NCBI GenBank assembly: GCA_005790545.1
Contig: SXUL01000106.1
Coordinates: 13,975 to 77,974, forward strand
Source: Planctomycetia bacterium
GTDB lineage: Bacteria; Planctomycetota; GCA-002687715
Direction: 5' to 3'
Length of the DNA stretch: 64,000 bases
The notes below the pieces were generated by a model. That model made no database searches and was not told the DNA's origin. It saw only the letters and a program-made list of their open reading frames with translations. Shown one piece after another: positions 1-64,000 of the stretch; the stretch's first letter is position 1, and each line of letters begins with the position of its first letter. The translations under genes were made by a program, and so were the position numbers.

Positions 1-342
1 ATGTTCGTCGCCGACCTGGCTCACTTTGCCGACGGCACGTCGATGAAGTACCGCACGCCAGACGGAGCGCGCGTGCTCATCACGCGCCGCGGCACCGCGG
101 AGGCTGATGCGTCCTTCAAGGCTCTCGGCAGCACCTGCCCCCACCTCGGTTGTCAGGTGCACTGGGAGCCGCAGCAACAGCGCTTCTTCTGCCCTTGTCA
201 CAACGGCGCCTTCAATCCTGAAGGCGTCGCCATCTCGGGCCCGCCGAAGGAAGCCGCGCAGACACTGCCGAGCTTCCCGCTGAAGGTTGACAAGGGGCTC
301 CTCTACATCGAAGTGCCCGCACCCGCAGGCGAGGAGGTCTGA
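1..342 (+). CDS. Rieske [2Fe-2S] iron-sulfur protein, C-terminal part (5' end cut by window edge)
   Basis: Translation shows the two Rieske cluster-binding boxes CPHLGC...CPCHNG. The stop TGA (340-342) is directly followed by the ATG of the cytochrome b gene, with a GGAGG SD just upstream. Confidence 0.85.
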   Translation: MFVADLAHFADGTSMKYRTPDGARVLITRRGTAEADASFKALGSTCPHLGCQVHWEPQQQRFFCPCHNGAFNPEGVAISGPPKEAAQTLPSFPLKVDKGLLYIEVPAPAGEEV

Positions 343-1392
343 ATGAGCGCCATCGGCACATGGTGGAAAGAACGCTGCCCGGTTCCTGCGGGGCAGTTGA
401 AGGAACTCACGAATGAACCGGTGCCGAATCACCTCCGGCATTGGTGGTTCTGCCTGGGCGGAACACCGGCCTACCTTTTCTTCGTGCAGATCGTGACGGG
501 CATCCTCCTCGCGGTCTACTACAGGCCCGGCCAAGCAGAAGCCTGGCAGTCGGTGCGCGAAATCACGGATGAAGTGGCCTTCGGCTGGTTCATCCGCAGC
601 GTGCACAAGTGGGGCGCGACCTTGATGATCGCATCGGTCATCCTGCACCAGATGCGCATCTACTTCACGGGTGCGTACAGAGCGCCGCGCGAGCTCAACT
701 GGATGGTGGGGATGCTGATCCTCATCTGTACGCTCATGACCGGCTTCACCGGTTACAGCCTCGTCTACGAGCAGCTCTCGTACTGGGGTGCCACCGTGGG
801 CGCGAACATCATGGACAACGTGCCCTTCGTCGGCGCGTTCATGAAGAACATGCTCCTCGGTGGCGAGGCCTACAACTCCCACACGCTTTCGCGCTTCTTC
901 ATCCTGCACGCGGCTGTGCTGCCGGTCGTGATGCTGCTCCTCCTCGTTGTGCACATCACACTCATCCGCCTGCATGGCGTCACGGAGTTCCAGTTCCCCT
1001 CGGACGCCAACAAGCCTTCGAAGACCTTCAACTTCTTCCCCGATCACATGCTCACCGAGCTGATGATCGGTCTCGTCCTGATGATCGTGCTCTCGGCGCT
1101 CGCGACCATCCTGCCGGCCACCATGGGCCCGCAGGCGGACCCGCTGACGACACCGGAGATCATCAAGCCGGAGTGGTTCTTCTACGTGGTGTTCCGCTGG
1201 TTGAAGCTGTTCTCCGGAACGGCGGCCGTGCTGAGCACCGGGTTCATCGTCTTTGTCATGTTCTTGTGGCCCTTCATTGACGGCTGGATCCGCCGCCGCA
1301 CCAAAGCCAGCGAGCTGAGCGTGTGGATCGGAATTCTTGCCGTTCTCGCCATCATCGGACTCACGGTTTGGGAAGCCGCGGTTGCTCACTGA
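343..1392 (+). CDS. cytochrome b (b6-like subunit of a bc-type complex)
   Basis: 349 aa, multiple TM helices and cytochrome b signature (WWFCLGG..., FFVQIVTGILLAVYY, heme-ligating His in helices). Adjacent to Rieske gene. Confidence 0.9.
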   Translation: MSAIGTWWKERCPVPAGQLKELTNEPVPNHLRHWWFCLGGTPAYLFFVQIVTGILLAVYYRPGQAEAWQSVREITDEVAFGWFIRSVHKWGATLMIASVILHQMRIYFTGAYRAPRELNWMVGMLILICTLMTGFTGYSLVYEQLSYWGATVGANIMDNVPFVGAFMKNMLLGGEAYNSHTLSRFFILHAAVLPVVMLLLLVVHITLIRLHGVTEFQFPSDANKPSKTFNFFPDHMLTELMIGLVLMIVLSALATILPATMGPQADPLTTPEIIKPEWFFYVVFRWLKLFSGTAAVLSTGFIVFVMFLWPFIDGWIRRRTKASELSVWIGILAVLAIIGLTVWEAAVAH

Positions 1393-1410
1393 AAACAGAG
1401 GATTCTCACC

Positions 1411-3000
1411 ATGACCATCACAACCAAGAAATCGATCATCGGGGTCCTCGGGTTCCTCTTCCTCCTCTCGCTCGTCTTCGTGCAGTGGCACGAAGTGACG
1501 CGCCGGGCGGAAGAGGCAGGGCTCACGGACACACTGGCCGTGATCCCGGATTCCAGCAAGGCCTGCTACGACTGCCACAAGCAGAAGACACCGGCCCTGG
1601 TGGATCACTGGCGCGGCAGCACACACGCCGAGAAGGGCGTTGGCTGCGTGGAATGCCACCAGGCTGAACGCGGTGACGCAGACGGCTTCGATCATGAAGG
1701 CGCCTTCATCGCCACCATCGTGACGCCACGCGACTGCTCGCGCTGCCACGTCACGGAAGGCGCGGAATTCGCCTCCAGCCACCACGCGGCCGGCGGCAAC
1801 ATCCTCGCCTCTCTCGACAACCGCCTCGCGGAAGTCGTCGAAGGTGCGCGCGCACCGTTCAACCCGCATGCGAAGTCACCCATTCCTGTCGGCACGCTGA
1901 CGCAGGTGAACGGCATGGCCAGCGTGCAACTCGGCTGCATGCAGTGCCACGGTTCGAAGGTGGCGCTGGCCACCACCGACGGCGGCACCGTCACCGTGGA
2001 CGACCTGAAGCCGGGCCCGGACGGCAAGCCCACCCTCACCGCGGCTCTCGCCAAGGTGCAGAAGGATCAACACGGACGCCCCGTGCTGCATTCGTCAGCC
2101 TGGCCGAACACCGGCATTGGTCGCCTCAATCTCGACGGCTCCAAGGGTTCTTGCGCGGCCTGTCACTCACGCCACGACTTCAGCCCGCGCCGCGCACGCC
2201 AGCCGGAAGCCTGCGGCAAGTGCCACATGGGCCCGGATCACCCGCAGAAGGAAATCTTCGAAGAATCGAAGCACGGCATCGCATTCCGCGATCGCATGAG
2301 CGAAATGAACCTGGACGCGAAGCACTGGGTACTCGGCGAGGACTACAGCGCCGCACCCACCTGCGCCACGTGCCACATGTCCGGCAACAAGAAGAATGGC
2401 GGCAAGGTGACCCACGACCCGGGCGAGCGCATCTCCTGGACGCTGCGTCCTCCGGTGAGCATTCCCATGGACACCGACGAGAAGCACGCCATCGTGAAGG
2501 AACTGGACCCCGAGAAACGCGCAGCCCTCGTCAAGGACAGCGCAGAAGCGAAACGCCGCCGCATGCAGGAGGTGTGCAGTCACTGTCACACGCCGGATTA
2601 CGTGAACGGCTTCTACAAACAATATGACGACCTCGTCATTCTCTACAACGAGAAGTACGCGAAGCCCGGCGCAGCCATCATCGCGGCGCTCAGGAAAGAG
2701 AACCTCCTCACCGCGCCCGAGTTCGACGAAAAAGTGGAGTGGACCTGGTACCTCCTCTGGCATCACGAAGGCCGCCGCGCGCGCCACGGTGCCAGCATGA
2801 TGGGGCCCGACTACACCCACTGGCACGGCATGTTCGAAGTGGCCGAGCGCTGGTACACGGAAATGATCCCTGAAGTGCGCGAACTCCTCGAGAAGGCGCG
2901 CCACTCAGGAAAGACAGAGGCCGCCGACCGTGTGGCGGCCATCGTGGACGGGATCATGTCCCGCCCCGAGCACCAGTGGGCCGGCCCGCAGAAGAACTGA
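1411..3000 (+). CDS. multiheme c-type cytochrome (8 CxxCH motifs) with N-terminal membrane anchor/signal
   Basis: CxxCH motifs in translation: CYDCH, CVECH, CSRCH, CMQCH, CAACH, CGKCH, CATCH, CSHCH. Hydrophobic N-terminus. GAGGA SD upstream. Follows Rieske-cytb in the same orientation. Confidence 0.85.
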   Translation: MTITTKKSIIGVLGFLFLLSLVFVQWHEVTRRAEEAGLTDTLAVIPDSSKACYDCHKQKTPALVDHWRGSTHAEKGVGCVECHQAERGDADGFDHEGAFIATIVTPRDCSRCHVTEGAEFASSHHAAGGNILASLDNRLAEVVEGARAPFNPHAKSPIPVGTLTQVNGMASVQLGCMQCHGSKVALATTDGGTVTVDDLKPGPDGKPTLTAALAKVQKDQHGRPVLHSSAWPNTGIGRLNLDGSKGSCAACHSRHDFSPRRARQPEACGKCHMGPDHPQKEIFEESKHGIAFRDRMSEMNLDAKHWVLGEDYSAAPTCATCHMSGNKKNGGKVTHDPGERISWTLRPPVSIPMDTDEKHAIVKELDPEKRAALVKDSAEAKRRRMQEVCSHCHTPDYVNGFYKQYDDLVILYNEKYAKPGAAIIAALRKENLLTAPEFDEKVEWTWYLLWHHEGRRARHGASMMGPDYTHWHGMFEVAERWYTEMIPEVRELLEKARHSGKTEAADRVAAIVDGIMSRPEHQWAGPQKN

Positions 3001-3019
3001 ACCTCTGCGCCGTGCCTCC

Positions 3020-3053
3020 CCGGGCTCCGCTGACTGACGTCGGCGGAGCCCGG
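3020..3053 (+). terminator. intrinsic-terminator-like hairpin after the Rieske/cytb/cytochrome c operon
   Basis: ccgggctccgc ... gcggagcccgg forms an 11-bp perfect stem, followed by cTTGTTTg. Confidence 0.35.
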
Positions 3054-3179
3054 CTTGTTTGAAGTGGCCGAGGCGTCGCGTGTGGCCGCGACATCAGACG
3101 TGGCATTCCGCGGCCAACGGCGCAAGCGCTCTATGGACTCTTGTCGCCCACCTCGAATCCACGTGATGGAGGAACCGCC

Positions 3180-3872
3180 ATGTTGCACAAACTCGCTGCC
3201 TTCGCCTTGCTTCTCGCCACGCTCGCCGCGCAAGTTCCTGCTCCCGACTTCTCGGTGGAACTCACGCCGCTCACGCTCACCTCCTGCACGCCATCGTTCC
3301 ACGTGCAGGGACATCCCTTCGCGCCCGTACAGATCCTGATGACCTTGCAGGACCCATTCCTCACACCGCCATCCCAACTCTCCATTTTTCCCTTCCTGCA
3401 GATGCAGACGAACATGAACGGCGTCGGGCACCTGACGCTGCCGCCGCTCACCTGGCAGGGACCGCTGCCAGACGTGTGGTTTGGCGCATTGATCATGACG
3501 CCAGCCGGTTTCATCCTCCCGGAGGTTGTCAACATCGGCGGTGTCATCGGCTGCATCGGTTGCGGCAACCCCCTCGACACGCACTCTCACGCCTGGATCT
3601 ACGACCGGCTGGCAGAGGAATTGCACGTGCGCGTGTTCGGGAGTGACGGGCCCTATTCGGTCTGGGAAGTGCCCTGTCCGCCACCCGCCGTCGGCGCACC
3701 ATGGCTGGCCGGAGCGGGCAGCACCTACCTCGGCAGCACCACCGCTGCAGGTGGCAACTCCAACTGGGATGGCTCCGTGCCGCTGCCTCCCCCCGGTGGC
3801 ACCAAGTGCATCGTCATCCGCAGCAATGGACTCGCGGGCGTCGTCATCGGCGTGAAGACCATCACCAACTGA
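3180..3872 (+). CDS. hypothetical secreted protein (signal peptide MLHKLAAFALLLATLAAQ)
   Basis: ORF with a plausible N-terminal signal peptide starting at the ATG at 3180. No recognisable catalytic motif. Confidence 0.5.
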   Translation: MLHKLAAFALLLATLAAQVPAPDFSVELTPLTLTSCTPSFHVQGHPFAPVQILMTLQDPFLTPPSQLSIFPFLQMQTNMNGVGHLTLPPLTWQGPLPDVWFGALIMTPAGFILPEVVNIGGVIGCIGCGNPLDTHSHAWIYDRLAEELHVRVFGSDGPYSVWEVPCPPPAVGAPWLAGAGSTYLGSTTAAGGNSNWDGSVPLPPPGGTKCIVIRSNGLAGVVIGVKTITN

Positions 3873-4001
3873 GGCCTGGATGCCGCGCACCCCCGCGCAC
3901 CGTGACCAGCGTCGGACGCCGCTCGGGCCTCCGCACCTGCTCCGGTGCGCGCTCTTGTTGATAGGCTCGACGAGCAGCGAAGATCTGCTGCCTGCAACGC
4001 C

Positions 4002-4844
4002 ATGCCATTCTCCACCGATGACCACAGGCGCGACGCGCTCGGGATGAAGCACGTGTACCCCGTGCTCTCGCGACGCTCTGGCGGGCTCTCACTCGGCATC
4101 AATCTGAATCCCGACAAGGCCTGCAACTGGCGCTGCATCTACTGTCAGGTGGAAGGCCTGCAGCGCGGGCACGCACCAGCCATCGATCTCGCGTTGCTTG
4201 AGGATGAACTCGCCCGCGTGCTCCGCTCCGTAGCCGAGGGCAGCCTCGCGCACCGTCTTGGCCTCGCAGAAGCGGTCGTGCGGGACTTCGCCATTTCAGG
4301 TGACGGTGAACCCACCAGTGCGGCGGAGTTCCCTGAAGTGGTGGAGCTCGTGGCGGAGCTGCGGCGCGCCGCGGGTCTGGAAAACAAGAGCGCCCTTGTT
4401 CTCATCACGAACGGCAGCTTCATCGGCCATGAACGCGTGCAACGCGGGCTCAAGATTCTCGCGCGCCACGGTGGTGAGGTCTGGTTCAAGCAGGACCGAG
4501 GCAGCGCTGCAGCACTGCGCGAGGTGAACTCCGTACCCCTCGATCCGGCGCAGCGACTCGAACTTCTCCGGACCGCAGCGAGCCTGTGCCCGACCCGCGT
4601 TCAGAGCGCTTGGTTCACGCTCGACGGACAGCTTCCTCTCGAAACAGAAGTGACCGCCTGGATCGACTGGCTGCGCGATGCCCTCGCGCACGGAGTGGAC
4701 CTCGCGGGAGTTCAGCTCTATGGCCTTGCGCGTCCTTCGCACCAGCCCGAAGCGCCGCGCCTCGGGCAGCCCACGCCGTCATGGCTGGAGGCCCTTGGTG
4801 ACCGTGTACGCGAGCTCGGGCTCGATGTGCGCGTGAATCCCTGA
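4002..4844 (+). CDS. radical SAM protein (CxxxCxxC cluster motif CNWRCIYC)
   Basis: CX3CX2C motif preceded by SRR..SLGINL, typical of a radical-SAM subfamily. Start could instead be 3945 or the MKHV Met. Specific function unknown. Confidence 0.7.
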   Translation: MPFSTDDHRRDALGMKHVYPVLSRRSGGLSLGINLNPDKACNWRCIYCQVEGLQRGHAPAIDLALLEDELARVLRSVAEGSLAHRLGLAEAVVRDFAISGDGEPTSAAEFPEVVELVAELRRAAGLENKSALVLITNGSFIGHERVQRGLKILARHGGEVWFKQDRGSAAALREVNSVPLDPAQRLELLRTAASLCPTRVQSAWFTLDGQLPLETEVTAWIDWLRDALAHGVDLAGVQLYGLARPSHQPEAPRLGQPTPSWLEALGDRVRELGLDVRVNP

Positions 4845-4897
4845 AGACCGGAGTGGCCTGGGGGTGTCGTCGGCGGACGGCCGCCGGCAAACACAGC

Positions 4898-4921
4898 GGG
4901 CCGCACCTTGCGATGCGGCCC
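4898..4921 (-). terminator. hairpin immediately 3' of tRNA-Asp (possible bidirectional terminator)
   Basis: gggccgca/tgcggccc is an 8-bp stem with an 8-nt loop. On the minus strand it is followed by a U-rich stretch (GCUGUGUUUG). Confidence 0.35.
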
Positions 4922-4930
4922 GGATGAGAG

Positions 4931-5004
4931 CGAGGACGACGGGACTTGAACCCGCAACCTTCGGCGTGACAAGCCGACGCGCTAACCAATTGCGCCACGT
5001 CCCC
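4931..5004 (-). tRNA. tRNA-Asp (anticodon GTC)
   Basis: Minus-strand sequence GGGGACGTGGCGCAATTGGTTAGCGCGTCGGCTTGTCACGCCGAAGGTTGCGGGTTCAAGTCCCGTCGTCCTCG folds as a cloverleaf. Anticodon loop is TTGTCAC (GUC). CCA is not encoded. Confidence 0.85.
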
Positions 5005-5587
5005 TCATGGAAACATGCGTGCGGAGATGACTCCGCAGCGGCGCGCAGTCTATGCACGTCTGCATGGCCCTTCAAGGACGCAGCGGCACCGCGTGCTTTC
5101 GCCGCGTGGATGCGGGGGCATGGGAAAAGAAGCGCCCTGGTGACCCCCTCCGGGTCCCCAGGGCTCTTCAGCTTCCAGCCGTCCTTCCAGGCTCGCGCGT
5201 GCAAGCACGCGCGCTCCTCCCTCGAAGAAACCCGTCCAGTTTCTTCCGCCTGATTCCGGGCCCGCCTTGGCGACCCGGTTGTTTCACGATTGCAAATCTG
5301 ACAGTCCGCTGAACCGATCCGTGCACCCTCGCGACGCGAGGGGCACCCACATGTTCGGACGCTCCCGCGCGAACTTGATGCGGCGCTTCACGATTCGTTG
5401 CGCGGCCTCAATGCGCGCGCAGACGCGGAGATTCGGAGCGGCCGCCTTGAGCAACATGGCCGGACATCTGCGGCGTCAAGATGACAGCGCGCGCCACTTC
5501 AGTCCGCGAGGGGTCCCGCGGGCGAGAGCCCTTCACAGAGCCACACCTGCACGCTTCATGCCGCACGCCGCGGTACGCTCTGCCACC

Positions 5588-6298
5588 ATGCTTCAAGCAC
5601 TCGTCACGAGACTGAAGAGCGCACGCCAAGAAGGCGTTTCCGCCCCGCTGCCGCGCATCGGCGTACTCATCGTGAGCGTGGTTCTCGCCACAAGCGCCTA
5701 CATCCTGCTCGCGGTCGCGGACGCACCTCCACACCAGCGCCACTTCCACTTCATCGATGAGCGAGGCGCCATCACGGTGCTCTCCGCGGTGTATCTGGCG
5801 ATGTCGGCCGCTTTCTCGATCGGCGCCTTCGTCGTCAATCTCCTGGTCCGGGACTCCAGTCGCTGGCTGTGGATCGCTCTTGCGTTGACCTTGGCCTTCC
5901 TCTCACTCGATGAGTTGATGCAGTTCCACGAACGCCTCGGTCGACGCCTCGGAGAGCAGGCCTCGTCAGGGCCCTTCAGGAACTGGAATGACCTGGTGGT
6001 CATCGCCTACGGCGTGGCCGCATTGCCCTTGGCAGCGGTGTTCCTTCCGAGTCTGCTGCGGTACCGGTTCGTGCTGGAGTTGTTTGCCGCCGCCGCACTC
6101 TGCTACGCCGTCCACACCACCATCGATTCAACCGTCGAGCCTTCGACAGACATGTCGGTCATTGCCGAAGAGTCCTGCAAACTGATGTGTGGCGCGTTCC
6201 TGCTGCTCAGCACCTTCGTCGGTTTCCTGGGCGCGCTAAGCCGCAATGGTCTCGGCTCGAGCTCGAGGTCCGCAACCACGGCTCCAGCGCGGCCCTGA
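5588..6298 (+). CDS. hypothetical integral membrane protein (~6 TM helices)
   Basis: Hydrophobic helices throughout. The long ORF from 5267 probably starts at the ATG at 5588 (MLQALVTRLK...). Confidence 0.5.
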   Translation: MLQALVTRLKSARQEGVSAPLPRIGVLIVSVVLATSAYILLAVADAPPHQRHFHFIDERGAITVLSAVYLAMSAAFSIGAFVVNLLVRDSSRWLWIALALTLAFLSLDELMQFHERLGRRLGEQASSGPFRNWNDLVVIAYGVAALPLAAVFLPSLLRYRFVLELFAAAALCYAVHTTIDSTVEPSTDMSVIAEESCKLMCGAFLLLSTFVGFLGALSRNGLGSSSRSATTAPARP

Positions 6299-6413
6299 AG
6301 CGCACAGCAGTTGCCATCGCTCGTCCCCCGGCACCGCGCGCGACAGCCCAACGAACGCGGCGCCCGCAGCATCGAGCCACGGGCGCCGCCAGGAACGCAG
6401 CACGATGACGCCG

Positions 6414-7457
6414 TCAGCGGATAAGCGTCATGTGCAGCACTGCGAAGGTGGGGTTGGCGCCGGACGCACCGAGGACCGCGTATTCGTCAGCTCGAATCAT
6501 CGTGCTCGTGCTGGCACCAAGAGTCAGCGAGCCCGGCTTGCCCCCATTCGAGCGGGTGCAGGAGAACTGGATCTGCTCCAGTGAAAGCACACCCTCGGCG
6601 CTGTCAAAAGATGCGGGTTGGAAACTGAGCGTGGCCTGCTCTGCGGGACCACTGCCCATGTTCAGCTCAACGCGACGTTCGGATTTCACAGCCGTGCGCA
6701 CCATGCCCGTGGCCACGCCGCGGAAGGACGCGTGACCTGTCAACTGGCGGAGTTGCTGAGTCAAGGCCTCGGGCAGGGCGGCGCCGCCCGACTCACCCTC
6801 CGGCAGAACCTCGATGATGTGGCAGGTAACGAGCACCTGCGCGAGCGGCCTGTCCATGTTCCGCAGGATGGCCGTCATCGCGGCAACGTTTTCCTGCGTG
6901 TCATACAGAGCGACCACACCACGCTCTTTCAAGAAGCTGACGCTCGATACGGTCGAACCATCGGACTGGCGGATGTGGCGCCGCAACCCATCGAGTGCAA
7001 CGATCACCTCCTTCTCTCCCAGGTAGCGCAACGCATACGCACTGCTGACGAAGGAACCGCTGGTGCGCTGCTCGCTGAGCGGTCGTTGATCGAGCAGCTT
7101 CAATCCCCCGAGAATCGCTGTGCCCATCTCGCGCGTGTCCTGGATGAGAATCGCTGCCTGAACCGCGGCCACATTGTCGACGAGGCTGACTCCGTCTGCA
7201 CGTCGGACAGCCAGCTTCCTGCCGTACAGACGCTGCACGGCTTCGAACAGGGCGGGAGGGTGAGAACGCTCGGCATGAAACACTTCGAGGACGAGCGCCG
7301 CGGCCTCCACGGGCACTCCGGCAGCAGCGCTGACACCCACAGCCTGCTGCGGCGCCATTCCTGCGGACTCGCTCGCGCGCCCCGTTTGAGCCGGGAGCAA
7401 GGCACCGAGCACCACCAACACCAAGAGACCTCCCGCGCACTTCGTGGTCATCTTCAT
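6414..7457 (-). CDS. secreted protein with secretin N-domain-like repeats but no secretin C-domain
   Basis: Signal peptide MKMTTKCAGGLLVLVVLGALLPAQ with GGAGG SD. Internal segment VVALYDTQENVAAMTAILRNMDRPLAQVLVTCHIIEV resembles the Secretin_N fold. Protein ends ~130 aa later without a beta-barrel secretin domain. Confidence 0.55.
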   Translation of the reverse strand: MKMTTKCAGGLLVLVVLGALLPAQTGRASESAGMAPQQAVGVSAAAGVPVEAAALVLEVFHAERSHPPALFEAVQRLYGRKLAVRRADGVSLVDNVAAVQAAILIQDTREMGTAILGGLKLLDQRPLSEQRTSGSFVSSAYALRYLGEKEVIVALDGLRRHIRQSDGSTVSSVSFLKERGVVALYDTQENVAAMTAILRNMDRPLAQVLVTCHIIEVLPEGESGGAALPEALTQQLRQLTGHASFRGVATGMVRTAVKSERRVELNMGSGPAEQATLSFQPASFDSAEGVLSLEQIQFSCTRSNGGKPGSLTLGASTSTMIRADEYAVLGASGANPTFAVLHMTLIR

Positions 7458-7872
7458 CCGAGGAACCTCCATGCGTGAACACACGCATTGTGCGCAACAG
7501 GTCACAGCAGTGAGGCTTCCAGGAAACGCCCTGCGCGCTCGGTTGGTGGCCTCTGCCGGATCATTGCGCAGGCCGCTGGACGGGACGATCCCGAGGCCAT
7601 TCCGCGCACTCGGCCACGCGTGTTCATCTCTGCACAAAAAGAGAATCCCCGGGCGCGCCCTTGCGCAGCCCGGGGATACTCGGCCGGACGTTTGCCGGTC
7701 AGTTACCGCCGGCGGATGTATCCGCCTTGGCGGGTGTTGTTCCTCCAGTGCGCGGGGCCTCCTGTTTGGGAGTCGCCGTCATGCGGCCGAAGATCGCGCG
7801 CTGGTGTTCGATGGTCACATCCACTTCCTTGTCCGCTGGTACTCGCCCGGAGTACTCGTTGAAGCCGCCGCC

Positions 7873-8904
7873 TCAACAGCCGGGGAAGCGGCTCGTGCTC
7901 AAGAGGATGCGCTTCTTCTTGTCCATCACCACGATTTGCGGACTCGTGGCATCGGGCAGGAAATCGTGGTATTCCTCGCCGCTCTTGCCGAAATACTTCA
8001 GGTTGTACGGCACCGTCAGCTTGTCGCCGGCGAGGGTGTACTGGAAGTCGATCTTGATAGGGCCACCCCATGCGAGGGCGGTTTCCTTGCCGGACGTGAC
8101 CGCGATGGCAGCCATGTTGCCCTGACGCACGCGCACGGTCTCGGTGCCATTGGCCACGATCCCGCCGCTGATGAGCCACTGACCCGCCGGCACCTTGAGC
8201 GCCTTCTTCGTTGCGGCAGCGTTGAAGGAGATGTCCCCCTTCTCGTTCGAGATCACCACGGCCTTGATGTCGCCGTTGCCCTCGAAGTCGCTGCGCACAT
8301 CCACCAAGCCCGACTCTCCGGCAAAGGCCGTGATGCTGGCATTGCTGCCATCCGCGTTGATTTCGAACGTGAAGAGCTCACCGCCGAGATTGACAACGCG
8401 CGAGAGGAAGCAAGCGGCATCGCCGCTGCCCACCACCATCGCGTCCACGCCGTAGTCGTTGTAGACACCGTTGTTGTTCTGGTCGATGATGGCGATGTTC
8501 GCACCCTTCGCCTTGCCGACCATGGCACCACCGGCGCTGTGCGACCAAGCCTCGCCCTTCTTCTGGAAGCGCACGCCGTAGACGAACGACTTTCCGTCGA
8601 CGGTCTTCGCCTTCAGCTTCATCTCGGCGCTGATGCCCTTGGCCTTCTCGTCCACCTTGCCATCGCCATTCACGTCCACGGCAAGCGCAGAACCTTGCAC
8701 CTCAGTGGCAAAGTTGGTGCCTGCTGCGTGGGTGATGTTGATGCCGTTGCTGATCGGGGTCCACGTCTCCTTGGGGAGCACGTAGGTCCACTTGTCGGGA
8801 ATCTTGTGCGTCAGCGTCACCTGCTCCGGCGCTTGTTCCTGCGCCGGCATCAGGCTGATCGCCAGGCTGCATGCAAGCCCGGAGAGCACGAGTCGGTTCA
8901 TCAT
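7873..8904 (-). CDS. hypothetical secreted protein (Lys-rich, Asp-rich DxNGDG-type loops)
   Basis: Signal peptide MMNRLVLSGLACSLAISLMPAQ. DVNGDGKVDE-like calcium-binding-type loops. Locally lower GC than surroundings. Confidence 0.55.
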   Translation of the reverse strand: MMNRLVLSGLACSLAISLMPAQEQAPEQVTLTHKIPDKWTYVLPKETWTPISNGINITHAAGTNFATEVQGSALAVDVNGDGKVDEKAKGISAEMKLKAKTVDGKSFVYGVRFQKKGEAWSHSAGGAMVGKAKGANIAIIDQNNNGVYNDYGVDAMVVGSGDAACFLSRVVNLGGELFTFEINADGSNASITAFAGESGLVDVRSDFEGNGDIKAVVISNEKGDISFNAAATKKALKVPAGQWLISGGIVANGTETVRVRQGNMAAIAVTSGKETALAWGGPIKIDFQYTLAGDKLTVPYNLKYFGKSGEEYHDFLPDATSPQIVVMDKKKRILLSTSRFPGC

Positions 8905-9159
8905 CGTCAGTTCCTCGGTGCGGTGCGTGGGTGATCACGCTTTCCGCACAGGTCAAAGGATATCCGACTGAACCACTTCTTGGCGAGAGCTGAAAGGCCA
9001 CAGTCTTTGCGGCATCACAGCGCACCCACCAAGGCGCGTCGCTGCTTGGAAGTCCATGAAACTGAGAGACTTGCGATGCTCATCCTCCACCGGCGGCTCC
9101 CTGGGCACCTGCTCCTGGCTCTGCCAAGAGCGCAGGGCTCTCCAGCAGCGACTCCGGAT

Positions 9160-10023
9160 TCACCCTCGGATCGAGCGCATCCAGAACACGCCCCCGTGTG
9201 CCTTCTGGCCCTGCAGCGCCGGAAGTTCGAAGAGCGGAGCAAGCATGCGTGTGAGCACCTCATCGTGGTGGCTGATGAAGTACGTCGGAAAGACAACTTC
9301 ATCGCCGCACGCACCCGCAAGCAGGTGGCTCAGCAGCAGATACTGCTCGTTGTAGAAGCGCCGGTGCCAATCGACCGGATAGTCGTCTGGCAAAAAAATG
9401 TCATGAATGCCGTAGGTGATTCCGGACGGCAGGATGGGCAGCACCTCCGTGAAGAACACCGTGGTGTCGGTGTTCGTGAAGACATGATGGCTGCCATCCA
9501 GAAACAGCATGTCGCCGGGTGCGAGCCACTCAAGAACCTTCTCACCGACCGCTTGAAACGGCGCGCGAATCGTCTGATCACAGAGCGCATCAATCTCGGC
9601 GCGCGGGCATGGATCAATGGAGATGATGCGCGTCCTGAGGCTGTGGTCGCGGATGGCCTTGCGGGCGAATTTCGTCGAGGTGCCAGAGCCGATTTCAAGA
9701 TAGGTGGCGGGATTCAACAGCCGCAGTTGTGTGTAGATGGACATGCCATCAAGCGCCGGCAGCCAGCCGTTGACCCAGTGTGGTTTGTCAGGACTCCTGG
9801 TTCGCGTTGTGAGATCAGCCACCTGCGGAGCATCTTCCGCGATGGCTCTGCAAAGAAGGCCAAAGCCGTCACGGTTCTGTTCGAAGATTGCGTGCAGCTT
9901 GCGGCCAGCTTGGGTTGCTGCAAAGTCCCGCGCCAAGGGCGTGAATGCATATGCCCGCGCCCGAATGCGCTTGATCAGCCTCGGGACGGGTTTCTTCAGC
10001 CCCAGCAGTTTTCGCAGGCTCAT
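9160..10023 (-). CDS. class I SAM-dependent methyltransferase family protein
   Basis: Gly-rich motif I LEIGSGTST followed by acidic motif II. Resembles the CmcI/TylF-like O-methyltransferase fold. Start chosen at the Met of MSLRKLLGLKKP. Confidence 0.6.
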   Translation of the reverse strand: MSLRKLLGLKKPVPRLIKRIRARAYAFTPLARDFAATQAGRKLHAIFEQNRDGFGLLCRAIAEDAPQVADLTTRTRSPDKPHWVNGWLPALDGMSIYTQLRLLNPATYLEIGSGTSTKFARKAIRDHSLRTRIISIDPCPRAEIDALCDQTIRAPFQAVGEKVLEWLAPGDMLFLDGSHHVFTNTDTTVFFTEVLPILPSGITYGIHDIFLPDDYPVDWHRRFYNEQYLLLSHLLAGACGDEVVFPTYFISHHDEVLTRMLAPLFELPALQGQKAHGGVFWMRSIRG

Positions 10024-10063
10024 AGGTCTCTCGGCAAGTGCAGCATGAGGTACTAACGCAATG

Positions 10064-12907
10064 TCAGCGCCGCCAGGCAGCAGGCAGAGGCGCAACAGCA
10101 CGGGCGAACCACAGCGGGCGCCGCAAGCCGCCAGGTCCCGCCCCCTTCCGCGTCAGTGCGAGCCACTCGTGCCACACGGACATGGACTTTTCGAGATCCA
10201 CGTGGATGTCCCCGTAGCGGTCGCCTGAGGGCGCTTTTTCAACCTTCACAAGCTGATGCCAGCAGTGCATGCCGCTGATCGGGTCCGGTTGCACGGGAAA
10301 AGTGAGGTTCTGATGCACACCGCCATCTGACCACCACACGCGCTTCGAATCAGGATCCGTCGAAGCAAAAGGTGTGATGTCCCCTGTGCGGCGGATGTCC
10401 ATCGCACTGCCCTCCCGCTCGATGCGCACGGGCGCCGCAGCCCAGCGATCCGTTCCGGGGAGGCCATCGATGCGCCAGCGCCCGAGATGGTGCGAGCAGG
10501 CCACCACGCCCGGACGAATGCCCTCCGTCACCCATACCTTGTTCACGAAGTGCCCGATGCGCGTGGTGACACGCAGCAGGTCGCCCGTGCGCACGCCGAG
10601 GGCCCACGCATCCTCAGGATGCACCCAGACCGGATTCGAGTTGGAGATCTCGTAAAGCCACTTGGCATTGCCGCTGCGCGTGTGGATGAGCGTCGGCAGC
10701 CGGAAGTTCGGGAGCAGCACAAACTCGCCCGCTTCGCGCTTCAACTTCGTTGGGTGCACGTGACTCGGGATGTATCCCGGCATGGAGTTCTCGCGGCCGT
10801 AGCCCCACTCCTCCACCGTGGGTGAAAAGAATTCGAGGCGCAGTGACGGCGTTCTGAAACCCGCAGCGGGCTTGCCTGCGAGATCGACGGCGATTGGCTT
10901 GCCGTCGCGCATCCAGAGTGCACGCGCGGAATCGAGCGTCGCGCCCGTCACGTCTACCGGCTTCTTGAAGACCTCCCCGACCGATTCCTCCACCAGAAAC
11001 GCACCATGACGGCGCATGTACTCGAGAGGCGTGAGCCCCTCGCGCTGAGCGGCTGCGGGCAAGCCCGGCACGCTGTTCTCGAAGATCCAGCGGTAGTACT
11101 CCTCTGTGGTGACGCACTCACCTTTCCGGTAGGGCGATTCGAAGTTCTTCCTGATGCCGAGACTTCCATCCTCGTCGATGGCCCACGAGAGCCGGATCCA
11201 GAACTCGTCCTCTTCCCACACTTCACCCGGATTCGCCTCGTGCGTCCACGTAATGCTGCGGCCCTCGCGTTCCGCATGCACGCGCAGCACCGGTTGACGG
11301 AATGCGATCCAGCGCGCGGCGTGGGTTTCCTGACTCTGAATGTCGTGGCGTTCGGGCCCGTGGCCCATGGGCAGCACGTAGTCCGCGAACAACGCCGTTT
11401 CACTCCATGTGGGCGTCAGCGCTGCGTGCAGTCCGACCAGCTTCTCGTCCTTCAACACATCCATCCACATGCCGCCGTCCGGATTGGTCCAGACCGGGTT
11501 GTAGACGCGTGTGAAATATGTGTCGAGGCGGCCGCGCCCGTCCTTCAGGAAGTGCGGCAGCAAGAACGAGAGTTCGTGATGCGAGAAGGGCCACTCCTCC
11601 GGATAGAGGAGTTCATTCCACACCTCCTGGGGGCTCGGTTTCGTGAAGGGCGCAGGCACGAATTTGTTGTGCGGCGCGAGATGTGTGCCGCCGGCCGTGT
11701 TGACGGACCCCGTGAGCACACACAGGAACTGCATGCAGCGCGCCACCTGCCAACCACCGAGATGCCCGGCCGCGGCGCTGCGCCACACATGCGCACTGAG
11801 CGCACCGCGCGCGGCGCCGATCTCGCGGGCGAGTTCGCGGATGCGCATCATCGGAACACCGCACTCGGCGGCGGCCCACTCCGGCGTGAAACGCGCGAGA
11901 TGTTCGCTGAGCGCCGCCTTGAAACTCGCAAAGACACCCGGCTTTCCCGGATGATGCGCCGCGAGCCACTCGCGCCAATTCACCCACTGCTGCATGAACG
12001 CGTCGTCGCAGAGATTCTCGGCGACCAGCACATGCGCGAACGCGAGCAGCAGCGCAGCCTCGGTGCCTGGCTGTGGCGAGAGCCACCACGTGGACATGCT
12101 GGCGGTGTTCGAAAGCCGCGTGTCGATGGTCAGCACCTTCGCGCCGGCCATCATGCCTTCGATGATGCGCTGAGCGTGCGGATTGAAATAGTGGCCTGTC
12201 TCGAGATGCGAGGAAATGAGCAGGATGAATTTCGCCCGCGCATGATCCGGCGAGGGCCGGTCCATGCCGCTCCAGAGGGCGTAGCCGAGGCGCGCGGCCG
12301 CAGAGCACACATTCGTGTGCGAGTTGTGGCCATCCACGCCCCAGCTCTGCAACACGCGGTCCATGTAGCCGTCATGCCCGGGCCGCCCCACGTGGTACAT
12401 CACCTCGGTCTTGCGGCCCTCCTTCAGCGCCGTGCGGATGCGGCGCGCGAAGGTGTCGATGACCTCATCCCACGTCGTGCGTTCGAATTGCCCCGAGCCG
12501 CGCGGCCCCGACCGCTTCAGCGGGTGCAGGATGCGCTGCGGATCATTGACCTGGTTGATGGTCGCGGGGCCCTTCGCGCAGTTCCGTCCGCGCGATGCTG
12601 GATGGAAGGGATTGCCCTCGAGCTTCCTGATCGTGCCCGATTCTTTGTCCACATAGGCGACGAGTCCGCAGGCCGCCTCGCAGTTGAAGCACACCGTTGG
12701 AATGAGGCGGTAGTGCTTCTCGACCTTGCGTGGCCACGCCTTCGCGTCGTACTCGACCCAATCATCCCACTGCGCCGGCGGCGGGAAGCTGGCGAGATCG
12801 CGCACCTGCCATGGTTCACCCGAGGGAGCCGTGCCCGCAGCGGCGGCAGCGGCCTCGTTCACACCCTTCACGGTGGCACTCATGAGTTCGGTGTCTCCTG
12901 ACCGCAC
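10064..12907 (-). CDS. molybdopterin (Mo-bisPGD) oxidoreductase catalytic subunit, Psr/Phs/Ttr/Soe-like, with no Tat signal
   Basis: N-terminal 4Fe-4S motif CFNCEAAC...C. Candidate Mo-ligand Cys in HTNVCSAA. 947 aa. No RRxFLK motif in the N-terminus. Confidence 0.85.
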   Translation of the reverse strand: MRSGDTELMSATVKGVNEAAAAAAGTAPSGEPWQVRDLASFPPPAQWDDWVEYDAKAWPRKVEKHYRLIPTVCFNCEAACGLVAYVDKESGTIRKLEGNPFHPASRGRNCAKGPATINQVNDPQRILHPLKRSGPRGSGQFERTTWDEVIDTFARRIRTALKEGRKTEVMYHVGRPGHDGYMDRVLQSWGVDGHNSHTNVCSAAARLGYALWSGMDRPSPDHARAKFILLISSHLETGHYFNPHAQRIIEGMMAGAKVLTIDTRLSNTASMSTWWLSPQPGTEAALLLAFAHVLVAENLCDDAFMQQWVNWREWLAAHHPGKPGVFASFKAALSEHLARFTPEWAAAECGVPMMRIRELAREIGAARGALSAHVWRSAAAGHLGGWQVARCMQFLCVLTGSVNTAGGTHLAPHNKFVPAPFTKPSPQEVWNELLYPEEWPFSHHELSFLLPHFLKDGRGRLDTYFTRVYNPVWTNPDGGMWMDVLKDEKLVGLHAALTPTWSETALFADYVLPMGHGPERHDIQSQETHAARWIAFRQPVLRVHAEREGRSITWTHEANPGEVWEEDEFWIRLSWAIDEDGSLGIRKNFESPYRKGECVTTEEYYRWIFENSVPGLPAAAQREGLTPLEYMRRHGAFLVEESVGEVFKKPVDVTGATLDSARALWMRDGKPIAVDLAGKPAAGFRTPSLRLEFFSPTVEEWGYGRENSMPGYIPSHVHPTKLKREAGEFVLLPNFRLPTLIHTRSGNAKWLYEISNSNPVWVHPEDAWALGVRTGDLLRVTTRIGHFVNKVWVTEGIRPGVVACSHHLGRWRIDGLPGTDRWAAAPVRIEREGSAMDIRRTGDITPFASTDPDSKRVWWSDGGVHQNLTFPVQPDPISGMHCWHQLVKVEKAPSGDRYGDIHVDLEKSMSVWHEWLALTRKGAGPGGLRRPLWFARAVAPLPAAWRR

Positions 12908-14391
12908 TTGATGAAGGCGCGCTCATACAGCGCAAGCCCTCCGATGGCAAAGGACGCAGCGAGCACGCTCAACCAGCCGCCCTCGGCCATGCCGAGAGTC
13001 GAGAACCCCGGCAGCAGAGCGCTGACCGCCGCGCCATAGAACAGCAGCACCGCGATGCCCGGAGCGCCGCTGTTGCGGAGCAATGCGTGCGCGCGTCGCG
13101 CCGCAGCATCCGCGATCATCATGCGATTGTGGAAACGCAGCCACATCACATTCAGAATCGCGATCACGGTGAAGCAGACCGGCGCAGGGAACGGCCCCGC
13201 CGCGGTGCCCTTCATGAACAGCGGCACGGCAGCTCCTGCAAGAAGTGCCTGCAGGATGAGATGAACGAAGAGCCCTTTTTCGAGCCAGAGATCGCGGCCA
13301 CGACACTGCGCGAAGAGGAAGGCGGTGTAGCCGGAGGCGAGCAGCGCGAGCGGCAGATTCGCCCAGCGCAGCATGTCGGCGGTCCCGGGGAATCCGAGCA
13401 GCCGGAGCGCAAGGGACGCCGTTGTGAGTGCACCGAAGCCCATGAGCACCCAGGTGCCCTTCACCAACCAGGATTTCCAGTTGGGGCGCGTGAGGATGTG
13501 GAGAAACCGGTCCGGCCTCCCGAGGTCCATGATGAGCAGGACCGTGGTGACGCCCAGGAAGAACAATGCCGCCACTTCCGGGAGCACCGCATCGAAACTG
13601 CCCTCGGCGGGGCGGCGCCCGAGGAATGCAAGGAGTGGCGCAAGCAGCATGGCACCTGCCGCGATGTTCTTGGTGACGAGATAGAGCCACACATGCCAGC
13701 CCCACATGATGGGATGCGGCACGTCAAGCGCGGCGATGAGGTCCGGCGGCGGTTCGAACCCTGGCGGAATGGGTCGGGGTGGTTCCGCGCGGTCACTCCA
13801 GAGATACATCTCCTGTTCGAGAGCCCGGCCTGGCTTCAGCGCATCGTCGAGCGCGCCTGTGTACCAGACGCGCGGCTTCGTGCCCTTCTCCACACGGCGC
13901 TGTTCCGTCTTCTCCGTCGCGAGGTGCTGCGCAATTTCCGTCGCGGGATTGGATGTGTCTCCGGCGATGATGGCATGTTCGGGGCAGACCACGACGCACG
14001 CGGGTTCGAGACCGAGCTCCGTCCTGTGCGCACAGTAGTGGCACTTCTCCGCCGTGCCGGTGTCGTCATTCAGGTAGAGCGCGTCGTAGGGGCAGGCCTG
14101 CATGCAGGCCTTGCAGCCGATGCACGCATCACGATCGAGATCCACGATGCCGTCCACGCGCTTGTGCAGCGCCGTGACCGGACAGATCTCGACGCAAGGT
14201 GCCGCATCGCAGTGGTTGCAGCGCAACACCGTGAAGTGGCGCTTCACGGACGGATACGTGCCCTTCTCGACGTACTTCACCCACGTGCGATGCGAACCCA
14301 CCGGCACTTCGTTCTCGGACTTGCAGGCGACGGTGCAGGCATGGCAGCCGATGCACTTCCTCTGATCGATGACAAAACCGTATTGAGGCAT
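12880..14391 (-). CDS. fused 4Fe-4S ferredoxin (PsrB-like) and NrfD/PsrC-like membrane anchor subunit
   Basis: N-terminal ~170 aa with four Cys clusters (CIGCHACTVAC, CNHCDAAPC, CIGCKACMQAC, CHYCAHR...C). C-terminal ~330 aa polytopic with the NrfD-family DLGRPDRF motif. Overlaps the downstream catalytic subunit gene by 28 bp. Confidence 0.8.
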   Translation of the reverse strand: MPQYGFVIDQRKCIGCHACTVACKSENEVPVGSHRTWVKYVEKGTYPSVKRHFTVLRCNHCDAAPCVEICPVTALHKRVDGIVDLDRDACIGCKACMQACPYDALYLNDDTGTAEKCHYCAHRTELGLEPACVVVCPEHAIIAGDTSNPATEIAQHLATEKTEQRRVEKGTKPRVWYTGALDDALKPGRALEQEMYLWSDRAEPPRPIPPGFEPPPDLIAALDVPHPIMWGWHVWLYLVTKNIAAGAMLLAPLLAFLGRRPAEGSFDAVLPEVAALFFLGVTTVLLIMDLGRPDRFLHILTRPNWKSWLVKGTWVLMGFGALTTASLALRLLGFPGTADMLRWANLPLALLASGYTAFLFAQCRGRDLWLEKGLFVHLILQALLAGAAVPLFMKGTAAGPFPAPVCFTVIAILNVMWLRFHNRMMIADAAARRAHALLRNSGAPGIAVLLFYGAAVSALLPGFSTLGMAEGGWLSVLAASFAIGGLALYERAFIKCGQETPNS

Positions 14392-14409
14392 GTGTGAGTG
14401 CCGGCGCGG

Positions 14410-14877
14410 TCAGCAGGTGAAACAGAAGCCTTCCAGCGCCATGGCGGTGAAGTGCGCGCTGGCAGTGGGCAGGATGTAACCGAGTGCCGCCATCCAGGGC
14501 GGGTGCGGCAACATGCGCCCCACGAAGAAGACGCCGAGGATATTGAAGCCCGCGATGATGAAGCTGTTCATCAGGACCGTGCTGGAGTCGATGCTCCCCG
14601 CCACCAAGGTTCCCGCCGCCGTGCCGACCGTCCAACCGATGACGATCATCAACTGCGAGCCCGTACCGGTCATGTCCATCGCGCGTGTCAGAGCGGCGCG
14701 AGCCTCAGCATCGCCCTTGCGAGAGCGCGACATGAGCTCGCGATCATCAAAGATCTGCCGGGCCTCTGCGGGCACGGGCGTGAGGCGGCGTCCGATCTGC
14801 TCGATGAGGGAGACCGTGACAGCAAACGTCGCGATGCCGGCGAGCGTAGTGAGGATGTCGTAGACGATGTCCATGGC
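14410..14877 (-). CDS. small hypothetical membrane protein (4 TM), first gene of the Mo-oxidoreductase cluster
   Basis: Hydrophobic ORF directly upstream of and co-oriented with the FeS-NrfD gene. The longer frame to 15048 would overlap proS, so the internal Met at 14877 is preferred. Confidence 0.35.
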   Translation of the reverse strand, partial: AMDIVYDILTTLAGIATFAVTVSLIEQIGRRLTPVPAEARQIFDDRELMSRSRKGDAEARAALTRAMDMTGTGSQLMIVIGWTVGTAAGTLVAGSIDSSTVLMNSFIIAGFNILGVFFVGRMLPHPPWMAALGYILPTASAHFTAMALEGFCFTC

Positions 14878-15019
14878 GGTGACCCCGAGGCGGAGTGCGG
14901 CACCTGCCGCGGGCGCCAGTATGACCGGCACCCGGCCCCATGCACAGGAGCCCTCCGCTTTTGCGAGTGCCGGTGGTCGTTCATCATGGCGCGCCTGCTT
15001 TCTGCGGGCGGAGACTCCC

Positions 15020-16573
15020 GTGGCCACCAACATCACGACCCGTGCCAAGGACTATGCGCAGTGGTACCTCGACGTCATTGCGGCCGGGGACCTCGCCGAC
15101 CACTCGCCCGTGCGCGGCTGCATGGTCATCAAGCCGCACGGTTTCGGGATCTGGGAACTCATCCGCGACCAGTTGGATGCGCGCTTCAAGGCCACAGGGC
15201 ACGTGAATGCGTACTTCCCGCTCTTCATCCCCATGAGCTTCCTCGCCAAGGAAGCGAAACACGTGGAGGGCTTCGCCATGGAGTGCGCGGTGGTGACGCA
15301 CTCAGGCCTCGAATCCGACGGCGCGGGCGGCTTGAAGCCCCGCGGCGAGATCGAAGAGCCTCTCATCGTGCGCCCCACTTCGGAGACCATCATCGGCCAC
15401 ACCTACGCGCAGTGGGTGCAAAGCTGGCGCGATCTCCCGCTGCTCATCAATCAGTGGGCGAATGTGGTGCGGTGGGAAATGCGCACACGGCTGTTCCTGC
15501 GCACCATGGAGTTCCTCTGGCAGGAAGGCCACACCGCGCACGAAACGCCGGCTGAGGCCGAAGAAGAAACGCTCCGCATGCTCGATGTGTACTCCGAATT
15601 CGCGGAGAACGTGCTTGCGATTCCGGTCCTGAAGGGCGAAAAATCCGCGGCCGAACGCTTCGCCGGCGCCGATCGCACCTACTGCATCGAGGCCATGATG
15701 CAGGACGGAAAGGCGCTGCAGGCCGGCACCAGCCACAACCTCGGGCAGAACTTCTCGAAGGCCTTTGACATCAAGTTCCAGACCCGCGATCAGAAGACGG
15801 AACACGTGTTCACAACCAGTTGGGGTGTGAGCACGCGCCTCATCGGTGGCGTCATCATGACCCACTCCGATGATGAAGGGCTCGTGCTGCCGCCGGCCAT
15901 CGCACCCGTCTCTGTTGCCATCGTGCCCATCTACAGAAAAGACGAGGAGCGCGAAGCCGTGCTCGGTTACGCGCGCCAGCTTCAGCAGCAACTCGCGGGT
16001 GAAGGCGCCGGCGCGAAACTGGTCCGCGGCGAGATCGAGACCGTCGTGCAGCCCGGCACCGGACGCCGCATCGTGCTCGATCTCCGGGATGGGTTGCGCC
16101 CTCCGGAGAAGTTCTTCCACTGGGAGCAGCGCGGCGTGCCCGTGCGCATCGAAGTGGGACCCCGCGACCTCGCCAACGGCAAGGCCGTGGTGGTGACGCG
16201 CGTGGATCGCGCAAAAAACATCGTCGACGCCGCAGGCCTCACGGCAGCGTGGCTGGATGCAACGCTCAGGTCCGCGCAACAGGCCCTGTTCGACAGGGCT
16301 CTGGCCATGCGCACGGCGCGCACCTTCGTCGTGAATGACTACGCCGACTTCAAGGCCCGCCTTGAGGGCGGCGGCTTCTTCCTCATGCACTGGGATGGCA
16401 CGGCGGCCACCGAAGCACGCATCAAGGAAGAAACGAAGGCGACCATTCGCTGCATTCCCGCGGCGGAAAGCCTCGCGACGGCCGACGGAATGGTGGCTCT
16501 GCGCGAAGCAGGCACCGATCCGGTCTCCGGTGCGCCGAGCGCCGGACGGGTGGTCTTCGCCCGGGCCTACTGA
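15020..16573 (+). CDS. proS: proline--tRNA ligase, archaeal/Thermus-type class II
   Basis: Strong similarity by eye to Thermus-type ProRS (DYAQWYLDVI..., FPLFIPMSFLAKEAKHVEGF, RPTSETIIGH, VVRWEMRTRLFLRT). ORF opens at 14867 and the start is uncertain (GTG at 15020 proposed). Confidence 0.85.
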   Translation: MATNITTRAKDYAQWYLDVIAAGDLADHSPVRGCMVIKPHGFGIWELIRDQLDARFKATGHVNAYFPLFIPMSFLAKEAKHVEGFAMECAVVTHSGLESDGAGGLKPRGEIEEPLIVRPTSETIIGHTYAQWVQSWRDLPLLINQWANVVRWEMRTRLFLRTMEFLWQEGHTAHETPAEAEEETLRMLDVYSEFAENVLAIPVLKGEKSAAERFAGADRTYCIEAMMQDGKALQAGTSHNLGQNFSKAFDIKFQTRDQKTEHVFTTSWGVSTRLIGGVIMTHSDDEGLVLPPAIAPVSVAIVPIYRKDEEREAVLGYARQLQQQLAGEGAGAKLVRGEIETVVQPGTGRRIVLDLRDGLRPPEKFFHWEQRGVPVRIEVGPRDLANGKAVVVTRVDRAKNIVDAAGLTAAWLDATLRSAQQALFDRALAMRTARTFVVNDYADFKARLEGGGFFLMHWDGTAATEARIKEETKATIRCIPAAESLATADGMVALREAGTDPVSGAPSAGRVVFARAY

Positions 16574-16638
16574 GTCCGCCGCGTGCGTTGATCCGGAACA
16601 CGGCAGCGACAAGGTCCCGGCTGTAGACTGGCGGGGCC

Positions 16639-18270
16639 TTGTGGCGGAGCCACTCCATGCGCGCGCAGGTCCAGCACATCCTCGTTGTTCTCACCCTTGC
16701 ATCTCTCATGCTCGCCCAGCAGCCGGGAGCGCGGCCTGCTCAGCTCACGCCGCTCTCGGAGACAGAGCGCATCGCCCATGCACTCTCGCGGCTTTCGTAC
16801 GGCGCGCGACCGGGCGATGTGGCCGCCATTCGTGCAACAGGCCTCGAAAGGTGGATCGAGAAGGAGCTCGCTGCCGATCCCGCTCTTGATGCAGCGCTCG
16901 ATCAGGACCTTGCCCGCTACAAGACCCTCGGCAAGAACTTCCGCGACCTGCAGACGCTGCTGACCGCCGGCCAGCGCCGGGATGAAATCCGCCGCCTCGC
17001 TGCCAACGAATTGAGACAGGTGGTTGTGCATCGTGCCCTCTCCTCCGAGCGGCAACTGCATGAAGTGCTCGCAGATTTCTGGCGCAACCACTTCAACGTG
17101 GATGTGAGCAAGGAATCCGTCGGCGCAACCGCGACCCATTACGAAGAACACGCGCTGCGCCCGTTCATCCTCGGGAACTTTGGCGACATGCTGAGTGCTA
17201 CGGCCCACCATCCGGCCATGCTCGTCTATCTCGACAACGCGCTTTCGCGCCGCGCCCCGCCGCGCTCTGAACTGCGCATGTTGGAGCGCCGCGTGCGTCG
17301 CGAGACCGGCTCCGAGCAAGCCGCGCGTGAACGCGTGGAAATCGCGCGTCAATCCGGACTCAACGAGAACTACGCCCGCGAATTGATGGAGTTGCACACG
17401 CTCGGCGTGGACAACGGCTACACACAGAAAGACGTGACCGAAGTGGCACGCGCCTTCACCGGCTGGTCCGTGGACTTCGAAGCAAAGGACGGCACGGGCT
17501 TTGTCTATCGCGAGGACCTGCACGACACCGAACCCAAGGTCGTGCTCGGCCGCGCGCTGCAGGAAGGTCGGCGCGAGGACGGCGTGAACGAAGGCGAGGC
17601 GGTGCTGAAGCGCCTCATCAACCACGAGAACACCGCCGGGTTCATTGCGAAGAAGCTCGTGCGCTGGCTGGTGAGTGATGATCCGCCGGATGCCATCGTC
17701 AATGCAGCGAAAGACACGTTCCGCCAGACGAAAGGTGATCTCCGCGCAGTGGTGAAAGCCATCCTCACCCACCCGGCGTTCTATTCGCGCGAGCACTACA
17801 TGGCGAAGTTCAAGACGCCATTCGAGTTCGTGGTGAGTGCCTTGCGCGCCACCGGCGCCACCGTGACGAACTACGAAGCGGTCGTGGAAAGCATCGGCCA
17901 ACTCGGGCTGCGCATCTACGGCATGGAGGATCCGACGGGCTGGGCGGAAACCGCCGAGGCTTGGCGCGATCCGGGCGTGATGGCTCTGCGCTGGCGCTTC
18001 GCACTCACCCTCGCTCGCGATGGCGTGCGCGGCGTGGTGATCCCGCCGGCCTTCTACGCGGACCTGCCGACGGATCCGGTGGAACTCGCAACGAAGCTCA
18101 CGGAGCGCCTCGTACCGCAGGGCCTCGGGCCAGCGACCTCCGCGGTCGTGGAGCGGCTCGTTCTCCAGCGCGTTGCCAAGGGTGGCGCGGGCGATGCCGC
18201 CGGACGGCTCGCGCTCGCACGGGATCTCGTGTGCGTGCTCATCGGCAGTCCTGAATTCCAGCAGCAGTGA
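16639..18270 (+). CDS. DUF1800 domain protein
   Basis: Signal-peptide-like N-terminus. Conserved ELMELHTLGVDNGYTQKDVTEVARAFTGW block typical of DUF1800. Followed at a 9-bp gap by the DUF1501 gene. Confidence 0.75.
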   Translation: MWRSHSMRAQVQHILVVLTLASLMLAQQPGARPAQLTPLSETERIAHALSRLSYGARPGDVAAIRATGLERWIEKELAADPALDAALDQDLARYKTLGKNFRDLQTLLTAGQRRDEIRRLAANELRQVVVHRALSSERQLHEVLADFWRNHFNVDVSKESVGATATHYEEHALRPFILGNFGDMLSATAHHPAMLVYLDNALSRRAPPRSELRMLERRVRRETGSEQAARERVEIARQSGLNENYARELMELHTLGVDNGYTQKDVTEVARAFTGWSVDFEAKDGTGFVYREDLHDTEPKVVLGRALQEGRREDGVNEGEAVLKRLINHENTAGFIAKKLVRWLVSDDPPDAIVNAAKDTFRQTKGDLRAVVKAILTHPAFYSREHYMAKFKTPFEFVVSALRATGATVTNYEAVVESIGQLGLRIYGMEDPTGWAETAEAWRDPGVMALRWRFALTLARDGVRGVVIPPAFYADLPTDPVELATKLTERLVPQGLGPATSAVVERLVLQRVAKGGAGDAAGRLALARDLVCVLIGSPEFQQQ

Positions 18271-18278
18271 GGTGATCC

Positions 18279-19619
18279 ATGAACCAGTGCAAGAACTTTG
18301 ATGATGGTCGGCGCGATTTCCTCGCCGCTTCTGCGGGCTTCCTCCTCGCAGGGCCGCTTCTGGGAGGCGTGCCGTCGCTCTTCGCCGAGGCACGCACGGC
18401 TTCCACTCCGCGCGCGGAACTTCCAGCGCTGGTGGTGATCTATCTCCGCGGCGGCGCCGATGCGCTGAACCTCTGTGTGCCATGGGCGGACAAGACCTAC
18501 GCCAACGTGCGTCCGCAAATCAGCATCAATGCGGAATCGACGCCCGAGGAACCTGGCGTGGTGAAGCTCGATGGCCGCTACGGCCTCCACCCCGCGATGA
18601 GCGCGCTGAAACCATTCTGGGACGCGAAGCAGTTCGCGCCGCTCCTCGGCACCGGTTCGCCGCATCCCACGCGCTCGCACTTCGATGCCCAGGATTTCAT
18701 GGAGTACGCAGCGCCCGGCGATCGCCTGATGAAGCAGGGTTGGTTGAACCGCTTCCTCCGGGAATCAAAGGCCCAATCGGACACACAATTGAAGGCTCTC
18801 GCCATGCAGGGGCTCCTGCCGCGCTCCCTCCGCGGCCAGCAACCGGTACTCGCAGTGCCGCAACTCCGCCGCAACGACAGCGAAGGCCTCCTCGACCTCT
18901 TCGATGATGTCTATCGCAGCGGCGAGATGATGGACGGCGGTGACGCGATGGACACCAGCGGCGCAGCGCGCGGCCGCGAGGAAGCGGTTGCCGTCGGCCG
19001 CCACACCATCGAGACGCTGCGCCACTTCTGGGACGTGATCGAGAAGGAACCGCCGGGTGGCCAGCGCGCGGACCTCTACGGGCGCGATCAACTCGCACAG
19101 CGCCTCTCCATGATCAGCCGCGTCATCAAGAACGGCGCGGGGCTGCAAGTGGCGGCTCTCGACTACGGCGGCTGGGACATGCATCAAGGCGAAGGCGCGA
19201 CGGACGGCTCCATGCAGCGCACGCTCAAGACGCTCGCCGATGCCATGGCGGCTTTCGCGACCGACCTCGGCCCCGCTTTCGCGCGCGTGAATGTCCTCGT
19301 GATGACGGAGTTTGGCCGCACCGTCGCGGAGAACGGCAACCGCGGCACGGATCACGGCCGCGGCTCGTGCATGTTCCTCCTCGGCGGCAATGTCGCCGGC
19401 GGCAAGGTCTACGGCGACTATGGCAGCCTCGAATCGAAGAACCTCGAAGACGGCCGCGATCTCCGCGTGAGCATTGATTTCCGGCAGGTCTTCGCCGAAG
19501 TCCTGAAGGGCACCTTCAACTTCGACACGCCGAAGGACTTCTTCCCGCTCTTCACACCACGCCCGAAGGACTTCCTCGGCTGCATGGCCGGAACTGCGAA
19601 GCCCGCGAAGAAGGGTTGA
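18279..19619 (+). CDS. DUF1501 domain protein (sulfatase-like fold), Tat signal
   Basis: Tat motif RRDFLAASAGFLLAG. Conserved blocks GSPHPTRSHFDAQDFME and VMTEFGRTVAENGNRGTDHGRGS. Confidence 0.8.
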   Translation: MNQCKNFDDGRRDFLAASAGFLLAGPLLGGVPSLFAEARTASTPRAELPALVVIYLRGGADALNLCVPWADKTYANVRPQISINAESTPEEPGVVKLDGRYGLHPAMSALKPFWDAKQFAPLLGTGSPHPTRSHFDAQDFMEYAAPGDRLMKQGWLNRFLRESKAQSDTQLKALAMQGLLPRSLRGQQPVLAVPQLRRNDSEGLLDLFDDVYRSGEMMDGGDAMDTSGAARGREEAVAVGRHTIETLRHFWDVIEKEPPGGQRADLYGRDQLAQRLSMISRVIKNGAGLQVAALDYGGWDMHQGEGATDGSMQRTLKTLADAMAAFATDLGPAFARVNVLVMTEFGRTVAENGNRGTDHGRGSCMFLLGGNVAGGKVYGDYGSLESKNLEDGRDLRVSIDFRQVFAEVLKGTFNFDTPKDFFPLFTPRPKDFLGCMAGTAKPAKKG

Positions 19620-19678
19620 GCCAGCGGAAACACGGTTCTGTGCTTCGATCCCGGGCACGGCGCTGCTAACACGGCGGC

Positions 19679-20845
19679 ATGGCCTACAACCTTGTCACTC
19701 TGCCGGGCGACGGCATCGGACCGGAAGTGCTGCGCGAAGGCATGCGCGTCCTTGAGGCGGTCAGCAAACCCCTCGAGATCCAGTGGCAGGTGACAGAGAT
19801 CCCCTGCGGCGGGCAGTACTACCTCGCCAACGGCCGGAAGACCGATTGGCCCGCCGGCAGCGTCGAAAAGTGCCGCGCCGCGGATGTGATTCTTCTCGGT
19901 GCCGTGGGTTGGCCCGATCCCGATGGCAGCGGCGGTCCCCTCACCATGCCCGACGGCAACATGGCCGGCTGGTCGCCTGTGATCGGCAATCGGACGCGCC
20001 TCGAGCTCTACGCCAATGTGCGTCCGGTGAAGCTCTACCCCGGCGTCACGCACCGCATTCACGGCGAACGTGTGCAGGTGTGGAAGCCCGGCAAGGTGGA
20101 CATCCTCTTCGTGCGCGAAGGCACGGAAGGGCTCTACGCCGGCATCGGCGGCATCCTGAAGCCGGGCGGCACGGGCAAGGTCGGCGTCGACGTGCGCGTG
20201 ATCACGCGCGAAGGATCTGCGCGCGTCATCAGGAAGGCGTTCGAGCTTTGCCGCGCGCGCCAGACCGGTGCACCCAAGGACGGCAAGAAGCGCGTCACCG
20301 CCATCGTGAAGGACAACGTCCTCGACGGTTGCCGCATGTTCAGGGACATCTTCTTCGAGATCGGCCGCGAGTATCCAGAGATCGAGAAAGAGACGGCCAT
20401 CGTCGATGCCTTCACGCAGTGGCTCATCACGCAGCCCGAGTACTACGACGTGTGCGTGACCACGAACATGTTCGGCGACATCGTGACTGACCTCGCCTCG
20501 GTCCTGCAGGGCGGCATGGGTGTCGCGGTGGGCGCGAATATCGGCGATAACCACGCCATGTTCGAGCCCATCCACGGCTCCGCACCGAAATACACCGGTC
20601 AGGACAAGGTGAACCCCATCGCCATGATCCTCGCGGCGAAGGAAGCCTGCGACTGGCTCGGCCGCCGCAAGAAGGACACCAAGCTCATCCGCGCCGGCGC
20701 GGCCATCGAAGAAGCGGTACGCGCACTCCTCGAACGAGGCGCTCCCCTCACCTACGACATGGTGGGTGAAGCCAAGGCCGCGAAGTGCTCGGAAGTCGGC
20801 CGCGCCTGCGCAGAACTCGCCGCCTCAGCCTTGAAGAGTGCCTGA
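19679..20845 (+). CDS. isocitrate/isopropylmalate dehydrogenase family protein (LeuB/tartrate DH-like)
   Basis: N-terminal LPGDGIGPEV motif and overall family blocks. Exact substrate cannot be decided from sequence. Confidence 0.8.
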   Translation: MAYNLVTLPGDGIGPEVLREGMRVLEAVSKPLEIQWQVTEIPCGGQYYLANGRKTDWPAGSVEKCRAADVILLGAVGWPDPDGSGGPLTMPDGNMAGWSPVIGNRTRLELYANVRPVKLYPGVTHRIHGERVQVWKPGKVDILFVREGTEGLYAGIGGILKPGGTGKVGVDVRVITREGSARVIRKAFELCRARQTGAPKDGKKRVTAIVKDNVLDGCRMFRDIFFEIGREYPEIEKETAIVDAFTQWLITQPEYYDVCVTTNMFGDIVTDLASVLQGGMGVAVGANIGDNHAMFEPIHGSAPKYTGQDKVNPIAMILAAKEACDWLGRRKKDTKLIRAGAAIEEAVRALLERGAPLTYDMVGEAKAAKCSEVGRACAELAASALKSA

Positions 20846-21155
20846 GCAAGGCTCAGCGCACTCCCTTCGCTACTTTCCTCACAGCATGCGGCCATGGGCC
20901 GCAAGACCTTGCGGCCGCATCAGCGCCATGCGCTTTGTCGATCAATTGCCGCTTGCATCAGCGGCGCCCGACCCACTACATTGTCCCTTGCCCTCCGGCC
21001 CGACCGGAGGTGCGCAGCGTCTTGGAGCGGTGCCCTCGCGGGCGCTGGCGGGCATTTCCTCCTTTCGCCCCTCCAAGGTGCCGCCCGAGACCGGGGACCG
21101 CGCTTTCCCTCGCGTGCGTCTCCGGTCTTCCCCTTTGTGGGCGGTGGGTCCGGCT

Positions 21156-21929
21156 TCAGCCGAACTCAGCCAGCACGGGCGCGTGGTCGGAGGCGTTCTT
21201 GCCCTTGCGCTCATCGCGATCAATCCAACAGCGTTGCGCCGCCTTCGCCGCTGCAGCGGTTGCAAGAATGAGATCGATGCGCAGCCCGAGATTCTTGGGG
21301 AAACCCAGCATGCGGTAATCCCACCAAGAGAACTCGCGCGCTTCAGGGTGCATGACGCGGAAGAGATCGCCGAGGCCGAGAGCCTTCATGGCTGTGAGCG
21401 CAGCGCGTTCTTCCGCTGAGCAAAGCACCTTGCCGTCCCAGTGCGCGGGATCGTGCACATCGAGGTCGGCAGGAGCAATATTGAAATCGCCCACGATGAT
21501 GAGCTTCTCGTGACGGCTGATTTCGTCCGCGAGAAAGTCCCTCAGCGCAGCGAGGAAGCGGAGCTTCATTTCGAATTTCGCGCTGCCCACCTCCTGGCCA
21601 TTCACCACATAGACGTTGATGATGCGGAGGTCCCCGACTGTGAGCGCGATGAGCCTGCGGCCCGCCTCCTCCTCGGTGCCCGCGAGGCCGCAGTGCACGT
21701 CCTTCTCTTCGAGCCCGTCCCGCACAGCGATGGCGACGCCGTTCCAGGTCTTCTGCCCGTAGGCGCGCACATGCCAGCCGAGGGGTCCGAAGAGCTCATG
21801 CGGAAAGAGCGCGTCTTCAACTTTCGTTTCCTGCAGGCAGAGCACATCCGGCCGCCGCGCTGCGAGAAATCCCGCGACCCGCTCGGCGCGGGCTCGCACG
21901 CTGTTCACATTGAAGGTCGAGACGATCAC
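21156..21929 (-). CDS. xth: exodeoxyribonuclease III
   Basis: MIVSTFNVNSVRAR...VLCLQETK... is a classic ExoIII/APE1 family N-terminus and length (257 aa). Confidence 0.85.
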   Translation of the reverse strand: MIVSTFNVNSVRARAERVAGFLAARRPDVLCLQETKVEDALFPHELFGPLGWHVRAYGQKTWNGVAIAVRDGLEEKDVHCGLAGTEEEAGRRLIALTVGDLRIINVYVVNGQEVGSAKFEMKLRFLAALRDFLADEISRHEKLIIVGDFNIAPADLDVHDPAHWDGKVLCSAEERAALTAMKALGLGDLFRVMHPEAREFSWWDYRMLGFPKNLGLRIDLILATAAAAKAAQRCWIDRDERKGKNASDHAPVLAEFG

Positions 21930-23407
21930 GTCTGTTGTCCGACGCGCGCTCCGTGCTGCTCACGCTCGGCTTCAAGCAGCGTCAAGCGCTCCACGCTGAT
22001 GTCGCCCGTCGGATATTCCCCGTTGAAGCAGGCATTGCAGAACTCCTCAATGCGCGGATTGCCGGCCTTGGCAGCCTCATTCATGGCTTCGCGTTCGAGG
22101 TAGACCAGCCGGTCCACACCGAGGAAACGCGCCACTTCGTCGATGCTCCTGTCCGTAGCCACGAACTCGCGCTTGCTGGCCATGTCGATGCCATAGGGGC
22201 AGGGTGCGACGAGCGGCGGGCTCGTGACAGCAAAGGACACTTCGCGTGCGCCGGCTGCGCGCGCCATCTCCACGATGCGCCGCGAGGTGGTGCCGCGCAC
22301 GATGGAGTCGTCCACGAGCAGCACATGCTTGCCCTCGAACTCGAGGCCGATGGTGTTGAGCTTCCGCCGCACGGAATGCGTGCGCGCCTTCTGGTCCGGC
22401 ATGATGAAGGTGCGCCCGATGTCGCGGTTCTTCACGAAACCGTCGCGGCAGGAGACGCCAATCGCATCCGCGAAAGCGAGCGCCGCATCTCGCGAGGAAT
22501 CAGGGATGGGAATGACCACATCCGGCCCGGGATTGCCCGCCGCCTTCCATTGCGCAGCGAGTGCTTCACCGAAACGGCGCCGCGTCTTGTAGACCGAGAT
22601 ATCGTCGAGGAACGAATCCGGGCGCGCGAAGTAGACGAACTCGAAGATGCACGGACGGTGTGCCTTGCGCGTCACTTCGCGGCGATGCACCACACGCGTG
22701 CGATCAATGAAGAGCGCCTCGCCGGCTCCGATCTCGACCGTGCGCTTGTAGCCATTCACATCCAACACCACGGATTCAGACGCACACATGAAACTCGTGC
22801 CATCCGGTGTCGTGCGCTCACCGAACACCATGGGCTTGATACCGAAGGGATCGCGGAATGCGACCAGCCCCAGATCCGCGATGGTGGCCACCACGCTGTA
22901 GGCCCCGCGCACCTTCTCGTGCACCACTGCGACGGCGGCGAACACATCATCCGCAGTGATGTCGTCGTGAGCGCGGAGGCGGCGGCTCAGCGCATCCTGA
23001 AAGACCCAGAGAATCGCCTCCACATCGCAAGTGCTGTTCAAGCGCGTGCCGCGGTTCAGGAAGCGGTCACGGGTGAGTTCGACGTAGTTGGTGACATTGC
23101 CATTGTGGGCCATGGCCACACCGAGGGGGTAGGTGTGATGGAAGGGTTGGGCATCCTCATCCGCGCCGCCACCGACGGTCGGATAGCGCACATGCCCCAC
23201 GCCGAGGTTGCCGCGGAGAGCGCGCATATCCCCGCCGCTGAAGACATCCGCTACGAGACCGCGTGCCTTGCGCACATGGAACGCGTTGGTGAATGTCGTG
23301 ATGCCCGCTGCATCCTGACCGCGGTGCTGCACCGCCAGGAGACCTTCATAGATCTCCGGCGCCACGTCAGTGCCATCAAGCCCGAAGATGCCGACGAATC
23401 CGCACAT
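21926..23407 (-). CDS. purF: amidophosphoribosyltransferase
   Basis: N-terminal MCGFVGIFG (Ntn Cys1), PRPP-binding and FeS ligands downstream. Start set at the MCGF Met (ATG at 23407) rather than ORF start 23773. 4-bp overlap with xth. Confidence 0.9.
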   Translation of the reverse strand: MCGFVGIFGLDGTDVAPEIYEGLLAVQHRGQDAAGITTFTNAFHVRKARGLVADVFSGGDMRALRGNLGVGHVRYPTVGGGADEDAQPFHHTYPLGVAMAHNGNVTNYVELTRDRFLNRGTRLNSTCDVEAILWVFQDALSRRLRAHDDITADDVFAAVAVVHEKVRGAYSVVATIADLGLVAFRDPFGIKPMVFGERTTPDGTSFMCASESVVLDVNGYKRTVEIGAGEALFIDRTRVVHRREVTRKAHRPCIFEFVYFARPDSFLDDISVYKTRRRFGEALAAQWKAAGNPGPDVVIPIPDSSRDAALAFADAIGVSCRDGFVKNRDIGRTFIMPDQKARTHSVRRKLNTIGLEFEGKHVLLVDDSIVRGTTSRRIVEMARAAGAREVSFAVTSPPLVAPCPYGIDMASKREFVATDRSIDEVARFLGVDRLVYLEREAMNEAAKAGNPRIEEFCNACFNGEYPTGDISVERLTLLEAEREQHGARVGQQT

Positions 23408-23505
23408 GCGACCTCGATGGCGGTGCCGCGCGCAAGCCGCCCCCCCAAGGTAGGCGCCTCCTCGCGGAGCCGCAAGCAAGCCACTTCGTTGATGGAGTAA
23501 ATTGG

Positions 23506-26500
23506 ATGCCTCCACACCCGGCATCCAAGGAGATGGGTCCCATGCGCACCATCCTCGTGCTGTTTTCCGTGCTGTTCCTCGCGGCCGGCATCTGGCTGCT
23601 CTGCTCGAATGAAGAGGCTCAGCCGCTCGCACTCGAATCCACGGTTCCCGCTGCTGGCGCGCTGGATGCGTCGAATGACAGCGCTGTCGTTGCAAACTTG
23701 AATGTGCTCCTCGCTCCGATTCCCGCAAGCCCCTTCGATGGCAGCGAGGACAAAGCTGTGGAGGATGCGGCACCTGTGGCCTCGGGGGTCACTGTTTCCG
23801 GCCGCATCGTGAGTACCGACGGTTCACCGGTGGCCGGCGCACAACTCGCCCTCGAGATGAAGCGCATCGAACTCGGACGCCTGCGCGACGAACGACGCAG
23901 CGGCGCAACCGGAACGGACGGACGCTTCAAGTTCGCCGGCATCGCCACCGGCACCACCGTGGTGCTCCGCGCAACGCCACTCGCTGCACTGGAAGTGAAG
24001 TCACAACCCGTGCGCTTGAGCGCAACAGATCATGATTTCGGAACTCTCGTTGCTGCTCGTGGCGCCGCGGTGCGCGGCATCGTGCTCACGGCCCATGGCG
24101 CTCCCGCAGCCGGAGTGCGCGTCGTCGCCGAGCGCGCCAAGCGTCCGAGTGCCTTCTCCTTCTTCAGGAACGGATTCGAGCCCCCAGCCAGCGGCCAACG
24201 CGCAGCCATGAGCGATTCCGAGGGGCGATTCTGCATCCAGGGCCTGCCCACCGATCAACTGCGCGTGAGCGCACGCGAGGAAGGCAGTGCCCTCGGCACC
24301 GAAACCGCGGCCGAAAGCGGCGCCGACGACCTCAAACTCGTCCTCCCCGAGGGAGCGGAGCGCAGAGGCCTCATCACCGATGAGGCAGGCACTGCAATCA
24401 GTGGCGCTGTGGTGCGCGTGAGTGAAGGTGCGCCCGCAACTGAACTGGCCGACTTTGAAGGCAACGGTCCACCCCGTGTGAGACCCCAACGTCTCAGCAC
24501 GGATGCGAGCGGCCGTTTCCACCTGAAAAACGTGCCCGTGGACCTCCATCTGAAAGCCAGCGTGGCATGTGAGCGATTCCTGCCCGCTCAGGTCGAACTC
24601 ATGCAAGGCGAAACCACCATTCGCCTCCGCCGGGCAGGGGTTGTGTGGGGAGTGGTGAAGTCCTCCGAGGGTGTGGCGCTCACGAGCTTCAACGCCACCG
24701 TGCGACGCGGAGCGTGGGAGAACTTCGATCCCGCTGACGGTGCAACGCGCACTCAACCGAAGGCCCTCAGCGGTGCCGAGGCAGCCGCACTGGCCTGCGT
24801 GCCCCTGACCGACGGCATCTATGCCGTCAGCAATCTCACGGAGGCAGCGTTCACTCTCACCTTCACTGCGGACGGTCACGCGCGAGTGCGCTACGACAAT
24901 GTGGCCGCAGCCGCCGGCACTGTGCAGCGCCTTGATGTCACCCTCGACAAGCAGTGCGAAGTGGCCGGTGTGGTCATCGATCCCGCGGGCGCAACGGTCG
25001 CGGGCGCGCGGGTGAGCTTCAATTCCTCCAGCGGCGTGAGCGGTCAGTCACAGCAGGCGCGTGAGGCCATGGTGAGTTTCCCGGGGAGAGTTGCGCCGGC
25101 CAGCGCACCCACCGCACGCAACTCTGATGCCGCCATGCAGCACGTCGTGAGTGACGCAGAAGGGCGCTTCAAGATCACTGGCCTGCCTGCAGGATCAGGA
25201 TCGCTCATCGCTGAACATGATCTCTTTGCCGACAGTGAACGCCTCTCCGTGAAACTCCCGCAGGAATCACCCGAGGCCTTGCGCCTCGCACTGCGTGCCG
25301 GCGGCAGCATCGAAGGCCTCGTGAAGGATGAGGAAGGGAAAGCTCTCCCTCACGCGACCATCACCGCGCGAGCCGTGCGCGAGAAGGGCGACCGGCGGCC
25401 CATGCAGGACGAGCTGCAATCCATCGCCAATGCCGAAGGCAAATACCGCATCGATGGCGTGATCCCGGGACCTTGGGACCTGCGCCTCGACGGCCAGCCG
25501 CGCAGTGCGGATCGCCACGTCATGATCTTTGCGGACAGCGGCGAGAGCGCTCCTTCGCGCGCCGGATGGACACGCTGCGATGTGACTTCAGGCTCGGTCA
25601 CCCGCGTGGATCTCGCGCTTCCGCCAGTGGGTCTCGTCACGGGTGTGGTGCGCTCTGCCGGACGACCGGTTCCGGGTGTGCAAGTGGAGATTGCGCCGAA
25701 GCAGCGCGAGCAGCCCAAGGAAGGCGGCCTCGGCATGGTGATGATGGGCAACTCAATCTTCGGAGGTGGCGGAGTTCCGACCACCACCGATGCGGACGGA
25801 CGCTTTCGTTTCGAGCGCCAGAAGCCGGGTGAGTTCACGCTCATCGCGCGGCCTTCAGGCAGCGACACCAGCGCCAAGGTTGATGTCAATGTCCTGCCAC
25901 GCGCCACGGCCACAGCGGAGATCACGCTGCCTGGAGGCACCATCGAGGGTCAGGTGCTGAACGACAAGACGGGTGCCCCCCTCGCCCATGTGCGCGTGCA
26001 GGCGACAAAGCGCCGCGCCCCCGGAGAACAAGACAGCTCCAACACGATGACAGGTGCGTTCATGGTGGCCACTGCCGGCGACGATGACAACGAAATCATG
26101 AGTTTCAGCGTCGGTGGTGGTGATCCCGTCGTCACCGATGCAGAAGGGCGCTACGCCGTGCGCTATCTCTCCGAAGGAACGTGGGACCTCGCCTTCAGCG
26201 GCGGAGGCATCGTGCCCGGCAACGTGAAAGGCATCGAACTCGGTCTGGATGCGCTGCGCACCGGCGTGCTCTTCCGCGCGAGCCTCGGCTGCACGCTCAC
26301 GCTGCAGTTCGATCCGAACTCCGATCGCAACGTGGATGGCGCGAGTGTCTCGATCCAGTGTGGCGAGCAGCAGGAGCACGCGTGGTTGCAGCCAGGGCGC
26401 CGGGTGCTGAAACGTGGGCTGGCGGCAGGGCCGTGCAAGCTCATTGCCACGACCCACGACGGATCGGAGCGCAAGGTCGAGAAGACCATCACGCTCCACG

Positions 26501-26535
26501 CCGACGGTGAAAACAGGGTCGAATTCGAGTTCTGA
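23506..26535 (+). CDS. large secreted protein with ~8 carboxypeptidase-regulatory-like (CarboxypepD_reg) repeats
   Basis: Signal/anchor MGPMRTILVLFSVLFLAAGIWLLC. Repeated modules of the form V.G.V....G.PV.GA.V (e.g. VSGRIVSTDGSPVAGAQLALE, VRGIVLTAHGAPAAGVRVVAE, VTGVVRSAGRPVPGVQVE). Confidence 0.6.
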   Translation: MPPHPASKEMGPMRTILVLFSVLFLAAGIWLLCSNEEAQPLALESTVPAAGALDASNDSAVVANLNVLLAPIPASPFDGSEDKAVEDAAPVASGVTVSGRIVSTDGSPVAGAQLALEMKRIELGRLRDERRSGATGTDGRFKFAGIATGTTVVLRATPLAALEVKSQPVRLSATDHDFGTLVAARGAAVRGIVLTAHGAPAAGVRVVAERAKRPSAFSFFRNGFEPPASGQRAAMSDSEGRFCIQGLPTDQLRVSAREEGSALGTETAAESGADDLKLVLPEGAERRGLITDEAGTAISGAVVRVSEGAPATELADFEGNGPPRVRPQRLSTDASGRFHLKNVPVDLHLKASVACERFLPAQVELMQGETTIRLRRAGVVWGVVKSSEGVALTSFNATVRRGAWENFDPADGATRTQPKALSGAEAAALACVPLTDGIYAVSNLTEAAFTLTFTADGHARVRYDNVAAAAGTVQRLDVTLDKQCEVAGVVIDPAGATVAGARVSFNSSSGVSGQSQQAREAMVSFPGRVAPASAPTARNSDAAMQHVVSDAEGRFKITGLPAGSGSLIAEHDLFADSERLSVKLPQESPEALRLALRAGGSIEGLVKDEEGKALPHATITARAVREKGDRRPMQDELQSIANAEGKYRIDGVIPGPWDLRLDGQPRSADRHVMIFADSGESAPSRAGWTRCDVTSGSVTRVDLALPPVGLVTGVVRSAGRPVPGVQVEIAPKQREQPKEGGLGMVMMGNSIFGGGGVPTTTDADGRFRFERQKPGEFTLIARPSGSDTSAKVDVNVLPRATATAEITLPGGTIEGQVLNDKTGAPLAHVRVQATKRRAPGEQDSSNTMTGAFMVATAGDDDNEIMSFSVGGGDPVVTDAEGRYAVRYLSEGTWDLAFSGGGIVPGNVKGIELGLDALRTGVLFRASLGCTLTLQFDPNSDRNVDGASVSIQCGEQQEHAWLQPGRRVLKRGLAAGPCKLIATTHDGSERKVEKTITLHADGENRVEFEF

Positions 26536-26559
26536 CGGAGCCGCGTCCGGCTCCGTCAG
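26532..26559. terminator. bidirectional terminator-like hairpin between convergent genes
   Basis: ctgacggagccg cgtc cggctccgtcag is a 12-bp perfect stem with a 4-nt loop. It overlaps the stop of the upstream + gene and sits just 3' of pckG on the - strand. Confidence 0.45.
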
Positions 26560-26571
26560 GGCGCGCACCCA

Positions 26572-28314
26572 TCAGCCAAGACGAAGGCGCAGCGATGCCA
26601 GCTCGGTGTGCATTTCCTTCGGCATGCGATCGCCGAACTTGCCGAAGAAGTTCTCGATGTCTGCTGTTTCCTGTTTCCACAGCGAGCGGTCGATGTGGAG
26701 GAGCTCCTTCATCGCTGCAGGCTCGACACCGCTTCCCTCAAGCTTGAGGCTCGAAGCCTTCGGCACCCAGCCAATCGCAGTCTTCTCTGACTCGCCGCGA
26801 CCCGCCACGCGCTCAAGCACCCAGTCGAGCACCCGCATGTTGTCGCCGAAACCGGGCCAGAGGAACTTGCCGTCCGCATCGGTACGGAACCAGTTCACAT
26901 GGAACACGGCGGGAGGATTCTTGACGGCCTTGCCCACCTTCAGCCAGTGCGCGAAGTAGCTCCCGAAGTCGTAGCCACAGAAGGGCAGCATGGCCATGGG
27001 ATCGCGGCGCACCACGCCCACGGCACCAGCGGCTGCCGCCGTTGTCTCAGAAGCCATCGCGGCTCCGACAAACGTGCCGTGCTGCCAGTCGAAGGACTGG
27101 AACACGAGCGGCGCTGTCTTCGCACGGCGACCGCCGAAGATGATCGCGCTGATGGGCACACCCATCGGGTCGTTGAACTTCGGCGAGAGCATCTTGCAGT
27201 TCCCAGCGGGGACGGTGAAACGGCTGTTCGGGTGCGCACCCTTGGTGCCGCTTTCGGGCGTCCAGTCCTTCCCCTGCCAATCGATGGCGTGAGCGGGTGG
27301 TGCACCATCCATCCCTTCCCACCAGGGCGTCTTCTCGTCGGTCATGGCCGTGTTCGTGAAGATCGAGTTCTTGTGCACCATCGCCATGGCGTTGGTGTTG
27401 GTCTTGTTGCTGGTCCCCGGAGCGACGCCGAAGAAACCCGCCTCGGGATTGATGGCCCAGAGCCGTCCATCCGGGCCCGGACGCATCCAGCAGATGTCGT
27501 CACCCACGCACCAGGCCTTCCAGCCCTTGAAGGCCGCGGGCGGTTCGAGCATGGCGAGATTGGTCTTGCCGCAGGCGCTCGGGAACGCCGCTGCGACGTA
27601 GATGGTTTCGCCGGCAGGTGATTCGAGACCGAGGATGAGCATGTGCTCGGCCATCCACATCTCGTCGCGTCCCTGCACGGAGGCGATGCGCAACGCAAAG
27701 CACTTCTTGCCGAGGAGCGCGTTGCCGCCGTAGCCGGAACCGAAGCTCCAGATCTCGCGCGTCTCCGGGAAGTGCGCGATGATGCGCGAGGCGGGCTCAA
27801 GTTGGCCGAGGCTGTGCACGCCGCGGCAGAAGTCGTTCGAGTTGCCGAGTTGATCGAGGGCCGCCTTCCCCATGCGCGACATGATGCGCATGTTGGCGAC
27901 GACATAGGCGCTGTCAGTGATCTCGATGCCGATCTTCGAGAGTGGGGACCCGAGGGGCCCCATGCAGTACGGGATCACGTACATGGTGCGGCCCTTCATG
28001 CAGCCGCTGAACAACTTCTGCAGATGCTGGCGCGCCTCGACTGGGTCCATCCAATTGTTGTTGGGGCCCGTGTCCTCCGCATGCTCGGAGCAGATGAAGG
28101 TGCACTGCTCCGTGCGGGCGACGTCGCTCGGGTGCGAGCGAGACCAGAACCCTCCGGGGAACTTCTCGGCATTCAGGGGTGTGAAGGTCCCGTCCGCAAC
28201 CAAGGCGGCCTTGATGCGCTGATCTTCCGCATCGCTGCCGTCGCACCAATACACGCTGGCCGGCGCGGTGAGCGCGGCGATTTCATCCACCCAAGACTTC
28301 AGCACGGGATTCAT
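26572..28314 (-). CDS. pckG: phosphoenolpyruvate carboxykinase (GTP)
   Basis: N-terminus MNPVLKSWVDEIAALTAPASVYWCDGS and downstream kinase blocks match GTP-dependent PEPCK. Start set at the MNPV Met (ATG at 28314), not ORF start 28506. Confidence 0.9.
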   Translation of the reverse strand: MNPVLKSWVDEIAALTAPASVYWCDGSDAEDQRIKAALVADGTFTPLNAEKFPGGFWSRSHPSDVARTEQCTFICSEHAEDTGPNNNWMDPVEARQHLQKLFSGCMKGRTMYVIPYCMGPLGSPLSKIGIEITDSAYVVANMRIMSRMGKAALDQLGNSNDFCRGVHSLGQLEPASRIIAHFPETREIWSFGSGYGGNALLGKKCFALRIASVQGRDEMWMAEHMLILGLESPAGETIYVAAAFPSACGKTNLAMLEPPAAFKGWKAWCVGDDICWMRPGPDGRLWAINPEAGFFGVAPGTSNKTNTNAMAMVHKNSIFTNTAMTDEKTPWWEGMDGAPPAHAIDWQGKDWTPESGTKGAHPNSRFTVPAGNCKMLSPKFNDPMGVPISAIIFGGRRAKTAPLVFQSFDWQHGTFVGAAMASETTAAAAGAVGVVRRDPMAMLPFCGYDFGSYFAHWLKVGKAVKNPPAVFHVNWFRTDADGKFLWPGFGDNMRVLDWVLERVAGRGESEKTAIGWVPKASSLKLEGSGVEPAAMKELLHIDRSLWKQETADIENFFGKFGDRMPKEMHTELASLRLRLG

Positions 28315-28480
28315 TTGGACATTGCTCCGGAAGATTCGCTGGGAAGTTGGTCGCGCCATGATCCCAACGGGGCGCGCGGGCCCCAACCATGCGCCCCTGT
28401 CGAAAAACAACGCCGCACACCGCCACTGAGTGCCAACTCCGCACTGGACAGCCCGCCTCTGAACCCTTGCAATCCACGCC

Positions 28481-31420
28481 ATGCGGCCTCGTTTGATACA
28501 GATCATCCCCCTCTTCGCGCTGTCACTTGTCCTTGCAGCTCAGCGCGTGCTCCCTGACGGCCAGACGACGGCGCGCATCCTCCTGCCCGCGGAGGGGTTC
28601 CGCGTAGAGGTGGCCGCAGAAGGATTCGGATCGCTTATCCTCGTCGCCACAGCGCGCGACGGCGCTGTCGTCGTTTCGTCCATCGAAAAGGGGTTGCTCC
28701 AACTCGTGGATGCGAATGCGGATGGCTGCTTCGAAGCCGCTGAGAAGTTCTGCCCCGATCTCACGGGCTGCCAAGGACTGCACTTCCTCGCTGATGGCAC
28801 GGCCTTCGCCATGGCGCGTTCCGACGCAGGCACGGGCGTGCACCGCCTTGCTCCGGGCCCACTGCCGCGGAAGGCGGAACTGCTCTTGCCGCTCGCGGGC
28901 GAAATGGGCGAGCACGGGCCGCACGCCATCCTCGGCGCGCCAGATGGTCGCTTGCTGTTGGTGCTGGGCAATCATGTGCAGCCACTGCATCCGGTCGCCG
29001 CAACAAGCCCCTTCGACACCGTCTACGAAGGCCATCCCCTGCCTCGCATCGAAGACCCGAACGGCCATGCCGTGGGCATCCGCGCACCCGGAGGAAGCCT
29101 TCTGCTCTTCGATCCCGCGACGCGAGTTCTCGAACGCTTCGCCGCGGGTTTCCGCAACGCCTACGACGCGACGTACGACGACGCTGGCGCGCTCTTCACT
29201 TTCGACTCCGACATGGAGTGGGACATCGGCATGCCATGGCACCGTCAGGTGCGCCTTGTGCATGCCGTGCCAGGCGGCGACTACGGCTGGCGCGCGGCGA
29301 CAGCCAAGTCCCCCGCGCATCATGCGGACACGCTGCCGCCCATGGCTGATGCGGGACGCGGTTCACCAACCGGCGTGCTGTGGTGCGATGCGAAGCGCTT
29401 CGGCAATAAGTTCCGCCGCACCATTCTCGCAGCGGACTGGTCGCAAGGACGCATCCTCGCTTTCACGCCGCAGCCATCCGCCTCGACTTGGACAGCGACT
29501 TCCGCAGTGCTCCTGTCCGGGCGCCCCTTGCCTGTGACGGATCTCGCGTTCGACAAGGAAGAACGCCTGCTCGTGAGCGTAGGCGGACGCGGACTCGCTG
29601 GCGCTCTGCTGCGCATGGAAGCGCTGGAGCCCGGCCCATCACCAGCTACTGCGCGTGCACGAGAGCTGCCCCTCTTCGACGGCAACACTGCCTTCGCCGC
29701 TCTGGTGGCGGAACTCGCCAGCCCCGATCGCACGCGGCGCTTTCTCGCGGCGCGTGCATTGGGCCGACGCCCCGCACAGGCTCTTGCGGCGGTCGCGCAC
29801 AGCCATCCCCTGCCCGCCGTGCGTGCGGAGGCACTGCTCGCCCTCGCACGAAAACACCTCGCGGCTGCGGATGTGAAGGGGTTGGCGCTGCTGGATGCCT
29901 GCCTCGAGGTTCTCGTGGGGACGCACCCCGTTGAAGTGCGCCTCGTAGCCGCGCGCGCGCTGCAACTGGCTCTCTGTTGCGCACGACCGGAAACCCTCGC
30001 GGCAGAACCGCGACCGGAACCGCGCGTGGACGTCGGCCAGAAGCTTGCAGCCTTGTTGCCCACAGGCTCGGCCGCACTCGACCGGGATCTCGTGCTCTCG
30101 CTCGCCCACTGCGGCGGAGCAGCGGCTCAGAAGAAACTCCTCGCACTCTTCGAGGCTGCTGCAGATCCCGAAGATGCGCTCCATCTCCTGTTGGCGCTCT
30201 CGAATCTCTCGACGCCGCTCGACGCCGCAAAGCTCCCTTCCTTGCTGCAGCGTCTCAGGGTCCTGAAGTTGCGCCCGGGCGGCCACAGCTACGGCGGTTT
30301 TCTCGATGCGATGCTGCGTCGCTTGATGGTCCGCGTTCCCGAGAGTGAGAAGGCCGCGCTCGTCGCACTGGCAGCACCACCAGCACAGCGTGGCGTGGAG
30401 GGCGGCGGCTGGAAGCGCGAACGCGCACGTGTGCGCGATTATCTGTTGCAATCCCTCGCTGCTCCGGACAAGGATCTCGCCGAAGGTGCACGCGTGTTCC
30501 AACGCCAGTGCGCCGCGTGTCACCAACGCGCAGGGCTCGGCCATGCGGGCGGCCCCGATCTGGCGAGCGTCGAAGCGCGGCTGGGTCTCGACGACCTTCT
30601 CGTCGCCATCATGGAGCCTTCACGGCATGTCTCCGATCAGTACCGGAGTCACCAGATCTTCACGCACGATCAGCAACTGATCAGCGGGCTGGTCACGCGC
30701 GATGACGGCACGACAGTCTCCGTCCTGGACCGCGAAGGCGTGACCCACGCAATCCCGGTCGCCAACATCGAAGAGCGTCGGCTCTCGCCACTCTCCGCCA
30801 TGCCCGATGGCCTGCTCGATCCGCTCACACTCCTTGAGGTGCGTGATCTCGCAGCGTTCCTCCTCGCAACGAACCCGCAGCCCTCAGCACCAGCCGTCCC
30901 AAGCCCATGGCAACCGCTCCTCGCGCACGGACTCGAGGACTGCTCGGGACGCAAGGACCTCTGGACCTTCGCAGCCGGAGAACTCCGCGGCAGCGCCAAG
31001 GACCTGGAGCAGAACGTCTTTCTCGTTCTGCCCGGCCAGTGGCGCGATTTCTCCCTGGAATGCGAGGTGCTGCTTCCCTCCGGCAACAGCGGCGTGCAGT
31101 TTCATTCGAATGTCGATGCCCGCGGCACTGTGACGGGATTGCAAGCCGACCTTGGTGACGTCTGGTGGGGATCGCTGTATGACGAAGGCGGTCGGGGCGT
31201 CCTCGCCAAAGCCGACGGCCTCATGATTGGTCCGAGTCTTGACCGTGGGGGTTGGAATCACCTGCAGGTCAGCGCACGCGGAGCGGAAATCCGGATTCGC
31301 CTGAATGGGCTGGAAACCGTGGCGCTACGCGATGAGAGCCCGGGTGACCACCTCGCTTTGCAATTGCACAAGGGCGCGCCCATGACGGCGACCTTCCGCC
31401 AGATGCGCATACGGCCTTGA
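28481..31420 (+). CDS. PVC-type giant secreted protein: dehydrogenase-like beta-propeller + HEAT repeats + cytochrome c (CxxCH) heme-binding domain + DUF1080 jelly-roll
   Basis: Signal peptide MRPRLIQIIPLFALSLVLAAQ. Single CAACH with GGPDL..V downstream, matching the Pirellula/Verrucomicrobium-type heme-binding domain. Ends ...FRQMRIRP, typical of the DUF1080 (3-keto-disaccharide hydrolase-like) fold. Confidence 0.75.
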   Translation: MRPRLIQIIPLFALSLVLAAQRVLPDGQTTARILLPAEGFRVEVAAEGFGSLILVATARDGAVVVSSIEKGLLQLVDANADGCFEAAEKFCPDLTGCQGLHFLADGTAFAMARSDAGTGVHRLAPGPLPRKAELLLPLAGEMGEHGPHAILGAPDGRLLLVLGNHVQPLHPVAATSPFDTVYEGHPLPRIEDPNGHAVGIRAPGGSLLLFDPATRVLERFAAGFRNAYDATYDDAGALFTFDSDMEWDIGMPWHRQVRLVHAVPGGDYGWRAATAKSPAHHADTLPPMADAGRGSPTGVLWCDAKRFGNKFRRTILAADWSQGRILAFTPQPSASTWTATSAVLLSGRPLPVTDLAFDKEERLLVSVGGRGLAGALLRMEALEPGPSPATARARELPLFDGNTAFAALVAELASPDRTRRFLAARALGRRPAQALAAVAHSHPLPAVRAEALLALARKHLAAADVKGLALLDACLEVLVGTHPVEVRLVAARALQLALCCARPETLAAEPRPEPRVDVGQKLAALLPTGSAALDRDLVLSLAHCGGAAAQKKLLALFEAAADPEDALHLLLALSNLSTPLDAAKLPSLLQRLRVLKLRPGGHSYGGFLDAMLRRLMVRVPESEKAALVALAAPPAQRGVEGGGWKRERARVRDYLLQSLAAPDKDLAEGARVFQRQCAACHQRAGLGHAGGPDLASVEARLGLDDLLVAIMEPSRHVSDQYRSHQIFTHDQQLISGLVTRDDGTTVSVLDREGVTHAIPVANIEERRLSPLSAMPDGLLDPLTLLEVRDLAAFLLATNPQPSAPAVPSPWQPLLAHGLEDCSGRKDLWTFAAGELRGSAKDLEQNVFLVLPGQWRDFSLECEVLLPSGNSGVQFHSNVDARGTVTGLQADLGDVWWGSLYDEGGRGVLAKADGLMIGPSLDRGGWNHLQVSARGAEIRIRLNGLETVALRDESPGDHLALQLHKGAPMTATFRQMRIRP

Positions 31421-31423
31421 GCT

Positions 31424-31432
31424 CCCCCCCCC
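31424..31432. repeat. homopolymeric C9 tract in the 36-bp spacer upstream of the 31457 gene
   Basis: gctCCCCCCCCCgg read directly, 25-33 nt upstream of the ATG at 31457. Confidence 0.8.
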
Positions 31433-31456
31433 GGCAGCGTCATATGATGTCCCGAC

Positions 31457-32794
31457 ATGTCCGCCACCAAGCCGGCCTTCGACCACGGTAGTTTCTGGGA
31501 TGTCTACAGCCAGCGCTGGGAAGTGCATGGCGACGGCGATGGCGTGCGTCACGATGGCGTGCTCGGTGTGGAGTGGACACCCTCCGCGCGCACGCAGTGG
31601 GTGTTCGATCGCTTTGCGAAGCCGTACCTGAAACCGGGCGCGCGCGTGCTCGAGATCGGACCCGGCGGCGGCAAGTTCAGTCGCATGTTCGAGGACGCGG
31701 GCGTGGACCTCACGCTCTGCGACATCAGCCCGAAGATGCTCGAGCGCGCAAGCAGCGCCTGTCGTCGCGCACCAAAGACAGTGCTCCTCGACGGTCGCGG
31801 CCTGCAGCCCTTCGCAGATGGTCACTTCGATCTCGTGTTCAGCTTCGACGTGTTCATCCACATCGAAGCCGAGGAGTTCTTCCGCTACCTCGCCGAAGCG
31901 AACCGCGTCCTCGGTCCCGACGGAGTGTTCAGCGTTCACACCAGCACGTTCGAATCGCAATACGGCATGCTGGCCTTCCTGCGCCAGATGCGTGATCACC
32001 AGCAAGACATCGGCACGCGCTACGGCGGACGCATGTATCCCCTCACGGGGCACGTGCTCGCGCGCTTCGCCGAACACAACGGCTTCGAGGTCACGGACCG
32101 CAGCGAATCCTGGGAAGACCGGGATCTCGTGCAGGCCTTGACGAAGCGCACTCATGCCTGGCCCTGGATCTTCATCACCCGGCAGGATCTGCTGGGTACG
32201 GTGGAGATCAGCGAGAAGAAGGGCGGCACCGGCCCGCGTCCCGTGTACAGCATCGCCCTCCGCGCAGAGGGCCACGAAGCGCTGATGGAGATCGGTGCCC
32301 CGGACGACCCGGTCCTGAAGCGCCGCGCGATCGCGCGCCTGCCGGAGCATCCCGCGCTGCTCCCTCCCACGGGCACCATCGCGGCTTCGGGTCTCTTCGC
32401 CGTTCTCTACCCTCAAATCCGCGGCGTGGCGCTGCGGCGTCTCGCCCACGACCCAGCGTTCACGGAAACGACCCGCGAGACCTCCGAGTATGTGAGGCAT
32501 CTCGTCACGCTGGTCGACGGCATGCAAGCCGCCCACAAGGCGGGACTCGCCCACGGCGAGCTTTCGAGCGAGACAATGTACGCGGACGACCTCACACGTT
32601 ACATGCGCATCGCCGGCTTCCACGATCCAGGTGCGGCCGTGCTGGCGGACATGCAGGAAGCCGACCGACGCGCCATGGCCTCGGCTCTACGAGCTCTGCC
32701 TCTGCCGCCGTGGGCACTGCGCCGGGTGCACGACGCCGCGAAGGCCATCGAGGCAGACACCTTCACAGCGCGCGATTTTCTCGGCGAGGCCTGA
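31457..32794 (+). CDS. fusion protein: N-terminal class I SAM methyltransferase domain + C-terminal protein-kinase-like (possibly pseudokinase) domain
   Basis: VLEIGPGGGKFS glycine motif and DLVFSFDVFIH in the N-terminus. C-terminal segment has a catalytic-loop-like LAHGELSSETM where kinases have HRD/HGD. Confidence 0.55.
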   Translation: MSATKPAFDHGSFWDVYSQRWEVHGDGDGVRHDGVLGVEWTPSARTQWVFDRFAKPYLKPGARVLEIGPGGGKFSRMFEDAGVDLTLCDISPKMLERASSACRRAPKTVLLDGRGLQPFADGHFDLVFSFDVFIHIEAEEFFRYLAEANRVLGPDGVFSVHTSTFESQYGMLAFLRQMRDHQQDIGTRYGGRMYPLTGHVLARFAEHNGFEVTDRSESWEDRDLVQALTKRTHAWPWIFITRQDLLGTVEISEKKGGTGPRPVYSIALRAEGHEALMEIGAPDDPVLKRRAIARLPEHPALLPPTGTIAASGLFAVLYPQIRGVALRRLAHDPAFTETTRETSEYVRHLVTLVDGMQAAHKAGLAHGELSSETMYADDLTRYMRIAGFHDPGAAVLADMQEADRRAMASALRALPLPPWALRRVHDAAKAIEADTFTARDFLGEA

Positions 32795-32892
32795 GCGCAT
32801 CCTCGTTCGGCTCTGAGTCCCTGCGAACAACCCGGGGTGTACGATCTCGCTGCGGTCCCTTGCCGGGCCGCAAAGCGCGAGGAGCAAGAGCG

Positions 32893-33522
32893 ATGCAGCA
32901 GCATGATGAACCCACTGAGCGGGTAAGCCGACGCGGATTTCTGCGCGGTGCCGGAGCGAGTCTCGCCGCGGGCGGCGTGGTCGGTGCGATCCAGAGCGAC
33001 AAGGCCGGAACTGCGACAGTCGAACCCGCGCTTCAGAACGCAGCCGATGTGGTGGCCTTGAGCTTCGTACTCAACGGCAAGCCCGTGGCCGTGAAGGTGC
33101 GCACAGGCTTCACGCTGCTTGAGACACTTCGCGATCACCTCGATCACACCGGAGCCAAGCTTGTCTGCGACTACGGCGCCTGCGGAGCCTGCACCGTACT
33201 TCTCGATGGCGTAGCCGTGAACTCCTGCCTTGTACTCGCGGTGGAATGTCAGGGCCGCAAGGTCGAGACCATCGAAGGTCTCGCAGTGGACGGCAAGCTG
33301 CACCCGGTGCAAGAAGCCTTCATCGCCGAAGACGCCAGGCAATGCGGCTTCTGCACTCCCGGCATGATCATGTCCTGCAAGTCACTCCTTGATCGCAAGG
33401 CCGCGCCCACGCATCAGGAAACGGCAGAGGCCCTCGCGGGCAACATCTGCCGCTGCGGCACGTACTTCAACATCCAGCGCGCAGTGGATCGCGCCGCCAA
33501 GGCGAAAGCAGGAGGGCGCTGA
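32893..33522 (+). CDS. xanthine dehydrogenase family [2Fe-2S] small subunit (PaoA/CoxS-like) with Tat signal
   Basis: Tat motif [17 protein letters not shown]. Ferredoxin-type 2Fe-2S ligands CDYGACGAC, and second cluster CGFCTPG...CRCGTY. Confidence 0.85.
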
Positions 33523-33523
33523 G

Positions 33524-35746
33524 ATGGCGACAGAAGACAAGAAGGTGAAGCTCGTGCTCGGCTTCGCAGGAGCGCGGGAGGAAGTCGAGATCACCATCCC
33601 GGATGAAGAACCGGTGCCGTGGGATCTCACCACGCAGTTCAGTGTTGTCGGAGGCAAGCATCCGCGCTCGGATGCACAGGCGAAGGTCACGGGGCGCGCG
33701 AAATACACGCACGACATCAACCTGCCCGGCATGCTCTTCGGCGGCTTCGCCCGCTCGCCCCACGCGGCCGCGGAAATCGTCGCCATCGACACCAGCGCGG
33801 CGGAGAAGATCGACGGCGTCAAGGCTGTGATCCCCATGCAACAGGAGCGCGTGCGCTATGCGGGCCAGCCCGTGGCGGCTCTCGCTGCAACCACGCGCCA
33901 GGCTCTCGCCGCGGGCATCGCCGCCGTGAAGGTGGAATGGAAGCCGCTCCCTCACGCCGCACGCATCGAGGATGCCATGCGTGAAGGCGCACCGGTGGTG
34001 CACAAGAACCAGCAGAGCAACGTGACGGGCTCGGGGCGCGCGCGGAACGACGAACGCGTGGTCGCCGAACTCGGCAGCAGCCACAAGGTCGTGAAGGCGA
34101 CAGCGCGCACGCAAGTGCAGACGCACAGCTGCCTCGAAACGCACGGCACCGTGGCCCAGTGGAAGGGCGACGACCTCACCATCTGGACCAGCACTCAAGC
34201 GACGTTCGGCGTACGCTCACAAGTGGCCGATGCGCTGCGCATCGATGAATCCAAGGTGACCGTGCTTTGCGACTTCATGGGTGGCGGCTTCGGATCGAAG
34301 TTCGGCGCGGGCTACTTCACCGCCATCGCAGCGCGCCTCGCGCAGATGGCCGGCGCGCCCGTGAAAATCATGTTTGATCGCCGCGAAGAGCACACCGACA
34401 CAGGCAATCGCCCGGACTCCATCCAGGAGATGGAACTCGGAGTGAGCGCCGATGGAAAGCTCGGCCCGTACAGCGTGAAACTCACGGGCACACCGGGCAT
34501 CGGCCGCGGTGCGGGTGCTGCGAATCCGATGATCTACGACTTCCCGCGCGAACTGCGCGCGGTGAGCCAGACGGAAGTTGCGACCAACGCAGGCCAGCAG
34601 GCTGCCATGCGTGCCCCGGGACATCCGCAGGGGTCATTCGCTCTCGAAACCATTCTTGATCTCGCGGCGGAAGCCATCGGCATGGACCCCCTCGAGTTCC
34701 GCATCAAGAACGATTCCAACCCGGTGCGCCTGGCGCAGTACGAGGAAGGCGCACGACGCATTGGCTGGAAGAACCGGCGCAAGAATGGCAGCGCCACCGG
34801 GCGCTTGCGACGCGGCCTCGGTGTGGCCTCCGGCACGTGGGGCGGCCTTGGTGGCCCCTCGGCAGAAGTGGATTGCCGCATCTTCAAGGATGGTTCGGTG
34901 CAGGTCCGGAACGGTTCGCAGGACATCGGCACCGGCACGAAGACGGTCATGGCCGTGGTCGCCGCCGAAGAACTCGGGCTTCCCCTCGAGAAGGTGCGCC
35001 CCTTCATGGGCGACACCAACGATCCCGTCGGGCCCGCCAGCGGCGGCAGCACCACGGCTCCGAGCATCGCGCCCGCGGCGCGGCAGGCGGCGTATCTCGC
35101 GGGTCGGGAACTGAAAGCCCTCGTCGCAAAGCACCTCGGCGTGGATGCCGCCAAGCTGCTCATGAAGAACGGACGTGTGAGCACGGCGGAAGGCAAGGGC
35201 CTCTCCTTCGAAGACGCTTGCCGACTCATCAGCACAGGCGAGATCCGCGCGCGCGGCAAGCGGCGTTCGAACTTCAAGACCTTCCGCGGCGGCGTCGCCG
35301 GATGTCAATTCGCCGAGGTCGAAGTGGACTGCGACTACGGCCTCGTGCGCGTGGTGCGCATCATCGCCTTGCAGGACGCGGGCATCATCGTGAATCGCCT
35401 GCAGGCGGAGAGCCAGGTGAATGGCGGCGTGATCCAGGGCCTCGCCTACGCGCTGCATGAAGAGCGTGTCATGGACCGCCAACTCGGCCATCAGATGAAC
35501 GCCAACTTCGAGATGTACAAGATCCCCGGCATGAAGGACATGCCCGAGATCGAGTGCGTGCTCTACGACGTCGCCAATGGCGGCAACAACACCTCCGTGT
35601 GCGGCATCGGCGAACCCACGTGCATCCCCACGGCTTCCGCCATCGCGGGCGCCATCCACAACGCGCTCGGGGTGCGCGTGCTCTCGCTGCCGATGACTCC
35701 CGACAAGGTGCTCGCGGCCCTCGCGACCAAAGGAGCCGGCAAGTGA
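33524..35746 (+). CDS. xanthine dehydrogenase family molybdopterin-binding large subunit (PaoC/CoxL-like)
   Basis: 740 aa with aldehyde oxidase/xanthine DH a/b-hammerhead and Moco-binding blocks (GGGFGSK, AMRAPG...). ATG 1 nt after the small-subunit stop. Confidence 0.85.
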   Translation: MATEDKKVKLVLGFAGAREEVEITIPDEEPVPWDLTTQFSVVGGKHPRSDAQAKVTGRAKYTHDINLPGMLFGGFARSPHAAAEIVAIDTSAAEKIDGVKAVIPMQQERVRYAGQPVAALAATTRQALAAGIAAVKVEWKPLPHAARIEDAMREGAPVVHKNQQSNVTGSGRARNDERVVAELGSSHKVVKATARTQVQTHSCLETHGTVAQWKGDDLTIWTSTQATFGVRSQVADALRIDESKVTVLCDFMGGGFGSKFGAGYFTAIAARLAQMAGAPVKIMFDRREEHTDTGNRPDSIQEMELGVSADGKLGPYSVKLTGTPGIGRGAGAANPMIYDFPRELRAVSQTEVATNAGQQAAMRAPGHPQGSFALETILDLAAEAIGMDPLEFRIKNDSNPVRLAQYEEGARRIGWKNRRKNGSATGRLRRGLGVASGTWGGLGGPSAEVDCRIFKDGSVQVRNGSQDIGTGTKTVMAVVAAEELGLPLEKVRPFMGDTNDPVGPASGGSTTAPSIAPAARQAAYLAGRELKALVAKHLGVDAAKLLMKNGRVSTAEGKGLSFEDACRLISTGEIRARGKRRSNFKTFRGGVAGCQFAEVEVDCDYGLVRVVRIIALQDAGIIVNRLQAESQVNGGVIQGLAYALHEERVMDRQLGHQMNANFEMYKIPGMKDMPEIECVLYDVANGGNNTSVCGIGEPTCIPTASAIAGAIHNALGVRVLSLPMTPDKVLAALATKGAGK

Positions 35747-36732
35747 AGAACTTTGACTGGATCACACCGGCGACGGCCAAGGAAGCCGTGGAGGCGTGCA
35801 CGGCTGGACGCACATTCATGGGCGGCGGCACCGATCTCGTAACGCTCATGAAGGCTGGATTGGTCGAGCCCGCAGGACTCGTCAGTCTCTCGCGCGTGAC
35901 AGGCCTTGATGCCATCGCGGAGGATGGTGAAGGGCTGATGCTCGGCGCGCGTGTCACCCTTGCCGCGCTCGCCGAAAACACCGCCGTCGCGCGACGGGCG
36001 CCCGCTGTGGCAGATTCCGCCCGCAACACCGCCACGCCACTCGTGCGCAATCGCGCCACCGTGGGCGGCAATCTCTGTCAGCGCCCGCGCTGCTGGTACT
36101 TCCGCCATCCGGATTACAAGTGTTCCAAGAAGGGCGGCGACACTTGCTACGCCATCGAGGGCGAGAACAAGTACCACGCCATCTTCGAGAACACGACGTG
36201 CAACATCGTGCACCCGAGCAATCTCGGCCCGGCCTTCATGGCCCACGATGCGGAGCTCGTGATCCTCGGCCCGAAGGGCGAACGCAAGCTGTCGATCCAC
36301 GAGTTCTGGGTGCGCCCGGAAGAGGACATGAAGACGGAAATCGCGCTCGATGCCGGAGAGCTCATCACGCGCGTAGACCTGAAACCCATGCCCGCGCGCA
36401 CAGGCTCGGCCTTCGAAGAGGTGAACGAGAAACAGTCCTTCGACTGGGGGCTCGTTGCTGCCGCCGTGCGGCTCACGCTCGATGGCGACAAGGCCGCTGA
36501 TGTGCGCATCATTCTCGGAGCCGTCGCACCGGTTCCGCTCCGGCATGCAGAAGCGGAGAAGGCCCTCACAGGCCGCGTGCCCGATGAGAAGGCCGCACTC
36601 GCCGCGGCGGAGAAGGCCGTCGAAGGGGCGACACCGCTCCGCGACAACCACTACAAGATCGCGATGCTCAAGGCCTGCGTGAAGAATGCCATCCTGATGG
36701 CGGCCGCCCGCGCGCGGAAGGCTGGAGGCTGA
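35743..36732 (+). CDS. xanthine dehydrogenase family FAD-binding subunit (PaoB/CoxM-like)
   Basis: GTG start overlapping the preceding stop (GTGA). FAD-binding PCMH-type N-terminus (GGGTDL) and CO-DH-flavoprotein-like C-terminus. Confidence 0.8.
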   Translation: MKNFDWITPATAKEAVEACTAGRTFMGGGTDLVTLMKAGLVEPAGLVSLSRVTGLDAIAEDGEGLMLGARVTLAALAENTAVARRAPAVADSARNTATPLVRNRATVGGNLCQRPRCWYFRHPDYKCSKKGGDTCYAIEGENKYHAIFENTTCNIVHPSNLGPAFMAHDAELVILGPKGERKLSIHEFWVRPEEDMKTEIALDAGELITRVDLKPMPARTGSAFEEVNEKQSFDWGLVAAAVRLTLDGDKAADVRIILGAVAPVPLRHAEAEKALTGRVPDEKAALAAAEKAVEGATPLRDNHYKIAMLKACVKNAILMAAARARKAGG

Positions 36733-36734
36733 CC

Positions 36735-36989
36735 ATGGAACGCACCCATCTCGACCGCTCAAGGCTGCCGCTCGACGTCTGCGAGCATCTCTGCACCAAG
36801 ACCATGTACACCGGCTCTGAAACGCGTTCGTTGCTTGAGGAGTATCCGGGCGCAGGTGTGAGCACCGCAGGTTTCTGGTGCGTATTCACGCAGATGCCTC
36901 TCGGTGAAGACGGCGACCCGGTGGGTCCGGAGAGTTGCCGTCCGGGACGCCGCTGCTGCAAGCCACGGCTCGTGCCGCCGGAAGTCTGA
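36735..36989 (+). CDS. possible small Cys-rich protein (84 aa, 7 Cys)
   Basis: ATG 3 nt after the FAD-subunit stop. CEHLC...FWC...CRPGRRCC. Fills the gap between the oxidoreductase and the CxxCH protein. No homology recognised, so it may be non-coding. Confidence 0.2.
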   Translation: MERTHLDRSRLPLDVCEHLCTKTMYTGSETRSLLEEYPGAGVSTAGFWCVFTQMPLGEDGDPVGPESCRPGRRCCKPRLVPPEV

Positions 36990-36993
36990 CGCC

Positions 36994-37740
36994 ATGAGAA
37001 TTGCGCTGCTGTCTCTCTTCTGCGTCGCGACACTCGCGTCCTTCCTCGCCGCTCAGAAACCAAGTGCCTCCGAAGAGCTGTGGCGCCGTTGCAGTGGCTG
37101 CCACGGCATGCCGGATGAGCGCGTTCCCGGCGACAGCCTCTGGCTCGGACGCATTGCGGTGACGCGCTGCATCCAACCTCCCGCGCCGGAGAACAACGGA
37201 GAACGGCAGAGCCTCGTGGCATGGCTCAAGGCCGCTGCGCGTGAACGACCTGCGTTGGTGAGTGAACCTGCAAGCCAAGAGGCTCCCGGCGGTCGCGTGG
37301 AGGTTGCCTTCGCGGATGGCTCGCTGCTTTTCCTCCCGGAATCGAGCGGCCAAGCGGACACACGCACACCACAGCGCCTCGTCTTCGAACGCAGAAAGCC
37401 CGGCGCGCGCGCGCTTCCCGCCGGTCGTTGGCGCCTCGCGGGCTACCGGCTGCAGCGCCTCGACAAGGAGCAGACTCTCTGGCAGCTCTGGGGCGCCGGC
37501 AAAGCGGAGCGTGTGCTCGACATCAAGGCGGGTGAAGTCACCAAGCTCGCTCTCGATGAACGTGCCGGCGTGCGCGTGCAGTGGAGCATCAAGGGCGAGA
37601 AATTCCAGGGCGGACTCGCCGTGACCGGAGATGCAGGGCTCGGTGCCACGCTCATGGCTGGCAAGGAGCGCGTGCCTGCACGCATGGTGCTCCGCGCAGG
37701 AGCCACAACCCTCGATTCAGTTCCTCTTGACTGGGGTTGA
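36994..37740 (+). CDS. secreted protein with a single CxxCH heme-binding motif (CSGCHG)
   Basis: Signal peptide MRIALLSLFCVATLASFLAAQ. CxxCH 12 residues after the predicted cleavage region. Immediately downstream of the Tat-exported oxidoreductase. Confidence 0.5.
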   Translation: MRIALLSLFCVATLASFLAAQKPSASEELWRRCSGCHGMPDERVPGDSLWLGRIAVTRCIQPPAPENNGERQSLVAWLKAAARERPALVSEPASQEAPGGRVEVAFADGSLLFLPESSGQADTRTPQRLVFERRKPGARALPAGRWRLAGYRLQRLDKEQTLWQLWGAGKAERVLDIKAGEVTKLALDERAGVRVQWSIKGEKFQGGLAVTGDAGLGATLMAGKERVPARMVLRAGATTLDSVPLDWG

Positions 37741-37905
37741 GGCGGAGTCGCCGGCGCTTCGTTGAAGCGCCCCACCTCAGAACGCACCATGGAAGTGATC
37801 TTCAGCACGGGCCCCTTCGAGCGCACGGGCGAACTCAGCGCCGAAGTGCGGATCGCGCGCTGACGAAGCTGGCGGCAAACCGCCGCGGTGCGGGAGAGAA
37901 ATTCC

Positions 37906-39333
37906 ATGCAAGCCATTCCCCTCGTGATCGGTGGCCGGCGTGTGGAGACGGACAGGGTCCTCGATGTGCACGCCAAGGCGACAGGCGATGTGCTCGGACG
38001 TGTGTGCCTCGCCGAATCGGCGCACATTGATCAGGCCATCGACGCTGCGGTCCGCGCTGCGCCTGCCATGGCGGCCCTCGCTCTCTGCGATCGCGAACGC
38101 ATCCTCGAAGGCATCTGCACGCAACTCCGTGAGCGCGAGGACGAGTTCGCCCGTCTGCTGTGCCGCGAAGTCGGCAAGCCCATCCGCGATGCGCGCGGTG
38201 AAGTGTCGCGCATGATCGACACCTTCCACGCCGCCGCAGGCGAGGCCGTACGCCCTCACGGAGAAGTGCTGCCCATGGACGCGCTCCCGCGCGGACGCGG
38301 ACTCATCGGCTCCGTGCGCAGGGTGCCCATCGGCCCCGCCGGTTTCATCACACCCTTCAATTTCCCGCTCAATCTCGCAGCGCACAAGATCGCACCCGCC
38401 ATTGCCGCAGGCTGCCCCTTCGTGCTCAAGCCGGCGAGTTTGACGCCACTCACGACACACCTGCTCGCCGATGTGCTCGCGCGTGCGGGCCTGCCGCAGG
38501 GCGCGTTCTCCACCGTGCCCTCCACGCGCGCCGCAGCCGACCTGCTCGTCACCGACGAGCGCCTGAAGCTTCTCTCCTTCACGGGCTCCCCCGCCGTGGG
38601 CTGGGACATGAAGGCCCGCGCAGGGCGGACGAAGGTGGTCCTCGAACTCGGCGGCAACGCGGCCTGCATCGTGGAACCTGATTGGGACGCCGCTGATGCG
38701 TGCGCACGGCTTGTGCTCGGTGCTTTCGCAGGCTCGGGACAGAGTTGCATCAAGACCCAGCGTGTCCTTGTGCATGCGAGCCGCTACGACGACATGCGCG
38801 AGCGCTTCGTCAACGCAACCCTTGCGCTCCGCATGGGCGATCCTGAGGACGAAAGCACGCTCATCGGTCCGCTCATCACGGAGAAGGATGCCGAGCGACT
38901 CGAAGCCTGGATCGTGGCCGCAGTGGCGGGCGGCGCGAGGCTCCTCTGTGGCGGTCGCCGCAAGGGCGCATTCCTCGAGCCCACCATCCTCGAGAATGTG
39001 AGTGCATCCGCGGACATCCGCTGCGAGGAGGCCTTCGGCCCCGTGGTTGTGCTGGACCGCTATGAACGCTTCAGTGAGGCGCTGGCTTGCGTCAACGCCT
39101 CACGCTTCGGATTGCAGGCAGGACTCTTCACTCGCGACTGGGTGCGCGTGGAGGAAGCGTTCCGTGCGCTTGAGGTGGGCGGCCTCATCGTCGGCGACGT
39201 TCCCACGTGGCGGGTGGACCACATGCCTTACGGCGGCGTCAAGGACTCCGGTCTCGGGCGCGAAGGTGTGCGCTGGGCCATGGAGGAAATGACGGAACCA
39301 CGTCTCTTGGTCCAGCGGCAGCCACCCGCATGA
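37906..39333 (+). CDS. NAD(P)-dependent aldehyde dehydrogenase family protein
   Basis: ALDH catalytic motifs LELGGNA (Glu) and GSGQSCIKTQR (Cys) present. 475 aa. Confidence 0.85.
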   Translation: MQAIPLVIGGRRVETDRVLDVHAKATGDVLGRVCLAESAHIDQAIDAAVRAAPAMAALALCDRERILEGICTQLREREDEFARLLCREVGKPIRDARGEVSRMIDTFHAAAGEAVRPHGEVLPMDALPRGRGLIGSVRRVPIGPAGFITPFNFPLNLAAHKIAPAIAAGCPFVLKPASLTPLTTHLLADVLARAGLPQGAFSTVPSTRAAADLLVTDERLKLLSFTGSPAVGWDMKARAGRTKVVLELGGNAACIVEPDWDAADACARLVLGAFAGSGQSCIKTQRVLVHASRYDDMRERFVNATLALRMGDPEDESTLIGPLITEKDAERLEAWIVAAVAGGARLLCGGRRKGAFLEPTILENVSASADIRCEEAFGPVVVLDRYERFSEALACVNASRFGLQAGLFTRDWVRVEEAFRALEVGGLIVGDVPTWRVDHMPYGGVKDSGLGREGVRWAMEEMTEPRLLVQRQPPA

Positions 39334-39454
39334 TCCGAAGCAGGTCGGCTGGCACCAGCAACCCTGCAATCCGCGCAATATCTGGCTCGTGAAAGATCCT
39401 CACTCTGCTGAACCTTTCGCACCCGAGATCCGCTCTATACTCACAGGCCCCGCC

Positions 39455-40057
39455 ATGAACCCAGCACGCACAGCCCTGATCTTCGTCGGATTCCAGAACG
39501 ACTACTTCGCCGCGAACGGCATTCTCAACGCGGCCCTCGAGGACAAGCAGGGGCGTGACCAGACGCTCCGCAACGCGTTGCTGCTCTTGCGCCGCCTCGG
39601 GCCCACCAAGGCGAGCCTCATCGGCACACCAATCCTGTTCACAGAGGGCTACGCGGAATTGCAGAACCCGGTCGGCATTCTGAAGGCCATCAAGGACACC
39701 GGCGCCTTCCGACGTGGCTCGCCCGGCGGCGACACCATTCCCGAGTTCGCCGCATTCGAAGGCCGCATGGATGTGGTGCCCGGCAAGCGCGGGCTCAATG
39801 CGTTCTCGAACACCAATCTCGAGGCCCTCCTGCGCGAACGAAAGATCGAGGATGTGATCGTCCTTGGTGTGGTCACATCGCTCTGCATCGACTCCACGGC
39901 GCGGCAGGCCATGGAACACGGCATCCGCACCACCATCCTGTCGGATGCGACCTCGGGCCGGACCGCCTTCGAGCAAGAGTTCTATTGCGACAAGGTGTTC
40001 CCGCTCTATGCCCAGATGAAGACCACCGAGGAACTCCTTGCCGCACTCGGAGCCTGA
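39455..40057 (+). CDS. isochorismatase-family cysteine hydrolase
   Basis: N-terminal ALIFVGFQNDYF block characteristic of the isochorismatase fold. Start set at the MNPARTAL Met. Confidence 0.7.
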   Translation: MNPARTALIFVGFQNDYFAANGILNAALEDKQGRDQTLRNALLLLRRLGPTKASLIGTPILFTEGYAELQNPVGILKAIKDTGAFRRGSPGGDTIPEFAAFEGRMDVVPGKRGLNAFSNTNLEALLRERKIEDVIVLGVVTSLCIDSTARQAMEHGIRTTILSDATSGRTAFEQEFYCDKVFPLYAQMKTTEELLAALGA

Positions 40058-41573
40058 GCCCTCTCCAGCAAAGCCAGAGCAGTCGCCGACACCGAGCGAG
40101 CTGACCAGCCAGATTCACCAGCGGCTGCTCGAGGACCTGCGCGCATCCGAGTTGCGCTATCGCACGCTCGTGGAACACGTGCCTGCGGTGGTGTTCCGCC
40201 TCGATGCCTCGCAGCACATCGAGTTCGCGAGCCAGGCCCTGACAGACGTCCTCGGCCGCAATCCCGGAGATGCGACCGGGCATTCTTTCAGTGACTACCT
40301 GCACAAGGATGAACGGAAGACTCTCGAGTTTTTCAGGCACGTCAACGACATCGAAGACTCGTTCCTGTTCGCACATGCCGATGGCCGCCCGGTCAGCCTG
40401 AGAGTCACGGCCCATCGCGACGAATACGAAGGCTGGACCGGCGTGCTCACTGACCAGACGCGCATCCACGCGCTGGAAGGCCAGCTCCGTCAGGCTCAGA
40501 AGATGGAAGCCATCGGAAGTCTCGCCGGTGGCGTCGCCCACGATTTCAACAACATCCTCATGGGCATCCTCGGACTCGCGGATTCCCTGGTGCAAGGATT
40601 GCCAGAAGGCGACCCCCGACGCGGCGACGCCTCGGACGTGATGAAGCTCGCCGAGCGCGGCAGCGCCATCACCCACAAACTGCTGCAGATCTCGCGGAAG
40701 AAAGAGGCCACGCCAGAATGCGTGGATCTCTGCCAGCTCTCGCTCGGCATGCGCGACGTCCTGCGTCGGCTCTTGCCGGAGAACATCGAATTGCTTGTGC
40801 AGACACCGCCACACCTCGTGCCTGTGCGCGCGGACCGCACCGGCCTGGAGCAGGTGCTGCTCAATCTCGTGGTGAACGCGCGCGACGCCATGCCCTGGGG
40901 CGGCCGTGTCGTTGTCGACGTGGACACTGCGCCCGAAGGCCCCGTGCCGGTGGCTTCGGTCTGCGTGACCGACTCGGGTACAGGCATGCCGCCCGAAGTG
41001 ATCGAGCGCATCTTTGAACCCTTCTTCAGTACCAAGGGCAAGGGCGGCACGGGCCTCGGTCTCTCGGTCGTGTACGGCATCGTGCAGCAGGCGGGCGGCA
41101 CCATCTCCGTGGAGTCCATCGAATGCCAAGGCACCACCTTCCGCATCCTGCTGCCGCTGGTCGCCATGGCCCCCCCCGCGTCGGCACCACTGTCGGGTGC
41201 CTCTCTGCGCGGCGCACCGCGCACCATCCTGCTCGTGGATGACGACACCACGCTGCTCCGCATCATGCGCGCGGGCTTGGAACGTGCAGGCCATGTGATT
41301 TTCGAGAGTACCTGCGTCCGTGGGGCCCTCGATCAGATCGATGCGCAGCCCGGGATTGACCTCATCATCACGGACCTCGGCATCGGGAATGCGTCCGGCA
41401 ATGAACTCGTGAATGCGTTGCGCGCGCGACACCTCACCACGCCAGTCCTCATCGTCACTGGCGAGGGCGATGACGGAACCCCGCTTCAGGCGCCGGTGCA
41501 TGCGGTGCTTGCAAAACCCTTGCGCATCCCCGAACTCGTTGCAGCCGTGGCCGCGACGCCGCGAAAAACCTGA
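40038..41573 (+). CDS. hybrid sensor histidine kinase/response regulator (PAS - HisKA - HATPase - REC)
   Basis: H-box LAGGVAHDFNNIL, N/G boxes (LVVNARDAM, DSGTGMPPEV, GGTGLGLS) and C-terminal receiver ILLVDDD...D. Confidence 0.8.
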   Translation: MPHSEPEPSPAKPEQSPTPSELTSQIHQRLLEDLRASELRYRTLVEHVPAVVFRLDASQHIEFASQALTDVLGRNPGDATGHSFSDYLHKDERKTLEFFRHVNDIEDSFLFAHADGRPVSLRVTAHRDEYEGWTGVLTDQTRIHALEGQLRQAQKMEAIGSLAGGVAHDFNNILMGILGLADSLVQGLPEGDPRRGDASDVMKLAERGSAITHKLLQISRKKEATPECVDLCQLSLGMRDVLRRLLPENIELLVQTPPHLVPVRADRTGLEQVLLNLVVNARDAMPWGGRVVVDVDTAPEGPVPVASVCVTDSGTGMPPEVIERIFEPFFSTKGKGGTGLGLSVVYGIVQQAGGTISVESIECQGTTFRILLPLVAMAPPASAPLSGASLRGAPRTILLVDDDTTLLRIMRAGLERAGHVIFESTCVRGALDQIDAQPGIDLIITDLGIGNASGNELVNALRARHLTTPVLIVTGEGDDGTPLQAPVHAVLAKPLRIPELVAAVAATPRKT

Positions 41574-41575
41574 GC

Positions 41576-43474
41576 CTAGCGGCGCGCCTGAAGAAGCGTC
41601 GACACCTCCTTGAAAACCACGGCCTTTGCAGAGCCTTGAGCGCGCACGCGCCACTTGGTCGGTTTCCCTTGCACAAGCGGCAGCACAAGCCGCATCTGGG
41701 CTGCCGGTTTCTCGATGACGAGTTGCTCACCGCACTCGGCGCTCGTGAGTTCGATGCGCTCGCACGCGCCCGTCGTGAGCTGCACGAACAGCGCGCGCTC
41801 ATCCGCCCCGGCCAGGTGCTCGAGATCCGCCTCCCACCCCCCCGGAACGGCACCCACTGGCGTCGGCACGGAAACAGCGGCACCAACTGTCAGCGGCGAA
41901 GCCAGCGACACCTTGTCGATCCTCACGCGCGCCTGGTCCGCCAGATCGAGCAGTGCGCAATGAAAGCCCTCGGCAAGACCTGACCCAAAGAGTGGCACGT
42001 GCACGCGGCGCGCACCGGGAGGCCAGGGAATGTACAGATGCGTAGGCCCGACATTGAGGCCAAAGGTCGGCGCTCCGGACAGCACTTCTCCTTCGATGAC
42101 CACACCGAACGAGCCGTCTGCAGGGTGCACGAACGCGCCGGGCGCTGCTCCCCATGCAATGCCGCGGGATGTGAGCGCATGCTCGCCGGGAACAAGGCGT
42201 GGACGGGCGACCATGGCCGGCCGCAGCGTTTCTGGCACTGGCGCTGGTGGCTCGATGCCTGTCTGCGAAAAGACGAGCTTCTTCGGTGCCACCTGATCCG
42301 TCAGGAAATCAGTCAGGAGGAATTCGAAGGCCACGGCGCGCGGGACGATGCCCCTTTCACGCGCGGCCACGAGATCGGTGACGAGCTGGAGCATGATCCA
42401 CTCGGCATCCACCGCGATGAAGTCCTTGATGAAGCCGCGCTCTCCGGCGTACCACTCGAGCATCTGTTTGAAGTGGACGAAGCTCGAAAAACTGGACCCA
42501 TAGTGCGCCCACGGGCGCTGCATGTCCGGAGCTGCCAGAGTGGCTTGATCACCCGTGAACTTCTCGATGGGCACCTCGCCGAGCGCGCCCATTGCGCGCA
42601 GAGCTTTGCCCGTCAGGTCCCCGTGGTGCATGGCGCGGATGTCCATGCCTCCGCTGACGAGCAAGTCCCCGGCATCGAGTTCGTTGCCCGCCTCTTCCCA
42701 GTGCGATGCCTGTTCGTGGACGCTGCTCAGGATTCCCATTGCCTCCATCTCCGCGCGCGCTGTCACACGCGCCGCGCGGTGGGTCCAATGCGTGTCTGTG
42801 CGCAGAAAGTGCTGACCACCAGCCTCACGCATGGCGCCAAGCACATCCACAACGTGGAGCCCGCGTGCCCGCCACGCAGCGATGAAGCGCTCGTAGTCCG
42901 CCGCGTCGCTCTGGAAGCCTGCGGGCAGGTGCTCCGGGTGAACCATCGACTTGTCCGGAATGGGAACCAGCACGAGGCGCGTTCCCATTGCGGCAAGCAC
43001 GCGGTCGAATGCGATGAGGACTCGGATCGCTTCGCGCTGCGCCAGCGGCGCAGTGCGGCGCTCGGGCTGCACACGCGCCTTCATGTAGAGCCAGCCATCC
43101 GCACCGGGAATGACACTGCTGTGAGGCATCCGCCCGGCGCCGAAGAGAAACGCAGACCAGAGCGGGAGTGTCGCTTCACGCACACGCGACGTGTCGCGGA
43201 GGTCCCATTCCAGAAGCCGCATGCGTGTGCCATCCATCCACTGCGTGGCAGCCCGCTGCTCCTCAAGGCGCTGAGCATGAATGCCCGCCAGAGGCTTCGG
43301 CGCCGCAGGCCAGCAGAGATCCACCAGCGCGGCCCCGACGATGATGACGAGGAACCCCACGCTCACGATGCGCTGCGCCCGCCGGTCGAGCAGCACGCTG
43401 CCTGCGCGCACCTCGCCCGCGAGTGACCGCGTCGCGGCACTGGTGTCAGAACTGGTAGTAGAGGAAGGGCACAT
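41576..43474 (-). CDS. AlgX/AlgJ-like SGNH-type polysaccharide O-acetyltransferase with C-terminal carbohydrate-binding-like domain
   Basis: Conserved DxHW signature (LRTDTHWT), N-terminal TM anchor, beta-rich C-terminal domain. Paired with upstream MBOAT gene (29-bp overlap). Start approximate. Confidence 0.6.
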   Translation of the reverse strand: MCPSSTTSSDTSAATRSLAGEVRAGSVLLDRRAQRIVSVGFLVIIVGAALVDLCWPAAPKPLAGIHAQRLEEQRAATQWMDGTRMRLLEWDLRDTSRVREATLPLWSAFLFGAGRMPHSSVIPGADGWLYMKARVQPERRTAPLAQREAIRVLIAFDRVLAAMGTRLVLVPIPDKSMVHPEHLPAGFQSDAADYERFIAAWRARGLHVVDVLGAMREAGGQHFLRTDTHWTHRAARVTARAEMEAMGILSSVHEQASHWEEAGNELDAGDLLVSGGMDIRAMHHGDLTGKALRAMGALGEVPIEKFTGDQATLAAPDMQRPWAHYGSSFSSFVHFKQMLEWYAGERGFIKDFIAVDAEWIMLQLVTDLVAARERGIVPRAVAFEFLLTDFLTDQVAPKKLVFSQTGIEPPAPVPETLRPAMVARPRLVPGEHALTSRGIAWGAAPGAFVHPADGSFGVVIEGEVLSGAPTFGLNVGPTHLYIPWPPGARRVHVPLFGSGLAEGFHCALLDLADQARVRIDKVSLASPLTVGAAVSVPTPVGAVPGGWEADLEHLAGADERALFVQLTTGACERIELTSAECGEQLVIEKPAAQMRLVLPLVQGKPTKWRVRAQGSAKAVVFKEVSTLLQARR

Positions 43475-44831
43475 GGTCCTGCCAATGCAGATGGAGCATG
43501 GTGAGAGGAAGAAGGATGGCCGCGCAAACCACTGTGCGCGGACTCGCGTTCGCGACGATCTCCCGTGTGGATGGAGCAAACAGAGCCAGCACCCCAGCGA
43601 GTGCGAGGATGGCGTATTGCATAGGAGCGACCACGAGCAGGGAATCCCCGCCGTTCCCCGCCAGGGCTGCAAACCAGTCGAGCGCATCGCTCATGGAGTG
43701 GGCCCGGAAGAGCACCCAGCCCAGCATCACGCACAGCAGTGTCAGTCCGACCTGCAGCGCACGCGGCAGCCACTGCTGAAAACGGCGGAACATGGCCACG
43801 CGTTCAATGGAAAGCAGGAGCCCGTGCCACGCACCCCACGCGATGAAGGTCCAGTTCGCCCCGTGCCAGAGGCCCCCCAGCAACATGGTGAGCAGGAGAT
43901 TCACCTGCGTGCGGAGGGGCCCCTTCCTGCGGCCGCCGAGCGGAATGTAGAGGTAGTCCCGGAGCCACGTGCTGAGCGTGATGTGCCAGCGGCGCCAGAA
44001 TTCGGTGATGCTCGCCGCCTTGTAGGGCGATTCGAAGTTGAACGGGAAGCGGAGTCCGAGCATCAGCCCGAGGCCGATGGCCATATCGGAGTAACCCGAG
44101 AAATCGCAGTAGATCTGCAGCGTGTAGGCGGCCAGACCGGTCCACGCGAGGCCAGCGGAAGCGGGTGTCCCCGCATCAAACAGGCCGCTCACGACGGGTG
44201 CGAGGAGGTCTGCGAGCAGCACCTTCTTCGCAAGTCCGAAGATGAACCAGAGCACTCCCTGCGCGAAGGACGGCACCGTCATCCGGTGCACGGCCATCTG
44301 ATCGGCCACGTCCGCATAGCGCACGATGGGCCCGGCGACGAGTTGCGGGAAAAGCGAAACGAAACAGAGGAAATCGCCGAAGTGCCGCGTGGCCTTGAGG
44401 TCGCCACGGTACACATCGATGGTGTAGCTCATGCTCTGGAAGGTGTAGAAGGAGATGCCGACAGGAAGCAGCACTTCCACCCACGGTACTGGAGGCGCTC
44501 CCTGCCAGAGCAGCACGTCATTGAAGATGCCAACGGCGAAGTTGGCGTACTTGAACCACGCAAGCAACCCGAGATTCGCGATGACGGAGAGGACAAGCCA
44601 GCCGCGGCCGCTGCCGCCACGTCTGCGCGCATGATCAATGAGCAGCGCGGCCCCGAAGTCGAAACTCGCGGTGGCCAGCATCAGCAGCGCGTAGTCGGGA
44701 CGCCACCAGCCGTAGAAAAGAAAGCTCGCCGCGGTGAGAAATGGATTGCGCAGCCAGCGCGGCAGCAGCAGCGTGCCGATGAGCACGAGCGGCAGGAACC
44801 AGTAGAGAAACACCTGACTAGCGAAGACCAT
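43446..44831 (-). CDS. MBOAT family membrane O-acyltransferase (AlgI/DltB-like)
   Basis: Polytopic membrane protein with the MBOAT catalytic His block WRRWHITLSTWLRDYLYIPLGG. Confidence 0.85.
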   Translation of the reverse strand: MVFASQVFLYWFLPLVLIGTLLLPRWLRNPFLTAASFLFYGWWRPDYALLMLATASFDFGAALLIDHARRRGGSGRGWLVLSVIANLGLLAWFKYANFAVGIFNDVLLWQGAPPVPWVEVLLPVGISFYTFQSMSYTIDVYRGDLKATRHFGDFLCFVSLFPQLVAGPIVRYADVADQMAVHRMTVPSFAQGVLWFIFGLAKKVLLADLLAPVVSGLFDAGTPASAGLAWTGLAAYTLQIYCDFSGYSDMAIGLGLMLGLRFPFNFESPYKAASITEFWRRWHITLSTWLRDYLYIPLGGRRKGPLRTQVNLLLTMLLGGLWHGANWTFIAWGAWHGLLLSIERVAMFRRFQQWLPRALQVGLTLLCVMLGWVLFRAHSMSDALDWFAALAGNGGDSLLVVAPMQYAILALAGVLALFAPSTREIVANASPRTVVCAAILLPLTMLHLHWQDHVPFLYYQF

Positions 44832-44907
44832 TCTGGCGTCAGGCCCCTGTCACGCGGGAAATCCTACCCCGGTCTTTGCGCATGTCAGGAAGTTATCCTC
44901 ACCCGCC

Positions 44908-46890
44908 ATGAGCCCACGGCCGCAGCAGCGCAGAACCCGAACAGCAACACGGAAATCCCCGCGCGGGGGCCGCGCGCCCGCACTCGCAGCAGATGCGGAG
45001 TGGCTGGAGACTGACGGCCTCGGTGGCTACGCCATGTTGCCTGTCATGGGAGCGCGCACGCGCCGGTACCACGCACTCCTCACCACGGCCCTCGAGGCTC
45101 CGCTCGGGCGCCATGCGCTGCTGAAGGACCTCCTCGTCTGGTTCCAGTCGGATTCCGGCACCACGGCGCTGAGCACCGCGCGCTTCGCGGATGGCACAGA
45201 AGAGCCGACCAACGGCGCAACGCTGAAGAGCTTCCGCGCCGAACCGTGGCCCACCTGGCAATGGCGTACTCCGGATGGTCACGACATCGAAATCGAGTGT
45301 TTCCTCGCCCATGAAGCGCGCACGCTGGTGTGGCGGGCACGCCGCACGCGCGGGCGCGGCCCGGCCTGGATTCACATCCGGCCTTTGCTCGGGGGCACAC
45401 CCCATCACGCCCTCACCCATGCCAACGAAGAACTGGCAACGGAGCCGGTCGGGGCCCATGGCTTCCGCGCGCTCTGGCGGAGGCACGGCTCTGAGCTGCG
45501 CGTTGGTTCCGATGCGCCGCACGCTCATGAGCCACGCTGGTGGTTCAACTTTCATCTCGCGGAAGAGGAAGCCCGCGGTCATGACTGCGTGGAGGACCTC
45601 TTGCAACCCGGTGTGTTCAGCGGCGACCTGCTGCAAGGACCGGTGCACCTTGTCGCGACGCTGGCGCCAGATCTGCCGGAAGCGCCTGAGGAACTCGCAC
45701 GCCGGGCCGGACAGCTCCGCGCAGCCGAAGCGAAACGGCGCAAGACCCTCGGCGATGCACTGCACCGCGCGGCAGACCAGTACCTCGTGCGACGCGGCGA
45801 CAAGCGCTCGCTCATCGCGGGATATCCGTGGTTCGGCGACTATGGCCGCGACACCATGCTCGCTCTGCGTGGTCTTCTGCATGCAACCGGCCGACATGAC
45901 GAAGCACGCACAGTGCTCGCTGCATGGGCCGGACTTGTGGATGAGCAGGGAGCGCTTCCAAACACCTTCGCGGAAGCGGGTGGCAGTGCGCTGCTGAACA
46001 GCGCCGATGCTCCGCTCTGGTTCGCCGTGGTGGCGGCGGAACATCTTTCCCTGCGGGCCGCGAAGCACGCCCGCGCCGAGCGGAAAACCATTCGCGCGGC
46101 CGCCCTGCGCGTCTTGCAGGGCATTCTCGCAGGCCGTCATCCGCTGCTGCGTCTCGGTGACGACGGACTCCTCTCACACGGATCGGGCAGCACGCAACTC
46201 ACCTGGATGGATGCCATGGTGCAAGGCACGCCCGTCACGCCACGCGCCGGCAAAGCCGTGGAGATTCAGGCCCTCTGGCTCAATGCGCTTCATCTCTGGG
46301 CCGGCGAACAGAAAGGCGCACGGAAGATCCTCGCCCGCGGGCGCAAGAATTTCCGCGCGCGCTTCGTGTTGCCGGGAGCCACACACCTCGCCGATGTGGT
46401 GGACGTGGAACACGAACCAGGTCGCATCGATGCGAGTCTCCGCCCGAACCAGATCTTCGCCCTCGGTGCGCTGCCGCTCACCTTGGTGCCGCGCGCGATG
46501 GCGCGCACCATGCTCGAACACGTGGAGATGGCGCTCGTCACGGACGCAGGGCTCCGCACTCTCGACCCGGGCGCTGCCGAGTACCGCGGTCGCTGCACAG
46601 GGTCAGCTGCGGAGCGCGATAGTGCTTACCACCAGGGCACGGTCTGGCCGTGGCTCAGCGCGCCCTTCGTCGAGGCCTGGGTGCGCCAACGCGGCGACAC
46701 GCAGCAAGCGCGGAACGAAGCGCGCAAACGTTTCTTCAGCCCGCTCCTCGCGCGCTTTGGAAGCCCCGGGCTCGGGCACCTCGCGGAAATCATGGATGGC
46801 GACGAGCCGCACGCTCCGCGCGGGGCACCATTCCAGGCCTGGAGCCTTGGCGCCGTGCTGCACCTCGAGCGCGTCGTTCTCGCCCGCTGA
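44908..46890 (+). CDS. glycogen debranching enzyme family protein (GDE N-terminal domain + amylo-alpha-1,6-glucosidase)
   Basis: N-terminal EWLETDGLGGYAM....RRYHALL block and C-terminal (alpha/alpha)6 glucosidase blocks (GYPWFGDYGRDTMLAL). Confidence 0.75.
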   Translation: MSPRPQQRRTRTATRKSPRGGRAPALAADAEWLETDGLGGYAMLPVMGARTRRYHALLTTALEAPLGRHALLKDLLVWFQSDSGTTALSTARFADGTEEPTNGATLKSFRAEPWPTWQWRTPDGHDIEIECFLAHEARTLVWRARRTRGRGPAWIHIRPLLGGTPHHALTHANEELATEPVGAHGFRALWRRHGSELRVGSDAPHAHEPRWWFNFHLAEEEARGHDCVEDLLQPGVFSGDLLQGPVHLVATLAPDLPEAPEELARRAGQLRAAEAKRRKTLGDALHRAADQYLVRRGDKRSLIAGYPWFGDYGRDTMLALRGLLHATGRHDEARTVLAAWAGLVDEQGALPNTFAEAGGSALLNSADAPLWFAVVAAEHLSLRAAKHARAERKTIRAAALRVLQGILAGRHPLLRLGDDGLLSHGSGSTQLTWMDAMVQGTPVTPRAGKAVEIQALWLNALHLWAGEQKGARKILARGRKNFRARFVLPGATHLADVVDVEHEPGRIDASLRPNQIFALGALPLTLVPRAMARTMLEHVEMALVTDAGLRTLDPGAAEYRGRCTGSAAERDSAYHQGTVWPWLSAPFVEAWVRQRGDTQQARNEARKRFFSPLLARFGSPGLGHLAEIMDGDEPHAPRGAPFQAWSLGAVLHLERVVLAR

Positions 46891-46962
46891 AGCGCGCGCT
46901 TTCCCCGGCGTTGCCGCGGGAAAGCCTGCGCAGTATCCTCACACTCCCATTGGAGACGGCAC

Positions 46963-47229
46963 GTGTCCGACGCAACGACGGTCCCCCTGCGCTACACCAA
47001 GACCTTCAAGCTCTACACGGCGGAGTTCGACGCCCGCGTGGTGGAGCATGTGCGCGCGTTTGCGAAGGCTCGCGCCACCATCACCTTCCACGAAGACAAG
47101 TCCATCGTGAAGGTGACGGGCACTCAGCCCGAGATCACCACCCTGCTTGAAGAACTGAAGCAGCGCTTCAACTACATCCCGCCCGAGGATCGCGAAGAAG
47201 CAAAGACCGAGGAACCCGCCGCGGAGTGA
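46963..47229 (+). CDS. hypothetical small protein (88 aa)
   Basis: Compact ORF in an otherwise empty gap upstream of rlmN. No motif recognised. Confidence 0.35.
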   Translation: MSDATTVPLRYTKTFKLYTAEFDARVVEHVRAFAKARATITFHEDKSIVKVTGTQPEITTLLEELKQRFNYIPPEDREEAKTEEPAAE

Positions 47230-47251
47230 TGCGCGGACCGGTGAGGCCCTC

Positions 47252-47563
47252 ATGAGCAACAAACCCATCCTCAGCGTCAAGTGCCCCTGCTGCCAGCACA
47301 TCCTCGAAGTGAGTGTGGAGCAGGAACGGGTCTTGAGTTGGCGGAAGGGCGTACATCTCACGGAGGACCGCCGCGAAGGCGAGGACTCCATGGATGCGGC
47401 CCTGCGCAACAAGCGCGAGGCGGATGCGCGCGTGGTGGACGAGTTCACCAAGGCTGAGGAGAACGTGCGCTCCGCGAAAGAACGCGTGGACGACCTCTTC
47501 CGCGAAGCGACGCGCAAGGCGAAGGAAAAGGGCGAAGACGCCCCGCGGAAAATCTGGGACTGA
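47252..47563 (+). CDS. hypothetical small protein with N-terminal CPCC zinc-ribbon-like motif and charged coiled-coil tail
   Basis: KCPCCQHILEV followed by a Glu/Arg/Lys-rich helix. Ends 4 nt before rlmN. Confidence 0.35.
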   Translation: MSNKPILSVKCPCCQHILEVSVEQERVLSWRKGVHLTEDRREGEDSMDAALRNKREADARVVDEFTKAEENVRSAKERVDDLFREATRKAKEKGEDAPRKIWD

Positions 47564-47567
47564 GCTC

Positions 47568-48647
47568 ATGGCGCAGGTCCCCCTCGCCGGACTGACGCTG
47601 GATGCAGCGCGCCACCATGGCAGCGCCGCAGGGCTCGATGCCTTCGGGTTGGAACTCGTGCCCCGCGCGTGGCGCCAGATCATGCGCGATGGTGCGGCGG
47701 GGCTGCATTTGCTGCAGGACATCAATCCGCGCAAGCGCGCGGCGCTCGCAGCCGTGTTCTCGCATCAGCTTCCGGAAATCGCTTCCACGCACGCGAGCTG
47801 GGACAAGAGCGTGCGCTATGCGCTGCGGCTCCCGGATGGTGCCATCGTTGAGGCGGTGCTCATCCCGCACCACGGCCTGTGGAGTGTGTGTCTCTCGTCG
47901 CAGGCAGGCTGCGCGCTCGCGTGCCAGTTCTGCGCCACTGGTCGCATGGGCTTGCAGCGCAATCTCCTCGCGCATGAGATCACGGGCCAGGTGCTCGCGA
48001 TCCAGCACCACGCGCGCGTGCGCGTGAGCGACCTCGTCTTCATGGGCATGGGCGAACCGCTCCAGAACGAACACGAAGTACTCGCGGCCTGCGCGGTGTT
48101 CGCCGAAAACGAAGGGATGCAAATCGGGCGCCGCCGCATGGTCATCAGCACGGCCGGCATCGTGCCCGCCATCGACCGCTTTGCCGCTGCGGGCCACAAG
48201 ATGAAGCTCGTCTTCAGTCTCGGCTCCGCGGTTCCTGAAAAGCGTGCGCAGCTCATGCCCATCCAGGAACTCTGGCCTTTCGAACGGCTCCTCGCATCCA
48301 TCCGCAACTATGCCGCGACACTGCGCGGGCGGTATGTGACCCTTGAGTACATCGCCATCCGGAACCTCACCCTCGGCGACGACGACATCGAGGCCATCAA
48401 GAAGCACCTCACGGGTTTCAAGTTCATCCTCAATATCATTCCGCTCAATCCGGTGGACCCTCTGCTGGAGGCGCCCACGCGCGAAGAGGTGCTGGCCTGG
48501 TCGAGCCGATTGCGGCCCCTCGGTTTTCCCGTGAAAATCCGACGCTCCTCCGGGCGTGACCAGTTCAGCGCCTGCGGACAGCTGGGGCGCACGCTGCTCT
48601 CAGCGACGGATCTGGCGGAGGCCCCGCGCATGGGCCGCGCGGTGTAG
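47568..48647 (+). CDS. rlmN: 23S rRNA (adenine2503-C2)-methyltransferase, radical SAM
   Basis: RlmN/Cfr family blocks: CLSSQAGCALACQFCATG (CX3CX2C), MGMGEPLQN, ISTAGIVP. Start at the ATG at 47568 (MAQVPLAG). Confidence 0.9.
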   Translation: MAQVPLAGLTLDAARHHGSAAGLDAFGLELVPRAWRQIMRDGAAGLHLLQDINPRKRAALAAVFSHQLPEIASTHASWDKSVRYALRLPDGAIVEAVLIPHHGLWSVCLSSQAGCALACQFCATGRMGLQRNLLAHEITGQVLAIQHHARVRVSDLVFMGMGEPLQNEHEVLAACAVFAENEGMQIGRRRMVISTAGIVPAIDRFAAAGHKMKLVFSLGSAVPEKRAQLMPIQELWPFERLLASIRNYAATLRGRYVTLEYIAIRNLTLGDDDIEAIKKHLTGFKFILNIIPLNPVDPLLEAPTREEVLAWSSRLRPLGFPVKIRRSSGRDQFSACGQLGRTLLSATDLAEAPRMGRAV

Positions 48648-48659
48648 TCTCTGCAGCGC

Positions 48660-49514
48660 ATGCCGCGCGAATGGCTGCCTCGGCAGCTCCTGCTCTTCGG
48701 TGATCTGCACGCCGAGCGCGAGACACCGCTCCTCGCGGACCTTCTCGGAATTCTCCCGGCGGAGGAAATCCACACTGCCAGTGAGAGCGTCGCCGACGCG
48801 CTGGGGCGCGCTCTCGAACACTGCACGACGCGTCACCGCGTGGTGATCAACTACACGAGCAACAGACGCGTGCTGCTTTCCTCCCGCGAGGCCAGCGATG
48901 GCACCGTGCAATTGCGCGCTCACCACGCCTTCCGCAGCGCACCCGACGAGATTGCGGACGCCGCGCTCCGCCTCTACCTCTTCGCTGCGGATCGCAACGA
49001 GCAGCGCCAGCTCGCACGCACCATCATGCGTTGGCACCGCAGAACCGCCGCGCCCCCGAAGAGCCAGGACAATGAAACGCTCACCCACGGGTTGCATCAC
49101 GATCTCCGCGCCACGCTGGAGCGGGTGAACCGCGAGCATTTCGAATCTGCCCTCACGCTCGACATCACCTTCGGAAACCGCGTGGCGCGCACGGTCATGG
49201 GCCGCCACGAGAAACGCGAGCCACGCTCGCTCATCCTCATCAACCCGGTACTCGACCACCCGTGGATTGCCGCGTGGTACCTCGATTTCCTGGTCTTCCA
49301 CGAATGCCTGCACGAAGTGATCCCGCCGCGTCTCGAAGGCTTGCGCGCGGAATTGCATCCCCATGATTTCCGTGCGCGCGAAGAAGCGCACCCGGATGCA
49401 GCGCGCGCCCGCGAATTCGAAGCGTGGGTGCTCGGCCCCGGCTGGCGCCGCCTCAGCGCCGCAGCGCGCGCGTGGCTTCGCAACAAGAGAAACGGCCCGC
49501 CGGGGAAACCCTGA
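48660..49514 (+). CDS. YgjP-like metal-dependent hydrolase (DUF45, HExxH)
   Basis: C-terminal FHECLHEV...H...E motif arrangement typical of the DUF45/WLM-like zinc hydrolase family. Confidence 0.5.
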   Translation: MPREWLPRQLLLFGDLHAERETPLLADLLGILPAEEIHTASESVADALGRALEHCTTRHRVVINYTSNRRVLLSSREASDGTVQLRAHHAFRSAPDEIADAALRLYLFAADRNEQRQLARTIMRWHRRTAAPPKSQDNETLTHGLHHDLRATLERVNREHFESALTLDITFGNRVARTVMGRHEKREPRSLILINPVLDHPWIAAWYLDFLVFHECLHEVIPPRLEGLRAELHPHDFRAREEAHPDAARAREFEAWVLGPGWRRLSAAARAWLRNKRNGPPGKP

Positions 49515-49804
49515 CGAGCCGCTTCTTCACTACGCCTGCGCTGGGTTCCCCGCCAATCGCAGAAGCAGCGAATGTTTTGTCTGCTGGAGCCCGCGAACGC
49601 GTTGCGGCACGCGCGGACATCCAGTCTCCTTCTTCAACACCACATGTCCCGTTTCTTGTCCTGCCGCGCTGGATTTTTCGGAATCGCTGCAAGAAGGTGG
49701 CGAATACGCACGCAGCGCTGCGATGAACCGGGCTCACTTCCGCCAGAGCGCCGACCGCTCACGGCTTGCCCGAGTGCCTTGTTGCGGCTGTGCGCAGGCC
49801 GCCG

Positions 49805-50182
49805 CTAGCGCCGCCACGACCAGAGGATCTCGTCCCCTGGCTTCACGACCCACTGCGCCGCAGGGACTTGAGGGAACACGCCACCAATGGACCACGCCCA
49901 CGATTGATCTTCCCGGGGGTCATTCTTCGTGGACCTCAGCAGCATCTTCGCGAAGAAGTCTCGGCGGCTCTCCGTGGGGCCGTGGCCACGCGGCCAGCGC
50001 AGGAGCCGCCGCGTCGCGTCCTCGACGGTTGCCCCCCGCGGCACGCTCATCCAGCGCGAACTCTCCGGCCATCCCCCACCGGACTCCGGCCAGAGCACCT
50101 GCACTCGCACGGTGATGGAATCCTCGTGGGCGCAGGATGCGAGGGCACAAGCAAAGAGTGCGGTGAGCAGAGCTGTGCGCAT
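49805..50182 (-). CDS. small lipoprotein (lipobox LASC)
   Basis: MRTALLTALFACALASC has a signal peptide with lipobox. 125 aa. Divergent from the M1 peptidase gene. Confidence 0.4.
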   Translation of the reverse strand: MRTALLTALFACALASCAHEDSITVRVQVLWPESGGGWPESSRWMSVPRGATVEDATRRLLRWPRGHGPTESRRDFFAKMLLRSTKNDPREDQSWAWSIGGVFPQVPAAQWVVKPGDEILWSWRR

Positions 50183-50233
50183 GGCGGGAGTCTAAAGGAG
50201 CGCTGCGCGCGAGCGGATAGTCTCTCGCCCGTC

Positions 50234-52174
50234 ATGAACGCACGCCTCACTCTTCTCGTTGCAGCCCTCGCCTTTCTCGTCTGCGCGCCGCTGGTCGCTC
50301 AACGGCGCGACCAAACCGGCGAAGGCGATGCGAACTGGTCCACGCTCTTCCAGGCCCCGGCCATGCGCACCCCGGATCGCATGCACACGGCGAGTGGACG
50401 GCCCGGCCCGGACTATTGGCAGCAAGTAGCGGACTACAAGATCAAGGCGCGCCTCGATCCGGTGGCCAACAAACTCAGCGCGGAACTCACCCTCACCTAC
50501 ACCAACAACTCCCCCGAAGAGCTGTCCTTCCTCTGGTTCCATCTCGAACAGAACATCTTCAAGCAGGACAGCGCGGCTAGGCAACTTGCACTGTCCGGGG
50601 GTGCCAACGGCGAGCGCATCGAGTCGGAAACCAACGGCGTCGAACTCGCCCATGTGAAATGTCGCGGTGAAGACATCGCCTTCACGGTGTACGACACGCT
50701 CATGCGCGTCGAACTCGCGAAGCCCGTGCGCGCGGATGGCGGCGAGGTCGAGATCGACATTCAGTGGTCCATGAGCCTGCCGGAGAAAGCGGCCCTCCGC
50801 ATGGGCCGCACGGAAACCAGCGACGGCCCCATCTTCGCCCTCGCTCAGTGGTTCCCTGCCGTCGCGAAGTTCGATGATGTCCATGGCTGGAACACCCTGC
50901 CCTATCTAGGTTCCGGCGAGTTCTACACCGACTTCGGTGACTATGAGGTGGAGATCACGGTGCCGGCGAATCACATCGTGGCCTCGACCGGCACACTCAT
51001 GAACCCACGCAGCGTGCTCACGAACGCCCAGCGCGAGGCCCTCGCGAAGGCTCGTGAATCGCGCGAAACCGTGATCGTGCGCTCGGCGGATGAGGTGGCT
51101 CTCGGCAAGGGGCGCCCCGAGAGCGCCGATCCAATCACCTGGGAGTTCAGCGCCCGCAACGTGCGCACCTTCGCCTTCACTTCATCGCCGTCCTTCGTCT
51201 GGGATGCCTCCACCACGAATGCCGGCGTGCTCTGTCAGTCCTTCTATCCGCGCTCAGCCTTGCCGCTCTGGGAGGAAGGCACGAAGGACCTCCGCGAATC
51301 CATCGAGCACTTCTCGCGCATGTGGTTCCCGTACCCATGGCCGGTTGCGAACAACACCAACGCCTTCGGTGAGGGTGGCGGCGGCATGGAATACCCGATG
51401 ATCATCTTCAACGGGCGCTGCGATTCGAGCTACGACTTGTTCGCGCTGGTCGCCCACGAGATCGGGCACAACTGGTTCCCCATGGTGGTGAACACCGATG
51501 AACGCCGCCATGTGTGGATGGACGAGGGCTTCAACACCTTTGTCGATTACTACGCCATCGTGGAGCGCTTCGGTTCTGGCGGCAGCTGGTTCGATCGCAA
51601 GGACTGGGTCTCCGCGTGGTCGCGCAACACCCACCCCATGTCCACGCCACCCGATCGCATGCCCGCAGGAACCGTTGGTTTCCTCGGCTACGACAAACCA
51701 GCCTGGATGATGCGCACGCTCCGCGAAGATGTTCTCGGTGCCGAGCGCTTCGATCGCGCCTTCCGCGACTACATTGCGGCTTGGGCCATGAGGTCGCCCA
51801 CACCGGATGACTTCATGCGCTGCATGGAGAACGGTGCCGGCATGGATCTCGGCTGGTTCTGGCAGAGCTGGATCTTCGGCGCCGCCAAGCCGGATGTGGC
51901 GCTCGTGAGCCTCAGCATCGACGAAGGAACTGTTGATGCCGAGATCTCCCATCGCACGCGCTTCGTGCATCCAGTGCCTTGGCGCGCCGCATTGAAGGAT
52001 GGTTCCCGCCGCGAAGGTGTGATTCCCGTGGAGGCCTTCGCGACTCGGCGCTTGGTCCGCTTCAGTTGCGAGGTGCCCGCGGGTTCCCTCCTGAACTTCA
52101 CCCTCGACCCCGAGGCCCGCTGGCCCGATATGGACCGCAAGAACAACTCACAGGCACCGCACCCTGCGAAGTAA
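50234..52174 (+). CDS. M1-family zinc metallopeptidase (HExxH-X18-E), secreted
   Basis: Signal peptide MNARLTLLVAALAFLVCAPLVAQ. HEIGHNWF...WMDEGF gives HEXXH then E after 18 residues, the gluzincin M1 signature. Confidence 0.75.
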   Translation: MNARLTLLVAALAFLVCAPLVAQRRDQTGEGDANWSTLFQAPAMRTPDRMHTASGRPGPDYWQQVADYKIKARLDPVANKLSAELTLTYTNNSPEELSFLWFHLEQNIFKQDSAARQLALSGGANGERIESETNGVELAHVKCRGEDIAFTVYDTLMRVELAKPVRADGGEVEIDIQWSMSLPEKAALRMGRTETSDGPIFALAQWFPAVAKFDDVHGWNTLPYLGSGEFYTDFGDYEVEITVPANHIVASTGTLMNPRSVLTNAQREALAKARESRETVIVRSADEVALGKGRPESADPITWEFSARNVRTFAFTSSPSFVWDASTTNAGVLCQSFYPRSALPLWEEGTKDLRESIEHFSRMWFPYPWPVANNTNAFGEGGGGMEYPMIIFNGRCDSSYDLFALVAHEIGHNWFPMVVNTDERRHVWMDEGFNTFVDYYAIVERFGSGGSWFDRKDWVSAWSRNTHPMSTPPDRMPAGTVGFLGYDKPAWMMRTLREDVLGAERFDRAFRDYIAAWAMRSPTPDDFMRCMENGAGMDLGWFWQSWIFGAAKPDVALVSLSIDEGTVDAEISHRTRFVHPVPWRAALKDGSRREGVIPVEAFATRRLVRFSCEVPAGSLLNFTLDPEARWPDMDRKNNSQAPHPAK

Positions 52175-52258
52175 CCGCAGCGCGTCGGGGCATGTCGAAC
52201 TGACGCACCCGACCCTGCATGAAACAGCAGAGTCGTGCGCCTCAGTCGAGGAGACCGT

Positions 52259-53962
52259 TCACCAGACGATCACCGTGCGTGCGGGCGTGAGGGCGAGGTT
52301 CAGGCCACCAAGAGTCGGCGCCAGTGGGTCCAGGACCGCAGCCTGCGCATGAAAGGTGGCCCCTTGGAATACCGGATTATTGGGGATCGGCAACGGCCAG
52401 ACAACATTGCCGAATATGTCGGTCCCGCCCGATAGATACACGACAGGTGCCGCAAGATCCAAATACACTCCGCACGCGTTCAACGGGCTCGTGCTCAACC
52501 CTGTGGCGATGGCCAGCACAGCAAGAGCGTTGCCGGGAGCACCGAAAACGGCGGCGTTGAAGTTCAGATTGCCGACCTGCGCGTTGGAGGGCCACAGGCC
52601 CGGAGGTGTCGGGCTGCTCCCTGAGCAACCGACTCCATTCAGCGCCTGATTTCTGAAGTAATAGCCGGGACAGTAATACGGCACGCACATCAGGTCCGGG
52701 TCGCTGTCACCGTCGAAGTCGCCGATGACACTCGTCGGGCAAGCCGCAGGGAATGGGCAAGGTGTATGCGATGTGTTCATGCCCGTTTGGTGAAACTGCC
52801 CTCCGGGAAGCCCGAGAGCCATGGTTACGGCAAAATTGCACACGGACGTCGTAAAGAACGGCTCGCGGGCCGGCGCGCGGAGCAAGTCACCCCAACCGTC
52901 GCGATTGAAGTCCGCGGCAAAGGTGGCCACAAAGAGCACGCCTGCAGGCGGCGTCGTGAAAGTCCCTGCAGGAGTCAAAGAGCGCGTGGTGCTGCCGAGA
53001 TGCACCTGCAGAAGCTCGGTGGCGGCACCACCGACGGTCGCGGGTACGCTGCTGACCAGATCCGTGATGCCATCTCCGTTCATGTCGGCGGCACCCACAA
53101 GGCCTGCGGCCATAAATCCCGGGAACACGGGGAATCCCGTAATCGAAGAACCGCTCGGCGCAGTGAATTGCCCGCCACCATTGCCCCAGAGGACGTTCGT
53201 AATCCAGGACGCTCCCACTGAAAAATCCGAGTGCTGGATGGCAAGATCTGTATTGCCGTCACCATCGAAATCTCCCACACGCGGGGCACCACCTATCCCA
53301 TTCACACTCACTCCGCCCCACGCCCACACTTGCACTTGCCATGCCAAGTTCCAGTTCGGGAACTGATTGAGGTAGCAGGATAGAGTTGGCGCATTACCCC
53401 CGCTGCTGGAGTACGCAAGCACATCCGGAAGGCCATCGTTATTGACATCGGCCATGGCAAACCATTGCATGATGACCGCGAGCGTACTCATGCTGATACT
53501 GACTGTGCTCGCTGGAACAAGTGTGCCATTTCCGTTGCCGATACTGAATAATATCATGGACATCGGGTTGCTGGATATGCCAGTACCGTACAAACCATAG
53601 GCCAGATCCTGCAATCCGTCGCCGTTGACATCGGCTGCAATGACGCGTAATGTACCCGCCCCGACCCCCGGCGGATAATAATAGGCATGCGGTATGTACG
53701 GGCCAACGCCGCTGACCGCAGGATCGAGGTCGACTTGGAATAATACCGATCCTGCAACCACATGAATCAAGTCCGCGTAACCGTTTTGGTTGAGATCGGC
53801 CGCCACTGGGAAGTCGCCCGGCCCCGCTCCGGGTGGTGCCATAGGCACATTGAACGCTTCGGTGAGGTATTGCCCCGGCAGGACGCTCACTACCGCCAGC
53901 AACATGAGGGCAACCAACAAGCAGTTCCAAGTGGCCGCGTGCGCGTGTTTGAGGTGGCTCAT
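52259..53962 (-). CDS. FG-GAP repeat (integrin-alpha-like beta-propeller) secreted protein
   Basis: Signal peptide after the MSHLKH start (GAGGAG SD). At least six Dx[DN]xDGxxD calcium-loop repeats (DFDGDGNTDL, DMNGDGITDL, DVNGDGLQDL, ...). Lower GC than flanks. Confidence 0.75.
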   Translation of the reverse strand: MSHLKHAHAATWNCLLVALMLLAVVSVLPGQYLTEAFNVPMAPPGAGPGDFPVAADLNQNGYADLIHVVAGSVLFQVDLDPAVSGVGPYIPHAYYYPPGVGAGTLRVIAADVNGDGLQDLAYGLYGTGISSNPMSMILFSIGNGNGTLVPASTVSISMSTLAVIMQWFAMADVNNDGLPDVLAYSSSGGNAPTLSCYLNQFPNWNLAWQVQVWAWGGVSVNGIGGAPRVGDFDGDGNTDLAIQHSDFSVGASWITNVLWGNGGGQFTAPSGSSITGFPVFPGFMAAGLVGAADMNGDGITDLVSSVPATVGGAATELLQVHLGSTTRSLTPAGTFTTPPAGVLFVATFAADFNRDGWGDLLRAPAREPFFTTSVCNFAVTMALGLPGGQFHQTGMNTSHTPCPFPAACPTSVIGDFDGDSDPDLMCVPYYCPGYYFRNQALNGVGCSGSSPTPPGLWPSNAQVGNLNFNAAVFGAPGNALAVLAIATGLSTSPLNACGVYLDLAAPVVYLSGGTDIFGNVVWPLPIPNNPVFQGATFHAQAAVLDPLAPTLGGLNLALTPARTVIVW

Positions 53963-53972
53963 GTCATGCTCC

Positions 53973-56384
53973 TCAGTACCGGACCTGATTTTCGCCAACG
54001 ACACTCTTGATCGCAGGATTGGCAGGATCAGGGACTTCCAGGGCGAGCACTGTTACGGTTGCCGGCAGCGGCATGGTGGCAGGGATTGCCACGCTGTAGA
54101 CACTCACATTCATGGTGCCTCCTCCGGGGCCAGGGGCAGCTGTCGAAGAGACGAAACTCGTACGAATCTGGGTGCCATTCCATGTGCAAGTCAGCGCTTG
54201 CAGCGGAAATGGGTTGCTGCTTCCCGGGATCCCGGTACCAGCCGCTGCCCGATTGTGACTGACCGTGATCGTCAGGCTGCCGCCCAGCGGAACGGAATTC
54301 CGTGGCGACACCGCAACAAGTGGGCGGCTCACTGGCACAAACTGCGGCCCACTCACACTCAAATTGATCGCATCGGTCAGGCGTATGATGGTGCCGGGTG
54401 CCATGCGCATGCTGCTCACAGGCAACACCGGCGGAGTTGCCAGATTGGTATTCCAGAATCCGGCATATGTGACTTGGGTCGTGAAGGGTAATGGCGGCTG
54501 GTTGAGTACATTGAGTGTGAACTCGTACCACCATTCACCAAACGCGGCAGTCGGAATACCGGTTGTGATTCCGAACCCCAATCGGCCAAGGGGCTCTATG
54601 CACAGTGCGAAGTTCGCGGGACTGGACGCAGGAACCCCATCTATGCGGAACTCTCCCGTCGAGACTGCACCGGCACTCGTGTCGACAACACCTGTCACGC
54701 TTTGCGGCCCGGATCGATGTGTCCCACTGACGGTGCCAACCAACGGAACGCCTGGCACAGGAGGAGTCAACGACACAAGGCTGTCATCCCAAATGACAAA
54801 TACATTGTAACCGAATGAGTTCAGCGGGTGTGCCACGGCACCGACAATGCTGGCTGTTTCGTTGATCAAGAAGTTCCTTGAGCCTGTCATGGCACTGACA
54901 GGGTACAGAGTGGCGAACGCCGCAATGTCGTCGGGTAGCCACGGACTCAGAACGCGATTACGTGCCGGGATTGCAGGCGTGAGCTGGACAGCCGGAGTTG
55001 ACAATGTGGTCGTGAACGCCGCTGTCATGGCCGGCACTTCATTGAAGCTTGGATACCACCCCATGGATAATAAAATGAAAGGCGCAGCTGTCGGGTTCAG
55101 AACCGGGCCACCTGGGTGCAAATTGGTGTGGTCGAGTCCCCAGAAGTGACCAATCTCGTGTGCAAGCCCGCTGCTGGTTTGGGTCACGAGTCCGTTCCAT
55201 GTGGTGGGGCCAGCTGCTGCCTCAAAAATGGTGTCGCACTCCGAGATGATCCCGGTTTGGGGATCCACCATCATGCTGCTCAGCCCACCCACTGCTCCTC
55301 CCAGCATCCCTCCTGCTGTGGGCAAGAAAATGAACTCATTCAAGCCATTGCCCGTTGGTCCACCACAAGCCAGTGACCAAATGAATTGCCCACTAGCGGC
55401 GACAACACCTCCCGCCGGAGCAATGTACGTTGGGGTGGGGTCTTGCGTTGAATACGGATTCGGAGGATAGCCGATGCACACTGTGCTTGGGACATTGGCC
55501 AATTGCAGGATGCTGACGCCGCTCATGATCGCAACGATGTCGTTTGTGAACATTGCCCACGTGTAGGGTGCCCCCAATGCGCCAACAAAAATGTCCGTCC
55601 CAGCTGCAACGCCCGGTGGCGTATTGACGATGTAGGGGACCTGCACGCCTGCGGGCCAATGCCGTGTTACGAGCGAGTATGTTCCGGTTGGGTCAGGATT
55701 GTTGGGGTTCGGTGTACCATCCGCTGCATATGGACTTTGCGCGTACGGCGCCGCGGCGCTGCAGGGAAGGCCTCCCGCACCGGGTGCTCCGCTAGCACTG
55801 GGCGCTGCCATCACATACCAGAGCACATAGGGGTCGTCGCCGTCGCTCGCGGCGCCTGCGCAAAGTTGTTTTTCCGAGTGGCCGCCGCAAGGCTCTACGA
55901 TGTGAGCGAGGCCGGATGGAAGCATGGTGACCGACGCGCCTCGAGAAGTGCGCAGGTGCCTGCCTGCATGAGCCTCAAGGCAACGCAATGCGTGCGAGTT
56001 CGGATCCATGGTGGTCCTGCAGGGAGTGAGAGCGCGAGTACCCGGCGGAAGAAGGATGCGAGCAGCCTCTGGAGACACCGGGGCATCATGGCACACTGGC
56101 GCTGCTGCGTATTCTCCAAAGAACCACCCGTACGACATGATTGTGGCCGCCAGAGCGAGCAGCGTCAGCGCATGCGCGCTGCCGCTATCCGTGAGTCCGT
56201 GAGTCCGTGAGTCCGTGAGTCCATACTTGCCTCCGCTTGCTCTTTGGTGCTTGGTACCGATTTGTATCCTCGCGACGACGTTTGCGCGCGGTGCTGATTT
56301 GCTACAGCAAGGGATGTGCCACAGCGGAATGGCCAGCGCATCGGCTCCGGGGCTGCATTGACGATTCGGCGCAAGCCGCTGCAC
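53973..56384 (-). CDS. matrixin-like (metzincin HExxHxxGxxH) zinc metalloprotease with large N- and C-terminal extensions. Translation start ambiguous; 5' region contains an 8-bp tandem repeat that frameshifts the best start codon.
   Basis: HEIGHFWGLDHT plus downstream DDIAAFATLYP (matrixin C-terminal signature). The ORF frame is open up to 56384. The only SD-preceded ATG (56224) is out of frame by the repeat count. 10-bp gap to the FG-GAP gene. Confidence 0.7.
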   Translation of the reverse strand: MQRLAPNRQCSPGADALAIPLWHIPCCSKSAPRANVVARIQIGTKHQRASGGKYGLTDSRTHGLTDSGSAHALTLLALAATIMSYGWFFGEYAAAPVCHDAPVSPEAARILLPPGTRALTPCRTTMDPNSHALRCLEAHAGRHLRTSRGASVTMLPSGLAHIVEPCGGHSEKQLCAGAASDGDDPYVLWYVMAAPSASGAPGAGGLPCSAAAPYAQSPYAADGTPNPNNPDPTGTYSLVTRHWPAGVQVPYIVNTPPGVAAGTDIFVGALGAPYTWAMFTNDIVAIMSGVSILQLANVPSTVCIGYPPNPYSTQDPTPTYIAPAGGVVAASGQFIWSLACGGPTGNGLNEFIFLPTAGGMLGGAVGGLSSMMVDPQTGIISECDTIFEAAAGPTTWNGLVTQTSSGLAHEIGHFWGLDHTNLHPGGPVLNPTAAPFILLSMGWYPSFNEVPAMTAAFTTTLSTPAVQLTPAIPARNRVLSPWLPDDIAAFATLYPVSAMTGSRNFLINETASIVGAVAHPLNSFGYNVFVIWDDSLVSLTPPVPGVPLVGTVSGTHRSGPQSVTGVVDTSAGAVSTGEFRIDGVPASSPANFALCIEPLGRLGFGITTGIPTAAFGEWWYEFTLNVLNQPPLPFTTQVTYAGFWNTNLATPPVLPVSSMRMAPGTIIRLTDAINLSVSGPQFVPVSRPLVAVSPRNSVPLGGSLTITVSHNRAAAGTGIPGSSNPFPLQALTCTWNGTQIRTSFVSSTAAPGPGGGTMNVSVYSVAIPATMPLPATVTVLALEVPDPANPAIKSVVGENQVRY
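56191..56222. repeat. tandem octanucleotide repeat (gtgagtcc)x4 (GGACTCAC on the coding strand)
   Basis: Read directly: atcc gtgagtcc gtgagtcc gtgagtcc gtgagtcc atac. Confidence 0.9.
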
Positions 56385-56650
56385 GCCAAGGACTAGTGGC
56401 CGTGTTCGTCAACACGCACCGCGCATCGGCCACCGCGCGAGCCGCTTGCAGCTTTGTTTCCGCATCGCACACTGTGTTCCCCTGCCGACACATGGCCTGC
56501 ATAGCGCAACACACACTGCGTCGCCCATTGGCCCGGCTTCGGTCCGCAGAACAGAGGCACCTTGGAGGCATCTTTCGGCGTGCTTTGGCTCTTTGGCGCC
56601 AAGACAGTGCGCCAACGCCAGCGGCTCTGGAGCAGCCGTAATAATCTGGA

Positions 56651-56723
56651 TGGGCGCTGAGGGATTCGAACCCCCGACCCCCTCGGTGTAAGCGAGGTGC
56701 TCTAGCCGCTGAGCCAAGCGCCC
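56651..56723 (-). tRNA. tRNA-Val (anticodon TAC)
   Basis: Minus-strand GGGCGCTTGGCTCAGCGGCTAGAGCACCTCGCTTACACCGAGGGGGTCGGGGGTTCGAATCCCTCAGCGCCCA folds as a cloverleaf. Anticodon loop is CTTACAC. Confidence 0.85.
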
Positions 56724-56878
56724 GGCTGCGAGGAGGATAGCGCGCGGAACGGACCGACGTCTGTCGCGCGCCCGAGGGCATGACCTCGAATCAAGGCTCC
56801 CTCGCCGGGCGCAATCACGCAGAGCAAGGGCGAAGTTCCCCGAGAGATCGCGGCGCGACGGATCTGAAGGATGCGTCA

Positions 56879-56898
56879 CCGCCTACGCGCGTAGGCGG
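56879..56898. promoter_or_regulatory. perfect 20-bp palindrome ccgcctacgcgcgtaggcgg flanked by tcacc direct repeats, in the nar upstream region
   Basis: Read directly. Lies ~160 bp upstream of the narC-like start and 5' of tRNA-Val. Confidence 0.25.
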
Positions 56899-57057
56899 CT
56901 CACCAGAAGCTCACCACATTCAGGCCTGAACCGCGAGGCACACCGGACGCCACAACTTCTTGGCCGGATTGAGCTTCAAACAACAGCTGCAACATGATGC
57001 CTGTTGCGCACGATCAAGCGGCACGCCAGTTGATGAGTGCGGAGTGGAAACCCGCAC

Positions 57058-57951
57058 ATGACGGACTTCAACACGCACCCGCTCCACGCGCTCTTCATGA
57101 CCGCGGCTCTGAGAGTTGCCACCACGCTCGGCGTGGTGCTCGCCCTCGGCGGCTTCATCGCCGCTCAAGACCCGCCCTCGGAAGAGACCATGAACTACTT
57201 CAAGGCCAACTGCGCGAGTTGCCACACCATTGGTGGCGGCCGTCTCACTGGTCCTGACCTGAAGGGCGCCGACACTCGCAAGGACCGCGACTGGCTCATC
57301 AGCTTCGTCGCCGATCCGAAGACGATGATCGACTCCGGCGACGCCTACGCCCGCAAACTGGTGGAAGAAGCCCGCGGCGCGCTCATGCCCAATGTCCCCG
57401 GCATGAACAAGACCCTCGCGGCCAAGCTCGTCGATCTCATCAAGGCCGAGTCAGTGCTGGAGAAGTCGCATTTCATGGGTGTGGTGCTTTCGGACCGCCC
57501 ACTCACGGCCGTGGACGTAGCCCAGGGCAAGGCCCTCTTCACCGGCCTCGCACCCTTCAAGGCCGGCGCCCCTGCGTGCAACTCGTGCCACACAGTGCGC
57601 GCTCTCGAGGGCTTCGGCGGCGGCCGCCTCGGACCAGATCTGACCAGCGCCTTCGCGCGTCTCGAAGGCCGCAAGGCCCTCGGTGCATGGCTTTCGGCAC
57701 CGCCCTCCATCGTGATGCAGCCGGTGTTCAAGCAGCACACTCTGGAGAGCGACGAGATTCTCTCGTTGGTGGCGTTCTTGAAGAGCGAAGCGGAAGGCGG
57801 CGATGCGCCCATGGTGGCGGAACCCTCCCTCGACTTCGTGCTGGCAGGGCTCGGCGCGGCAGCGCTGCTCATTGTCTTGATGGACTTCGCCTGGCGTCGC
57901 CGCTACCGCGCCGTGCGCAGGCCCCTCGTTGCGAAGGACTCGAACTCATGA
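57058..57951 (+). CDS. membrane-anchored diheme c-type cytochrome, NarC-like, first gene of the nitrate reductase operon
   Basis: Signal/TM then two CxxCH (CASCH, CNSCH) and a C-terminal TM helix ([18 protein letters not shown]). Stop overlaps the narG ATG (ATGA). Confidence 0.75.
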
Positions 57952-60900
57952 CGAACGGCAACAATCCCTGGATCCAGGACGGCGTCGAGCCCGAGACCCG
58001 CGCTTGGGAAGAGTTCTACAGAAACCGCTGGCAACACGACAAAGTCGTGCGCTCGACCCACGGTGTGAACTGCACCGGCTCGTGCTCGTGGAACGTGCAC
58101 GTGAAGGACGGCATCGTCACATGGGAAATGCAGGCGCTCGACTATCCGGAGTTGTCGAAGGACCTCCCGGGTTACGAACCTCGCGGTTGCCAGCGCGGCA
58201 TCTCATACTCCTGGTACCTCTACAGCCCGCTGCGCGTGAAGTACCCGTACATGCGCGGCGCATTGCTCGACCTTTGGCGCGAAGCGAAGCGCCAGCACGC
58301 CGACCCGGTGGATGCCTGGACGGCCCTGCAAGGCGACCCCGCGAAGCGTGCGCGCTACCAGAAGGCGCGTGGCAAGGGCGGGCTGCGCCGCGTCACGTGG
58401 GATGTGGCCCTTGAGCTGATCACAGCTTCGATGGTGCACACCATCAAGAAGCACGGGCCCGATCGCATCACGGGCTTCTCCCCCATTCCCGCCATGTCGA
58501 TGCTCTCGTACGCAGCGGGTTCGCGCATGTTGCAGCTCCTCGGAGGAGTGAATCTCTCCTTCTACGACTGGTATTGCGATCTGCCGAGCGCGAGCCCCGA
58601 GTGCTGGGGCGAACAGACGGACGTGAACGAATCCGCGGACTGGTTCAACGCCAAGTTCCTCGCGGTCATGGGTGCGAACCTCAACATGACGCGCACGCCG
58701 GACGTGCACTTCGCCGCGGAAGCGCGCCACAACGGTTCGAAGATGGTGGTGTTCGCACCCGACTTCAACCAGGTCGCGAAGTACGCGGATGAGTGGATCA
58801 GCATCAACGCCGGCCAAGACGGCGCGTGGTGGATGGCGGTCAATCACGTCATCCTGAAGGAGTTCCACCACGAACAGAAGATCAAGAGCTTCCTCGACTA
58901 CACCAAGACCTTCTCCGACGCGCCCTTCCTCGTGGAAGTGGTAAAGGAAGGCACGGGCCTCCGACCGGGCCGACTGCTCCGCGCGGACCGCCTCGCCAAG
59001 TACAAGGGCGAAGAGAACGGCGAGTGGAAGTTCCTCTTCTGGGATACCGCCACCAACGCGCCGAAGATGCCCATGGGCAGCATGGGCCACCGCTGGCAGG
59101 CGAAGAAGGGCCAGTGGAATCTGAAGCTCGAAGACGGCATGGATGGTTCGCCCATCGACCCGACCTTGAGCTTCCTAGACGCTGCGGATGAAACGCCGCT
59201 GGTCGGCTTCGACGACTTCGCCAACGGCACCACCACCACACGCGGCGTGCCCGCGAAGAAGCTCACGACGGTGGATGGATCGAGCGTGCTCGTCACCACG
59301 GTCTATGACCTGCTGATGGCGCAGTACGGCGTGCCGCGCGGGCTGCCGGGTGCGTACCCGAAGAGCTACGACGACGACAGTGTGTATACACCGGCATGGT
59401 CCGAGAAGTACACCGGCATCGGCCGCGAGAACCTCATCCGCTTCGCGCGCGAATGGGCCAGCACCGCTGAAAAGACCGGTGGCAAGTGCACCGTCATCAT
59501 CGGCGCCGGCATCAACCACTGGTACCACGCGAACCTCATGTATCGCGCGGCCATCCACGCGCTCATGTTCTGTGGCTGCGTGGGCAAGAACGGTGGCGGC
59601 CTCGCCCACTACGTAGGCCAGGAAAAACTCGCACCCGGCGATTCGTGGGGTGCCATCGCGCTCGCGAAGGACTGGTACCCGCCGTCGCGTCTGCAGAACG
59701 GTCCGAGCTGGCACTACGTGCACTCGGATCAGTGGCGTTACGAGCGCAGCTTCCGCGACTACCACACCGTGCCCGTCGGCACGCCGGATTCGAGCTTCGC
59801 TGCCGGCCACACCATGGACGCCAACGTGAAGGCCGTCCGCAACGGCTGGCTGCCCTTCTTCCCCGCCTTCGATGAAAGCCCGCTCGACACGGTGAAGAAG
59901 GCCGAGCAGGCGGGCGCCAAGGATGAAGCAGCGATCGTCAAGAACGTGGTGCAGCGCATCAAGTCCGGCGACCTCAAGTTCGGCATCGAGAGGCCGGATG
60001 CAAGCGAGGTCTGGCCGCGGCTGTGGTTCATCTGGCGCGGCAACGCGCTGATGAGTTCCGCCAAGGGCCACGAGTACTTCCTCGAGCACTACCTCGGCAC
60101 GCACACCAACAAGATCTCGAAGGAGCTCGCTGCCGACTTCGTGAAGGAAGTCGAATGGATGGCGACGGCACCGCGCGGAAAGATGGATCTGATCGTCGAT
60201 CTCAACTTCCGCATGGACACGTCCGCGCTCTACTCGGACATCGTGCTGCCCGCGGCCACCTGGTACGAGAAGTGCGACCTCAACTCGACGGACATGCACT
60301 CCTTCATCCACCCGCTCGCACCTGCGGTGCAGCCGTGCTGGGAATCGCGTTCGGACTGGGACATCTTCCGCACCATCTCGAAGGAGTTCTCGAAGCTCGC
60401 GGAGAAGCATCTCCCCGGACGCACGAAGGATCTCGTGCCAACCGTGCTCGCGCACGACAGCAACGCAGAGATCGCGCAACCGCGCATGAAGGATTGGAAG
60501 AAGGGCGAGGTGGAGGCCATTCCCGGCAAGACCATGCCCGGCTTCAAGGTCGTCGAGCGCGACTACCCCGCGCTGCACGACATGTTCTGCTCGCTCGGGC
60601 GCAAGGTGCGCGAGAACGGCCTCGGTGCCCACGGCACGCACTACATGGTCGATGATTTCTACGACCAAATGCTGGCCACCTCGCCCGTCGAGCGCTGGAA
60701 CGGCGCGAGCTACCCCTCCTTGAAGGATGCGAAGGACGCGGCGAATGCCGTGCTCAACCTCGCCACGGTCACGAACGGTGAACTGGCGTGGCGCTCCTAC
60801 AAGAACATGGAAGAGAAGACGGGCCTGAAGCTCACCGACCTCGCGGAACCCACCCGCGCAGTGCGCATGAACTTCAAGGATCTGCAAGCACAGCCTCGCC

Positions 60901-61586
60901 GCTTGATCAACTCGCCCATGTGGTCGGGACTGCTCGAAGGCGGCCGCGCTTACTCGCCCTTCACCTACAACGTCGAACGCATGGTGCCCTGGCGCACGCT
61001 CACGGGCCGCCAGCACTTCTACCTCGATCACGACGGCTACATCGCGTTTGGCGAGCACCTCCCGACCTACAAGCCGAAGCCGCGTCCCGATCAGTACGCA
61101 GACCTCGTGGTCTCGGAGGCTGAAGGCCCGACGCTGCAGCTCAACTACCTCACGCCGCACGGCAAGTGGCACATCCACTCGACCTACGGCGACAACCAGC
61201 GCATGACCACGCTCTCGCGCGGCTGCGAACCGTTCTGGATGAATGACAAGGACGCCGACTCGATCGGCATCAACGACAACGACTGGGTCGAGGTGCACAA
61301 CGACCACGGAGTCGTCGTAACTCGCGCCGCGGTGTCTGCGCGCATCCCGCGCGGCATCTGCATCATCTATCACTCACCCGAGCGCACGTATGGCGTGCCG
61401 AAGTCTCCGCTGCGCGGCAACAAGCGCGGTGGCGGCCACAACAGCCTCACGCGCACGCGCCTGAAACCGAACCTCATGGTCGGTGGCTACGGCCAGTTCA
61501 CCTTCCACTTCAACTACTGGGGACCCATCGGGTGCAACCGGGACACCCATGTACTCGTCCGCAAGCTCCCGCATCTCAGCTGGTGA
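57948..61586 (+). CDS. narG: respiratory nitrate reductase alpha subunit
   Basis: N-terminal H/C-x3-C-x3-C-...-C FS0 motif ([15 protein letters not shown]), ~1212 aa, extensive NarG blocks. Start set at the ATG at 57948 rather than the spurious upstream extension. Confidence 0.92.
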
Positions 61587-61622
61587 TGCACGGCGCACGA
61601 CAGGGAGCCTGAAAGGAACACC

Positions 61623-63110
61623 ATGGACGTCAGATCTCAAATCGCAACGCTCTTCCATCTCGACAAGTGCATCGGCTGCCACACCTGCAGCATCGCGTGC
61701 AAGAACATCTGGACCGACCGTCCAGGCACCGAGTACATGTGGTGGAACAACGTCGAGACCAAGCCCGGCACGGGCTATCCGACGCAGTGGGAAGACCAGG
61801 ACGCCTACAAGGGCGGCTGGAAAGTCGAGAACGGCGATCTCGAACTGCGTTCGACTTCGAAAGCGAAGCTCGTCCCGAACATCTTCCACAACCCGGCCAT
61901 GCCCAGCATGGACGACTACTACGAGCCGTGGACCTACAAGTACGACGAGCTGTTCAACGCTCCCGAAGGTGACGATCAGCCGACGGCCATCCCCGTCTCG
62001 ATGATCACGGGCCAGCAGATCAACATCGAGGCCGGCCCCAACTTCGACGACGACCTCGGTGGCTCCAAGGTCTACGCCGCGAACGACGTGAATCTGCGGG
62101 AGCTCGATCCGATGCTCCGCGCGCAGATGCTCGAAATCGAGCGCCTCGCGTTCTTCTACCTGCCGCGCATCTGCAACCACTGTCTCAATCCAGGTTGCGT
62201 CGCGGCCTGTCCCTCCGGCGCGCTCTACAAGCGCGGCGAGGACGGCATCGTGCTCTTGAACCAGGAGCGTTGCCGTGCGTGGCGCGCGTGCATCGCCGCC
62301 TGCCCCTACAAGAAGACCTACTACAACTGGTCCACGGGCAAGTCGGAGAAGTGCATCCTCTGCTTCCCGCGCCTCGAAACGGGCCAAGCACCCGCGTGCT
62401 TCCACTCCTGCGTCGGCCGCATCCGCTATCTCGGCAACGTGCTCTATGACGCGGACCGCATCAAGGATGCCGCGCTCAAGACCGACCTCGAACTCGTGGA
62501 TGCGCAGCGCGATCTCATCCTCGACCCGAACGATCCGGCAGTGATCGCGGGTGCGCGCGCCTCGGGCGTGCCTGAAGCCGTCATCGAATCGGCACAGAAG
62601 TCGCCGGTCTGGCGCTTCGTGAAGGAATGGAAGATGGCGCTTCCGCTCCACGTTGAGTTCCGCACCTTCCCGATGCTCTTCTATGTGCCCCCGTTGCTGC
62701 CGGTGATGTCGGTCGCACGCGGTGGCGTGGTGACCAGCGACGTGGATGCCATGTTCGCGGATATCGAGAAGGCGCGAGCGCCGATCTCGTATCTCGGCAA
62801 GCTCTTCGCCGCCGGGAATGACGGCAAGGTGCGCTACGCACTGCGGAAGCAGATGGCGGTGCGCCTGTGGCGTCGCCACGTCACGGTCGGCGACATCTCG
62901 CTCGAAGAAGCGACGCGCGCATTGCGCGAAGCGGAATGCACGCCCGAACAGGCGGACGCCATCTTCAAGCTCACAGCCCTCGCTTCCATCGACGAGCGCG
63001 TGGTCGTCCCGCCCATGCAACGCGAAATGGCCATCGAGATGCTCGAAGACCCGCACGAGCACCGCGCGGGCACCGGGTTCGGCACACGCACGCCGCCCAT
63101 GCGAGTCTGA
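61623..63110 (+). CDS. narH: respiratory nitrate reductase beta subunit
   Basis: Four FeS-cluster Cys groups (CIGCHTCSIACKN, CNHCLNPGCVAAC, CRAWRACIAAC, CILCFPR...C). 495 aa. Confidence 0.92.
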   Translation: MDVRSQIATLFHLDKCIGCHTCSIACKNIWTDRPGTEYMWWNNVETKPGTGYPTQWEDQDAYKGGWKVENGDLELRSTSKAKLVPNIFHNPAMPSMDDYYEPWTYKYDELFNAPEGDDQPTAIPVSMITGQQINIEAGPNFDDDLGGSKVYAANDVNLRELDPMLRAQMLEIERLAFFYLPRICNHCLNPGCVAACPSGALYKRGEDGIVLLNQERCRAWRACIAACPYKKTYYNWSTGKSEKCILCFPRLETGQAPACFHSCVGRIRYLGNVLYDADRIKDAALKTDLELVDAQRDLILDPNDPAVIAGARASGVPEAVIESAQKSPVWRFVKEWKMALPLHVEFRTFPMLFYVPPLLPVMSVARGGVVTSDVDAMFADIEKARAPISYLGKLFAAGNDGKVRYALRKQMAVRLWRRHVTVGDISLEEATRALREAECTPEQADAIFKLTALASIDERVVVPPMQREMAIEMLEDPHEHRAGTGFGTRTPPMRV

Positions 63111-63112
63111 CC

Positions 63113-63661
63113 ATGGTTGCCAACCTCGACACACACGAACGCGCCGCCGGCCTCCTCGGCTACCCCTTGGATGCCGATGGCCGCGCGCTCGCGCGCGAAG
63201 CGGAACTCCTCGCCGAGGCCTTGCCAGAGATGCGCGATGAGCTCGCACGTTTCGCGGACAAGGTGCGCGATGCCGAGCCAGGCACCATCGAGGAGTTCTA
63301 CACCAGCGCGTTCGACAACACGCCGGACCGCGCGCTTGAACTCGGCTGGCATGCTTTCGGCGAGACCTACTCGCGCGGAGCATTCCTCGCCTCCATGCGC
63401 GCGCGCATGCGCGATGCAGGTGTCGTGGAGTGCACGGAACTTCCCGATCACATCACGCATGTACTGCGGCTCTTGCCGCATCTCGATCCGGCGCTCGCCG
63501 GAGCCCTCGCTGAGGGCGTGCTCGTTGCGGCCACGGACAAGGCCATCAAGGGTTTCGCGGATGGTGCACACCCGTGGCTCGCGCCGCTCAAGGCAGCGCG
63601 CGCGGTGATTGCATCGCACGTCGCCACGGCGACGCGGATGAAGGAGCAGGTCCATGAATGA
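63113..63661 (+). CDS. narJ: nitrate reductase molybdenum cofactor assembly chaperone
   Basis: ~182 aa acidic protein between narH and narI with NarJ/TorD-family features. Start at the ATG at 63113, 2 nt after the narH stop. Confidence 0.75.
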   Translation: MVANLDTHERAAGLLGYPLDADGRALAREAELLAEALPEMRDELARFADKVRDAEPGTIEEFYTSAFDNTPDRALELGWHAFGETYSRGAFLASMRARMRDAGVVECTELPDHITHVLRLLPHLDPALAGALAEGVLVAATDKAIKGFADGAHPWLAPLKAARAVIASHVATATRMKEQVHE

Positions 63662-64000
63662 CTTCCTCTTGTTTGCGGCGCTGCCCTACGCGGCGCTCCT
63701 CGTGTTCTTCCTCGTGACCATCCAGCGCTATCGCCAGCGCAAGTTCACCTACTCCGCGCTCTCGAGCCAGTTCCTCGAGAACAAGGTGCACTTCTGGGGC
63801 TCGGTGCCGTTCCACTACGGCATTCTCGCGGTGCTTTTCCTGCACTTTCTCTTCATCGTGATGCCGAAGACGATTCTCGCGTGGAACGCGGCGCCGCTGC
63901 GGCTCTGGGCTCTTGAAGCCACGGGCCTCGCGTTCGCGGTTCTCGCACTCACGGGTCTCGTCAACACGATCATGCGCCGCTGGACGTTCGCGAAAGCGCG
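63654..64000 (+). CDS. narI: respiratory nitrate reductase gamma subunit, N-terminal part (runs off the window end)
   Basis: ATG at 63654 overlaps the narJ stop (ATGA). Translation MNDFLLFAALPYAALLVFFLVTIQRYRQRKFTYSALSSQFLENKVHFWGSVPFHYG matches the NarI heme-b membrane subunit N-terminus. Not in the ORF track because there is no stop within the window. Confidence 0.75.
   Translation, partial: MNDFLLFAALPYAALLVFFLVTIQRYRQRKFTYSALSSQFLENKVHFWGSVPFHYGILAVLFLHFLFIVMPKTILAWNAAPLRLWALEATGLAFAVLALTGLVNTIMRRWTFAKA

What the first reader, a model, noticed from the sequence alone, without database searches (positions are those of the whole stretch)
53973..56384. Octanucleotide tandem repeat puts the best start codon of a matrixin-like protease out of frame: candidate slipped-strand phase-variation switch
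On the coding (minus) strand the sequence reads CGGAGGCAAGT ATG GGACTCAC x4 GGATAGCGGC... The ATG at 56224 has a near-ideal SD (GGAGG, 5-nt spacer). With four 8-bp units it reads MDSRTHGLTDSRIAAARMR-stop, while the metzincin ORF (HEIGHFWGLDH, DDIAAFATLYP) continues in the -1 frame. With 3 or 6 units (copy number divisible by 3) the ATG would read straight into MDSRTHGLTDSGSAHALTLLALAATIMSYGW..., which looks like a signal peptide fused to the protease. An 8-bp unit cannot vary without frameshifting, which is the classic architecture of contingency loci. The alternatives are an assembly miscount of the repeat or use of the far-upstream in-frame start at 56384.
Basis: seen in the sequence. Interest (0 to 1): 0.7.

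Follow-up and report, generated by a model that had tools for sequence, protein, structure and literature searches.

The report
Octamer-repeat on/off switch on a protease gene
A perfect 8-base tandem repeat sits just after the start codon of a secreted zinc-protease gene, related bacteria carry one repeat unit more or fewer and so have the gene in or out of frame, and this makes it a classic slipped-strand "contingency" switch found here in uncultured environmental bacteria, not in a pathogen.

Summary
On the minus strand, GGAGG-N5-ATG (56234-56222) is followed by (GACTCACG)x4 (56221-56190). The ATG frame stops after 19 codons, and the 738-codon protease body (56189-53973) lies in another frame. 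Three or six units would restore the frame.

Six of seven distinct relatives at 43-72% identity whose 5' end was read carry an octamer repeat at the same place, between an SD-led start and the hydrophobic leader. There are three unit types and 3-5 copies. Two relatives are ON, and the complete OFF alleles are one unit from ON, except one two-unit case.

Two pairs of otherwise identical contigs (4.9 kb and 7.1 kb, 0 mismatches) differ only by one 8-nt unit. Gene bodies are under purifying selection (dN/dS 0.12-0.26, dS>1), including an OFF-OFF pair. These are therefore not pseudogenes.

The protein is a remote matrixin-like metzincin (hhalign 99%). It is always paired with an FG-GAP protein.

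Copy-number variation was not seen in the window's own lineage, and switching inside a clone is untested. The mechanism is well known (Neisseria opa is the closest analogue), so this is a new member of a known kind.

The parts
56230..56234 (-). Shine-Dalgarno GGAGG, 5 nt upstream of the ATG
   Evidence: Sequence. An SD-like purine block sits at the same distance in the orthologues: GGAGGCAAG-ATG in L004, GGAGGCAAAA-ATG in L005, AAGGAGACGAGA-ATG in L002, AAGGAAATTACA-ATG in L006 and GGAGATCAAC-GTG in L007.
56222..56224 (-). Functional start codon (ATG) of the protease. It is out of frame with the gene body in this allele.
   Evidence: The same ATG plus repeat is the in-frame start of P0006/P0018 in L002/L003.
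56190..56221 (-). (GACTCACG)x4 octanucleotide tract, the slipped-strand switch. Four units is OFF; 3 or 6 units is ON.
   Evidence: TRF score 70 with 100% matches; copy-number simulation; one-unit polymorphisms in paralogous lineages.
56165..56224 (-). Abortive 19-codon reading frame made in the 4-unit (OFF) state (MDSRTHGLTDSRIAAARMR-stop)
53973..56189 (-). Protease gene body: 738 codons plus stop, in the frame reached with 3n units
   Evidence: ORF list; 100% match to P0001 and 43-72% to P0002-P0009; dN/dS 0.12-0.26.
56118..56177 (-). Hydrophobic leader (AHALTLLALAATIMSYGWFF). It is a signal peptide or signal anchor and is translated only in the ON register.
   Evidence: Kyte-Doolittle 15-residue maxima of 1.7-2.5 directly after the repeat in all ON products. 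The segment is conserved as protein in OFF and ON relatives (alignment).
56007..56009 (-). Internal ATG used by the public annotation (P0001, 678 aa, no leader)
   Evidence: L001 gene start 3001 maps to window 56009 (mapping).
55128..55160 (-). Zinc-binding motif HEIGHFWGLDH (HExxHxxGxxH)
   Evidence: invariant in alignment A1; aligned to the M10-like motif by hhalign.
54900..54932 (-). DDIAAFATLYP motif, the equivalent of the matrixin C-terminal helix motif DDxxGxxxxY
52259..53962 (-). Partner gene: secreted FG-GAP/VCBS repeat protein. It starts 10 nt after the protease stop, with GGAG overlapping the stop, so it is likely co-transcribed and translationally coupled.
   Evidence: Pfam FG-GAP_3 at 9.9e-28. 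The same gene follows the protease in every close relative.
56651..56723 (-). tRNA-Val(TAC), about 430 nt upstream of the switch. It is context only and is not shown to be part of the system.
   Evidence: ARAGORN.

Best explanation
This is a translational phase-variation (contingency) switch. A perfect octanucleotide tract lies between the SD-led ATG and the hydrophobic leader of a secreted or membrane-anchored matrixin-like zinc protease. Slipped-strand mispairing during replication adds or removes whole 8-nt units. Because 8 is not a multiple of 3, each step moves the 738-codon gene body in or out of frame with the only good start. With 3n units the cell makes the full pre-protein, whose repeat-encoded residues (DSRTHGLT) simply lengthen the leader's n-region. 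With 4 units, as in this window, ribosomes stop after 19 codons, so the allele sequenced here is OFF. The downstream FG-GAP gene is probably affected by polarity or loss of coupling, but that is inferred. Shown: the architecture, ON and OFF alleles across relatives, one-unit polymorphism between otherwise identical contigs in two paralogous lineages, purifying selection on OFF alleles, and nucleotide-level maintenance of the tract. Inferred: the slippage mechanism itself, reversibility within a clone, export of the product, and the selective agent (for example phage or predator recognition, or the cost of a public-good enzyme).
For: (1) Architecture.
(2) Conservation of position with turnover of the unit. 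GACTCACG is found in the window, L002/L003 and L006. GACTCAAG is found in L004/L033, L005/L034, L024 and L037/L050. TCGAACCC is found in L007. All are period 8 and all lie between the start and the leader.
(3) Register. L002/L003/P0018 (n=3) and L007 (n=3) are ON. The window (4), L006 (3), L004 (4), L033 (5), L005 (3) and L034 (4) are OFF. The window, L006, L004, L005 and L034 are one unit from an ON state; L033 (n=5) is one unit from n=6. The L037 copy (n=3, OFF by hand count from a GTG start) runs into the contig end.
(4) Polymorphism. L004 against L033 (4861 and 4869 bp) shows 0 mismatches and one 8-nt gap in the tract. L005 against L034 shows 7118 bp aligned, 0 mismatches and one 8-nt gap.
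(5) Not pseudogenes. dN/dS of the gene body is 0.12-0.26 with dS of 0.7 to more than 3, including the OFF-OFF pair window-L006 at 0.15.
(6) The ATG plus three units (27 nt) is identical in the window, L002 and L006, although CDS nucleotide identity is 57-70% and the longest other identical run is 17-23 nt.
(7) All units changed together between the close pair L002 (GACTCACG) and L005 (GACTCAAG), which points to homogenisation by repeated slippage.
(8) A Logan contig starts inside the tract (L024) and another contig ends in it (L050), as expected for a variable or long repeat.
(9) The tract meets the published length criterion for candidate phase-variable SSRs, at least 3 units for tetra- to octanucleotide repeats (PMC7383803).
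Against: No copy-number variation was seen for the window's own lineage. The window and ENA contig k141_60076 are 100% identical over 8 kb, both with 4 units. P0001, the truncated call, is the only protein form of this lineage on record, across 7 contigs. Exact look-ups of the predicted ON proteins (window n=3 and n=6, L006 n=2, L004 n=3, L005 n=2) found nothing. Tracts are short (3-5 units), so switching may be slower than at classic loci. The 4-versus-5 difference in L004/L033 could lie between tandem copies within one genome, not between cells, because that contig closes on itself. No reads, expression data or phenotype were available. Export is inferred from hydropathy only.
Confidence: 0.85

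Rival explanations
1. Assembly or sequencing miscount: the real tract has 3 (or 6) units, the gene is simply in frame, and the differences between assemblies are artefacts.
For: All data are short-read metagenome assemblies. Two contigs break at the tract (L024, L050). No reads could be inspected.
Against: The 32-nt tract is far shorter than a read and shorter than the final k (141) of the k141 contigs. The window and an independent ENA contig agree on 4 units over 8 kb at 100% identity. The same 4861-bp contig with 4 units was recovered in 7 samples. The differences are whole 8-nt units in otherwise mismatch-free contigs. OFF registers occur in five different loci with different units.
Confidence: 0.03
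2. Fixed frameshift: the gene is a pseudogene, or a leaderless remnant expressed from an internal ATG (as annotated, P0001), and the repeat is incidental.
For: Public annotation starts at an internal Met (56009). No ON allele of this lineage is on record.
Against: The 738-codon body has no other lesion. dN/dS is 0.12-0.26 with saturated dS, including between two OFF alleles. The leader between the repeat and the internal Met is conserved as protein (alignment). Several other loci are OFF at the same site and nowhere else, which independent decay would not produce. ON orthologues use exactly this ATG.
Confidence: 0.05
3. The repeat number does not gate expression. Translation reaches the body anyway, either from an upstream in-frame start (GTG 56384) or by programmed ribosomal frameshifting or re-initiation on the repeat.
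For: In the window, and in L004, L033 and L034, the body's frame stays open upstream to some start codon, so gene callers made extended proteins (P0009, P0019, P0020).
Against: GTG 56384 has no SD and would put about 70 unconserved residues before the hydrophobic segment. Upstream DNA is poorly conserved. For OFF alleles L005 and L006, gene callers found no upstream start and began at internal Met codons. The shift needed differs between alleles (n=4 against n=5 in one lineage), and the unit contains no slippery heptamer (sequence). ON orthologues need no recoding.
Confidence: 0.07

Closest known systems
Neisseria opa genes (CTCTT pentamer repeats in the leader-peptide coding region; PMC3960869)
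   Same: A tandem repeat whose unit is not a multiple of 3 lies inside the 5' coding region for the leader peptide, and unit gain or loss shifts the whole mature protein in or out of frame. Several paralogous copies occur per genome, each with its own tract: GCA_005799575.1 carries two.
   Different: The unit is 8 nt instead of 5, and tracts are short (3-5 units against about 7-28, the latter from my own knowledge). The product is a zinc protease with a co-transcribed FG-GAP partner, not an outer-membrane adhesin. The hosts are uncultured environmental bacteria. Switching rate and phenotype are unknown.
Haemophilus influenzae tetranucleotide contingency loci (lic1, lgtC and others), and the octanucleotide GCATCATC tracts upstream of hmwA in biogroup aegyptius (PMC3309571)
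   Same: These are simple-sequence contingency loci, and copy number differs between strains. The hmw case shows that 8-nt units are already recorded at phase-variable loci.
   Different: The hmw octamers lie in the promoter and tune transcription with 12-15 copies. Here the tract lies inside the reading frame and acts by frameshift with 3-5 copies.
Phase-variable secreted or surface enzymes, e.g. the Gardnerella NanH3 sialidase poly-C tract (bioRxiv 10.1101/2020.09.16.300947) and the Neisseria NalP protease poly-C tract (own knowledge)
   Same: An exported hydrolase is switched ON and OFF by slipped-strand frameshifting.
   Different: Those use homopolymer tracts in host-associated bacteria. 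Here the tract is an octamer conserved in position across relatives whose synonymous sites are saturated.
Peptidase family M10 (matrixins; bacterial members such as karilysin)
   Same: The HExxHxxGxxH zinc site is present, a DDxAxxxxLYP helix motif follows a conserved PAM (candidate Met-turn), and the profile-profile match to M10-positive bacterial proteins is 99% probable at E 4.7e-18 over 132 columns.
   Different: There is no Pfam M10 hit above threshold (11.8 bits against a cut-off of 24). The catalytic domain has large insertions. About 300 C-terminal residues form beta-sandwich domains. There is an obligatory FG-GAP neighbour.

Membership tests
Simple-sequence-repeat contingency locus (translational phase variation by slipped-strand mispairing) | Perfect tandem repeat, with a unit length not divisible by 3, inside the reading frame or at its 5' end | tested here: met
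   (GACTCACG)x4 at 56221-56190, directly after the ATG.
Simple-sequence-repeat contingency locus (translational phase variation by slipped-strand mispairing) | Tract long enough by published screening criteria | tested here: met
   Four units, against a criterion of at least 3 units for tetra- to octanucleotide repeats (PMC7383803).
Simple-sequence-repeat contingency locus (translational phase variation by slipped-strand mispairing) | Copy number differs between otherwise near-identical genomes | tested here: inconclusive
   Met in two paralogous lineages: L004 against L033 (4 and 5 units) and L005 against L034 (3 and 4 units), with 0 mismatches elsewhere. Not seen in the window's own lineage, where two assemblies both have 4 units, nor in the L006 lineage, which has 3 units in L006, L067 and L130.
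Simple-sequence-repeat contingency locus (translational phase variation by slipped-strand mispairing) | Both ON and OFF registers exist, with an otherwise intact and selectively constrained gene | tested here: met
   Two loci are ON and several are OFF. dN/dS is 0.12-0.26.
Simple-sequence-repeat contingency locus (translational phase variation by slipped-strand mispairing) | High-frequency, reversible switching within a clonal population, with a change in phenotype | not testable with these tools
   This needs reads, cultures or reporter constructs.
Metzincin / peptidase family M10 (matrixin) | Extended zinc-binding motif HExxHxxGxxH | tested here: met
   HEIGHFWGLDH, invariant in 12 relatives.
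Metzincin / peptidase family M10 (matrixin) | Conserved Met-turn downstream of the third zinc ligand | tested here: inconclusive
   A near-invariant P326-A327-M328 (P0001 numbering) lies 34 residues after the motif. It aligns near the Met of the M10-like set, but no confident structure was obtained.
Metzincin / peptidase family M10 (matrixin) | Significant match to the curated family model (Pfam PF00413) | tested here: not met
   11.8 bits against a cut-off of 24. The link is only indirect, through intermediates that do pass (P0111 at 49.9 bits, P0127 at 44.6 bits) and hhalign at 99%.
Metzincin / peptidase family M10 (matrixin) | Metzincin fold (five-stranded sheet, three helices) | tested here: inconclusive
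   The AF2 model has mean pLDDT 50.6. The order of secondary-structure elements is compatible, but Foldseek matched only Ig-like sandwiches in the C-terminal half.

The most novel reading that the evidence does not exclude
The octamer switch is an old, selectively maintained part of a two-gene metzincin-plus-FG-GAP cassette that multiplies within genomes. The cassette appears as tandem arrays or circular forms: two lineages assemble as closed 4.4-4.7-kb cycles, and others are bracketed by 69-110-nt direct repeats. Each copy would be switched independently, giving free-living, probably Planctomycetota-like bacteria an opa-style combinatorial repertoire of surface proteases. On this reading, GACTCA(C/A)G tracts would be a recurrent hypermutable motif in many environmental genomes.
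Probability: 0.2. Interest if true: 0.7.

Novelty: new member of a known kind. Interest (0 to 1): 0.5.

Why it matters
Contingency loci are documented almost entirely in host-adapted pathogens. Here metagenomic assemblies alone give unusually complete comparative evidence for one in uncultured environmental bacteria: ON and OFF alleles, one-unit polymorphisms, turnover of the unit with the period held at 8, and purifying selection on OFF alleles. This suggests that stochastic bet-hedging over an exported protease and its FG-GAP partner pays off outside infection, for example against phages or grazers or to limit the cost of a shared enzyme. There is also a practical point. Public annotations of this family are systematically wrong at the 5' end, giving either truncated, leaderless proteins or spurious N-terminal extensions, because gene callers do not model the switch.

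Tried and rejected
- **Pfam and NCBIfam on the protease.** Nothing reached threshold.
- **PDB sequence profile search.** It found only karilysin, at E 0.2, on the HExxH motif.
- **AlphaFold2 with the 12-sequence alignment.** Mean pLDDT was 50.6. A Foldseek search of the PDB returned only antibody-like sandwiches at TM about 0.1, which is not usable for the catalytic domain.
- **Exact look-up of five predicted ON proteins.** None is in the collection.
- **att-like or other direct repeats around the window's cassette.** None was found.
- **Promoter scan of 55900-57100.** It found nothing.
- **Literature search for the run and assembly accessions.** It found no papers, so habitat and taxonomy remain unknown. 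A Planctomycetota-like affiliation is only suggested by a DUF1501 neighbour, distant relatives in Planctomycetota MAGs and a DUF1080-cytochrome c fusion in the window.
- **Programmed frameshifting.** Considered and rejected, because there is no slippery site, different alleles would need different shifts, and ON orthologues need none.
- **Methylation motif in the unit.** The unit contains GACTC, a GANTC-type site, but the TCGAACCC unit of L007 lacks it, so the idea was dropped.
- **The 116 metagenomic GACTCAMG tracts as one system.** Rejected. Only 6 belong to this protease family and the rest are heterogeneous. No control octamer could be scanned.
Full report
**Observation**

On the minus strand the window reads GCGGAGGCAAGT-ATG-(GACTCACG)x4-GATAGCGGCAGCGCGCATGCGCTGA. 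GGAGG lies at 56234-56230, the ATG at 56224-56222, and the four perfect units at 56221-56190. TRF scores the tract 70 (period 8, 4.4 copies, 100% matches), the best of 29 tandem-repeat rows in the 64-kb window.

The ATG frame ends after 19 codons (MDSRTHGLTDSRIAAARMR, 56224-56165). The 738-codon protease body (56189-53973) is in another frame. Upstream of the repeat, that frame has no start codon until a GTG at 56384, which has no SD before it. Simulated copy numbers of 0, 3, 6 or 9 join the ATG to the body.

**Relatives**

The protein has only 16 relatives in the word-indexed search. The 100%-identical public protein (P0001, 678 aa) is annotated from an internal Met at 56009 and so lacks any leader.

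The orthologue P0006 (46% identity) begins MDSRTHGLTGSGRAYALAVVGLAAAIMLCGW. Its DNA reads AAGGAGACGAGA-ATG-(GACTCACG)x3-GGTAGCGGT, which is the same ATG and the same octamer, but with three units and in frame.

I then read the DNA of the other relatives. Registers for the loci with complete 5' ends are.

| Locus (protein) | Start context and tract | Units | Register |
|---|---|---|---|
| Window, L001 (P0001) | ATG-(GACTCACG) | 4 | OFF; ON at 3 or 6 |
| L002/L003 (P0006, P0018) | ATG-(GACTCACG) | 3 | ON |
| L006 (P0003, 66% identity) | ATG-(GACTCACG), then GCAGCGCGC | 3 | OFF; ON at 2 or 5 |
| L007 (P0002, 72% identity) | GTG-N21-(TCGAACCC) | 3 | ON |
| L004 (P0009) | GGAGGCAAG-ATG-CTT-(CAAGGACT) | 4 | OFF; ON at 3 or 6 |
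| L033 (P0020) | same locus as L004 | 5 | OFF |
| L005 (P0008) | GGAGGCAAAA-ATG-CTT-(CAAGGACT), then CAAGG | 3 | OFF; ON at 2 or 5 |
| L034 (P0019) | same locus as L005 | 4 | OFF |
| L037/L050 (80% nucleotide identity to L024) | GTG-CTGTCAG-(GACTCAAG) | 3 | OFF by hand count from the GTG; that gene copy runs into the contig end |
| L024 (P0005) | contig starts inside (ACTCAAGG)x3.75 | unknown | unknown |
| L023 (P0004) | no repeat | none | leader follows the start directly |

The distant clade (P0010-P0012, about 35% identity) also has no repeat.

So a period-8 tract sits at the same position, between an SD-led start and the hydrophobic leader, in eight of nine distinct loci of the close clade. 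There are three unit types. Two loci are ON. Every other locus with a complete 5' end is OFF.

**Direct evidence that the tract changes**

Cluster mates of the relatives differ at the N-terminus. Their DNA shows the following.

- L004 (ENA, 4861 bp) and L033 (NCBI SXGR01409087.1, 4869 bp) have 0 mismatches and a single 8-nt gap inside the tract.
- L005 (ENA, in a 180-kb contig) and L034 (NCBI SYGL01000002.1, 82 kb) have 0 mismatches over 7118 bp and a single 8-nt gap inside the tract.

In about 12 kb of otherwise identical sequence, the only two differences are whole repeat units. The tract therefore mutates much faster than the surrounding DNA.

**The OFF alleles are not dead genes**

- Nei-Gojobori dN/dS of the body is 0.12-0.26, with dS from 0.7 to above 3. 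The OFF-OFF pair window-L006 gives 0.15.
- The leader segment between the repeat and the internal Met is conserved as protein (GSAHALTL(L/F)AL...(Y/C)GW), with dN/dS of 0.3-0.7.

**The tract is maintained at the nucleotide level**

- The ATG plus three units (27 nt) is identical in the window, L002 and L006. Their CDS nucleotide identity is only 57-70%, and the longest other identical run is 17-23 nt.
- Between the close pair L002 and L005 (dN 0.12), every unit has changed from GACTCACG to GACTCAAG. The TCGAACCC unit of L007 matches CGGACTCA at 5 of 8 positions in register.
- A substitution that spreads to all units is what repeated expansion and contraction produces.

**Mechanism**

The best explanation is slipped-strand phase variation acting at translation. 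With 3n units the cell makes a pre-protein with a short polar n-region (encoded partly by the repeat) and a 15-20-residue hydrophobic segment. The Kyte-Doolittle 15-mer maxima are 1.7-2.5 in all ON products, against 1.2 for the annotated internal start. With other copy numbers the ribosome terminates within 7-27 codons in the window's version of the tract.

The allele in this window (4 units) is OFF, one deletion step from ON. The FG-GAP gene starts 10 nt after the protease stop, and its SD overlaps that stop. It follows the protease in every close relative. It is likely co-expressed and may be affected by the switch, but this is inference.

**Rivals**

- **Miscounting by the assembler.** This is unlikely. 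The tract is 32 nt, two assemblies agree, one allele recurs in 7 samples, and the differences are whole units.
- **A fixed pseudogene.** This is contradicted by the selection data and by several loci being OFF at this one site only.
- **Upstream starts or ribosomal frameshifting.** These do not fit. GTG 56384 has no SD, upstream DNA is poorly conserved, and gene callers found no upstream start for L005 and L006. Alleles of one lineage would need different shifts.

**What the protein is**

- Pfam, NCBIfam and PDB sequence searches give only sub-threshold hits on the HExxH motif.
- An AF2 model was poor (pLDDT 50.6). It showed only beta-sandwich domains in the C-terminal 300 residues.
- An exhaustive profile search found 280 relatives. 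The weak ones, which cover the catalytic core, include proteins that pass the Pfam Peptidase_M10 threshold (P0111 at 49.9 bits, P0127 at 44.6 bits).
- A profile-profile comparison with that set gives 99% probability and E 4.7e-18 over 132 columns. It aligns the edge-strand region, HExxHxxGxxH and DDxAGxxxxYPV.
- 'Matrixin-like metzincin' is therefore justified as remote homology, but the protein is not a member by the curated model.
- The conserved cysteines would fit an extracytoplasmic location (inference).

**Comparison with what is known**

The closest analogue is Neisseria opa, which has CTCTT repeats in the leader-peptide coding region and several independently switching paralogues (PMC3960869). 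Octanucleotide units are already accepted in SSR screens (PMC7383803) and occur upstream of hmwA in H. influenzae biogroup aegyptius (PMC3309571). Exported enzymes under slipped-strand control are also known (NanH3).

What is new is the setting. These are uncultured environmental bacteria, probably Planctomycetota-like on weak evidence. The gene family is a metzincin plus FG-GAP cassette. The tract has persisted across relatives whose synonymous sites are saturated, with unit turnover at constant period. I therefore class this as a new member of a known kind.

**Limits**

- No variation was seen in the window's own lineage, and predicted ON proteins are absent from the collection.
- The 4-versus-5 difference in L004/L033 might lie between tandem copies in one genome, because that contig closes on itself. 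The L005/L034 pair is free of this caveat.
- Reversibility, switching rate, export and phenotype are untested.

**Side observations**

- In two lineages the cassette assembles as a closed cycle. L004/L033 have a 141-nt terminal overlap and a 4720-bp period. L037/L050 give a cycle of about 4435 bp.
- In L006 and L034 the cassette is bracketed by 69-nt (88% identity) and 100-nt (95% identity) direct repeats. L034 also has an IS3-type transposase and a perfect 110-nt duplication of the 3' end of a DUF1501 gene.
- In the window the cassette is single-copy. Its GC is 4-6 points below the flanks, and it lies next to tRNA-Val.
- A metagenome scan for (GACTCAMG)x3 found 116 tracts, of which only 6 belong to this family. 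Several unrelated loci with identical flanks differ in copy number.

Noticed in passing
L004 1-141 = 4721-4861; L033 likewise; L037 (reverse complement) 1-4042 = L050 364-4405 and 4073-4148 = L050 1-76: In two paralogous lineages the protease-plus-FG-GAP unit assembles as a closed cycle, 4720 bp in one and about 4435 bp in the other. The first includes a 127-aa 3' fragment of an H+-PPase gene. The unit is therefore either tandemly amplified or circular. This could also mean that some copy-number differences lie between copies within one genome.
   Followed up: partly
L006 2184-2252 and 6363-6431; L034 2241-2340 and 6683-6782, plus 907-1016 and 6826-6935: The cassette is bracketed by direct repeats of 69 nt (88% identity) and 100 nt (95% identity). 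In L034/L005 there is also an IS3-type transposase (HTH_Tnp_1 + rve) upstream, and a perfect 110-nt duplication of the 3' end of a DUF1501 gene flanks the whole insert. This suggests duplication or mobility of the cassette.
   Followed up: partly
window 53000-56000, compared with flanks 44000-52000 and 57000-64000: The cassette has GC of 0.58-0.60 against 0.63-0.68 in the flanks. It lies directly downstream of tRNA-Val(TAC) at 56651-56723, and only 85 nt separate the FG-GAP stop from a convergent Peptidase_M1 gene. No att-like repeat was found.
   Followed up: partly
L041/L046, L053/L140, L072/L076 (metagenome contigs): GACTCACG tracts in unrelated contigs with near-identical flanks (one SNP in L041/L046) differ in copy number: 5 against at least 12, 4 against 8, and 12 against 9. 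In L053/L140 the tract ends 8 nt before the ATG of a small ORF (unidentified). Overall, 116 metagenomic stretches carry at least 3 GACTCA(C/A)G units, in contigs with GC from 0.32 to 0.72. No control octamer could be scanned, so over-representation is unknown.
   Followed up: partly
window 56009 (P0001 start); L004 301, L033 216, L034 2501 (gene-caller starts): Public gene calls for this family are wrong at the 5' end because of the switch. OFF alleles are annotated either from internal Met codons (P0001, P0003, P0017, P0008; leaderless) or with spurious upstream extensions that translate the repeat in another frame (P0009, P0019, P0020).
   Followed up: yes
L024 1-30; L050 4375-4405: Contigs begin or end inside the octamer tract. 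This is consistent with a tract longer than the assembler's k (Logan) or with length heterogeneity in the sample.
   Followed up: no
GCA_005799575.1: SYGL01000003.1 (L006) and SYGL01000002.1 (L034): One MAG carries two paralogous cassettes with different units, GACTCACG x3 and CAAGGACT x4. Both are OFF in that assembly. Sample ERZ27257032 holds the window's type, the L004 type, and a repeat-free distant paralogue (L029).
   Followed up: partly
window 52259-53962 (-): The FG-GAP partner protein matches the NCBIfam domain model XAC2610_fam (51 bits, cut-off 35) in addition to Pfam FG-GAP_3. It has its own N-terminal hydrophobic leader (MSHLKHAHAATWNCLLVALMLLAVVSVLPG).
   Followed up: no

Follow-up and report, generated by a model that had tools for sequence, protein, structure and literature searches.

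A NarC-like diheme cytochrome c encoded ahead of the respiratory nitrate reductase genes of an uncultured planctomycete

Introduction

The respiratory nitrate reductase of Thermus thermophilus is a heterotetramer that includes the c-type cytochrome NarC and is encoded by narCGHJIKT on the NCE element. Thermus NarC was found by genetics to be required for NarG maturation and membrane attachment, interacts with NarI in two-hybrid assays and acts as an electron bridge to Nir/Nor (PMC7694296, PMC10609526). A c-type cytochrome gene also precedes narG in a 64-kb stretch of DNA (64,000 nt, hereafter the window) from a Planctomycetia bacterium. Is this cytochrome a NarC, and does it belong to the nitrate reductase next to it?

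Results

Organization of the nar operon

A preliminary description of the window had proposed a narC-narGHJI operon in a PVC-like genome, in which a diheme c-type cytochrome with a C-terminal anchor precedes narG with an ATGA overlap. All of these features are present in the DNA:

57058..57951, + strand: narC, diheme c-type cytochrome of 297 aa, assigned by homology to Thermus NarC, topology and linkage to narG
57948..61586, + strand: narG, Mo-bisMGD catalytic subunit; TIGR01580 (NCBIfam equivalog) 1500.5 bits, cutoff 1084
61623..63110, + strand: narH, iron-sulfur electron-transfer subunit; TIGR01660 627.2 bits, cutoff 524; 59% identity to Thermus NarH
63113..63661, + strand: narJ, probable assembly chaperone (TorD/NarJ family); PF02613 (Nitrate_red_del) 28.8, cutoff 22.2
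63654..64000, + strand: narI, diheme b membrane subunit with the quinol oxidation site; PF02665 92 bits; first 115 of 229 codons

NarG has an identity of 63.5% to its Thermus counterpart and of 47% to that of E. coli. It keeps the FS0 ligands H38, C42, C46 and C81 and the Mo ligand D211, which align with E. coli H50, C54, C58, C93 and D223 (precursor numbering). The gap between narG and narH is 36 nt. NarJ scores below the cutoff of the NCBIfam narJ equivalog (36 against 59.35) and is 33% identical to Thermus NarJ; the position of its gene fits the assignment. The narI gene overlaps narJ by 8 nt and continues past the end of the window, which is 100% identical to public contigs that carry the operon onward. 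On one of these (L082) the full-length NarI reaches 124.8 for TIGR00351 (cutoff 105.55). NarI is 42% identical to Thermus NarI.

As described before, the window itself holds no narK. The suggestion to look for narK and narT beyond its end proved fruitful, as the identical public contig carries two NarK-family genes that begin 3 nt past narI. The first product has Thermus NarK as its best match, and the second, NarT-like, is 60% identical to Thermus NarT. The gene order C-G-H-J-I-K-T is the same as in Thermus, and the synteny is complete over seven genes.

The guess of a PVC-like genome was right: the closest named relatives of the ProRS encoded in the window are from Planctomycetota MAGs (84 and 71% identity), and a DUF1800/DUF1501 pair is present. 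The same ProRS had been called Thermus-type, a label that carries no information on a tie to Thermus. Unlike in Thermus, the host is an environmental Planctomycetota lineage and no thermophile, and the operon lies on a large contig of host-like GC content; nothing there points to a conjugative element or a megaplasmid.

NarC and its relatives

The narC reading frame extends from ATG 57058 to a TGA at 57949-57951, with an alternative in-frame GTG at 57037. We favour the ATG because CCCGCACATGA and the N-terminal residues are kept in L086, a related locus whose NarC matches at 88%. We consider narC a real gene on the basis of its GC3 of 0.83, more than 2,700 database homologues and 556 clusters at 50% identity (E ≤ 1e-30). 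The protein carries two CxxCH heme motifs, C52ASCH and C174NSCH. Both are invariant across 27 relatives and Thermus NarC, as are M110 and M220, which are candidate axial ligands. Kyte-Doolittle windows above 1.6 mark a hydrophobic N-terminus (residues 11-36) with a cleavage-like site between IAA and QD, and a C-terminal hydrophobic helix at about 255-280 that is followed by a basic tail. In the AF2 model a long helix spans residues 258-295, and two helical cytochrome c-like domains are present, with domain-level Foldseek matches to class I cytochromes c. NarC is thus predicted to be exported via a signal peptide and held by a single C-terminal membrane anchor.

Domain families say less about the identity of the protein. 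Pfam and NCBIfam recognized generic cytochrome c domains only, with SoxX and a generic heme-binding domain below the cutoffs, and structure searches found no solved structure of a homologue. These results would also fit an unrelated periplasmic carrier, for example a CcoP- or SoxX-like one, that adjoins nar, serves another enzyme and has no structural role in the reductase. Homology to NarC is, however, specific and full length. A tblastn search of 72,556 plasmids (7.3 Gb) with the cytochrome matched the gene that immediately precedes narG on megaplasmids of T. thermophilus (E 2e-7), and pairwise BLASTP against Thermus NarC gave 29% identity over 198 aa (E 7e-15). With a profile of 27 sequences, hhalign aligned Thermus NarC at 99.8% probability (E 1.2e-27). 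The 224 columns run from heme 1 to the anchor, and the alignment takes in both heme domains, the GGGxLGxDL motif, the two Met residues that are candidate ligands, the anchor helix and also the basic tail. The likeness to Thermus NarC therefore extends beyond the CxxCH motifs, and by these alignments the cytochrome is a true homologue. Both proteins follow the same plan of signal peptide, two CxxCH motifs, C-terminal anchor and basic tail; NarC of the window differs in being 35 residues longer, with an extended first domain. At only 29% identity, and with poor conservation of the N-terminal heme domain, the two proteins need not be functionally equivalent.

The linkage to narG also speaks for a NarC. 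The narG ATG (57948-57950) overlaps the narC stop codon by 4 nt (ATGA, 57948-57951) in co-directional genes, and neither a terminator nor a sigma-70-like promoter was found between the two, in keeping with the earlier view that they are not transcribed separately. NarC relatives are encoded by at least 511 species genomes from about eight phyla, and lineages in which NarC goes with narG include Planctomycetota, Acidobacteriota, Bacteroidota, Ignavibacteria, Calditrichota, KSB1 and Latescibacterota, among others. In all 78 loci with downstream DNA (78/78), narG lies directly 3′ of the NarC homologue. Stop and start codons overlap at 52 of 79 loci; the median gap is -4 nt, and the 4-nt overlap is the modal arrangement. 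Public records name these genes just 'c-type cytochrome'. The NarC-narG arrangement is thus not rare; it is a widespread and tightly conserved module. Adjacency that is invariant across about eight phyla, together with the conserved overlap and the full-length homology, makes an unrelated carrier extremely unlikely.

Topology of the reductase

The preliminary description had considered a periplasm-facing enzyme and proposed a search for a (vestigial) Tat motif at the NarG N-terminus. We found no such motif there, neither an RR pair nor a hydrophobic region. The N-terminus is 12 residues shorter than that of E. coli NarG and has no DRFRYFK remnant, and an upstream in-frame extension (GTG 57576) would fall within conserved narC coding sequence. 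As NarG carries no functional Tat signal, its active site is therefore expected in the cytoplasm. Together with the two NarK-type transporters encoded after narI, this leaves the periplasm-facing topology unsupported. Thermus NarG likewise has no N-terminal NarJ-binding segment (PMC7694296, PMC10609526), the region that in E. coli also holds the vestigial Tat motif.

E. coli NarGHJI (nitrate reductase A, PDB 1Q16) shares the G-H-J-I core, the FS0 (His/Cys3) and Mo (Asp) ligands, the cytoplasmic active site and a NarK-type transporter with the operon described here. In contrast to it, the E. coli enzyme has no cytochrome c subunit, and its NarG, 47% identical, has the 12 extra N-terminal residues with the NarJ-binding/vestigial Tat motif. 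The E. coli narK gene lies upstream of an operon controlled by FNR/NarL, whereas here narK follows narI.

Upstream elements

Two candidate control elements lie in the intergenic DNA before narC:

56879..56898, no strand assigned: perfect 20-bp palindrome CCGCCTACGCGCGTAGGCGG, candidate sigma-54 activator site (UAS), about 130 nt upstream of the -24/-12 element
57020..57033, + strand: candidate sigma-54 (-24/-12) element GGCACGccagTTGA, 38 nt upstream of the narC ATG

The palindrome core TACGCGCGTA and GGCGG are kept in L086, although the intergenic DNA around them has diverged, and CTACGCGCGTAG occurs nowhere else in the window as an exact copy. We infer that it may function as an activator binding site. 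The -24/-12 element is conserved in L086 as GGCACGgcaaTTGA. Of 78 related loci, 14 have a match to GGCA[CT][GA]N4TTG[CA] upstream of narC, where about 0.65 would be expected, and the same pattern has just two matches in the 64-kb window, both intergenic. Downstream of the operon, an NtrC-type two-component system is encoded, and a consensus sigma-54 copy lies 15 nt before its histidine kinase gene. The promoter stays a candidate because its -12 part is TTGA rather than TTGC. No conserved FNR box was found at the locus. Transcription would thus probably start from a sigma-54 promoter under control of the downstream-encoded two-component system. This differs from Thermus, as no DnrS/DnrT or DrpA/B regulator genes and no nrc NADH dehydrogenase genes lie nearby; their place is taken by the candidate sigma-54 promoter, the NtrC-type system and the operon described next.

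Genes downstream of the transporters

Immediately downstream of the nar genes and outside the window lies a six-gene set that we read, from PF11821 (ActD) and the order of domains, as a putative Alternative Complex III (ACIII) operon, actABCDEF. ActA has five CxxCH motifs in 225 aa (pentaheme). ActB has an RRSFLRL motif (Tat export) and QrcB/QrcC-like, Mo-like/Fe-S domains. Pfam also identifies NrfD (ActC) and cytochrome c domains in the set; ActE is monoheme, and ActF (388 aa) gave no family match. The same six-gene set lies downstream of nar in Planctomycetota and KSB1 MAGs from an Oslofjord tunnel. PMC10732223 lists it as a 5-heme cytochrome, a Mo/Fe-S fusion, NrfD, ActD, a monoheme cytochrome c and a second membrane subunit, and sigma-54/NtrC-type kinase genes are also drawn beside these clusters. 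Four of the MAGs (OFTM177, OFTM22, OFTM286 and OFTM354) are among the NarC-bearing loci found here. The paper does not come up under the term NarC, and its available text neither describes a cytochrome upstream of narG nor ties one to NarC. There the set is a 'novel NrfD-type complex', treated as unassigned and possibly a nitrite reductase, whereas we read it as ACIII.

The position of these genes suggests another role for NarC, as the main point of electron entry. ACIII would oxidize quinol and pass electrons from ActA/ActE to NarC, NarI, NarH and NarG, by a cytochrome c route or in a Nar-ACIII supercomplex, besides or replacing direct quinol oxidation by NarI. The 13 genes narCGHJI-narK-narT-actABCDEF are co-directional, no two neighbours lie more than 36 nt apart, and the narT/actA junction shows no terminator-like site. 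The layout is the same in L086, actA comes straight after narHJI in the two metagenome relatives that are closest, and 13 nar-plus-six-gene clusters of this type are reported from Planctomycetota and KSB1 MAGs in PMC10732223. In addition, NarC is similar in its N-terminal heme domain to the monoheme domain that is fused to ActA in the solved structure of Flavobacterium ACIII (6BTM_A, E 7e-10). Against this, an intact NarI that passes its equivalog model makes direct quinol oxidation available. In most NarC-bearing lineages the loci reach only to narI, before the point where ACIII genes would follow, and other ActA-related metagenome loci, including some with 10 kb of upstream DNA, show no nar gene upstream of actA. 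Adjacency may also mean just that anaerobic respiratory modules are co-regulated. We therefore regard entry through ACIII as unlikely, and we are similarly doubtful that the 13 genes form one sigma-54-controlled unit encoding a physically or functionally coupled Nar-ACIII module with NarC as its heme-c connector. If such a module existed, it would connect the nitrate/nitrite couple with the cytochrome c pool, whichever way the electrons run. It could then allow cytochrome c-dependent nitrate reduction with extra energy conservation via ACIII, or nitrite oxidation feeding cytochrome c, and would account for the prevalence of NarC-type Nar in many non-proteobacterial phyla.

Discussion

Our results suggest that the region is very likely the 5′ part of a Thermus-type narCGHJIKT operon of an uncultured member of the Planctomycetota, encoding a quinol-oxidizing, cytoplasm-facing nitrate reductase with NarC. 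In the proposed working of this enzyme, NarI would oxidize (mena)quinol on the periplasmic side with release of protons there, and electrons would pass through its two b hemes and the Fe-S clusters of NarH to Mo-bisMGD in NarG. Nitrate would come in and nitrite go out through the pair of NarK-family transporters whose genes lie just beyond the window. NarC, exported by its signal peptide, would gain its two c hemes in the periplasm, and the C-terminal helix would hold it in the membrane beside NarI. By homology with Thermus NarC, it may serve as a structural fourth subunit for NarGH assembly and membrane attachment. It may also be a periplasmic heme-c wire along which electrons leave NarI for acceptors in the periplasm (Nir/Nor) or come in from the cytochrome c pool. 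Neither the 64-kb window nor the 14 kb that follow showed any nir, nor or nos gene. The ATGA overlap would couple translation of narC and narG.

An enzyme of this kind could in principle run backwards, like the cytoplasm-facing nitrite oxidoreductase (NXR) of Nitrobacter, with NarC handing the electrons gained from nitrite on to the cytochrome c pool and a terminal oxidase. In Nitrobacter genomes, an nxrX (PpiC-type) gene lies between the genes of the alpha and beta subunits. The NXR cluster of Nitrobacter and Nitrococcus, likened here by its description, reads cytochrome c-nxrA-nxrX-nxrB-narJ-narI and encodes a Nar-clade, cytoplasm-facing enzyme as well. A review on Thermus describes the Nitrobacter nxr cluster as very similar and as including a NarC homologue, for which an outward transfer of electrons is assumed (PMC7694296). 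According to PMC10732223, the Nar-type clade of Planctomycetota NarG/NxrA also holds NxrA of Nitrobacter, Nitrococcus and Nitrolancea, and sequence alone does not tell whether such an enzyme reduces nitrate or oxidizes nitrite; the authors nevertheless place the clade in nitrate reduction. In the operon described here, by contrast, the 36-nt gap between the alpha and beta genes holds no nxrX-like gene, and no carbon-fixation or oxidase genes lie beside the cluster. NarG is 64% identical to an experimentally characterized nitrate reductase, that of Thermus, and the seven-gene synteny with the Thermus nitrate-respiration operon includes NarK and NarT. We thus presume that the physiological direction is opposite to that of NXR, and consider a reverse enzyme very unlikely.

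The locus, read as a Thermus-type nitrate reductase operon, is an ordinary and correctly identified member of the NarC-type Nar family. As the arrangement is common in many environmental bacteria, the find is correct but unsurprising and of modest interest in itself. NarC has so far been presented as a peculiarity of Thermus, and the locus and the survey reveal a far wider spread. This matters for annotating denitrification potential in metagenomes, and NarC is relevant to the path that electrons take between Nar and the denitrification enzymes of the periplasm in organisms whose bc1 complex is absent or repressed.

Gene layout of the nitrate reductase operon

The ORF list and the raw sequence both contain the previously described run of a cytochrome gene followed by narGHJI, including its ATGA overlap:

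57058 (ATG) to 57949–57951 (TGA), + strand: narC, a diheme c-type cytochrome gene
57948 (ATG), + strand: start of narG, overlapping the narC stop as ATGA
61623–63110, + strand: narH, 36 nt after narG
63113–63661, + strand: narJ, 2 nt after narH
from 63654, + strand: narI, overlapping narJ by 8 nt and running off the window edge

The identities of narGHI were confirmed by curated models. NarG scored 1500 bits with TIGR01580 (cutoff 1084) and NarH 627 bits with TIGR01660 (cutoff 524), while the narI fragment in the window scored 92 bits with PF02665 (cutoff 22.9) and full-length NarI, taken from an identical public contig, 124.8 with TIGR00351 (cutoff 105.55). NarJ reached 28.8 with the Pfam model Nitrate_red_del (cutoff 22.2) and 36 with the NCBIfam equivalog (cutoff 59). 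The third-position GC of narC and narG is 0.83–0.87, which indicates that both are real genes in a genome with 64% GC.

Alternative start codons were considered for both genes. A longer narG from GTG 57576 (+124 residues) was rejected, as it overlaps the conserved narC frame and lacks a Tat-like h-region. For narC, an in-frame GTG at 57037 would precede the predicted sigma-54 transcription start, and no equivalent of ATG 57097 exists in L086, a related public locus with an 88% identical NarC; ATG 57058 was therefore retained. A sigma-70 promoter scan revealed no promoter-like site, and terminator-like sites from an intrinsic terminator scan lay only within coding sequence, in a number near the shuffle expectation.

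The cytochrome is a NarC

The two CxxCH motifs of the cytochrome are located at residues 52 and 174. Its N-terminus is hydrophobic and includes a cleavage-like site (IAA|QD), and a hydrophobic helix lies at about residues 256–280. This helix is followed by a basic tail, which predicts periplasmic heme domains and a cytoplasmic tail. Among PLSDB plasmids, the cytochrome matched 13 Thermus records by tblastn (29% identity over residues 48–241, E 2e-7). The match in T. thermophilus NAR1 is a 262-aa ‘c-type cytochrome’ encoded immediately 5′ of narG, that is, NarC. Similarity to Thermus NarC extends beyond the CxxCH motifs, as the preliminary description had supposed: pairwise BLASTP gave an E-value of 7e-15, and a 27-sequence profile aligned over 224 columns with a probability of 99.8% (E 1.2e-27), from heme site 1 to the anchor helix and basic tail. 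Invariant columns among the relatives and Thermus comprise both CxxCH motifs, M110, M220, a GGGxLGxDL segment after heme 2 and W279/R282; M110 and M220 are candidate axial ligands. The hydropathy plan is also the same as in Thermus NarC. On the tblastn matches, the gene position in NAR1, BLASTP and the profile alignment, we therefore assign the cytochrome as NarC.

An AlphaFold2 model (pLDDT 78.5), built from an alignment that left out Thermus NarC, has helical domains that resemble cytochrome c and ends in a long helix. Neither by sequence nor by fold did the PDB yield a NarC homologue; the matches were confined to generic domains of class I cytochromes c. In haloarchaea, the name ‘NarC’ is used for another protein, which is a cytochrome b. 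In some NarC relatives of about 400–420 aa (P0013, P0014, P0170), the N-terminal heme domain is duplicated, so that these proteins are triheme variants.

Synteny with Thermus and topology of the enzyme

NarG shares 63.5% identity with its Thermus counterpart and 47% with that of E. coli; the Thermus and E. coli proteins share 49% with each other. Identity to the Thermus proteins is 59% for NarH, 42% for NarI and 33% for NarJ. Over 16,943 bases, the window shows 100% identity to a public contig, ENA k141_60076 (at NCBI, GCA_005779745.1 SXIW01000004.1). Past the window, this contig completes narI and carries two NarK-family MFS genes after it. Thus, the lack of narK noted earlier is true of the window and is an edge effect; looking beyond the edge, as had been proposed, recovered both transporters. 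The first has Thermus NarK as its best match (29%), the second is 60% identical to Thermus NarT, and their order is that of Thermus, extending the synteny to seven genes, narCGHJIKT.

The NarG N-terminus contains neither a twin-arginine pair nor a hydrophobic region. Compared with E. coli NarG, 12 residues are missing from it, and the vestigial Tat/NarJ-binding segment DRFRYFK is absent, as it is from Thermus NarG (PMC10609526). H38/C42/C46/C81 are retained as FS0 ligands and D211 as the Mo ligand. These features and the presence of the two transporters place the active site in the cytoplasm and do not support the periplasm-facing enzyme that had been suggested. Apart from this speculation on topology, the preliminary description was correct and the find is real.

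Established knowledge of the E. coli NarGHI structures (1Q16/1Y4Z) and of Thermus NarC suggests how the complex may work. NarI would oxidize quinol at the periplasmic face, electrons would pass from its b hemes through the NarH clusters to the Mo-bisMGD of NarG, and NarK and NarT would exchange nitrate and nitrite. By analogy, we infer that NarC is anchored beside NarI as a fourth, structural subunit required for assembly, and that it may also form a periplasmic heme-c branch carrying electrons to or from other redox partners. What the sequence data show directly is the identity of the proteins and their architecture.

A putative Alternative Complex III gene set follows the operon

On the identical contig, of which L169 and L174 are stretches running past the window end, a six-gene set starts 7 nt after narT:

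L169:10542–20549 and L174:1121–11736 (window coordinates 63654–74269): narI to actF

The set encodes a pentaheme cytochrome, a Tat-exported Mo-like/Fe-S fusion, an NrfD-type protein, ActD (PF11821), a monoheme cytochrome c and a second membrane protein, and we read it as a putative Alternative Complex III (ACIII), actABCDEF. From narC to actF there are 13 co-directional genes with gaps of at most 36 nt throughout and at most 10 nt in the contig continuation. The nar-act layout recurs in L086, and in the metagenome loci of the two closest ActA relatives narHJI lies directly 5′ of actA. Adjacency of nar and the six genes has already been described in 13 Planctomycetota and KSB1 MAG loci, in an account that leaves the complex unassigned (PMC10732223). 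The adjacency prompts, without proving it, a less likely alternative reading in which NarC would couple Nar to ACIII.

Separately, the first heme domain of NarC (residues 44–117; 57187–57408) resembles the N-terminal monoheme domain of ActA in the solved Flavobacterium ACIII (6BTM_A, E 7e-10), and several unrelated loci from metagenomes (L095, L099, L100, L128) encode similar domains just 5′ of actA. NarC and ACIII may have a cytochrome c module in common.

Regulation upstream of narC

Comparison of the region upstream of narC with L086 revealed only two conserved blocks, the second and third entries below:

56307–56320, − strand: GGCACATCCCTTGC, sigma-54-like; the window has just one other such motif
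56879–56898: perfect 20-bp palindrome about 130 nt upstream of GGCACGccagTTGA, its core conserved in L086
57020–57033: GGCACGccagTTGA, sigma-54 −24/−12-like element, conserved in L086
L174:11920–11933: GGCACGggacTTGCT, near-consensus sigma-54 element 15 nt before the histidine kinase start
L174:11948–15561: HAMP/PAS histidine kinase and sigma-54-dependent NtrC-type response regulator, after actF with a 211-nt gap

A sigma-54 motif precedes narC in 14 of 78 related loci, where about 0.65 would be expected. GGCACATCCCTTGC is intergenic, about 300 nt upstream of a minus-strand gene for a 678-aa protein. The kinase and regulator, about 10.5–14 kb past the window end, are candidate regulators of the nar-act cluster. 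An FNR/CRP box, TTGCGCACGATCAA (57004–57017), was rejected, having two mismatches to the consensus and no conservation in L086; the window has 3 FNR boxes with a single mismatch (0.7 expected), each of them within a gene. The sequence elements point to probable sigma-54 control of the narC operon instead of FNR.

Host and genome context

The suggested PVC-like host is borne out by the ProRS of the window, whose nearest named relatives come from Planctomycetota MAGs (84 and 71%), followed by Humisphaera borealis of the class Phycisphaerae (61%). Its ORF (14867–16573, + strand) is listed with 568 aa; since all homologues cover only 91% of it (517–521 aa), the true start lies about 50 codons downstream. 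‘Thermus-type’ holds for this enzyme as a domain type, the archaeal/Thermus-type C-terminal domain PF09180, and not as a link to Thermus, because all listed planctomycete homologues have that domain. A DUF1800/DUF1501 pair is also present in the window. GC and GC3 of the nar region are the same as in the rest of the window, giving no sign of recent transfer.

Further respiratory genes and two secreted-protein genes were observed in the window:

343–3000, + strand: cytochrome b (349 aa), then a multiheme cytochrome c of 529 aa
10064–14391, − strand: molybdopterin oxidoreductase (947 aa) with an Fe4S4 domain, and an adjoining 503-aa fusion of a 4Fe-4S dicluster protein and an NrfD-type membrane domain
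52259–56384, − strand: two large secreted-protein genes, for an FG-GAP repeat protein and a 678/803-aa protein
56651–56723, − strand: tRNA-Val

The first pair resembles a quinol oxidoreductase module of the cytochrome b/multiheme c (bc) type and is a possible second partner for the cytochrome c pool, and the second pair is another Psr/Nrf-like respiratory complex. The secreted-protein genes have a lower GC (0.59–0.60; GC3 0.62–0.67), and the 678/803-aa protein has no Pfam match on record in the public gene call. L086 lacks both genes, its M1 peptidase gene abutting tRNA-Val. They look like a 4.3-kb islet inserted beside the 3′ end of tRNA-Val; no integrase was seen.

NarC-narG is widespread

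A search of 5.8 billion proteins with NarC gave more than 2,755 matches, the top ones 56–95% identical, mostly unnamed or called ‘cytochrome c’ and from Planctomycetota MAGs. When the NarC profile was run exhaustively against 1.84 billion representatives of 50%-identity clusters, 556 clusters scored at E ≤ 1e-30; at the looser threshold of E ≤ 1e-10 there were 2,474. In a scan with one genome per GTDB species, relatives occurred in at least 511 genomes of Planctomycetota, Acidobacteriota, Bacteroidota, Ignavibacteria, Calditrichota, KSB1 and Latescibacterota, as well as one Ectothiorhodospiraceae MAG. Among the 80 best loci, all 78 that extend past the cytochrome have a same-strand narG directly after it. 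With the Thermus operon added to these, 52 of 79 loci show narC overlapping narG, and the median gap is −4 nt.

Our literature search found no paper naming NarC in Planctomycetota, and the Thermogutta genome paper gives NarC as absent there (PMC5673643). The locus is a NarC-type Nar, an arrangement abundant in public data under generic annotation. Its spread, the constant linkage to narG and the gene overlap indicate that NarC-narG is an old, widespread and translationally coupled module and not a Thermus oddity.
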